Assembly (NCBI GenBank): GCA_039621445.1
Contig: CP154954.1
Span: 30,074,395-30,138,394 of the forward strand
Origin: Euglena gracilis
Taxonomy: Eukaryota
DNA: 64,000 nt
Reading direction: 5' to 3'
Shown: positions 1 to 64,000 of the stretch, in pieces
Layout: each line of letters opens with the position of its first letter
How positions within the stretch are numbered: position 1 is the stretch's first letter
Program-made: the position numbers and the translations under genes
The notes under the pieces: generated by a model
Told to the model about the DNA's origin: nothing
Seen by the model: the letters and a program-made list of their open reading frames with translations, nothing else
The model's database searches: none

Positions 1-325
1 TTAATTAGTAAAATATATATTATGATTATTATTATATAGATTGCAAGAACCCTGCGTGAAGGAAAAAGTGTTGTGAGGAACCTGGGTGTTCGAGTGGGCT
101 ATTCTCAGGGTGATGGTATTTCCCAATCCTAACTAGTCTGAAAATTTAGCGCGCCAGACTCGGAAAATTTGGTTTTCACGGCCAAAAGGGTCAAAATCCG
201 GTTTCGAGCTTCAAAGGCCGACCCCCAGATCCCTGTGCGAAGTTCAAATTCACCTTAAATCCAAAAAAAATCAGATGTTTAGGGATTTTGGACCGTACTA
301 AGACAATTTCTGGTCAAATTGTTGG

Positions 326-676
326 TTAGGACCCATTTACACCGTAGCCCCGCCTGAACACATTGTGCGCTCTGGATTTTTGGCCCCGATGGGTTTGGTT
401 ACAATGGCCTGCTGGTTGTTGTCTCTTCCCCTTACGGGGTCGTCTGACCACTGCCAGGTCCGTGCACCACTTTGGTGGGTTTGTTTGGTTGTGGAAATTT
501 CTTTTGATGAAGGGGCAGCCACAGTTTGCCACAGTCGACCGGTGTCATCAGGTTTTCCAGCCGCAGCTGCTCCCTCTTGAAAGTCTCTGGCGCTGTTCGT
601 CTTGGAAATTGCATCTTTCAGATACCTCAGCAAGTTTTTGCACGAGCATCTGTTTTTGAATAATTCGAATTGATTG
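326..676 (-). pseudogene. Probable 5' (gag-like) fragment of another DIRS copy
   Basis: Weak peptide similarity (KREQLRLENL vs KKRQLENLEM) and the same composition as the 5' regions of the other DIRS copies. Confidence 0.35.
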
Positions 677-1030
677 TCGGACTCCCACGACACAGGAAGG
701 GGGAGGAAGTGACCATGAGGGCGAAGCACAAGAAGATGGTGAGCCCAACCCCCCCACCCAAAAAATCAGCAAAAAAGGAAAAACATCCCGACCAGTGGGG
801 TACGATCAACAGACAATGCAGGTCTGGGTTTACAATTAATCTCTGAACCCACTGGGGAATGATGCTCCAGGGGGGGTTTGCATAAACTGGGGGGAGATCC
901 CTCAAGTCTGCCCTTAAGGCATCCACCAGCAAAGCCCCTTGGGGGGTATCGACAAACGACCTTGGGGAATTTTTTGTTGCTGGGTGTGCAAAACATGTCC
1001 ACCTCTGGGGTTATGTCCTTTCTGAGAAAT
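627..1030 (-). pseudogene. Dam-like N6-adenine methyltransferase domain of the DIRS pol, frameshifted
   Basis: ITPEVDMFCTPSNKKF ... DALRADL ... VYANPPWSII ... LLIVPHW, split across ORFs 766-1314 and 627-932. NPPW is the amino-methyltransferase catalytic motif. Confidence 0.8.
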
Positions 1031-3826
1031 TGCAGACTTTGTGAAAGATGTTTAGGTTTAGGGTATAATCCCCTGGGTCCTTTTGCTCCCTGGTTAGGGA
1101 GTCTGCCAATTGCTCCTTTGTTGGAACCCAAACCACCTGCAAGTTGATTTGCTTCTCCTGGCAATGATACAGCAGGGGTTTTAAGATAGATTGAGGTAGG
1201 GCCTTTGCCTCCCCACTTTGTGAAATAACTTACAGCCACCTGGCTGTCCACATGAAGCACAATTGTTTGCTTTGGCTTGGCCAGTGCTTTTACAGTTTCC
1301 ACTGCAGCCTGCAACTCTTTTTGGTTGAATTAAGGAGATGCAGGTTCCCCCAACAATCCTGTACCTTTTTACCTGAATCTTTGTCCAGCCCCCCCCATTT
1401 CCAGGTGCTGCTGTCTGAAAAGAGTTCCTGAGAGGCCTGGGATTGAAATGCCCTGCCAAACCCTGGCTGTAAAAATGTTTTCAACTCCACAATTTGATCT
1501 TTGACCCCCTGGGGAATTATCAGGGTGTGGTCCCAACCCCACTTGGTGTGCAAATCCACCATTTTGCAAAGTTGATCTGTCAGAATTCTGAGAAATGGCA
1601 TGGAGACTAAAAAGCTTCTGACCTGCCCAACAATAGAACTGAGTTTTTTTGCAGCTCATTTTTTGTGCTGTGAGCACCTTCCCTAGCTGCTTTCTTAAGG
1701 ATTTTAATTTTTCCTGAGGAATTTCCAGTTGGCATTTTTTCAAATTGATACACTGGCCCAAATGCCTTATTTCCTGTGTGGATTCCAAACAGGATTTGGG
1801 AAGGTTTAATCTGAACCCTGCCAGTAAAAGGTCCTGTTTTATTTCTGCCAAATGCTGGGCTGCTGTCTTTTTGCTGGGGGTAACAGCAAAATGTCGTCCA
1901 GGTCGATGAAAACTACCTTTCCCTCCTTTCTCCATTTCCTTTCCCAGACTCTCATGAGAGTCATAAATTTTTGTGGAATCCTGCTGATGCCAAAGCATGC
2001 AGCTTGAAACTGCCAGTCCCCCCCCCCCACTTGCATGCAAACATATTTTTCTAAGCTGCTGTGCAGCTTTAGGTGAAAATAAGCATCTTTCAGATCAATT
2101 TTCCCACAAAAACAACCTTTTCTTAAATATGGGAAGATATTTCCCATGTGTTCTAGTCTGACCTTCTGGGCGGTGAAGTGGAGATTTACCTGTCGACAAT
2201 CTGAAATTAGTATTTCCTTTGTCTTTTCCCCTTCCTTTTTGGAAATTATAAAATAAGGGGCAAAATTTGTTGCCTCCTCTGGGGTGATTTGCCTGGTTGC
2301 CCCTGCACAATCGTATTCTCTCAGAACGTTCTGGGCAGTCATTACTTCTTGAGGAGTTTTGAAGGGAACTTTTAAGGACATCTGAGGGGGGAGGGGAAGA
2401 TCTGCTATAACCCCCTCCCTTATCAGGTTTAATACCACTCTGCTGGCTCCTACCTTGGCCCAAAGGGGAATGCTGGCCTGCAGGGCCTTGTAAGGGGGCA
2501 CCCCTGGGTGTAATGTGTCTGGGGATTCCATAAGGCCCATCACTGGGGTCCTTCCCCCTGGCTGCCCCATCACCGGGGCCACCTCTGGCTGCCCCATCAC
2601 TGGGGCTACAGCTGGCCCTGCCATAGGGCTTCCCAAACACAGGCATTCCCCCAGTTTTCGAATGATGGGGGAAGGTCTGTGTCTGCGGTGGGGAGGTACA
2701 TATAATGCTGGGCTGATTATCTTCTGGGGGGGCCTGTCTGAGCCAATCTTGGTCCTCCACCCCAAGGCCTGTGTGGATGGTCTTGAATGCATTGGCCTGT
2801 ATTGGCTTTTAGGGCCATGTGGCCCCCACTGGCCCTCAGGCCTGTCTGGTCTCCATTGGCCCTCTCTCGACGACTTCTCTGCGCTTTTCTCTGTCCCCTG
2901 TCCTGGCATGGGCTTGCTGCCCCTGGGGAGTTTGTTTTTGAGGATGCTGGGGGAAAGTTGGACATACCTTTCCCCAGTGGGATCTTTCCAGATTGGGATG
3001 CTGGCTGCCATAGCCTTGCCCCTGTGCCCACTGCCCTCTTGAATGATGGCTGCCATAGCCTAAAATCTGGGCCCCAGGCCCTGTTGAATAATGGCTGCCA
3101 TAGCCTTAATTTTGACTTGAATCCCTTGGATTTCTGATATTTCTTGAAAGGCTGCCATAGCCCTTGCCTAGTCCTCTGGAAGGAGGGGAGCAGAAAAAAG
3201 GAGGTGGAGTCTGTTGAACCCGTGGTGATATGTCTTCTTGCCTTCTTGACCACATTTGTCCATGGTCCATGGCCATCATCATTTTGAGTGGGGGATTTTG
3301 AAATGTTTGATGAATTGGGGGGTGGAAGGGTTGCGATGGCCACGGACTGATGTGCCGCCGCCGCCTCTCCAGCTTCTGCAGCAGCTGCTGTGCCACCACC
3401 TTTCCCAGCTTCTGCTGCCCTTTGGGAAGTTCGTTGAAGTTCTTCTTGGCAGTCTGAAGTTCTTTGAAATTCATTCTTCATGGAAGTCCAGTTGTTGATC
3501 TTTGTCCTAGCAGTCGCAATACTTCTGTGAATAATTCGAGTTGAACTCGAAGAGTTGAATTCTTTCTCCAGGGAGTTGAAGGTCCGAAAAAAGTTCGTTC
3601 CACCAGTTGATAAAAGCTTCGTGAATGGAAAATCCTCGTAAAATAATTCCAGTTGACCTCGTGGGAGTAAAAATCTTTCTCTTTGAGGTCGACGGGCAGA
3701 GTTAGGAATCAGCCTCCGGCAACAAAAAGCAGTGAGAAGCACCCCCCGCGCACACACAAACACAGAACAGAATGGCCGGCATGGAAAGCAGGACCTCACC
3801 ATCTCGCAGTGCGGAGCCCGAATGTC
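678..3826 (-). mobile_element. Decayed DIRS1-like retrotransposon (gag-like, RT, RNase H, methyltransferase; YR missing)
   Basis: Frameshifted minus-strand ORFs carry RT motifs (KIDLKDAYFHL in 1839-3056; FIDLDDILL in 1369-2040), RNase H (SDSSTWKWGG, HVDSQV) and MT (DMFCTPSNKK, YANPPW). Its 5' end at about 3826 (gacattcgggctccgcact) resembles the left end of the intact DIRS at 4131. Positions 678-745 resemble the ICR/right-extension sequence. Confidence 0.85.
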
Positions 3827-3974
3827 CGCTTTCCCGTCCAATTTACAAGGTATTTGATGCTCCTGTATTTCGGGTGTCGAAAGAAAAGTTATGTGTCAGC
3901 CCACGAGAAAGGCCGTTCTTTCCTGCCTTGGCTCGGGATTTGTTGAACAAGCCATCAGCGACTGAGTTCAAAAT

Positions 3975-4029
3975 TTAGCCGCTTCAAGCCGGATCATATC
4001 CAGCACATTCTTCTGGGGGGGAAACAGGG
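3975..4029 (+). pseudogene. Left piece of a decayed DIRS RT split by the LTR element
   Basis: ggatcatatccagcacatt matches 5843-5861 (LDHIQHIF) of the intact RT, and the homology resumes at 17921. Confidence 0.8.
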
Positions 4030-4128
4030 TGTTAACGCGGGACGCCCACCCCGTGTCCGCCCCCCCGAGGGGGAACCCGGGATGGGCCTCCGGCGGCGTA
4101 GGATCTTTATTCCCCACCTCAGTTTCAG

Positions 4129-4257
4129 GAGACACCTCGGGCTCCGCACTTTGCCCTTGTGAGGCCATGCCTTGCTCGCCGGCGGTGTTGTTTGGATTGT
4201 TTGCTGCGTTGGGTTAGGAGTCCCTGCTTAGTGCCTTTCTTCGCCGGAGTTGGCTGA
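4129..4257 (+). repeat. DIRS left terminus: left extension (4129-4154) plus left ITR (4155-4257)
   Basis: 4155-4257 is the reverse complement of 8578-8678 apart from one small internal difference. 4129-4168 is complementary to the first half of the ICR. Confidence 0.92.
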
Positions 4258-4411
4258 TTCCTAATCTTGCCCTTCGACACGGAAGAAGACAGAAACTTTC
4301 AAAGAACAGAGTTGGAAGAGATCAAAAGAACACAATATCAATATTCAGAACCTGTAGAACCTGCAGAATATCAAATTCAAGAAATTATTTCAACTTTGAC
4401 ATTGGAAGTCA

Positions 4412-7066
4412 ATGCAGAATGTGGAGAACGAATTGGAATTATCAAGTCGACAACCTGGACAAAGTGCAGAACAAGAAGCGCCAGCTGGAGAACTTGGAGA
4501 TGCGGTTTCAACGTGGCGAACCGTGGCCATCACTTCCCCACCACACATCTCAGCAGAACAAATTTTTCAGCAGCAGACAACCACACACAGTGATGGCCAT
4601 GGACCCTGGCAAACAGTGGGCAAAAAGCCCAGGCGACAACGAAAGACATTGGGTACCCAGGGTCAAGACCCATCACATTTCAAATTGGGGTTCAAGAAAC
4701 CTGCAAGATTGGCAGGCCCAGCCCAGAGACCAAAAGCCCCAGCCCACAGGGCAAATGTCCCCAACCTATCAAGATGGAATCAGGGACAAGGGGGCCAGTC
4801 AAACATTGGGAAGCCAGCAAATGGCCCAGCAGGAAGGGGCAAAAAAGGTCTGTACCGACCAGCTTTTTCAAATTCAGCCCACAACCCCATTCCAGGGGGG
4901 AAGGGGGTGGCCCAGCAACAGGGCTCCCCCAGATTTCAATTGGGCATGGCAAGAAGCCAGAACTTACAGCCCCGGCCATGGAGGCCAGAACAAAGGGGGC
5001 TTGGGCCAAGATGGCCAATACAAGGGCTATGGCAGCCATACAAGGGGTGGACCTCCAGAGGCCCCCCAGAAGCTAAAGGGCAGCCCCCCAGGGGCTTTGT
5101 ATTTAACAAATGCCCAGCCCCAGGAGGAACAGGGGGAAGGGGAAGGACCCCCACAAGTATTTATTCATCAACCTTCAAATCTCCCAGTGAAATCAAGAAG
5201 GGGGGGACCCACAGAGGCCCCCCTATGGTATGGCTACCAACACCATCATCATCAAGGAGGCCTGATAGGCAAAACAGGGGCATTAAGCCCTATGGTATGC
5301 ATTCCAACAACAAGATGCTCCAGAGAGAGAGTGAGAAGAGAGGAGAGTGCATGCACACCCCCCCAAGAACATTTGCTTTTTCCAAGGGCTCAAGCCCTAG
5401 GGGCTATAGGGGCTGTGAAATGTCCAACACCCCCCACCCAGCCCCTAAACAATCATCTGATTCAGGAAATAAATTCCATGGAGGAAAAATGGGGAGATAC
5501 CCCCCTGTACCAGAGACTTCAGAAAAGTCTAAAATGGTGGTCAAAAAATGCCCCCCCAGCAACATGTCAATTAATCAAAAATGGAATTCAACCCCCCTGG
5601 GTAAATCCCCCAAAATTGTCCACACACCCAAAACCCAGGGCCAATCTGGACCTGAACCAGGCAGAAAAAATTCTGCTGGATTACGAAAAAACTGGGTCAA
5701 TAAAACGAGTTTGGGATTCAGAATCCCAACATTTAATCCCATGGTTTCTAATTTCGAAACCAGAGGGGGGAACAACAAAATGGAGAATGATCAGCGACTG
5801 CAGAGAAATAAATCAGCAGTTTCAAGTAAAACCTTTCAGGCTGGATCATATCCAGCACATTTTCCCAGTTTTGGAAAAAGGCCACTGGGCAGCAAAAATA
5901 GACCTGAAGGATGCCTATTTCCATATTCCATTAAGTCCAGGCCTAAGGCCATTTTTAAGGACTCAGGTAGGGGGGCAGACCTGGGAATTTCAAACAGGCT
6001 GCTTTGGGCTAAATGTAATGCCCCAAATTTTCATGTCAGTAATGAAGACATTCGAAAAACTGTGGAGAAAAAGGGGCATCCAGGTCTTTATTTACCTGGA
6101 CGACATTTTACTGGTGGCCCCCACCCAAAACATTTTGCAAAATCACCTGAACAGAGTTGTCAAAGATTTGCTGGATTCTGGGTTCAAAATCAATGTGAAA
6201 AAGTCTACCCTGCAGCCCACCCAAGTGGTAACCCACCTGGGTCTTCAACTGAACTTCCAGGAAGGAAAGTTACAAGTGCCCCCCCAGAAAGTCAAAACTA
6301 TAAAAAAGGAGCTGGGAAAAATCGTGAAAAAAGATTACATGTCAAAAAGGCAGTTGGCTGCCATTTTGGGTCAAATAAGATGCAATCTAATGGCCCTGCC
6401 CTTTTTAAGGGCTTTTACAGACACCCTGGCAAATTTTTTGGTGGCAAAGTCCACAGCCCCCTGGGACTCAAAACACCCCATTTCCCAGGAAATCAAGGCC
6501 CAATTAAGGGAAATAAAAACTCTATTGGACACCTGGGGGGGCAGACCCTTCACCCAAAATGCAACCAGAGAGTTGCACTCAGACAGCAGCACCCATGCCT
6601 GGGGGGGGCTGGACATCCACACAGGAGAAATTGTGCAGGAATTTTGGAGAAAAGACTCCATTTTACACATCAATGTAAAGGAGCTCAGTGCAGCTATAAA
6701 CACTGTGAAAAGTTTGAGCAAACCTGGAGAAACAGTTTCTTTGTCTGTGGACAACCAGGTAATCTACTATTACCTAACAAAAGGTGGGGGCAGAAAAGAC
6801 CCCTTCAACAAAATGCTAAGACCATTTTTCAAATGGTGCATGGAGCACCAAGTAAACCTCCAAGTCAACTGGGTGCCTTCAAAGGAATGCCTAGCAGACC
6901 CCATAAGCAGATGGGAAATGGACAGGGGGGATTATTCTTTAGACCCCCAACTTTTTCAATGGTTGAGACAGCAATTCCAAAATTTCATAAATCTGGAAAC
7001 AGATTTAGCAGGCAACAAAAAACTCCAAGTCATGGGAGACAGCACAGCAGTAAATGCATACAATGA
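4412..7066 (+). CDS. 884-codon ORF overlapping the RT ORF in another frame, possibly the N-terminal extension of YR
   Basis: No stop codon over 2.65 kb in the second frame. Long overlapping ORFs are typical of DIRS elements. Confidence 0.5.
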   Translation: MQNVENELELSSRQPGQSAEQEAPAGELGDAVSTWRTVAITSPPHISAEQIFQQQTTTHSDGHGPWQTVGKKPRRQRKTLGTQGQDPSHFKLGFKKPARLAGPAQRPKAPAHRANVPNLSRWNQGQGGQSNIGKPANGPAGRGKKGLYRPAFSNSAHNPIPGGKGVAQQQGSPRFQLGMARSQNLQPRPWRPEQRGLGPRWPIQGLWQPYKGWTSRGPPEAKGQPPRGFVFNKCPAPGGTGGRGRTPTSIYSSTFKSPSEIKKGGTHRGPPMVWLPTPSSSRRPDRQNRGIKPYGMHSNNKMLQRESEKRGECMHTPPRTFAFSKGSSPRGYRGCEMSNTPHPAPKQSSDSGNKFHGGKMGRYPPVPETSEKSKMVVKKCPPSNMSINQKWNSTPLGKSPKIVHTPKTQGQSGPEPGRKNSAGLRKNWVNKTSLGFRIPTFNPMVSNFETRGGNNKMENDQRLQRNKSAVSSKTFQAGSYPAHFPSFGKRPLGSKNRPEGCLFPYSIKSRPKAIFKDSGRGADLGISNRLLWAKCNAPNFHVSNEDIRKTVEKKGHPGLYLPGRHFTGGPHPKHFAKSPEQSCQRFAGFWVQNQCEKVYPAAHPSGNPPGSSTELPGRKVTSAPPESQNYKKGAGKNREKRLHVKKAVGCHFGSNKMQSNGPALFKGFYRHPGKFFGGKVHSPLGLKTPHFPGNQGPIKGNKNSIGHLGGQTLHPKCNQRVALRQQHPCLGGAGHPHRRNCAGILEKRLHFTHQCKGAQCSYKHCEKFEQTWRNSFFVCGQPGNLLLPNKRWGQKRPLQQNAKTIFQMVHGAPSKPPSQLGAFKGMPSRPHKQMGNGQGGLFFRPPTFSMVETAIPKFHKSGNRFSRQQKTPSHGRQHSSKCIQ

Positions 7067-7133
7067 CTGGAAAAACAGGGGGATCTTTATGACCCCCCCC
7101 AACAAAAAATTTGCCCAGGTTGAAAATGTTTAA
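4419..7133 (+). CDS. DIRS gag-like/RT/RNase H polyprotein with an eroded methyltransferase tail
   Basis: KWRMISDCR, KIDLKDAYFHIP, CFGLNVMP, YLDD (RT); SDSSTHAWGG, HINVKEL, VDNQV, ADPISR (RNase H). The true start is uncertain. Confidence 0.95.
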   Translation: MWRTNWNYQVDNLDKVQNKKRQLENLEMRFQRGEPWPSLPHHTSQQNKFFSSRQPHTVMAMDPGKQWAKSPGDNERHWVPRVKTHHISNWGSRNLQDWQAQPRDQKPQPTGQMSPTYQDGIRDKGASQTLGSQQMAQQEGAKKVCTDQLFQIQPTTPFQGGRGWPSNRAPPDFNWAWQEARTYSPGHGGQNKGGLGQDGQYKGYGSHTRGGPPEAPQKLKGSPPGALYLTNAQPQEEQGEGEGPPQVFIHQPSNLPVKSRRGGPTEAPLWYGYQHHHHQGGLIGKTGALSPMVCIPTTRCSRERVRREESACTPPQEHLLFPRAQALGAIGAVKCPTPPTQPLNNHLIQEINSMEEKWGDTPLYQRLQKSLKWWSKNAPPATCQLIKNGIQPPWVNPPKLSTHPKPRANLDLNQAEKILLDYEKTGSIKRVWDSESQHLIPWFLISKPEGGTTKWRMISDCREINQQFQVKPFRLDHIQHIFPVLEKGHWAAKIDLKDAYFHIPLSPGLRPFLRTQVGGQTWEFQTGCFGLNVMPQIFMSVMKTFEKLWRKRGIQVFIYLDDILLVAPTQNILQNHLNRVVKDLLDSGFKINVKKSTLQPTQVVTHLGLQLNFQEGKLQVPPQKVKTIKKELGKIVKKDYMSKRQLAAILGQIRCNLMALPFLRAFTDTLANFLVAKSTAPWDSKHPISQEIKAQLREIKTLLDTWGGRPFTQNATRELHSDSSTHAWGGLDIHTGEIVQEFWRKDSILHINVKELSAAINTVKSLSKPGETVSLSVDNQVIYYYLTKGGGRKDPFNKMLRPFFKWCMEHQVNLQVNWVPSKECLADPISRWEMDRGDYSLDPQLFQWLRQQFQNFINLETDLAGNKKLQVMGDSTAVNAYNDWKNRGIFMTPPNKKFAQVENV

Positions 7134-7338
7134 CCAATTTTGATCATACTGGACAGCACATGGTGGCCTTAAAAATGGTGCCGCACACCCACAGATGATG
7201 CAGATGACCCCTGGCCCCACTTGCAGTCCACAAATCACAAATTCATAAAACCTGTTTCCTGGGGCAGAAAAACAATGTTTTGATTGGTCCCCCCCTACTT
7301 TTCAATATGGGCCCCAATTTAAAAAAGTCCCAGACCAA

Positions 7339-8619
7339 ATGCCTGAAAATCACCCCCCAAGGGGGGTGGCCCACCAAATGAAATACAAAAAATACCCCCC
7401 CAGGTGGCTATTTCACCCCCAGGGGAACTCCACAATGGGGGGGAAGCAAAAAATTTTAAAAATTGAAGATTTCCTGGGGAGAAACCCCAGTTTAAAACGT
7501 TATCAGAGTGCTTTTGCACTTCTGTGGGTAATTTTGGAACACATGGGGGTGCCCCCCCCTGAAGCCACCACTGACCAAGTGGCTGACGCTTTAATACAAT
7601 TATTCCAATTTTCAAAGGCCCAAGCCCGTAATGCATACAGTGCAATGCTTTTGATTCCTGGGTTTGGTGGACTGAGATTCCACACCCTATTAACCCCCTA
7701 CAAGAGGCTTTGGAACCAAAATCTGGAGAAGTATGGGGCATTTTGGGATCCCCTCCCAATCCTCCTGGGGCTGGCCAAGGCCCCTATGCCCACTGATATT
7801 TGTACATTGCGTACCCAGCTGATTTTTTGCTCACGAGTTCTCTGTTTATATCGATCCTCTGACTTGGCACAAGTCAAACGAACCACCAGTGTGTTGGGTA
7901 GGGCACCCTACATCAAAATTAAGCGTAAAGGGCAAAAATTTCACAAGTGGGAGAGGGTTGTGTCCATACCCCAGTGTCCCCAAATAAGCCCATTTCATTT
8001 AATGATGTGTTATGTGGCTGCCACACGTTTATTCGTCAAACCTGGGGGCCCCCTCCTAATTTCATTAAAACCCCCCTTCAGAGCCATAAGTGCAGACACT
8101 GTTGCTTCTATCACAAAAGATTTTTTGGCCAAACATGGGGTGACTCCCCAGGTGTGGGGGGCCCACTCCACCAGAGGGGCAGGAGTTGGTTTACTGAAAA
8201 AATTGGGCCTTTCTGCCCAAGAAGTTTGTGAAATTGGCCAGTGGAGGGGGGTGGAGGCTTTTACAGCCCATTATCAACGACTGGGTGCCCAAGGTGCCCT
8301 GGAAAATGCCCTGGCCCCCCTAATTTCCGTGCACAATCTGGCCTCACAAGGGCAAAGTGCGGAGCCCGAGGTGTCTCGTACTCCCTCGAGGAAAACCGAC
8401 AAGGGAGGAAGGGACACCGAGGGCGAAGCACAAAGACCTTGTGAGCCCGACCCCCCCACCCGTAAAAGAAAATTTGTCTTCAAAAGCCCTCGGTCAGAGA
8501 GTGGGGGCCAGGGGGGGGAGAGGGGGGGGACCCCCCCCAAGGGCAAGAAGTCACGTCGCCAAGTCGGAGCAGCATCGTCAGCCAACTCCGGCGAGGCGGC
8601 ACTAAGCAGGGACTCCTAA
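7339..8619 (+). CDS. Tyrosine recombinase (DIRS YR)
   Basis: Catalytic residues in order: LYRSSDL (R), HSTR (HxxR), GQW, FTAHY (Y). Confidence 0.93.
   Translation: MPENHPPRGVAHQMKYKKYPPRWLFHPQGNSTMGGKQKILKIEDFLGRNPSLKRYQSAFALLWVILEHMGVPPPEATTDQVADALIQLFQFSKAQARNAYSAMLLIPGFGGLRFHTLLTPYKRLWNQNLEKYGAFWDPLPILLGLAKAPMPTDICTLRTQLIFCSRVLCLYRSSDLAQVKRTTSVLGRAPYIKIKRKGQKFHKWERVVSIPQCPQISPFHLMMCYVAATRLFVKPGGPLLISLKPPFRAISADTVASITKDFLAKHGVTPQVWGAHSTRGAGVGLLKKLGLSAQEVCEIGQWRGVEAFTAHYQRLGAQGALENALAPLISVHNLASQGQSAEPEVSRTPSRKTDKGGRDTEGEAQRPCEPDPPTRKRKFVFKSPRSESGGQGGERGGTPPKGKKSRRQVGAASSANSGEAALSRDS
8339..8445 (+). repeat. DIRS internal complementary region (ICR)
   Basis: It is the reverse complement of the right end joined to the left end through a single TCTC (8374-8377, i.e. 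GAGA). Confidence 0.95.
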
Positions 8620-8741
8620 CCCAACGCAGCAAACAATCCAAACAACACCGCCGGCGAGCAAGGCATGGCCTCACAAGGTCTTTGTGCTTCGCCCTCGGTG
8701 TCCCTTCCTCCCTTGTCGGTTTTCCTCGAGGGAGTACGAGA
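8578..8741 (+). repeat. DIRS right ITR (8578-8678) plus right extension (8679-8741)
   Basis: The ITR pairs with the left ITR. The extension pairs with the second half of the ICR. Confidence 0.92.
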
Positions 8742-9961
8742 TCCAACATAGACTCGATTCCCTTCGGGCTTCATGCATACCCCCCCTTGCATATCCCCAA
8801 ACATACCTGGGTCACTATCCTTTGCACCCTCGCCCTTTCTCGGTCTTGGGCCGCTTGCCACTCCCTTGCTTGTGCAACGTAAGGGGGCGGGGCCCCATAC
8901 CCCCCCCTTCCCCGGCTCCAACCCTTGCCTCTCCACATCTGAAAAAGAGGACATTTTCAGTAAAATTTTCAGTAAAATTGACTGAAAATCCTTGCGCTTT
9001 CCAAATTCTATATCCCCTTTTTTCCTTTGTAAAAAATTAGGCACAATACCTTGGGGGAGGGGACGGACGAAAGGTTCAAGGTTCGAGGTGGTGTTCGGTC
9101 TTCCCCTTAGGCAAACTTCAACTTCCGCTTTGTCGATTGTCTTGTCTTGACCAATGACAATGACTTTGACCAATGACAATGAATCAAACTCGCAGCCAAT
9201 AATGAATCAAACTCAGCCAATGGTGAATCAAACTCAGCCAAATAGATAAACAAAAACAATGGTAAATGGGAAACCCACTGTGGGAAAGAAATCAAAGGAA
9301 CACCACTTGCCATCAATGGGGGGAAAAAATCCTTTTTTTCTCCAACCACCTTCCAATCCATGGGGAGATGCCCAATGCACTTCTGCCACTCTCCCCCCTC
9401 TCCAAATGCATTCCTTCACCTTCCTACATTTGGACCTTGGAATTGGAAGTCAAAATTAAGGATACCCCACTGGTTAGGAAAGGAGCCCATCCAGACGCGC
9501 TTCGCATCCCCAGGGCCTTCTCCATTCCCAACCTTCCCCCCACCACCCCCCACGTTCTCTTCCATCCCCTACGAACTCAATGAATCCATCCACACACACT
9601 ATGGGCAACAACATGACATCTGCCTCCCTCATCCTCACCCAAGGGATAATCCCACACACTTCACGCCATTAGGGCTTGGGGGCAACAAGGGCCTCCTCCC
9701 AGGCCTTCATGGACTCCACCCGTGCCCCCCCCCCCCCGGACGCCCTTCCCTCAGGCGCTCGACGGGAACAACTCCTGGTGATCCAACCCACATTCACGCC
9801 AGGCAAACCTTCCCTTGGCATACAACCCAACAGGTCAAGCTGTCCAGGGGAAGAACAACAACAAAAACATACCACAGTACGCAAAGCGTCGCCGGCGAGT
9901 ATCTTTCCCCATCAATGGGGCCGCACTCCGGGCGCATGTGGGTTTCTCGGACCCCCCAACA

Positions 9962-9972
9962 CCCCCCTACTC
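9962..9972 (-). promoter_or_regulatory. Polypurine tract
   Basis: GAGTAGGGGGG immediately precedes the 3' LTR on the minus strand. Confidence 0.8.
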
Positions 9973-10414
9973 AAAAAGTTTCTCCCAGAAACTTCAACCC
10001 TTCACCGACCAAAGGGAGGCGGGGTCCGGAAACCCATACCATCGATACTCCTCACTCCCTCACCAACCGGCAAAAGGGGAAAAAAATTTTTTTTTTTTTG
10101 TTGACCGGCCTCACCCGTCGGCCAACACTCCAAACCCTTGCCACCCTTCACCCAGGTCACCCGTTCGCCTCGGCCTCACCCAACGAAGCCCGGGCGAAAA
10201 CCAGGGTACTCTTCAAGTATCCGGTCAGCAGCAGCAGCCCGGTCCGCGGCGGCCGCTCGGTCTACGGCCGCGGCTCTGTCCACGGCGGCCGGCCGGTCCA
10301 CCTCCTCCACCAATAGGTGGCACCGCTTGCACACGATCCAGGTTATACACCTGCCACCAACACGGCAAGGATGGATTTGCCGGGGCTCGGGGCGCATTTC
10401 CCCATCGAGGAAAC

Positions 10415-10800
10415 GCCCCCCCCCCCCGGGGCACTCAGGGGCATACACCGTGCCCCCCCCTTCCCCGGAGGTGAAAAATGTGTTCCCCCCAGGGGTGAAA
10501 ATCCTGCCTCCCCCCCCCTCCTCGGGGGCACGGGGGCAAACTCCCCCCCAAGGGGCGAAAATTCTGCCCCCCCTCCCCCGGGGGCACATTTCCCCCCGGA
10601 GACAAAAATCCTGCCCCCCCCCGGGGGCACATTTCCCCCCAGAGACAAAAATCCTGCCCCCCCCCCATCAGGGGGCGCAGGGGCATGCTCTCCCAAGGGG
10701 CGAAAATCCTACCCCCCCCCTTCAGGGGGCATAGGGGTACATTTCCCCCCGGGGCCAAAAATCCTGCCCCCCCCCCAGGGGGCTCCGGAGTTTTTTTTTT
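10415..10800. repeat. GC-homopolymer tandem repeat (aaaatcctgccccccc units) in the gypsy 3' region
   Basis: About six imperfect units. Confidence 0.75.
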
Positions 10801-10845
10801 TCTTTTTGAAGGGGGCAAATGATCATGACCCCCCCCCCCGGGGGA

Positions 10846-11680
10846 TCACTCCTCCACCTCGGGGGAATTGGACGGGAAATCATGGGTTCGGGCAACTGAT
10901 TCGAACACTTGGGGGATGTCCAAAACCAGTCCCTTCTCTTGGCAATACGCGAGCCAGGGGTCGGGACAGCCACGCAGAAAACTGTCCGATGGCTCCCATG
11001 CCTCAAAAACTTGCCCCCCGGTTGTCCACCGAGTCAAAAACTCAAACCCGTGGACCGGGTGAGGGCGATGGTCCAACACCCGATCGACCACGGGCACCAC
11101 CAGCCGTTGGTCGACAGGATTGGAACCACGGAACACAAGCGGGTATGACTCTCCTAAATCCATGTCCCACAGGCAAGGCTTGAGTTGGTCCCTATGAACA
11201 TCATACAACACGCTTTGTTCCGTACGGACCTGATAACTCGCCGCCCCCACCCGTTGCACCACCTGGAAAGGGCCCCTCCACCACCTCTCAATTTTTCGTC
11301 CTCCCACCTTCTTGGGATACAACAACCAAACCCAAGACCCATCCTCGAATAGGGCCTTCGGTTTCCTCTTGTTGTTGACCCGATCCTGAATTTTTTGGTG
11401 TGCTTCATGCAGGGCACCCGCCACCTTCCGATCGACGGCCTCCATGCGACCCAAAAAATTACCCACCTCCTCACACTCCCGCACCGGTTGCCAAGGGATC
11501 CCCGCCAGGCTCCTCTCCCGACCAAAAACCAACTCGTAGGGGGTGACACCGAAATCCCCCACCGCGTCATGCTGCCACCTCAAGGCCCGTGGGAGGGCCT
11601 CGACCCAATTTATCCCCTCCGCACAATGCATTTTGCGCAATGCGAGTTGCAAAATGCGACCGCACACTTCGGCCCTTCCT
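10846..11680 (-). CDS. Gypsy integrase C-terminal part plus chromodomain (5'-truncated)
   Basis: GRAE...NWVEALPRAL...TPYELVFGR...WRGPFQV...VHRDQLKP, then VDRVLDHR...EFLTRW...AWEP. Homology starts abruptly near 11680. Confidence 0.9.
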
Positions 11681-14594
11681 TTTGGTGGGGGATTTGCTCT
11701 CGGGTCTCCGTTGAGAAGGTGCCTGCACCACGACTGCTTTGGTCTCCAACGGTTTGGGGTTCGCCCTTGCGTCCCCCGGATGGGTCTCCAAACCAAATGC
11801 CCGGCGGGTGATTTCCAGCTCCTCTTCCGTCCGAAGACGGGCAGCCACAAATTCAAAAATGTCATCACTCGACAATTCATACTCGTGTCGAGTGAAGTTC
11901 ACCCTGGCCCCATCCATGGTTGCCCCGTGCCACGCCAAGAGCTTTTCCCGCCAAGCCTCAGTGGGAGTCTCGATCACGTATCCTGACGAACATTCGTGCA
12001 CCGGTGGCAGTGATTCCCCAAGGTGGGCTTGAATTTCTGCCAAAACAGCTGGCCCGTTCACCCTCGTTGGAAACGTGACCCTGATCCACGGACGGCTGAC
12101 CCGCCGTCTTGCGGTCTCCCGCATGAGATCTTCCTGGAGTGAAGGCGACATTTGTGTGAACAACATTTTTCGCTCCTCACCGGCGCTACGTTCTGGAACT
12201 TCCTCCCTTGATAATTTGAATTCTGCCTCGTACCTGCGCCAGTCTTGTAAAGTCGCCCCCCCCCTTGGGTCCTGTCCTGCTCAACCTCACGCTTTCCCAA
12301 CTCTGCCTGTGCTGCTTCAAGGAATCAATCCCGAATTCCCTCCGGAGTTCTTGGCGGAAACCCGCCAACGTGAGACCCGCATCCTGCTTCATGCGCAATC
12401 TCAACTTTGCCTGAGTTGCCTCATCGAGGCAACTTTTGAACTCCTGCAACAACACGAAATCTGATGGGGGAAGTGGAGAAGTCTCGGCAACAACCCGCTC
12501 GAGCTCCTCCCATTCCCCCTCAAACTTGGCAAAATCTTTGGCCAACCCTGAAAACCGCGGACGCGGCATCCGCCGCCACACATCTGAATTGATGGGATGG
12601 GTCTGAAAAAATGGGAATTGGTTCGCTGGGGCTGCCCCCGTCACACCCACCCGTGCCGTACGCCCAGGGTCATCATGCTGGCTGCATTGATTTGCATGGG
12701 ACCCCACAAAACTGGAATTTTCAGCGTAATTCCCGGGGGGTGCACCACCAGACCAAGCACAGAATCCTCGACCCCCAGCACCTGGCAGAATGAGTTTGGG
12801 TCGGGCGATCTCACTCTCTCCGTCCGAAACATGGCTGCCAATCACAGAGGGAGGGGGTAACAACCTCCTACCCCCCCGCAGAAACTCCTGGCCCACTGGG
12901 GGGACAGAATTCACGGTTGGCAGATCCCTGCGCGGAATCCCCACAGACGCTGTTTGCCCCAAAGCAACCTCCCTTTCCTGTCGGAATCTCTGGGCCATTT
13001 CATCCACATAGCCCTGAGTTCGCAGGTCCACAGCCTGGCGAGCTGCCTCCCCAGGATCCGCCTCCCCAACCCCCAGGGGAGTCGGTTCCCTCACTGCCCC
13101 TCCTGGGGAGATCGACTCAACGATCCCCCCCATTGGACTTGGCTGGGCAAATCCCCTTTGGGTCCCGAGCGGGGACTCCCCCCCAAACCCCACTGGCTGC
13201 ATCACTGGGGGCGGCTGACGAATCGCAGGCACACCGCTCGCTTGAGCCTGCAGGTTGGGCTGGGCGGTGACGGGGGTCCTCGTCTCCCCAACTGTCATCA
13301 TTCCGCCCACGTTTCCGCACCTCCCAGCTCCTGCGACAGGGACTGAGGGAAGGCGGCTTTGCAGATGCGCATCGACTTGGGCATGCACATCCCGTAACCA
13401 CCCTTCCACTCGCTCCCGGATCTGCCCACTCTCCACGGCAAGCAGATTTTGCAGAATTTCTCTCTGCCCATCTGCTGCTGGCTGTGCGTGCACCCACCCC
13501 TGCAGCTGCTGAACCTCGGATCTGATTTCGGCCAATGCTGGGGTCAACCCCCCCTGGTCCTCCCCCCCTCTTGGCCGAGACCGAACCCACTCTTCCAAAG
13601 CCTGCACTCGCTTTTCCACTGCGTTGCTGAGTCCGCTCTGGGCCTCCCTTAACTCAGCACAAATCGAACTGACCTGTTGAAATTGTGCGGAAAATCTGGC
13701 AAACATGGCTTCCTTTTCTGCCTCAAATTCTGCCCGCATTTGGCCTTCGGCCAAACGGTGCCCCTCCAAAATGGCAGCGATTTTCCTCTCGTGCCCAGCC
13801 TCACTCGCTGCCAATTCTGCCTGATGTCGTGCGCATACGCTGGCCAATTGCTGCGTGAAATCGGCGCGCTGGCTGCCCACCCCCTGTAGTTTGCCATCAA
13901 TTTCACTGTGAATCCTAGCAATTTCTGAAATAACGTCGTTTCGCAAATTGTGAATCTGGTTGCCCAACCCCTCGCTGGCCGCACGTAAAAATTGCAGCCC
14001 CTGCCCCGTTTGCCCCTCCACTGCCTGCATCGCCGACAATCCCTGAGACACCTCCAGGGAGTGGCTGGCTTGCGCCTCTGCCTGTTGCCATAAAGCCTCC
14101 ACGGACTGCCCCAACATATGCAAGAATGGCATCATGGCCCCCACCTGATCTTGCATAGTCCCATAATTTTGCTCCAATTGCAAAATCCTGGGGCCAATGA
14201 TTTGCACCGCCCCCCTCGCCACCATCACAGCAGCTCTGGCTGCTGCTGCATGGGTGATCCATTCAATGCCCGACCCTGTCCAAGACCCGTCCCACTCGGG
14301 GGGATCTCGTGGGTTTCCCAAACCCCCCATGGGTCCACAGGACTGGGCCACTGACACTGAATTACTGGGCACAACCAACACACCACCAGGGGGGGGTTGG
14401 GTCTCCTCATCGACATCCACTGGGTCCCCCCTGCTGGCAGTGATCATACCTATGCTTTTCACCGGGTTCCAACCAAAAAAACTGACTGGGACTGCTGGCT
14501 CGTCATCAATTCCGTAGAGAAATTGCAGCCGGATCACTGCCAATTCAGCGGGATCTGGCTCCCAGTCATCATCATAACCATGGGCATTCATCAC
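11680..14594 (-). CDS. Gag-like protein (ORFs 12186-14594 and 11567-12166, one frameshift)
   Basis: Long ORF in the gag position with a coiled-coil region and a capsid-like segment (RPRFSGLAKDFAKFEGEWEE). Confidence 0.65.
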
Positions 14595-15869
14595 GGCAAT
14601 TTATGGGCTCCTCTGACCCAAAAACTGCTGGCTGGTTGACTGGGCTGGCTGTTGCATCATGGGCTGGGCTGGCTCTTGCATCATGGGCTGGGCTGGCTCC
14701 GTGATGGGCTGGGCTGGCTCTTGCATCATGGGCTGGGCTGGCCCCATGATGGGCTGCGCTCACTCTAGAAACATGGGCTGGGCTGACCCCATGATGGGCT
14801 GGGCTGGCTCTTGCATCATGGGCTGGGCTGGCTCCATAATGGGCTGGGTTGGCTCTTGCATGACGGGCTGGACTGACTCCATGATGGGCTGGGCTGACTC
14901 TTGCATCATGGGCTGGGCTGGCCCCATGATGGGCTGGGCTGGGTCTTGCATCATGGGCTGGGCTGACTCCATGATGGGCTGGGCTGGCTCTCGCATCATG
15001 GGCTGGGCTGGCCCCATGATGGCCTGGGCTGGCTCTTGCATCATGGGCTGGGCTGGCCCCATGATGGCCTGGGCTGGGTCTTGCATCATGGGCTGGGCTG
15101 ACTCCATGATGGGCTGGGCTGGCTCTCGCATCATGGGCTGGGCTGGCCCCATGATGGCCTGGGCTGGCTCTCGCATCATGGGCTGGGCTGGCCCCATGAT
15201 GGGCTGGGCTGGCTCTTGCATCATGGGCTGGGCTGGCCCCATGATGGGCTGGGCTGGCTCTCGCATCATGGGCTGGGCTGGCCCCATGATGGGCTGGGCT
15301 GGCTCTTGCATCATGGGCTGGGCTGGTTCTTGCATCATGAGCTGGGCTGGCTGCATGATGTGCTGGGCTGGCTCGGCTGGCTCTTGCATCACGGGCTGGG
15401 CTGGCTCTTGCATCATTGACTGGGCTGGCTCCATGATGGGCTGGGCTGGCTGGGCTGGCCCTGGCACTGCAATTTCTGGGCTCCTCTGACTCAAAAACTG
15501 CTGGCTGGTTGACTGGGCCGGCTCCTGCATGATGGGCTGGGCTGGCCCGTACATGATTGGCTGGGACACTGCAATTTCTGGGCTCCTCTGACCCAAAAAC
15601 TGCTGGCCAATTGACTGGGTCGGCCCCTGCATGATGGGCTGGGCTGGCCCGTGCGTAATTGGCTGGGGCACTGCAATTTCTGGGCTTCTCTGACCCAAAA
15701 ACTGCTGGCCGGTTGACTGGGCTGGTCCTGCGTTTGGCTGGTGCTGGGCTGGCCCCCCGACTGCTGGCTGGGGCTGGGCTGCCCCCTCGACGGCTGGCTG
15801 TGGCTGGGCTGGCCCTGCGTTTAGCAATGCAATTCCCAATTGAAATTGCAAACGGGCTTCAACTCCCAA
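14595..15869 (-). repeat. Coding-like tandem repeat (21/24-bp units, PAQP(I/M)M(G/QE))
   Basis: Dozens of gggctgggctggc...catcat units. The 369-aa ORF 14760-15869 reads through them. Confidence 0.9.
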
Positions 15870-16586
15870 ACTCTCGTGGGAAAAAAACTTGCTGACTCAT
15901 TTCTGCTGGCTGTGGCTGGCACTGAGCTGGCGTTGGGCTGGGCTGTGCAATTCCACTCATAAATTGCGACTCAGCCCCCCTAATTTCCAGACCCCCTGGG
16001 ACTGAAAATTGTTGAACACCAGCGTCACACCTTGCCACTTCGTCGTCTTGCTTGCTGGGCTTCTGGTCCCGTCGGCCTTCCTCGTTCAATTGATAATATT
16101 TCGGTCCGCTGCCAATTGAACTTGTGGCCTCCAGGCCAGGGCTTCGGTCCTCGAGGCCCTCTCGCAGCACCTGAGGTATAGACGCCTGCAAAAAACTAGA
16201 ATTCTTTTCAGATTGGTTGGGGGGCAACAGAAAACTTTCATGGTGACCCAGAATGTTGTGATCAGCAAAAAACACCTGGGGTTCCGTCTGGAAACCCCCT
16301 TGGATCTCCCTGAATTGCAATGTCGGCGACATTACAAACCAACACCACCCGGCTGCTGTCTTCAAACCCATCATCGCAACCATCACCGCAACCGGTTCCA
16401 GAATTGTTGGTGTCTGAAAATTTGTCTTTGCGAAACTCAGGGCAAAACAAATACAGACAAAATCACTCACTGACAATCCAACCTGAAAACTGATTGCAGC
16501 TTTCGCCCCTCTGATTACCATGTTTACGCTGGGAAACATGGAATTTGAAACAGCTGAAAAACACCAAACAGCAACCGCAGCACAAA

Positions 16587-16598
16587 CCTCTGCGACCA
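16587..16598 (-). promoter_or_regulatory. Primer-binding site (tRNA-iMet-like)
   Basis: TGGTCGCAGAGG directly abuts the 5' LTR. TGG pairs with the tRNA CCA end. It is one mismatch from the animal iMet PBS TGGTAGCAGAGG. Confidence 0.75.
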
Positions 16599-17920
16599 TG
16601 TTAACGCGGGACGCCCACCCCGTGTCCGCCCCCCCGAGGGGGAACCCGGGATGGGCCTCCGGCGGCGTAGGATCTTTATTCCCCACCTCAGTTTCAGGAG
16701 ATCCAACATAGACTCGATTCCCTTCGGGCTTCATGCATACCCCCCCTTGCATATCCCCAAACATACCTGGGTCACTATCCTTTGCACCCTCGCCCTTTCT
16801 CGGTCTTGGGCCGCTTGCCACTCCCTTGCTTGTGCAACGTAAGGGGGCGGGGCCCCATACCCCCCCCTTCCCCGGCTCCAACCCTTGCCTCTCCACATCT
16901 GAAAAAGAGGACATTTTCAGTAAAATTTTCAGTAAAATTGACTGAAAATCCTTGCGCTTTCCAAATTCTATATCCCCTTTTTTCCTTTGTAAAAAATTAG
17001 GCACAATACCTTGGGGGAGGGGACGGACGAAAGGTTCAAGGTTCGAGGTGGTGTTCGGTCTTCCCCTTAGGCAAACTTCAACTTCCGCTTTGTCGATTGT
17101 CTTGTCTTGACCAATGACAATGACTTTGACCAATGACAATGAATCAAACTCGCAGCCAATAATGAATCAAACTCAGCCAATGGTGAATCAAACTCAGCCA
17201 AATAGATAAACAAAAACAATGGTAAATGGGAAACCCACTGTGGGAAAGAAATCAAAGGAACACCACTTGCCATCAATGGGGGGAAAAAATCCTTTTTTTC
17301 TCCAACCACCTTCCAATCCATGGGGAGATGCCCAATGCACTTCTGCCACTCTCCCCCCTCTCCAAATGCATTCCTTCACCTTCCTACATTTGGACCTTGG
17401 AATTGGAAGTCAAAATTAAGGATACCCCACTGGTTAGGAAAGGAGCCCATCCAGACGCGCTTCGCATCCCCTAGGGCCTTCTCCCTTCCCAACCTTCCCC
17501 CCACCACCCCCCACGTTCTCTTCCATCCCCTACGAACTCAATGAATCCATCCACACACACTATGGGCAACAACATGACATCTGCCTCCCTCATCCTCACC
17601 CAAGGGATAATCCCACACACTTCACGCCATTAGGGCTTGGGGGCAACAAGGGCCTCCTCCCAGGCCTTCATGGACTCCACCCGTGCCCCCCCCCCCGGAC
17701 GCCCTTCCCTCAGGCGCTCGACGGGAACAACTCCTGGTGATCCAACCCACATTCACGCCAGGCAAACCTTCCCTTGGCATACAACCCAACAGGTCAAGCT
17801 GTCCAGGGGAAGAACAACAACAAAAACATACCACAGTACGCAAAGCGTCGCCGGCGAGTATCTTTCCCCATCAATGGGGCCGCACTCCGGGCGCATGTGG
17901 GTTTCTCGGACCCCCCAACA
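16599..17920 (-). repeat. 5' LTR, uninterrupted (1322 bp)
   Basis: Reads tgttaacgcggg...ggaccccccaaca. Contains three tandem aatgaatcaaactc(a/g) units. Confidence 0.95.
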
Positions 17921-19070
17921 AGGGCGGCAAAAATTGACCCAAAGGGGCAGAATTTCCAGCACTGCTTTGGGCCAAACGCAACGCCCTAAATTTTCATGTA
18001 AGTGATGAAGACGTTTCTCGGGATCTCGGGAAAAGAACGAGCGTTCAGGGGTTTATTTATCTGTGAGACATTTTGCTGGTAGCCCCCACCCAAAACATTT
18101 GCAACATCACCTGAACACAGTCGTCAGAGATCTTACTAAAATCAGGGTTCAAAATCAATGTGAAAAGTCCACCCTGCAGCCCACCCAAATGGCAAACCAT
18201 CTGGGTTTTCCACTGAACTTCCAAGAAGGAAAGTTAAAGGTGCCCCCTAGAAAGTCAGAACCATAAAAAAGGAGCTGGGAAAAATTGTAAAACATTTTGT
18301 GTCAAATAAAGTGCAATCAAATGTCCCTGCCGCTTTTAAAGCTTTTTACGGATGCCCTGGCAAATTTTCTGGTGGCAAAATACACAGCCACCTGGGACTC
18401 AAAACACCCCATTTCTCAGGAAATCAAGGCCCAATTGTGGGGGGACATACCCTTCCCCCAAAATGCAACCAGAGAATTTCACTCAGACAGCAGCACCCCC
18501 TGGGGCTGGACATCCACACAGGAGAAATTGTGCGGGAATTTCGGAGAAAAGACTCCATATTTTGCACATGAATGCAAAAGAGCTTGGAGCACCAAATAAA
18601 CCTCCAGGTCAACTTGGTACCTTCAAAAGAACGCCTGGCAGACCCCATGAGCAGATGGGAAATGGACAGGGGGGATTACTCTTTAGACCCCCAACATTTT
18701 TCTTCCTTTAGACCCCCAACTTTTTCAATGCTAAGGGAGCATTTGAAAAAATTCATGCAGTTGGAGCAGACATATTTGCCTCCCCAGGCAACAAAAAACT
18801 GCCCAGTTTTGTGGATATGTGGCCCCACTGGGAGGCCACAGCCACAGCAGTGAACGCGTTACAATGTCCACTGGACAACATGGGCGATCTTTATGCAAAC
18901 CCCCCGGTCAATTATTCAATAATTTCCCCCCAGGTTGAAAAATTTTCCCCAGACCAAAATTCTGAAGGGCACCCCTAACTGGGATTCAGCCACTTGGTGG
19001 CCCCAATTAATGAAAATGAAAGTTCCAAAGACTCCTCAGAAGGAATTATTTGGCCCATGTCGCACAGTCG
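17921..19070 (+). pseudogene. Right piece of the decayed DIRS RT-RNaseH-MT
   Basis: Colinear with 5887-7180 with many indels: FTDALANFLVAK, LADPMSRWEMDRGDYSLDP, DIFASPGNKKLP, LYANPP, ATWWPQL. Confidence 0.92.
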
Positions 19071-19168
19071 AGAAAGTTTGTCATTTGCACTCCCGTTCTT
19101 TGCAAAAAAAAGAGGCACGCAACAGCAATCCGTGGTAGCAGATTCACATCAATCAGAATCACATTTTG

Positions 19169-21425
19169 TTATACACTCCGCTCCCACGGCTCTTTGTATT
19201 CCAATCACGTGCAGAACCCGAAAGTCCCCACATGGCCTATGCTTTCATACAATGAGCTCTGTTCTTTTGATTTACCACCATAAATAAAAGTTTCTCATCC
19301 AATGCATATTTGTGGCCAAATAAGAAATACTTTTCTCACGGGTGTGGCAAATGCAAAAAGGAGTCGAGGGCTGCAAAAAAAGGAATCGAGCATATAATTT
19401 TTGCAAGAGGGAAGAACATCTGCGATGCTGGGTTGGGAAAAAAAACTGGTGAGAATGCGTGTATTCTTCTCCTTGGGACAAAAGAAGCGACATTGCATAC
19501 CAAATAACAGAATAAAAAATTTGATGGTGAAATGTGCGCAAATTTCTATGGCAAAACGAGCATTGGTATCGCATTCTGCTGGGGGGGGGGGGGCTTGTCT
19601 CGATCTGTGCGCAGAGCGGCAAAGATCTCCTGCTCGGTGCTGCACGGGATTGGGGGGCCCTCGTGCACGACGTCGACGGCGGCGGCTCACTCCACGCCTC
19701 GCTGTTCCCCAACAACGTCCAGAGACCAACACCTGTCTCACATGCACACTCTCCTCCAACGGGCAATATCTCAGCCAAATGTCACGCACCGAACAGCCAC
19801 CCAGCCGCATCCCCATAATCCGCCCCCCTGGCTCAACATGTCGTTAACCAGTGGAGGTGTGTCCCTTCCCGAAGTGTCCCAGCCGGGATTTAGAGACGCG
19901 CACCACGGGCACCAACGCCTTGTCCGACAGGGAGAGCCCCAGCTTGTGGGGGCAGAGGAGGGCTTGATACAAGGGAAGGGGGGGCTCAGGAACTGCCTTC
20001 GGTCCAGAAGAGGGAGGGGGCAGGGGGACGCCCTTGCCTGCCTGGACAGTGGTGTGGTCCGGGGGGGGGGCTGCTTTCTTTGGCAGGTGCGAAGCGTTCT
20101 CCGAAAAATCTTTGGCAGCTTAAATCGGCCCAAGGTGCCATTTTGGGGATCTTTTTGAGCCAAAATTTTTGTCAAATGCAATGTAATTGACAGCCAGACA
20201 CCTGTGGGACCCCCCGGGCAGGGTTGTATGGGAATCTCCGAGGGGGGGTGGGTGGGGGACCCCTCCCGAAACTAGGGGGGGGGGGTGGGGGGGACCCCCT
20301 CCTACCTCCAGTTTTCGGTCGCCGAAAATTTCGGCCGCTTTTTGGGATCAAAAGGGCAATTTTTCTGAAATTTCTCAAAAATGATGGGGAAGCAAAAGAA
20401 ATGTCCAATACCAAAATTGAAGCCCTTAAAATTCCCTATCTAACAGTATTTTGATTTCCCGACAACTCCCCACCTGTCCCAATTTATGGTCATTTTTGGC
20501 CATTTTGCCAAAATTTCATGTCGAGCCTCAAAAAAAGTCCTACCCCCCCCTTGTCCAACGACCACTAATGTTCGTCTCCGACCGGGGGGGGGGGGGGGGG
20601 GCGCTAAAATGGCCAATGTTCGTCTCCGACCAGGGGGGGGGGGGTGGTCGTTAGACAAGGGGGGTGGACACCAAATCGGAGGAAAATGTACCATAGATAG
20701 GGGTATATGGCCATTTTTGGGCTGTTTTTGGTCATTTATGCTATTTCTTGACTACGGTTGCCCACTTTTGGCCATTTTTGGACATTTTTGGGGCACTTTT
20801 GGGAATTTTTAGGCATTTTTGACCGCTTTTCGCCATGTTTGGTCGCTTTTGGCCACTTTTGGCAACTGTTGGCCACACTTTGGCCCACTTTGCCCATTTT
20901 TGGCCACTTTGGGCTGTTTTTGGCTACTTTTAGCCATTTTTGCCTTATTTTTGCTTTTTTTAAGCAACTTTTTGGGCACTTTTTGGCCATCCTTTGGCCA
21001 TTTTGGGCCATTTTGGACTATTTTTGACTGTTTTTAGCCAACTTTTAGCAATTTTGGCCGAACCAACATCGCATACAAAAAGATCGTCTCTGACCGGGGG
21101 GGGGGTGGTCGTTAGACAAGCCCGGTCGTTGGACAAGGGGGGGGGGGAGGCAAAATACACTCCCGGCGCGAAGCGCGTAAATTTTTTTTTTGCCCCTGCA
21201 GAGGAGGGGGAGGGGGGTGGGGAGGACCCCCCCTTCCGAAACTAGGGGGCGGGGTGGAGGATCCCCCCCCATACCACCTTACCCCCCTGGGGGGTGACCC
21301 CCCCTACCACCCACCTCATGTCTGCGGAGCTTCCCATACAACCCTGCCCTCGGGTCCCAGCGTATTTTTAACCTGGGGCGGGGGTGCAACTTGTATGGGC
21401 GGGTGTTGGGTCTCGGGTTTCACAC

Positions 21426-21494
<69 letters not shown>

Positions 21495-24400
21495 GGGGGG
21501 GGGGGACGAAGGTTAATTATAAGAGTAAGGTTAGGGTGCGTATCAGCATTTTTGTTTTAGCTTGGGGTTACAGACCCACCCAGATAGATTTGGGTGGACC
21601 ATTCAACTTTGGATGATGCCTCACATTGTGTCCCATGCCCCTCCATCAGAGAGAATGGTGCAAACATCAGCAAACATGAGACACGTAACTCATCCACTCA
21701 CTCGCACACACACACACACACAGACACACACACATGGGGAACAATTTATTTTCAAATCACCTTCCATTGGTTAAATTTGAGTAAGAGAAATATTTCCCCT
21801 TCAGAAAAGGGGACCATACACAAAGCTTTGCAGCCCCTCATAGTGGTCCGTGTGGAAGTGGCTGGAAGGGAAGAGGAATGGACAGGGATGGAGTGAAGCT
21901 TGCCATATACCCCCCAGTGCCAATTTCTTGAAGCAAAAAAGACTGAAAATGGAAATGGCGATTTCTGTTGGGTGCTGTGCATAATGGAGTTCTCTGGACA
22001 ACATTTAGGCCGGAATGTCGGCCTAACTTTAGGCCTAAATTGAGCTTAAATTCATTTAGGTCGAAAACGGGGGGGGGGTACCACAGGTGTGGGGCTGCCA
22101 TATAATTTAATTATTTACTAGCAAAAATTATAATTCTCAATAAATTTTTTTGACGCAAAGAGCTGGGAGGAAAAGCTTGACCTTTTGTGAGGAGGAGTCC
22201 CCGGGGGACATCCCCACTCCTCTGCCCACACCCACACCCACCCACATCCACCAGGCTCACACCGCACACTGCACACACACCGCACACTCACACCAACCAG
22301 GCAAATTATCTATTATTTCTTAAGGTGCCTGAAATAAAAACTATTCTTTTTGCCAAAATGCCTTAAGAAATCTTTAAAACTGTTGAAAAATTTGTTCTGG
22401 AAAAATTTTTGAGCAAAAAAGGTCACAAAATCTCTGCAAAAAATCACGCCCAGGAAAAGGTTGCTTTCTGGCATTGCTGGAACATTGTCTATCCTCCCAA
22501 ATCTCAAAAAAAATGTGATTTCTGACTGTTTTGGTTTTCGACCTGTGATAAAGGATGCTATTTGATGGCCCTCGTAAAATGGACGCCTTAAACTTCTGAA
22601 AATTTTTTAAAATCCCTTAAAACACCAGAAAAAACCTTTAAAAAAACACCTCGACAAGCTTCAAAATTTTGGAAAATTTTATCTTCAAAAAGAGCCACAC
22701 ACAGCACACGCACAGATGTACAAATTTCGAAAAACCCAACAAAACTGAAAAAAATCACCTGTACCCGCGAAGGACCAACCGCTCCGCTCTGGCCGGCAGT
22801 AGAGGCGCATGGAGCGGTTGAAGTAGTCGGAGCCCGTGAAGTACAAGAGGGCGAAGGGGAACATGCGCCGGGGGTAGACCTTGAGGTCGAGGCGGCGGTG
22901 GAGGTGGGCGTGGCCGTCGCCGAGGCCCGCCTCCCCCCGGTGTGTGCAGTCGCCGCCAGCCGGCCACTCCCCCGGCCGGGGGGCCCACCAGACGTATCGC
23001 AACTTCGCAGTGATGCGCAAATTTTTTGGGTGATACATATGACGTGAATGTTTGGGGCCCACCGAATGGCTCCCTGTGGGGTAATTTTTGCCTACGGTAT
23101 TGGGACATTTTCTTCCGCTGAAGCCCATGACCTCCGCCGCCGCGGGGGGGGGGGGTTCAATGGAGCGGCGGCTGTGTGCAGCTCAGATGGTCTGTGCAGC
23201 ACGGCACCTGCCAGGGGGGAGGGGCAGTCTGGTTGCACAGGCCCCTCCGGGGTTCGCTCGCTTCTGAACGCTACAGGGAAGGGGCTCGTTCTGCCGTGAA
23301 GAAACCACGGGTGCTGGCAAGACCAACCCCAAATGGACCTTCACCATTTTCGTGCGTTTGGCCTTGGGGAAAATGATTGAAATGCCAACAGCAGTGCAAA
23401 AAAAAAACCCATGCACATTTATGCCTAATTCTCGGAACACAAACAAGCAATTCCTCCACACTCTGGCCCGCCCAGACAAAAGGCTGCTACCAGTCGTACC
23501 ATAATGCGCACCGTTGTTGACGAACTCATATCTGTAATATGCAAGATGTGATATGCACAATATGTGACACCCATATGTGTTCACAACTACCTCAACATGA
23601 TTCGCTTGCTGGTGGGCTGTGATGGAAATGGGCGATTCCCACCAACCCCAAGCTTTGTAGCAAACCGTGCTGCACACTGCCGGCGAACGCTGGTCAAAGC
23701 TGTCGAAGGGGGGCACACCTGACAGACGCCCATGTAGGAGTCCGGGTCGTCGCACACCGCCGACTTCGCGCTGAGCTGCAGGTGGTCCGTCAGGAACCCC
23801 GCCGCGGAGAGGGCCTCCACCAGCAGAGAGAGCAGCCCCTGGTGCACCTTGCCTGCCATGGATATGGCATGTGGTATATGGCATATGGTATGGGGGATCG
23901 GGGACGGGGAGCCCCGGACGCTCATGAACGCTGCGCGGGCAAACAAACATTTATGAAAGAGAAAATGGTTGGAGAGAGGAAACAAATTTGGGGCCAAAAA
24001 TCTACCGTTTGCATACCTGCCCCCCCCGGCAATTGTCACGCGACAAATCGCAGCACGGAGGGGGGTGACAACTTCCCGGGGTGACAATTTGGCCGGCACA
24101 GAGGGGGGTGACAATTGCCCAGGGTCGTCAATTGCCCGGGGGCGTCAATTGCCCACCCATGTAGGCCACATTGAATCCAAAATACCAAGAACACCATCTG
24201 AAACGCCACTGAACACGCAAAAATGCAGCTATGATCGTGATATTGTGAAGAGTGTTTGGTATGTGACATTTCTCAGCAAGCGAAATAGAGGATCAATCGA
24301 GTCGTGTCGGCGAAAAGAAAATTCACAAACATCTTCTGTGGGGGGGGGTGACAATTGGGCAGCACGGAGGGGGGTGACAATTTCCCGGGTGACAAATTGG

Positions 24401-27400
24401 CCGGCACAGCCAGGGGTGACAATTGCCCGGGAGCGTCAATTGCCCCGGGGGGTGGGGGCTGGTAGTTGGCAGTTTGGGGGGGGGGATTTTGTTGTTTCGA
24501 CCCTGGGTCGAAACAGCAAGATTTTTTGCACTTTGTTCCCTCCCTTGGTCGTTCAGTGACGCCCTGATTGCGATTCTTCACAAGAAAATATCCATTTTGG
24601 TTAAAAAAAAGTTCAATTTGAGTGCCAAATTAATCCAACCAACCATAAAGCTGCCACAACTTTATGCTTGGGGTTTCGGGGTCCCAAAACCCCGAAACCC
24701 CAAGAGGGGGAGGGCTGAACATTTGAAGGGATGAAACGTGTTTGAGTGACCTACTTAAATGTGAACTTTATATCAACTCTCTTGGGTTTTCCTCCCATTT
24801 CCCCCTTGAATTGAACATTTTTTTGACCAAAATGGATACGTTCTTGTGAAAAATCGCAATCAGGGTGTCACCGAACGACCCAGTGGGGGGAACAAAATGC
24901 AAAAATTTCTTCTCTTTCGACCTGGGGTCGATAGATTTTTTACCCTACATTTGTCCTCCAGCCATTTTCTGAACAATTCTTACGATTCTTACAATCTTTC
25001 GAACGCCTTCTTAAGGACCCCTGGGGGGTGTCCCGTTGGCCGGCTGGCCAAAAAGTGCTGGCTGGACCCCCCCCCCCTGGGGCTGGGGGTCCAGCCAGGG
25101 ATGTATGGGAAGCCTTGAGGGAGGGGGTCCGGACCTCCCTCCCAACAGGGGGGTGGGGTTGGACCCCCCCCTCCTACCTCGAAGCCGAAGGGGCTGGGAA
25201 AATTTTCAGTTTTGTGGACCGGTAAAAGCCCAGAGACCAAGCCAAAGTTGGTCAAAAAATCCCTGATTTTTCATTGAAAATGAATCCAAAAAAACATTTT
25301 TGGCCATTTTTTGAACCCATTTTCAAAGTTTTTTGGTGCTTTTGTGCCGATTTTTTTTGGTCCATCCTGGCTTTGCCAGGCTGGACCCAACTTTGTTTCA
25401 GCAAACCCGGGGGGGGGGGTCCGCAGCCCCGCTAGGAGGTGTTGGCTGGAAATAAAATGCTGACTGGCTGGACCCCCCTCCCTCCCTGGGGTCCCCTCCG
25501 GCTTAAGAAAACCCTTGCAGGGGGGGATATGCAAAAAAGTCACAAAATATGCAATGCAAAAAATGAAAAAAAAAATGCAAGAAAGTGCAAACAATGCAAA
25601 AAAAAAGTGCAAAGAAACCAGTGCCTTGCACATTATTCACAACTTTCCAGAAAAACCCAAAGAATGCCGGCCTCCAGTTGTTCCCAGCAATCGCCTGCCC
25701 GCCCGGGGTTGCACAAAAAAACAAAAAACGGTTTGCAATTTATCATGAAATGAAGAATGCAAAATTTTCAACACATTGGATTTACACAAAAAAAGAAAAA
25801 TGTGAAACTTGCATTGTTCCCCTTCGAATTGGGGGAGTATGTGGGCGAATCAGACCCCCCTTGGGGGCGAACCAGTTGGTTTAACCAGTTGAATGCACTT
25901 ATGCAACACTGTTAATATGAAATCGGTCCAAAAATGTGCTGTACAACTTCCAGTTGTCTGGTGATACAGCAAGCGCCTGCCCGATTGCCCGGGGAAAAAA
26001 AGAAAAACATGTAAAAAAAAAGCAAAAAAACTGTTTCAAAATTTTTCATTAAGTAAAGAATGCAAATCTTCAACACGTTGGATTACGCAAAAAAAGAAAA
26101 ATGTGAAACTTGCATTGTTCCCTCCTTCTGAATTGGGGGGAGTATGGTGGGCGAAATCAGACCCCCTGGGGACTCCATGCTTGTGGGGGGGTTTATGTTT
26201 GTGGGTTTATTTGGGTTTGGGTTTGCATTTGCTTTTCTGCGCCGTGATGTGTGTGTACAATCACAATTGAGAAAAAAACCTCATCCAAAAATTATTACCA
26301 CCTGAGCTGCTTTCGACATGCATTTTCTTGCAGATTGGACTTCCCCGCATCTTCCCGAAGCCCACTGAGACGTTGCCCGAGGTTGACAATAAACTTGAGA
26401 TTGGGATGATGAAAAAGAAGGATCCCAAAAGAGGCCATTATTGAACTGATTTCGATCCCATTTCGTCCGAGGATTGCAATGTGCAACATCGCCCTCCTCA
26501 TACCCCACAGATGGGTTAAATCTCACCAATGCTTCTAGGTATCAAGCCACTCATAAATCCCAAACTCACCCAATCAGGAGAGGGAGAAACGATGCTTTCC
26601 CTCTGCAACATCTTCTGGCGCTCGAGTCACATGCCGACACACACACCACACCGGTCGGGTCACAGATCAGGATGTCCACGTCCCCGGAGGTGGAGGCCCC
26701 TCGCCGGTACGAGCCGCACACCACCACGTCGAGGGCCGACCGGAGGCGGAGGGCGTGCTCCCTGTGGTGGGGTAACTCAGGGAAGCTGGATGGGCAACCC
26801 ACACCAGAATTCTCATTAAAAAAAAAGGTGGCAGGGGGCAATGCAGTGTGTTGCGCCATATGGGCGATGCCAAAATGAACCACGTGAAACAATTTTTTGA
26901 TGGTAACAAAAACAAAAAAACACCATCTTCTGGTGGCGGTGGCTGCCAGCCATTTCTGCGGGGTTAAATGATTGGCTGTGGTGATGGGGTGCGCGCCGGG
27001 CACACCTGACGGTCGCCTCAATGCGGGCCACCTCGGCCCGGGGGATGCGGCACTGCAGCTCCTCGAAGTACGCCAGCCCCACGCGTTGCTGCGCGGTGAG
27101 GACGTCTGGCCGCCGCCGCAGCTGCTCGATGCTGCGGAACCCCTGGGGGGAGGGGTCAAGCCAGTGCCCCGTGCCGCGGGCCCCTTCTGACTTAGACTGT
27201 CCAAGCCATCTCACTGACAACCCGGGGAGGGGGAGTGCCTTCTGCTGTAGGGTGCCGGCCCATCCCTGGGGGGGGGGCAGGCATGGGAATGGTTTTGGGT
27301 GGGTCAGATCTGACAAATTCTCCACAAGCAGCAAGCCAGAAGCAGCAAACATCATGGAGTGTGCTCACTGGGAGGTCCGGAAGACAGCCGGTGGCGGAAG

Positions 27401-30198
27401 GTCGCACTAAATGCTGGGGTCAGGAGAGGAAACTGGTCCGCAGTCTGCCTGTACCACGACACACCTGAGCAAACAGTTGCTTGCTGGTAGCGGGACCAAC
27501 TCCCCAGATTTTGCCGAACTCCCTGAGAGCGGTCACCTGCCGCGGCAAACCGGTCGGGCAGGGCGGGGCACTGGGACCCAGCACACCTTTCTTCACAGCG
27601 TGGACGCATGCCGCCAACCCATGTTGCGCACCAGCTACCAACCAGTCCCAGGAACGCTGCTTTCGGCCGCTGTGGACCAATGCACTGAATTGGGGGACCC
27701 CCCCCACGTACTTGCCGGGGGGGGGGGGGACCTCCTCATTGCTTTGCAGGGCTTGCAACTTGCGGGACGTCCCCAGCGTCAGGATCTCCTCGACCTTGGC
27801 CGCAATCTTGGGGCCGATGCCCTGCGGACAGCCGCCCACAGCCCCTATCCCATCCAACCTTCTGCGGGAATATCTGTTGCTGCCTGTCGAAACTCGCTGT
27901 ATGGTTTGGTGTTTCATTTGTGCTGGATCCATCTCACTGCGAGAAGACGGTTTCAAAAACCTGTGAAAACAATGCAACAATGTGAGCATTGGCCTGCGCT
28001 GGCCCAGAATTGCACGACAGCAAAAAAAAGAAGACAATGTACTTAAGAACCAGCACTGAATTCTCAAAAAGAGCCAGCACAGAGAAAATGTCACACAAAA
28101 AACCAGGAAATTAAAACAAAATTCAAAGACAATGACCAAAAGCAGACCTTCAGGTGCCGGACGCTGTCCACAGTGATTGGGGCGTCAGCGCGCCGTAGGA
28201 CGCCGATCGCCTTCCCATAGGCGTACTTCCTGCAGTGAAAGTAGGTTGGGCGTTTTCGGTCACAATATCCTCATCTTTGTCTCCCTCACGAACTTGGAAA
28301 ATTCCTGAGTTACTTAAACACACGCACAACACACACACGCAACACACACACTGACACACACACCCACCCACACCCACATCCACACCCACACCCACCCACC
28401 CACCCACACACACACACACACCCACACCCACACCCACACCCACACCCACCCACCCACACCCACACCCACACCCACACCCACACCCACACCCACACCCACA
28501 CCCACACACACGCACGCACGCACGCACGCACACACGCACACACACGCACGCACGCACGCCCGCACGCACGCACACACACACACACACAAACACAACACAA
28601 CACACACCGACACAACACACAACCACAAATAATAAACCCACAGACATCACCCTTTCATGAACACATCACAATAGCACACCTCCAATGGTCACCCGTGTCA
28701 CTGTAGATCTGCTGCAGCTTCGTCAGCTCCTCAATGACGAACTGGTTCACATCCCTGCCGGCCCCGGGTAGCTCCGCACCGCCCTCCTTTGCCTCGTCTC
28801 CCTCTGCGCCGTCCGCCGGGCGCTTCACCCCCCGCTGGCACGCGAAGGGCTTCACCTTCGCGATCCAGTCCCCAGCACGGGTCCTTTTGAAGGTTTTTTT
28901 TAATTCCAACCCCTGTGGTGTTGGCTGTGGTGGGCCAGCTGGGGAATTACTGTCCAGACACCACCGTCAGCACCGGACTTAGCAAGGAAAGGGGAACTGC
29001 AGCGGCAACTGGTGGCTCGCAGCGGCATCCACGTGGGGGTGTATGCGGCGCACACTGCATCTCCGCAGGAATCAAATGCCAACCCTGCGGGGCCTGACGT
29101 GAAAAAAAGGTCCGTGGTCCAACTGGCGCTGTGCTGGGGTACTGCAGCAGGAAAATGCGCGGCTGGCCAATCTGACTTACAATCAACCTCTTGTTGACTC
29201 GACCAAATCACTGATGGGACTCAACCAAATCACTGGCCTGAATCAGCAGTGGCACGCGGAATAAAATAGAAGACACCCATGTATTTTGAAGTGGAATGAG
29301 TGCAGAAATGCGATTGCAATTTAACCCCCCAAATAACTGAGCAAAAATCTAAAAAGATCCCTCCTTGTTGGGAAGAGAAAACTCTAAAAAATAAACTACC
29401 CCTCAAAAGAACTCCTCAAATGAGAACCACCCCATGGAGGATTCCAGCAACGGACCCAAAAATAAGACCTCTGTTTGGGGGGGCACAAAGAAAGCATTCC
29501 AGATGAATGCCTGCAGTTGGATTTGGAACATATATATGCCTGCAATATTTTGGTGGAAACGTGTCCAACAAATGGAAAAGCATTTAAATCCAGAAGAAGA
29601 TTCAGCCAGCACACCCTGGGAGGGTGGAACATGAAACCCTGATATGAGACACCTCCTGATATAAGACATGGCTGAATTTTGGAAACTCCAAAATGAGAAC
29701 GTCTGTCTTTATACTGGAAATACGTCCCCTCGGGTGGTTGTTCAAGAACCCTGTAGGGATGGCCAAAGCGCCGGACACGTTGCATCCCAAACCTTGCTGC
29801 CTGCCCCTCTCCATGACCCCACAAATTCCTTGTCCCCTTTCAGTCGTCAACAATCTCTACCTCTTGGGCTCCTCCTTCACGGTGGTCCGGCCGCCACCGC
29901 CGCTGCCGCCGCCGCTGCTATGATCGGCCACTGGGGTCAAAGGCACGATGGCGGGACAGGACGTCGGCAGGAGCACAGGACAACCATCTCCGCGAGGGCT
30001 TGTCATCAGCGAGGATGCCTGGCGCAAAAAATTCCCTTTTGCACGCATGCGCACGACTCACTCATTCACCTGGACACACATACACACTTGTACGCGCACT
30101 CACCTTCACCAAAACAGCGCGAAAACAACATAGATGCACTGAAATACACACACGCACACACACACCCACCCACCACCCACCCACCCACCCACAACACA

Positions 30199-30281
<83 letters not shown>

Positions 30282-33200
30282 GTGCGCACAAGAGAGTTCG
30301 CAATATCTGGATGTTGGATGCATTGGGAAGCCATTTTTTCCTTTGCCTTCCATTTGTTGAATGTCTATTCTGCATACTCATTCGTCTTGTGTCACTTTAC
30401 ATCACCCATTGGGAGCACAAGAAATGCAATCCACCCGACTGCACCTCCAGGCATCACCGTCTCTCCTCCTTCGCACTGGCTCCCTCACCCTTCTGAGGCG
30501 CCATGCCGAAGAACACCGGCACGAAGCCCCCGGCCGCCTCCAGCTCGTCCTGGCGGCGGAGGGCGCCTGCGCGGCAGGCGAGGCAGCCCCCCCCCCCCTG
30601 GGCCCACTGCTGCCCGCTCACTGGCAGCCGGCGTCCCTTTTCGTCCGGGCCTTGGCCCAATGCATCCACCAGGCGTGGGGGCTGGGTGGACCTCCGCCGA
30701 CGGATGAGCAGCGGCCATCGCTACACAAACGGCCTTGCATCGTTGTCGGCACGGATGCGCTTTGCACGGGGTACCTTTGGGCCGAAAATACCGCCTGCGC
30801 AAATGCATGCATGTTGTTTTACTGTTCTGTGCATATTGTTTAAGAAGAGGAAAGCGGTGAAACAAGAGCAATAAATCATCTCACCTCCCAATCCGAATTT
30901 GGGCTGCTGGCTGGATTTCAGTTGCTGGCTGGCTGGACCCCCCCCCCCCCTAGGTGCACTAAGGCTTCTTGTCTGTTTATGGCCGGCGCTAACTTCGCTT
31001 CTGGCCCAGTTTGCTGCCTGGCCGGACCCCCCCCCCCCCGGGAAGGGTCCCCTCCGGCTTAAGAAAACCCCTGGGGTCCGGCCCCAGACCTACCCCTGGG
31101 GGGGGGTCTTCTGACTTAAAAAGATGGCTGGTGGCAGATCCCCTCTTCCTATCATGAAGTGTGAGGTGTCTCTCCACCGTGACCGATTTTTGTCTCGTCA
31201 CGAGGCGGCGGAAGGCAGATTTTGCCCGGCCGAAATACAATTTAGGGCATTTTTCCGGAAAAATTTTGGTCAGAAATCCGTTAATTTTTTCGACACGAAG
31301 CGGTGGAAGGTAAACTTTGACCTTTTTGGGGACCTCCTTGGAGTTGGACGTGGCTTGGCAAATTTGGGAAGGGAGGGAACTACACAAAGTGTCCACAGCC
31401 CGGCGCTGCGATGCGGGGGATGACACACTGCTGGAGGATGACTGTGCCGGAGCCGTCAGCATCTTTGTGTCTGCCTTTGCCGGGGCCGGCGGCGGCAGCA
31501 GAGCCGTTCGTTGGTGAGTCGGAGGCGCGGCCACGACCTCAATGTACGTCAACAAGACCGGGCTTCTCCAATGTTGGGTGTGGGGTGGAGGTGGGGAATG
31601 TCCCACAATCCCACTGCTGTCTTTCTCCGTTGCTACCTCTCTCCTTCTCTCTTTCCACTGTGTCCCCTGGGATGGGACACATTTTGGGCAACTTTCACCC
31701 CACGACCAGGCAGGCACTGACTCCCCCCCTGGGGGGGGGGGGTAGTGCCTGCCTGCCCAGGCACTGGAGGGCACGTCCGAGACCCTTCTCCCCCGAGGTG
31801 ACAACTAAGCATCCCAGGATACTTCAAATGTGTTTTTCTGGGTTTCTGGTGCCTTCTGCGCTTTGGGCACCTTAGAGTGCCTGCCCACAGGCACCCCCCC
31901 CCGCCTTAAAACTCATCCTGGAGCCCGCTGATACAGGGCATCCCCTCGGGGGGGGGGGGCAGCTGGGTTTGCGTCCTGGCCCCGAACCCACCCAGCCAAT
32001 TTCTCGGTGAAAGTGACCCTTTTCTGCTCTTGAACTACGCACCCCAAAACCACTCCCCCCACTCCCCAGATAATGCCCTACTCTCCTACCGGCCTGCCCA
32101 TAGCACTCCCCCTTGGGGCAACCATGCCATTGCTCACCGACCACAGGGGGAGGGATCACTTTCCACAGGCAGTAACTCCCAAAGAAAACAGTCCAACACC
32201 CCGGGGGGGTGCTGGACCCATCTTCACAATGGTATGGGTGCAACCTCAACCTTAAAAAAAGCCTCACCCGCGCATCACGGCGCCATTTGGACACACAAAT
32301 GCCCATGTGGACGTTTGCCTGAATGGTGGGGACGGAGGGGGACCCCAGCAGCGGCCCCGGCCCTGAGTGGCGGGGGGTCTGCTGCCGGGCCGGCCGGCGT
32401 GGCGTAGCGCGCCTCCGCCTGGGCCTCGCCGGCCAGCACGCTGGCGGAGACCCACTCCGGGGTCACCCGCTGCACGGCGGCCGGCCACCCCGGGGCCGGG
32501 GGCCTGCGGAGGTGGGGCAGGGCCACTGTGGTTCCCTGCGGTGGGGAAGGAAAGCCGCCGCATGGCCGGTGGGGGGGGGGGGGCAGTGTGGGAACATGGC
32601 AAACCGCTTGAACAGTGCTGGCCGCGAAATAACCTCAGGCGGTGCATTTCGCGCTGAAAGAATTTTTCTTTGTCGATGTGGGCAAATGCCCAAATGGACA
32701 TTTTTTTTTGAAAAAGACATCACCTGACCCCCAAATACCCAAAAATGCAGGGTGTGATGTTATGCCCCAGGACGCGGAGATGGAAATGAGGACTTTGCAG
32801 TAGGGTGTCAAAGAGCAGGTGCAACCACAGCATACGGGGTGCATGACACCCACCATGCGTGTTTGGGAATCCTCTGATTGCTGCCTCATCAACTTGAGAT
32901 ATTGCCGGAAAGATTTGGTGAGGTGTGCCTCAGCCTGAAACGATGCCCCCAAATTTTGACTTACGGAGGATTCAAAATAGATGTGCGCATTTGTGCAAAT
33001 GCGCACTTGCACACATCGACCATTTGTGTAGATAAGTAAACGGGCTGTATGTGCAGCCAAAATTGGTGTGTATGAAAATTGAAAAAGTGGTTGGTTTGCG
33101 CAGATACGCAAACAGTGTGTTTGGTCGGTTTGCACATCTGCGCACACCAACCATTTGTGCAATTTCACACACGTGCCATTTAAAGGGTGCGGCATTACTG

Positions 33201-36200
33201 CAACTTGAAAATCCAGAATAAAGAAATAAACAACAAAAAGACCAGCCTTTTGGCCCAAATTTGGGCATTGGCAATTCAGCCTGTGAAAAACCATTTTTGG
33301 CTTCTGAAACATCAAAATAAACGGCACTTACAGGTTACATCTTGAAAATTTGAGGTTAGAAGTGCCCTTCACCCAGTATTTTCATCCGAAAATGAGGCAC
33401 AGTACATTAGCTGAACATGGATGTGTCAGTATACTTGAAAATCTTCGTGTTAAGTGGGTTAGAAAATGCAACACCCTGACACGCTTTTTTGACTTTCTCA
33501 GACATACCACACAACACCACCGCTTTGAGCACAACACCTCCACACACTGCTCTCTTCCTGTCTCCAGTCTTCTCTTGTCTCAGAAGTCCCCAAAGCTTCG
33601 AAATTCATAAATTTTGGCCACTTGTGTAATTGAGCAAATCAACCATTTTAAAGGTTGATGTGGGCAATTGCGCACGCCAACCACCCAAATACCATCCATA
33701 TTCAGAAGAGGGGGTCAAGCACCATAGGAATACAGGAGAGGTAATATCACAAATTCATCGCATTCATTTTCCAGCTCCAAACAGCTGGCATAGAAGGCTC
33801 TGGTTGGCTTTAAAATGGTCGGTGTGCGCAAATGCACACACCGACGTCATTTTCGCTCATCAGTGGGGAATTGATAGATAACTTGCCAGCTAATTCAACA
33901 AACACCTGGTGGCTGTCCTCCTGTCTTCTGTATCCCCTAATCAACCACCGGGGGCAGAGTTCTTTCTAGCAGTTCATTGTATCTGTTGAGTGTGAACTTC
34001 CTCCACAACGTGCCGCAAAACTTCAGAAAGCAAGCAAAGGGGTGAACCTGCCACCCCACCTCCAGAACGCCACCTGGGGTTGGCAGTCGTCACGCAGGAA
34101 ATGGGGGGTGAACTGGGGTTTTTGTGCAGGTTCTCACTTTGGGGGGCTCGCTCCAGGGAGTTTCACACCCTCCAACCACGCAAAAACCGTCAAATTACCG
34201 GGAGTGCCAGGACCAAAAATGACAATTCAATTCGCTCGGATCTTGACAAATCGTGCTTCCTCCCACTCAAAGTTCTGGTAATGCCGGTGCCAAAATCAAA
34301 CTTTTCGATATGTGCGAAACTGCACACACCTACCAAAAAAAGCTTAAGTGCGAGATGAGTTGTGCCACAAATACCGAAAATTTTGATTTAAATTCAAAGA
34401 ATGCACACATATTATGTGATGTGTCTTCTTCATTTTGCTAAATACAAAAAAATTTGGAGTAGATCACCATTTGGGAGGTGGTGTCTGCATAAAATGTGCT
34501 TAAAACAGCACCACCAGAATTAAAACAGAACAGAATGCAATGGATGGCAAAATATTTTTTTTACCATCCATTGCATTCTGTTCTGTTTAAATTCAGGTGG
34601 TGCTTTTTTAAGCACATTTTATGAAGACACCACCTGATGCACTCCGAAAATTTTTTACTTAAGACAAACTATACAAATTCGTTTTGACCTTTTTCCAAAG
34701 CCAGGAAAAAAAGCAAAGTGCGCAAATACAAGCAAACTGTGGAAATGGCCGTGCCTGGGCTGTTGAGCTCTAACCCTTGATGGGAAGAGCGAAGCTTACT
34801 CCTGGGGAAAGGGGGGAGCTCCCCCCCCTCTAGGCCTGTACAAATCAAGGTTTCCGGTATGACTTCTGGACTTCTGGAAGTTGTCTTGTAGGTAAATATC
34901 TCATATGGTCCCAGCAACCCTAAAAAACCCTATATTAATCCTAATTCTGCGTCCAGTCCGAGTTACGCCAGTTTTTTTGAGCCAAAAAACGGTACTGTAA
35001 AACAGCAAAAACTGCCACTACTGCCAGCAAAAAAAATGTATTTTGGACCAACTTCCCAGGGTTGCCAAGTCATCAAAAGGGCCTGTTAAGAGAATTCAAG
35101 GCCGTTCAATCTAACCGTACCTGGCTTTCCTGGTAACTCCATGGCCATCACAATCATAGCCCATAATCCACAGCCCCTTTTTTGACAAGTTTTTCAGCGA
35201 TTTTTTTGGCCCAAATACAGGCCAAAATAATACACACACACAAACTTGAAAATATCTCGAAAACGAATCAAAATCAAAAGGAAGAATTCTTAAGGTCAAT
35301 TGAAGCCCTTGAACCCCCGCTCGAACGGTATCTTGACTTCCCAGCAACTCCTCACCTGGCCTGAGACATGGTCAATTTACGCCCCAACACAGCGCTGCAG
35401 GCTTCCAAGTCTGCTGTTTTCGGCCATTCTGGGGTAAAAAAAAAACTCGATTCCTCAATTTTTTTTCGAAAATGATGGGGAATAAAAGGAAATGTCTTAA
35501 CCCAAAATACATATGGGCATAGAAACGCCCCATGACACAAGAAATGGAAATTTTTAGACCAATTTTGGGCCGCTTTTCGGGCCCAAAAAATCGGGTAATG
35601 CCAAAGGTCTCAAAAATAATATATAAATAAAATAAAGCGAAAATGTCAAAGCAATCAATCAATCAAATGTCAAAAATCAAGCAAAATGTCTGGCTGGGGT
35701 GTGCAAGACCGGGTCTCGGCGGGCCAGGCCGTCTGGCCAGGCCAGACCGACAGCCGGGCCGGGCCGAGCCAGTCGGTCTGCCAGGGGCCGATGGGCAACA
35801 GGGCTAACGACCGGGCATGTTGCTTTTCGAAACAAAGAGCCGGAACAAATTAAAACCTGGTAAAGAACACCCTACGGCCAGATGGTCCAGGCCATACAAC
35901 GTTTGGAGGGCAGACTTGCTGAGGCAGGTGATGACGTGGGTGGTGTCCCCCTGCACCGCGGCCTGCACCACACCCCCGTGCTTCTGGACCAGGCTGGAGG
36001 GGGCCCCGGGCACCAGGCAGGGCGGCCACCCACTTGGTATGCTCTGCCCGCAGGGGGGGGCCCGGGGCCCGGCGCACAGCATCTGGGCCCGCCGCTTCCC
36101 CATCGCCCGGCCCTCTGCCTCCACCACCATCCGCAGCCCGGCGAACGGCCGCTTCGCTGCCGCAGGCGGTGGCGCAGCGGCGGCCGATTGCCGGTCGGCG

Positions 36201-36220
36201 GCGGAGCGCCGCCTCCGGAA
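19169..36220 (-). CDS. POLL: X-family DNA polymerase, lambda-like, with N-terminal BRCT domain (at least 14 exons; 5' end not defined)
   Basis: Exons: BRCT (about 36210-36074, 35995-35870, 32506-32330 VTPEWV); NQFVIEELTKLQQIYSDTGDHWR (about 28900-28679); KYAYGKAI (28230-28149); GIGPKIAAKV; IWGVGP; GLAYFEELQCRIPRAEV; CGSYRRGASTSGDVDILI (about 26762-26653); YMGVC; HRRLDLKVY...FTGSDYFNRSMRLYC; HKLGLSLSDKAL; TEQEIFAAL; LEYKEPWERSV* (19206-19169). Confidence 0.93.
24497..24931. mobile_element. MITE-like foldback element with ~120-bp imperfect TIRs
   Basis: 24497-24620 is the approximate reverse complement of 24808-24931. No TSD is evident. Confidence 0.75.
28318..28620. repeat. CA-rich microsatellite (similar tracts at 30150-30280, 36650-36830, 38550-38860 and 57633-57875)
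   Basis: (CA)n, (CACC)n, (CACG)n and (GA)n runs. Confidence 0.95.
32640..34400 (+). repeat. Dispersed ~1.8-kb intronic repeat, copy A
   Basis: Colinear, diverged similarity to about 55200-57170 (for example aaacatcaaaataaac and aaaatgaggcacagt). Confidence 0.75.
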
Positions 36221-36476
36221 CGGTAAGAAAATGGGGGCACAGAGGAAAGGGTTGTGTCGAAAGATTTGGAGCTCTTGTTTCTGCAGACAATCCCCGTCCT
36301 CCCAATTCCCCACAAGACCGACATGTGCATTCCTTTTACTGTATGAACAAATGGCTTTAAATATCCTTGGGCGCAAAGAACAGCCGCAGAGCTTTTTGAT
36401 GCTTGCCAAAATGTGCTGCCATCAACTTGAATGGAAATACACCATCTGACAGGTTGTTCTGTGACAGTACTTTTTT

Positions 36477-36681
36477 TCACCCCTCATCATCCCATGCGTT
36501 GGGGAGGGGGCTTTCCCCCTCCATAGAGCGCTGACCCTCCTGTTTCGTTGGGCTCAGCAGCTCCCCGGGTCGCCAGCAGTTGGGGAGCGCAGCAGGAAGT
36601 GACAGACGGACTGGACACTGCAGAAATGCCAAAAACAGTAAAATGCAGGACACACGCACACACACGCACACACACGCACAC

Positions 36682-36729
<48 letters not shown>

Positions 36730-36771
36730 AGCACACCTCACACACACACACGCACACACACACACACACAA

Positions 36772-36804
<33 letters not shown>

Positions 36805-38690
36805 CGCGCGCGCACACACAGAGAGACGCATGCACGCACCCCCCACACCACCCACTCATCCATCCAACCCCCACCCACCGGGGGGGGGGGGGTAATGCAA
36901 CATGGACCCTCGAAAAAGCACCGCAAAACGCAAAAAACAACACATTTTGCCTTCAACAGCTCCCCCATATCCCCCTAGAATTTTTTCACCTCCTCGGGGG
37001 ATCTTCTTCATTATGCAACTATATTTTGACTCATTTTTTTTGATCAGATGGAGAATACTGATTCTAAAAACTTGTTGGTCAAAAAATTACAAGTGACAAA
37101 AAGTTGTGCAAAGAGTGAATCCCAAAAAAGACAAAAAAGGCCAAAACATATTTTTTTTTTAAAATCAAAAATAATCCTCCACCCCAAAAAATGCAACATG
37201 GATCCTCGACGCGACGGAATTTTTTTTTGCAAAACAGTTATGTGTTTTGTGTTTAAAAACAAACACAAAACAGAAATAAACACAAATTATTGCAAAAAAA
37301 AACACGCAAGTTGCATGAAAATTCCCTCAAGAGCTCCCCCAGGATGTGCACCTTCTGCTGGAGAGGACAAAAATATTTTACCTTCCTCGAAGAATTTTTT
37401 TCATTCTGCACATTACCTGATAATAACAATGCAGCATGTTGCATATTTCAGACAATCTTTCGAATTTTCCCCACCAAACACAGAAGCAACAAAAAAAAAC
37501 AGTGAAAATGAATTTTATTGCATAAAAATGCAAATTAAGCAAATTTTCAAGAATTTGGTTCTTGTTTATGTGTATTATTTTGGCTAAAAATTTGTTCCCC
37601 CCCCCCCCCCCCCCCTTGTCGTACGACCGGGTTCCTGCAACCTGTGACCAGGGGGGATGGTCGTAACACCCCCATAACCTGCAACCTGTGACTGGGGGGT
37701 GGTCATAAATGCGGGGGCGGTCGTAGGTTAAAGTGGTGTTAAATTTTTCGCAACCTGCAACATGTGACCGGGGGGTGGTCATAACACCCCCATGACCTGC
37801 AACCTGTGACCGGGGGTCGTAAATGAGGGGTGGTCGTACGACAAGGGGGGGGCGGGTAAGATGCTGATTCAATAAATATACACATTCTTTGGCCAAAAAA
37901 TCCAAAACGACAATAAATCCACAAAAATTTTGGTCTCTGGGGAAAACGAGGTCCAAAAAAAAAGCAGAAGAGAAGCAGCAGAATAATAGCAGAAGGTTGT
38001 TTTCCCGTCCAAACAAATTCCCAGCAGAAATCAAAACATCATCGGGAAAGAAACCCGCAAAAACCCCCGCAAAATAAGCCACCCCAAAAAAGCTCTCCCT
38101 CCACTGTCCCCCCCCCCCCTGCGCCTACCTGTCAACCAGTTAAGAATCCTCCGACAGGTCCAGCTCAGAAGTTAGAAAATTTGGGCTGGTTGGAAAAAGG
38201 CTGCTGGCTGACCACCCCCTCTGCCCATAGGGGTCCCATGGCTGGAACTTGGCCTGAGCTGGGGTCAAATTGGTACCAAAATATCAAAACTTCAAAAATA
38301 CCCCAAAACTGCCAATTATGCAAAAATCGATTTTTGACCAAAGAATGCTCTGGCCAGAACGTTCTTGGTCCATCTTTAAAAGCGAAAATTGGACCGCCAT
38401 CCAATCTGAGGGCTGCTGCAAAATAATTAAAACTCCAGGATGAAGGGGGGGTCTGGGGATGGAAAAAAAAGGTGGCTTGCTGGACTCCCCCAGGGGGATG
38501 GGGTCCACTTCTGCTTACATGGCGTCCTGCCACCCAGCCATCATCCACACACAACGCACACAATGCGCACACAACACACACACACACACACACACACATA
38601 CACACACTCTCACTCACTCACACACACACACACACACATAGACACACAACGCACACAACACACACACACGCGCGACTCACTCATTTGCAT

Positions 38691-38729
<39 letters not shown>

Positions 38730-38746
38730 TAACACACGCACACACA

Positions 38747-38802
<56 letters not shown>

Positions 38803-38811
38803 CACACACAC

Positions 38812-38849
<38 letters not shown>

Positions 38850-41800
38850 CACACACACACACCTCGATCGACAGGGGCAAAAGTTGTTGGTGGGGAGCCG
38901 GGGACCTCAACCGCCTCGACCTTCGTCACCCCAGGGTCCTGATCCTCCTCGGCGATGGACAAGGAGAGGGTGGAGACGTCCCTCGGGTCCTCAGTGCCCC
39001 GGGCCTGCCGAGCGTACCGTGGCTTCCGGACCCCGCCAGCCGCCCCACCAACCGCCCACCCCCGGCAACAGGCAACTGCTGCCAGCGAGGAACCCCGGGG
39101 AGGAACCCTGACGAGACCCCACCGGCCATTCCGGCTGGCTTCTCCGGCCATTCCGCCTTGGCCGCGGGATTCCGCAGTCTTGTCAAATTACAATTTCCAG
39201 AAACTTGGTTCTATATCCAGGTTCCCCGTGACAGCGCTCTTCCCAAGTGCTGCCCGCAAGGTGGTGGCCGCAGCGGTGGTGTGGGCCGCCAGGCTTGGTT
39301 GGGTGGGATGGAGATGAGCAACTCGGTGCTCCCAACAGGGGTCCCGGTGAGGAAAAAAATCACGGGAAAACGTGTTGAAGGCCATGCTCGCTGAGACACA
39401 TCACTGACCCGTTGCGGACCCGGTGACTGGCCCGCCGGGAGCAGCACCGCCCACCTGTCAGGTGGCCTGCTTCCGGCCAGACCCCCACACCCCCGCCCAA
39501 GACGACGTGTGACGTGTATCGCCCACCTTTCGCGAAGGCAGTTGTGGCCCCCTGGGGAACGTCTTTCTTCCCCACACTGTGGGTCAAGGCCACACCTCTT
39601 GCCCATCCACCGTCGGGCCGCCACCGGACTTCACTTCTTCAGTGGGAGGCGCAGGCGGAAATGTGTATCAAGAGGGAACACCCCCCATACCATGCAAGCA
39701 CCTCAAAGCCCCATGTGCCTGGCTGCGGCTGACTTCGAAAGCTGATGCGGCGTGACCAAATCAAAATCCGCCCCCCTCCCAGTTGGCTATAGGCTCCCAA
39801 ATCTGGCTTGAAAAATGCAGCGTTGACATTGGGGGCTTGCATTGGAGAGTGGAACTGAGCCCCACAGGTGTGCAACACCACACAGACTCCCGGCCGCCAC
39901 GCTGGCCTGTGGGGTTGCCCCCTCCGCCTCGTCCTCCATCAGCGTCGCCAGCTGAGCCAAAAAAAGCTCCCGGTCTGTGGGGCCCATCCCCAGGGTTCAG
40001 TCGAAAACCACTTTCAGGCGCAAAAAAATGAAGAAAATTCTGATATTTTGGCATTTTTGAAACCCAACATGTGGAACGTCAAATTATACCCATTTACACA
40101 TGGCTCCACCACGGAAAGAAAATTTTGGTGTTTTTGGGATTCTTGAAAAATGATTTTGAGGCCTGGGTTGGCCAAGAAAAAAAACAAGACACCCTTGGAG
40201 GTTTCCAGCAATGGACCCAAAAACACCACCTGGGTCTTTTTTGGGGATCAGGGTCAGGTGGTGGCCCAACTCACCCTGGGTCAAAAGGCGGCCAACTCGA
40301 ACCCTGCCCATCACCCAACCGGCCCCCGCCCCAACCCGCTCCGGCATCGCCCTGTCGGCCGGCACTCCACCAGCGTGTGTTGGGGGTCTTCAGATGGCCG
40401 GCCGAGGGGAGGAGGGCCACCTCCCCGCCAAAGGCAGGGTCATATGTTTTGGGGTGTGGGAGAGGCTGGCGGGGGGAAAAAAGGGATAAAAGACGTCTGG
40501 ATGGGGGGGGGGCTGGAACGGTTGCGAGAGGTAACGTATATCGAGAAAAATCTATATTCAATTCGTTGTGTTTGTTTTCAATGCTGTGTAACTGCCTAGC
40601 GCTGCTGCCACAACTATCATTCACATTCATTTTGATGCAAGGATGACAGCTGCTGACAATCACAAATTCCCAGACATATCCATTTTTTCTCTTCATCCAC
40701 TGCCATGGGATAAAAATGCTTCCTGGGGGTAACAAAAATATGCAGCCCCAACCCCCCCCCTCCCCGGGGTGGGGCCCACTTGTATGTCGCACTCAGGCGT
40801 GCCGTTTTTACCACCGCTTCGGGTAAGATCAAGGGTAATTTAGGAGTTGGGGTTGGGTTAGGACTGCATTTCCGTTTCGGGCCGAAATGTAAGCCGCTTT
40901 TTCGGTCTAAGTTTAGCCTAAATTTAGGCCTGATTTAGGCCTATTCCTAACATAACTGTACTCCAACCAGACCTCCTACCACAAGCAGGCCCCATTTTTG
41001 TGCAAATTTTGCCTGATTTCTATCCCCCAAATCCCCATTGAGACAAAACTGCACCATGGGTTCTTATGGTGTTCAACATGCAATCAACACATTTTTGTGC
41101 TAAAAAAATGCCCCAAAATTACAAAAATACCGCCAAATAATACACCCTGAAAATAATACCCCCCCCCCCGGTGTTTGGTCAGCAATCCAACCCCAAAGAT
41201 TTCGGCTGACCAAATAATATTTGCGGGGGAATGTCTTTTGGGGGGTTATAGCATGTGTTTTGCTTCTGTCTGCGTTGGTTTTTTCTTTGAAAAGAAAAAA
41301 AAGAAAATTGGCCCTAAGAAGCAGCCTGGTGCAGTGGTGGTACGGTGGGGAGGGGACTCTCCACCGTTACGGCGCAGCGCCCAGAAAAAATCATTCAGCG
41401 AGGGCGCTGAAGAAAGGGTTTGACCCTAGAATTGGTGCACTTGGGAAAGACCCAAGAATGTGGACATCGAGCATGTTCATTGAGTGACAAAGAGTTGAGC
41501 AATAGATCAGGCCGCCAGGCCGCCAGCCGGCCCGGGCCGGGCCTTGGCGGTTGTCTGGCACCATCAGGCAGGTACCATGCCACCCCCCGAGCTGTCCCCC
41601 CCCCGAGCTATTCCCATAGGGGGGACGGGAATAGCTCACTATCATAGCACTTTTTATAAAGAACTTCCCCAAAAAAGTGGTCAAAAACAACATTTTTGGA
41701 CCATTTTCAAAAATAACTTTTTGGCAAATGTGCTCAAAATTGACCATTTTTGGCCAACATCCAAAAAAGTTGCCAAAAATGACCCCTTTTGGGTTGCCCG

Positions 41801-44800
41801 AGGGTCGGGTATGGGAACAGCTCGGGGGGGGGGGGGACCTAGGTCCCCCCCCCCCCGAGCTGTTCCCCCCAGACATTCATTTAGTGTGGTTCACAAAAGA
41901 CGTGTGAACCACAAAATTTATTTTGGTGTCCACAAATGAACCACAAAAAATTTTTTGGTGTCCACATATGAACCACAAAAAGTTTTTTGGTGTCCACAGG
42001 TGAACCACAAAAAATTTTTTGGTGTCCACAAAAAATTTTGTTGCCCACAAAACTTGATTGAGGATCGAAAAAAAATCGAGTTTTACAACGAAAAGTGGAT
42101 TGATCTTAAGACACCTCAGCCAAATTGTGGACCTTTGCTCCGGCTCAATCCGTAAAGCAGGGATCCTCACACGTCCGTGCTAGCCGAGGCCAAAATGTAT
42201 CCGTGATTTTCCGTGATTTTCCGTGAATTTCCGTGATTTTCCGTGAATTTCCTGTTTCTGGAAAAGGTCAAAAGCCACGTTGCATTCTGCACCAGAGCCA
42301 TATCTGGGCAGTTGTGGCAGCAGATTGTTTCTCCATGTTGTAATCCGGGAGATCCTCCAGGGCCTCGACAGCAGTTGAAGCCAATTCCGAGTGCTCATCC
42401 CCCAAGTTTGGCTCTTTGCAATCCAACTGAACGCATGCGACACCCCACTTATAAACCCCCCCATCTATAACCCCCCCCCCTCGGGCCGACCAACCAAACC
42501 GGGACCTGTAACCCCCTCCGCCTGGGGAAGAAATGGAAAACTGCCGGACGATTTAAGTGGGGGGGTTTACAACGTAGATCTTCCCTTGCACACCCACCAA
42601 AATGTTTATGATCGCATGCCCAGAACTGTCAGTCCCCAACCTTTTGTCCTTGAATTTTTTTCTTGATTGCCCCTAAATGGGTTGCCAAAACCCTGTCAGC
42701 AGACCAATATAGCAATTGACCCTTCTAGATGCAGCCTGGGCAGAAAGGTGGAAGGTCATTTTCTGAATAACGCCCTCAATTGGTGTGTACTTCTGGAGAA
42801 CACCTCTGATGCTTTCATAATGCAATTTTGTGACCGGGAGACAAGAATGGAGGAAAGCGGCCACAAAATCATCTGTGATTGTCTGAATGAGGTTTTGCTT
42901 GCGTGATTGTCTGTTTGGAAAGGCAGAGAATGTGCAAAACATCCCATCAAAATGCATCTGCACAAACAAAGCACATTCAAAAAAGACCCAATTTTTTTTC
43001 CGAACCCTCCGCCTCATCCGTGAATTTCCGTGAATTTCCATGATTTCCGTGAAAATGGCCTTCCATCCATTTCCGTGATCCTCTGTGAATTTCCGTGAAT
43101 TTCCTTTTCAGGACGTGTGAGGATCCCTGCGTAAAGTGTGGCGGCGAATCACACCCCCAGGCTTGTATGGGAATCTCGGAGGAGGGGAGGGTGGGGGGAC
43201 CCCCTTCAACCTCCAGTCGCCGAATCTTCTCAGTTTACGGGTAAAAAAAGTCAAAAAACTCGAACAAAAGGGGTGTGCAGGTATGGGAGGGGGTCGCTGA
43301 CCTCTTAACCTTTCAAAATTTACTGTAAGTAACCGTAAATTGCAGGTGTGTAATTTGAAAATCATAATTTATGCGAAATTTGCAATCCTAGTACCAGGTT
43401 TGAACAGTGTTGAGATCTTGGACTTGCACGTAATGGACGGCCGAAAAGACCCCCACCCCCCTAGTTTCGGAAGGGGGGGCCGCTGCTCTGCGGGGCAAAA
43501 AAAATCTTCCGGCGCTTCGCACCGGGTGTGTATTTTAGGACCCTCTTGAGGCTCAATATAAAAATTTGCACCCAAATGCATGGGTTCCGGGCTAAAAACG
43601 GGGGGGGGGCAGGGGGTCGGAAAACGCTCATTTTCGGCTCAAAAACAGTTCTTCCGGGTCCGAGAAACATCGTTTCGGGCAAAAAAAAATGTTTTCGATT
43701 TTTTTTCGAATTTTTTCGACCTTTTCAACCCAAAAATGGCATAAAGCGGCTAAATCAAAACAGGCCAAAACTGTACAAAATGGCCCAAATTGGCCGAAAA
43801 ATGGCCGTAACTTGGGCTGGGCGGGGAGTGGCGGGGAAATCAAAATACCCTTAGATAGGGCTTCAAAGTGCTTCAATTCAGGTCTCCGGACCTTTCCTTT
43901 GACTCCCACCATTTTCGAGAAATTTTAGAAAACTCAATTTTTTGACCCAAATGTTTGGTGTCCACATATGAACCGCAAAAATTTTTTTGGTGTCCACAGG
44001 TGAACCACAAAAAAAAATTTTTTTTGGTGTCCATACGTGAACCACAAAATGACAACCTTGGTGTACCACACTAAATGAATGTCTGGTTCCCCCCCCCCAT
44101 ACTGTTCCCATTGGGCCGTAAAGGGTCCCGGGGACGGGAATAGCTCGGGGGGGGGGCAGGGTAAACAGCTCAGCACCGCACAAAAACTGTTTACCGGGGC
44201 ATTTTTTTTTGCATTTTTGCCGATTCTGCGTTTGCGTTAAAAAAGGTATTTTTGCTCATCACCACAAATTGCCCCTTTTCACCTTTTTTGGATCCTCCTG
44301 TGGGGAGGCTTCTTTCAGCTGAATTTTCCAGCAAAAAAAAAATCCAAAAAACCCTCCCAAATAAAACCTTCCTTGGCATTCTTAGCAATGGACCCAAAAA
44401 AAGAGACTGGGGTTTTTTGGGGGGGGGGTCAGGCTGACAGGTCTCATTTCTTTCCCCAAGCCCAGCAAGCGGACCATGCACTGGTCGGTGGGTGCCGGGT
44501 TGATGGACGTGCAGTGGCGCCTGCCAGCGACCGGCTGTGCGGTGGGCGGCGCGGAGGCCGCTGCGGACCCGCGCGGTCCGTCAAGAGTGGCCCCACCGGA
44601 ACGCGAGAGAGTGCCCGCGATCGCCCCCAGTGGTGGCGGCAATGGCGCGTCGTTGTGGGGGTGGCGGCACCGGCCGGGGTCAGGTGGCGGCCGGCGGCCG
44701 GGCAGCGTCCCAGGGGCCTGCGGCATACGTTTACTCGGTGCGCCCTGAGCGCCGATGCGTTGTGAGGTTCCTTCAGCTGCGGCGCGTGTGGGTAATACCC

Positions 44801-44950
44801 AATAATTTCACTGCGGTGCATGCCCAGTATGCGGTGCTGAATTACAGAAGCTCTCACCAGGGCATTGCCAAATACAACGATGCTTCCAGGCTTCTTTTTA
44901 GTGCCTTGTGTGTGGGTGCCCTGTGCTGTAGGCTGCCTGCTCGCAGAAGA
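36477..44950 (-). CDS. Unidentified multi-exon gene (exon-like GC-rich islands)
   Basis: Islands near 44950-44480, 40430-40350, 39990-39880, 39720-39500, 39340-39190, 38990-38863, 38258-38129 and 36620-36480, some with GT/AG borders. No recognisable domain and frames unresolved. Confidence 0.35.
37596..37858. mobile_element. MITE family copy 1 (cctgcaacctgtgaccgggggg internal repeats)
   Basis: TIR ccccccttgtcgtacgac; colinear with 52604-52871. Confidence 0.8.
41870..44085. mobile_element. hAT-like MITE with CAG...CTG ends and 8-bp TSD, carrying nested elements
   Basis: TIR cagacattcatttagtgtggt; TSD gttccccc at 41862-41869 and 44086-44093; subterminal tttggtgtccac repeats. Confidence 0.85.
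42158..43129. mobile_element. Non-autonomous TIR element (19-bp TIR, 7-bp TSD)
   Basis: cagggatcctcacacgtcc/ggacgtgtgaggatccctg; cgtaaag on both sides; ttccgtga subterminal repeats. Confidence 0.88.
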
Positions 44951-45253
44951 AACACTCCCACTGGGGGGGGGCAATCTTGCCTTGAGAAACGTCATTTTTT
45001 GGGTCTCCAGCGCCACCGGGGTGTGTGCTTTAATACTGTCCACCCCCAAAACCCGACCCATCCACCCGCAGGGGTACGACCATCCAAAAGGAGCCTGGGT
45101 GCTGCTGCGGTGCACCCCGCGTACAAAACAGAATCAATGCAGTGCACGGGGTTACAAAAAATCGCGGGGGATCGTTCTACAGCACACAAAGCACACTTTT
45201 TTTTTCGCGTGGCACACTAACTAAAAGTATGGTCGGCAGTGGCCCAGCCCGTC

Positions 45254-46940
45254 TCACGGCCCACCCCCCTCGGCGAGGGCAGGGTCAGGGCGGTACAGGA
45301 GGGGCATGTAGTTCATCAGTGCCGCGAGGCCCCGGCTGGGGGGGGGGGAGGGGGAGGGGGTGACATATGGCCAGGTGGGGGTGGGGGGGGGGTGGGTGGG
45401 GGCGGTCTGGACCCCGGTCAGGGAGGGGGTGCCCCCCCCCCCAGCAGTGGCACGGCCGGAATGGCTGATTATCAGCGGCGCGAGGCGCCGGGCCAGGAAA
45501 GAAAACCCTGCCCAGGAAATAGACCGGGAATGCCATTTTGGGCGCTGTTTGGTTAAAAATATGTTCAATTGGAACCAAATTCCCAGGTACCTCCAAAGAT
45601 GGGTCCAGACACCCCTTCCCCCCAGAGCCCAGACAGCCTCCTTTTATCGAACAACCCTGGGGAGGAGAGGGGGCAGGAGTTCGCAGAGCCAGCCGCGACC
45701 TGTCAGGCCAAGCAAAGAGAAAAGGAAACACGGCGGCTGGGGCCCCCATCGACGGTGAAGATCGAGTGAGTGAATGGGTGGTGGGTGCACCTGCACTGCC
45801 GCATCCTGCGCGACTACAGTTGTCCAAAACAGCGAGTTCAGTGGGTGTTTTCTGCTTGTTTACTGCTTGAAGGAGTTGGGGATAGCCAACAAAATGAACC
45901 AAATTTCTGTGGGGAGAACTGTCATAAAACACAATCCCTAAGATTTTGTGAACGATAAAATCGTACGTAGAAAACAAACGTACTTCATCTTGAATCTACT
46001 GGTGACCGAGGCCCACAAAACCCTCTGCAAACAAACTGTCCGCAGTTTCAAAATCCATTGCAGAATTTGGCAGGTTTCAAAAAAAAAACCGCCCAGCGCT
46101 GAGGCCATTTGCCAAATGGCAATTTTGCACCGACAGAAAACGGATCCCACCTGCCTCCTCACAACCCCATTGTCCGCCACGCCCCGAGGGCCCCAGGGCG
46201 TCACCAGCTGCTTCACGTCCAGGCGGGAGTAGCGGGTGGTGGCCAGGCACGCCACGCACGTCAGCAGCCCCGTCCAGGCCAGCAGCTTGTGCCGCAGCAG
46301 CAGCCCCGCCACCGACAGCACGAGCGCGACGACGGACGCCCAGTTGGGAGGTGGCCGCTGGGGGGCCCGGGAGAGCCCTCGGGGGGGGGGGGGTGGACAG
46401 CTGGACAAATACCCCCCCAATGGTCCAAACGACAACGACCAGGTGCGGCGAAATCGCTTGAGAATAATAACCCAGACCTGGCAATGTTCGTTTTGTGGCG
46501 GCGAACGAAGCCACATCCGGAGTCATATGCTTGTTTGTGTTCATCAACCAAATTTGGTGTAACCCTCTCTTTGATACAATGCACCTCTGATGCCCCCCCC
46601 CCCCGAAAGACCCTGAGGAGGGGTCTTATTTTGGGGGATCTTATTTTTTTTGATTTTTGCTCGATTGACCCAGGGGGGGTCTTATTTTTTTGGGGGGTCT
46701 TATTTTTTGGGGGGGGGTTAATTCATCATCAAATGTGTTTTTTTTTTACGTTTATACATATGCTCGTGCTCATGGCACCGAAAGAGGACAGAGGGGAGGG
46801 TAATTACAGAATGCAAAAGACCGACAGTGGTCAGAAGGCCACCCTGTGCGGGGCAACCCAGGCAGATCCTCGGCGACAAATGTCCGCCGGGTGTACGGCA
46901 CCTCAGCCTGTGGCCGCTTCACACCGTGGTCCTCCCCCAT
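45254..46940 (-). CDS. WDR83OS: Asterix / PAT-complex subunit (UPF0139)
   Basis: Exons MGEDHGVKRPQAEVPYTRR (from 46940), NWASVVALVLSVAGLLLRHKLLAWTGLLTCVACLATTRYSRLDVKQLVT (about 46350-46198) and GLAALMNYMP...* (to 45254) follow the pattern of this small membrane protein. Confidence 0.75.
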
Positions 46941-47586
46941 GCGTGTAAGGGTGGAACTCCGGCCGGTGGGGGCCCAACAACCTGGCAAGGGCGCGGCGTT
47001 GCAGAGGAGAAGGCGTACAGTGGGGAAAAGGCGTTGTAGGGGGGGGGGGGCACTTCCGCACTGCTTGCACCGCGTGTTTCGCACTGCGTGCGGCATCGCG
47101 TAACAAGAATCAGGTACAACATAAAATGACTGAATGAGAAAAAAAACACCCGCAAAAGCCCCCATCGATTACAAATTGCAATGAAACAAAATTTGAATTT
47201 GATCATTTTTGGCTGTTTTTTGGACAAAATCATCTGGTTTTGCCACCGGACCTCAAATCTGTACCAATGGTCACTGAATGCTGGTGCACCCCCGGGGGAG
47301 AAGACAGTCGACCCTCTGCCTAGGCTCTGCCTAGCCTCAACCCTGACCCCCCCCTCTGATGATGCATGTATCCTCATTCAGATTGCTTCCCAAATTCAAC
47401 AACTTGATTGGGTTTCCCTTCAGGGAGGCTCTGGACAAAACAAGCAGATGAGCCAGTGGGTAAGGATCAAGGAACAGAGAGAAAGCGGTGACATGCAAGT
47501 TGGGGTGGGACACGGAGGGGTTCCCAGGTGTGGCGGTGACATGCGTGGGCTGTGCGGCGTCTGCAGAGGTACACTGTGGGGGAGGG

Positions 47587-62651
<15,065 letters not shown>

Positions 62652-63519
62652 CTCTGGATGAGAACCGCACATGCACTTGCCTGATTCACTTTAGCGGTGC
62701 AAAAAAAATGTGTTTAAAAAAAAGTAAATTTAATTATGCAATGCAATGTAGTGAAGAGCGGAGGCGCTTGAAATGCACACCCAGGGGATCGGTACCCAAA
62801 CGATCATTCCTGAAGCACCTCAAACACTTTCGGAATGACCAGAAACCATTGGTGGATATTGTACTATAAATACCAAAATGCCGACCTCTGGGCTGACATC
62901 CAATGGCTTCCAATCAGTCAGAATCGCCAGATTCTTCTTCTTTTGCTCTTCCCGTCGCTCATTTTTGCCACTCCCGAACTGCCAGCGATCCTTCCTTTTG
63001 TTTTTATCCATAAATTTCGAATCAGCAAAATCAAGTCGATCGTGCAATCATAGAATGCAGTGGGTTATCCGCGGTGTTGCTGATGCAAAGATGAGATGGC
63101 CACTTCTTCCCACTGCAACGCAGCAGAATCCATCTTATTGGGTTCCATCCCTCACGTTTTAGTCTGGCTCCAAAATATTTAAAATTCTCTTTTGAAAAGA
63201 GCATAAACAGGCTGAGTTTGCGGCAACCCCGTGGGGAGTGCTCTGAGGCTGAACCCCCCGTCAGGTGGGTTCGGCCACACCTCAAATTTCAGCCTGATCA
63301 TAATCACAACGAAGCCTGACGCTAGCAAAGTCTCATTGCCGGCCGGCTGGCAAAACAGTCACAAACCAGAAACCAGCGGGAGTGCATGGCATATGCTTCG
63401 CCAGGGCACCCAGTACAGTAGTAAAGTGGAGATACTCGGAGGGGTGCTGGTTAGCTGAACCACTGTTCAACGAAGACCAGTGGGGGAGGTCGAGGGGGTG
63501 GAGGGTTGCCGGGCCCGGG

Positions 63520-63625
63520 CTACGCCTTGCCCACCGACTTCTGCACGCGGGTCAGCAGGTCCTCCACCCGCACGTCCATCAGCGGCTGCCCCTTCTTCGT
63601 CCGCAGGCCGTAGCGTCGGTGCATC
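63520..63625 (-). CDS. Last exon of a TAP26/CCDC59/Fyv7-like rRNA-processing protein
   Basis: RTKKGQPLMDVRVEDLLTRVQKSVGKA* resembles the conserved C-terminal TKKGQP-x8-LL-x2-IQ motif. Confidence 0.55.
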
Positions 63626-64000
63626 CCCCACGGTGGGCTTGGCACAACCTTTGTTGTCTCATAGGCTGGGGGGGAAACAACAGGGCAATCGAGGTTGCCA
63701 TATGGCATTTTCTGGGTTGTGTGCAAATTGAACTTTTGTCAGGCCATAAAATTGAGTGTTGTTTGTTTTTCAGAATAATGTACACCTGGGGGTATAACTG
63801 TACGTGTGTAACTATACGTAACCATAACTATATACCGGGTATAACGTATGAATGACGGGGTTCATACGTATTTTTTTTGGCAAGATGGGCACACAACCAA
63901 ACCTGGAAAAGCACCTTGGAGGCCAGCTGCCAACTGCAGTGGTTCCGGCCCTCTCCCGGCCAACCAAGGCGGGGGATGGGCGGGACTTCTGCTTCCGCGC

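Follow-up and report, generated by a model that had tools for sequence, protein, structure and literature searches.

Element Y is a DIRS1-like element that splits one copy of a 1322-bp LTR in the window, the whole stretch of 64,000 nucleotides that was analysed. It covers 4605 bp at 4133-8737, or 4609 bp counting one GAGA. With a probability of roughly 0.8, Y is a DIRS1-like tyrosine-recombinase retrotransposon of recent insertion, which probably remains competent and was joined to its target by the standard DIRS1 scheme. The window gives a natural, base-perfect triplet: the donor junction (in the ICR of Y), the target (the empty LTR) and the product (both junctions of Y). The junction, empty-site and ICR strings quoted by the first-pass annotation were all located where it had placed them and are correct to the base (Table 1).

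Table 1. Features of element Y, of the LTR-type element that it splits and of the neighbouring DIRS-like copies.
Feature	Position	Strand	Remarks
DIRS-like copy C	675..3826	-	divergent subfamily, without recombinase and ICR; tblastn RT 31-41% identity
AGGG flanking duplication (4 bp) of LTR-type element	4026..4029	.	other copy 17921-17924
LTR copy A, first 103 bp, TGTTAAC...	4030..4132	-	100% to 16599-16701
Left junction GAGA, core copy 1	4129..4132	+	context tttcagGAGAcacc
Y body	4133..8737	+	limits set by the break in LTR identity
Left end-unique terminus, 22 nt	4133..4154	+	complementary to ICR left half
Left conserved inverted terminal repeat (ITR)	4155..4257	+	aligns to reverse complement of 8578-8678
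971-codon open frame, stop to stop	4218..7130	+	gag-like N-terminal part, RT, then RNase H-like part
MT-like remnant	6990..7250	+	interrupted by a frame change and in-frame TAA 7131-7133; three-frame translation, by eye
Tyrosine recombinase ORF	7432..8619	+	ATG 7432, stop 8617-8619; C-terminal tail reads through ICR
ICR left half	8339..8373	+	reverse complement of 4133-4167, 100%
TCTC, complement of GAGA ("circular junction")	8374..8377	+	ICR halves overlap here
ICR right half	8378..8445	+	reverse complement of 8670-8737, 100% over 68-72 nt
Right conserved ITR	8578..8678	+	pairs with 4155-4257
Right end-unique terminus, 59 nt	8679..8737	+	divergent ITR and right extension
Right junction GAGA, core copy 2	8738..8741	+	context agtacGAGAtccaac
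LTR copy A, remainder, ...CCAACA	8742..9961	-	8738-9961 vs 16698-17920 at 99.67%
Interior of host LTR-type element	9962..16598	-	without recognisable gag/pol; tandem repeats ~14592-15755
LTR copy B, uninterrupted, 1322 bp	16599..17920	-	holds the empty site
Empty-site GAGA, single, in uninterrupted LTR	16698-16701		context tttcagGAGAtccaac
DIRS-like copy O	17925..19050	+	old, degenerate, RT/RH/MT-like; 77% to Y

The pair of a filled and an empty site reported by the first-pass annotation is real. When 4133-8741 (the element with one GAGA) is taken out in silico, the LTR at the site is exactly restored; the second copy is uninterrupted. Between the restored LTR and the empty copy, 4 of about 1322 alignment columns differ (one substitution, at 9524/17485, and two indels of homopolymer type), the nearest of them more than 700 bp from the site. 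As the LTR is identical around the site after this excision, the insertion event was conservative. The 30 nt of each filled-site flank are those of the empty-site flank, and the 30 nt of each element end are those of the ICR-derived junction.

The ICR reads ...gcccgaggtgTCTCgtactccc..., the reverse complement of which is agtacGAGAcacc. With blastn-short, 8339-8377 matches 4129-4167 (39/39) and 8374-8445 matches 8670-8741 (72/72), each as a reverse complement, hence the two ICR halves overlap on exactly 4 bases, the TCTC. These perfect matches would fit termini that had been freshly copied from the ICR. Both bases adjoining GAGA differ between donor and target (G/C at -1, T/C at +1), and the shared identity is thus exactly 4 bp. 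The absence of any other target homology, asserted in the first-pass annotation, holds: the donor and target flanks agree at 7/30 and 7/30 positions, which is the chance level, and of the window's 325 further GAGA sites, 255 resemble the donor arms at least as well as the actual target does. The 1322-bp LTR contains GAGA/TCTC 10 times and the window 398 times, so a 4-mer this common cannot by itself account for where Y inserted. Identity at all four GAGA bases may be required, which the single insertion of the Y family examined here is too little to demonstrate.

The recombinase ORF of Y is apparently intact (395 codons) and harbors an HSTR motif. Homologues number 71, and residues R141, K166, H245, R248, W271 and Y281, the full R-K-H-R-W-Y set, are invariant across 24 aligned recombinase sequences. 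PF00589 is called in 3 of 24 family members; Y's own protein receives no Pfam call at E up to 5, and the family profile finds no match among PDB sequences at E up to 1. The PDB structures that best match the AF2 model (pLDDT 86.9) are all Cre (E 8.6e-7, probability 1.0); XerH, lambda Int and XerD come next. In view of these negative sequence searches, the protein is assigned from its relatives, its motifs and its predicted fold, by which Y encodes a predicted Cre-like tyrosine recombinase with an intact catalytic set. The ORF runs through the ICR in 23 of the 71 relatives, 12 of which display the exact AEPEVSRTP of Y; one more regex match, P0052, was removed from this count by eye as spurious. 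Ser-Arg is found at the two codons spanning TCTC in 17 of the 23. In other relatives these core-spanning codons read S-S, S-H, T-R, L-Q or L-H, a variation compatible with a role of the ICR spacer in setting the crossover site (see below). Serine and arginine have six codons each, so amino-acid conservation across the ICR leaves the nucleotides unfixed, and this read-through may provide indirect support for the core model.

The proposed mechanism would start with the reverse transcription of a sub-genomic Y transcript. Both element ends would be rebuilt on the ICR, which carries the left-end complement, TCTC and the right-end complement, and the resulting junction would read right-end/GAGA/left-end. 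The Cre-like recombinase of Y would then exchange strands between this junction and a genomic GAGA, the strands probably being cut within or beside GAGA. The intermediate is likely a double-stranded circle, and the joints were presumably made by the recombinase, not by host repair. The overlap regions of well-studied tyrosine recombinases, including those of Cre/loxP-type systems, span 6-8 bp; the core shared by Y and its target is shorter, at 4 bp, which counts against this mechanism. The tyrosine-recombinase integration via a 4-bp core put forward in the first-pass annotation is matched by the junctions, which are as expected from a conservative recombination between the ICR-templated junction and the target. 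The mechanism is the published DIRS1 model and is not new; what differs is the motif, a 4-bp GAGA against the usual 3-bp NTT. In that model, a short circle-junction motif (3 bp) undergoes recombination with a genomic motif of the same sequence, and the target is not duplicated (PMC3266345 and PMC7192593, both as excerpts). According to the excerpt of PMC7192593, D. discoideum DIRS-1 is the one element whose retrotransposition has been shown to need the ICR, and the specificity of DIRS recombinases has never been tested experimentally, the short-motif model coming from comparative sequence analysis.

A distinctly unlikely route to the same product dispenses with the circle: a linear cDNA with ICR-templated terminal GAGAs would be joined at the target GAGA through 4-nt microhomology or a 4-nt staggered break, with either the recombinase or host repair making the joints. 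Its junctions would look identical to those observed. Moreover, the extrachromosomal cDNA of Dictyostelium DIRS-1 is predominantly linear and single-stranded, and its circle junction could not be recovered by PCR (PMC7192593, excerpt), so that even in the type element the circular step is still a model. Against the linear route, a lone GAGA separates the end complements in the ICR of Y, as it would in a junction already joined, and Y encodes an intact Cre-like recombinase. Tyrosine recombinases exchange strands between two duplex sites. When host repair joins ends, it tends to delete a little of the target or to add filler, and neither is seen at the Y site after in-silico excision.

It is very improbable that a staggered cut simply duplicated 4 bp of the target, giving the two GAGAs, and that the TCTC of the ICR is coincidental. 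Formally, a single GAGA at the empty site and a pair at the filled one are what a 4-bp duplication leaves. However, the chance prior of an ICR spacer equal to the junction 4-mer is 1/256 if the two are unrelated, and the ICR halves should then abut without a spacer. Y has a tyrosine recombinase only and no DDE integrase (a Pfam search of Y found no rve/integrase domain), and DIRS1-like elements are reported to lack target duplications (PMC3266345, excerpt). Finally, GACA abuts both apparent ends of copy C (3823-3826 and 675-678, - strand) although its flanks are not contiguous sequence.

Returning to Y as an element inserted by the DIRS1 scheme, its ITRs are 96% identical over 103 nt (4155-4257 vs 8678-8578), while the outer 22 nt on the left and 59 nt on the right differ. 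The RT, at ~5754-6248, is called by Pfam as PF00078 RVT_1 (E 6.7e-22, residues 513-677) and contains YLDD. The gag label of the same frame was given from position and by eye, and the RNase H from position and a DSS motif seen by eye, both without a Pfam match. The MT-like remnant, compared by eye only, reads ..AVNAYNDW.., DLYDPP, the stop at 7131-7133, then ILIILDSTWWP; by eye again, the neighbours show motifs of the YANPPW / LLIVPHW type (..YANPPWSIIPQW..LLIVPHW in copy C, ..DLYANPP.. in copy O). This interruption of the MT-like region makes the full competence of Y uncertain. By its ITRs, bipartite ICR, RT and Cre-like tyrosine recombinase, Y is a DIRS1-type retrotransposon.

The repeat that Y splits behaves as an LTR: its copies A and B are 99.7% identical, lie about 12.5 kb apart, have TG...CA ends and are flanked by the AGGG duplication. 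On the - strand, one LTR adjoins a stretch that starts with TGG and the other a purine run, GAGTAGGGGG (by eye), making them candidate PBS and PPT. Pfam found no retroelement domain, whether of gag, protease, RT, RNase H or integrase, in the ORFs of at least 70 aa at 9962-16598 (- strand, plus four + strand ORFs), the sole interior hint being SH3_Tf2-1 at E 0.01, below the cut-off. The host repeat is most simply read as a putative non-autonomous LTR-type element. It splits copy O, an upstream piece of which lies at ~3953-4029. The termini of copy C align to Y, its left boundary is ambiguous, and ICR-downstream sequence is reversed just inside its right end. Copy C has GACA, not GAGA, at both its apparent ends, which is a hint compatible with the role of the spacer raised below. 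The nesting order, an old DIRS copy, then the LTR-type element with AGGG, then Y, is internally consistent. That the filled/empty contrast might be no true insertion, arising instead from an assembly artefact or from gene conversion of the second LTR with loss or gain of the element, can be given very little credence: the nearly identical LTR copies and the nest of repeats are a setting where assemblies can err, but no base is off at the junctions, both ends and the core can be predicted independently from the ICR, as would not be so after a mis-join, and the nesting order agrees.

The first-pass annotation had described the classical DIRS1 motif as TTT, which is imprecise: the junction motifs of DIRS1-like elements are of 2-3 bp, with NTT in 23 of 28 elements, mostly ATT (PMC3266345, excerpt). 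Its suggestion that GAGA is distinct stands in so far as GAGA is unlike the rows of Table 3 in that excerpt, which include TTA/TAA for D. discoideum DIRS1-2 and the GC-rich CGG for AmDIRS1. The 4-bp GAGA extends the known DIRS junction motifs beyond NTT, leaves the mechanism unchanged and, alone, would not surprise a specialist. An unlikely further reading is that the 4-nt ICR spacer would be the sole, template-encoded determinant of the crossover site, one base change in the ICR then retargeting the whole lineage. In this layout the site of the terminal junction recurs, inverted, in the ICR, so a segment flanked by the two could be flipped by the recombinase. Such flipping, if true, would explain the left-ITR-like peptide into which 6 of 18 relatives run from the ICR (by eye), as well as the reversed sequence in copy C. 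The triplet of sites and the apparently intact recombinase form a ready substrate set for plasmid recombination and core-swap assays.

Among known systems, Y most resembles the DIRS1-like elements (DIRS order; type DIRS-1 of Dictyostelium discoideum). It shares with them non-identical ITRs, a bipartite ICR towards the 3' end, with a short circular junction common to its two halves, ends carrying the complementary motif, no target duplication beyond the motif (4 bp here, not the usual 3), and a gag-RT-RNase H, a putative MT-like region and a tyrosine recombinase with HSTR instead of a DDE integrase. Its sizes fit Table 3 of PMC3266345 (divergent end of 22 nt, conserved ITR of ~103 nt, ICR halves of 35 and 68 nt), and nesting among DIRS copies, as seen around Y, is reported for DIRS-1 in the excerpt of PMC7192593. 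Y differs from them by a junction motif of 4 bp, all purine on one strand and absent from the Table 3 rows of the PMC3266345 excerpt, by its interrupted MT-like region, and by a host apparently outside the groups with intact elements characterised in 2011. One relative bears a EukProt name that starts with EG_transcript, which faintly suggests a euglenid.

The recombinase compares with Cre/loxP, XerH and the lambda Int core: its predicted fold matches Cre best, its catalytic spacing is that of Cre (H-x-x-R, W 23 residues on, then Y), and the outcome is a conservative site-specific exchange. In contrast, its sequence identity to Cre and other simple tyrosine recombinases is about 13-16%, and, unlike in Cre/loxP-type systems, the target has no recognisable donor-like arms and the donor site would be regenerated at each cycle by reverse transcription. 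PAT-like and Ngaro elements likewise pair RT/RNase H with a tyrosine recombinase, presumably with a circular intermediate as well. They are bounded by split direct repeats and not by ITRs and an ICR (PMC3266345 and PMC7192593, excerpts). With its ITRs and ICR, Y is therefore of neither type; it is a clean natural example of DIRS1-type integration and a new member of a known element type.

Y, a DIRS1-like element, lies in one of the two copies of a 1322-bp repeat that bounds an LTR-type element; this copy is split by 4.6 kb, while the other provides the empty site. The junction strings quoted by the first-pass annotation are all found at the expected positions when 3900-9000 and 16300-17100 are read. 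Self-BLAST of the window aligns 4030-4132 with 16599-16701 at 100% identity and 8738-9961 with 16698-17920 at 99.67%. When 4133-8741 is excised in silico, the restored repeat differs from the empty copy in 4 alignment columns, namely a single substitution plus two short indels, none of them close to the insertion site. The excised copy being near-identical to the empty LTR, the insertion was therefore conservative. The LTR-type element is young, and the Y insertion is younger still.

Y's internal complementary region (ICR) predicts both ends of the element. Short-word BLAST shows that 8339-8377 is a perfect reverse complement of 4129-4167 (39/39), and 8374-8445 of 8670-8741 (72/72). The overlap between the ICR halves is thus exactly four bases long and consists of the TCTC complementary to GAGA. 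The bases adjoining GAGA are unlike in the donor junction and in the target on both sides, which limits the identity between them to exactly 4 bp.

Junctions, elements and other features of the window
Feature	Position	Strand	Sequence or content
Left junction of Y	GAGA 4129-4132		tttcagGAGAcacc
Right junction of Y	GAGA 8738-8741		agtacGAGAtccaac
Uninterrupted site	GAGA 16698-16701		tttcagGAGAtccaac
ICR stretch	TCTC 8374-8377		gaggtgTCTCgtactcc; reverse complement, predicted circle junction agtacGAGAcacc
DIRS1-like element Y	4133-8737		4605 bp
LTR-type element	4030-17920	-	interior 9962-16598 (6.6 kb)
Tandem repeat block	~14592-15755		~100-bp unit, inside the LTR-type element
Copy O	~3953-4029 and 17925-19050	+	DIRS-like copy, old and degenerate; RT 77% identical to that of Y
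Copy C	3826 down to 675	-	DIRS-like; RT, RNase H-like, MT-like (YANPPW...LLIVPHW); without recombinase and ICR
Fragment D	below 675	-	gag fragment
Family X DNA polymerase matches	26569-28184	-	ORF fragments; DNA_pol_B_palm (E 1.9e-10), with weak DNA_pol_lambd_f and HHH_8; probable host gene split by introns
ASTER match	45941-46522	-	ORF; PAT complex subunit Asterix, E 9.3e-11; probably a host gene
Four arrays of one shared short repeat	28318-28627, 36650-36858, 38546-38862, 57631-57879		75-93% mutual identity, spread over 30 kb
Pair of ~1.7 kb stretches	32663-34340 and 55220-57182		identity 64-67%; may be old copies from a further repeat family
Direct repeat	51971-52087 and 52252-52368		117 bp, perfect

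The view that target and donor share no homology beyond this core is borne out. Flank identity is 7/30 on either side. Among 325 further GAGA occurrences in the window, taken as a control, 255 score at least as high as the real target for likeness to the donor arms, and the target score (7) lies below the control mean (7.46). Two motifs of the target flanks that resemble the left end of Y, CACCTCAG and CTTCGGGCT, were considered as hidden target homology and discarded, as the same 325-site control attributes them to chance. With 10 occurrences of GAGA or TCTC in the LTR and 398 in the whole window, the 4-mer alone cannot account for the choice of site.

These features are most likely explained by recombination through a short motif shared with the circular junction, as in the published DIRS1 model, which predicts such a pattern; the motif here is GAGA, 4 bp long. 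In the part of PMC3266345 available, the two ICRs of DIRS1 elements are described as overlapping on a 3-bp circular junction, and 23 of 28 annotated elements as beginning and ending with NTT. A route through linear cDNA, each end carrying an ICR-templated GAGA, is a less probable alternative that would yield the same product as that observed; according to the accessible sections of PMC7192593, the cDNA of Dictyostelium DIRS-1 consists mainly of linear single strands, and amplification of its circle junction did not succeed. An ordinary 4-bp target duplication fits neither the enzyme type nor the literature, and would leave the identity between the ICR spacer and the duplicated 4-mer to a chance of 1/256. 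The contrast between filled and empty sites is unlikely to stem from an assembly artefact, given that both ends of Y are independently predicted by the ICR.

The site found at the ICR recurs, inverted, at the terminal junction, with perfect inverted repeats of ~70 bp as flanks; the segment between the ICR and this junction could therefore be flipped. Such a flip could result from the recombinase, from homologous recombination or, for the database contigs, from graph ambiguity in short-read assemblies. In Y, cccgaccccccc comes directly after the ICR. Copy C has this ICR-downstream sequence of Y reversed just inside its right end (675-800); this end aligns to the ICR and downstream sequence of Y with a score of 87, versus 59 for the right terminus of Y and a shuffle mean of 21. 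Peptides past the ICR were compared in the 18 database relatives whose ORF extends beyond it, and in six of them the peptide resembles, by eye, the translated left inverted terminal repeat and not the continuation seen in Y, apparently the inverted layout of copy C again.

Self-BLAST and tblastn reveal no second copy of the Y family in the window, the only other DIRS-like sequences being the divergent C, O and D. The LTR-type element interrupts copy O, and AGGG is duplicated at this interruption. The nesting is of three levels: a DIRS element within an LTR element within a DIRS element. GACA adjoins both apparent ends of copy C, whose flanks are different sequences: an old plus-strand RT fragment on the left, and on the right the minus-strand fragment D. 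The left flank shows no homology to DIRS gag (score 20, shuffle mean 20.6). The presence of GACA at both ends despite non-contiguous flanks favors a motif carried by the element over a duplication, but counts as weak support, since the left boundary of C allows two different alignments to Y. As an independent test of the core, C was set aside for this ambiguity, for its lack of an ICR and for flanks that do not form one target.

Relatives can inform on the ICR core because the recombinase ORF runs through the ICR. The translated-ICR pattern matched 24 of 71 database relatives, of which 23 were kept after P0052 was dropped by eye as spurious. The peptide AEPEVSRTP, as in Y, occurs in 12 of these 23, and Ser-Arg occupies the two codons spanning TCTC in 17; the other six display S-S (two), S-H, T-R, L-Q and L-H (one each). 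These peptides are compatible with a GAGA conserved in much of the family and with other cores in some branches, the amino acids at these codons not fixing the bases. Scans of genome contigs say little here, since all the genomes covered are bacterial or archaeal: the ICR core region of 26 nt has 0 exact matches among them, and none of 42 matches to the protein pattern was confirmed by tblastn.

The terminal inverted repeats of Y pair 4155-4257 with 8678-8578 (96% over 103 nt), leaving non-identical outer ends of 22 nt (left) and 59 nt (right). An open frame of 971 codons contains the reverse transcriptase (RVT_1, E 6.7e-22; YLDD present), and a second ORF of 395 codons (7432-8619) encodes the tyrosine recombinase. 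Between RNase H and the recombinase, the methyltransferase-like region is interrupted and, by eye, only a remnant. Homopolymer runs (C8-C10, G8-G20) are frequent across the window, ORFs included, and some apparent frame changes, such as that of the methyltransferase-like region at the C run ~7090-7100, are possibly sequencing errors rather than mutations.

Pfam has no match to the recombinase of Y at E up to 5, phmmer against the PDB retrieves only Cre (E 0.5), and the family profile finds nothing in the PDB at E up to 1. The assignment, Pfam giving no direct match, thus relies on relatives, invariant residues and predicted fold, by which it is settled. In a 24-sequence alignment, R141, K166, H245, R248, W271 and Y281 are invariant, and 3 of the 24 proteins match PF00589. 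The AlphaFold model (pLDDT 86.9) has its best PDB matches among Cre recombinase structures (E 8.6e-7, probability 1.0); XerH, lambda integrase and XerD come next. The accessible parts of PMC3266345 and PMC7192593 state that the specificity of the DIRS recombinase lacks an experimental test, and the clean set of donor, target and product together with an intact recombinase makes Y well suited to a first direct one.

The 1322-bp repeat reads TGTTAAC...CCAACA, and the whole host unit of Y (4030-17920) is bordered on both sides by AGGG (4026-4029 and 17921-17924). Read on the minus strand, a stretch starting with TGG adjoins one repeat and a purine run the other (by eye), which is the layout of a minus-strand LTR retrotransposon. 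No recognisable gag/pol or retroelement Pfam domain was detected in the ORFs scanned in the host's interior, the only hint being a sub-threshold SH3_Tf2-1 (E 0.01), and the host is best called a non-autonomous LTR-type element. This interior is GC-rich (~0.6) and harbors long minus-strand ORFs of 804, 428 and 435 codons. No Rfam families or tRNAs are found in the 64-kb window.

Inverted repeats and an ICR place Y in the DIRS1-like group, whereas PAT and Ngaro elements, in the excerpts of PMC3266345 and PMC7192593, possess split direct repeats. All defining structural features of DIRS1-like elements are present in Y except the methyltransferase-like domain, of which this copy has only a remnant, and the dimensions of Y fall inside the range of the table seen in PMC3266345. 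No tetranucleotide or GAGA junction of a DIRS element was reported in the literature searched, although the key Poulter reviews lie outside it and may do so; the portion available of a 2026 preprint on methyltransferases contains nothing on junctions. To cite TTT as the classical motif, as the first-pass annotation did, is imprecise: in the accessible part of PMC3266345, the motif seen most often is ATT, and D. discoideum is entered with TTA. The motifs of Table 3 in that same part are 2-3 bp long and mostly NTT, AmDIRS1 being the only GC-rich exception named, whereas the junction motif of Y is GAGA, 4 bp long.
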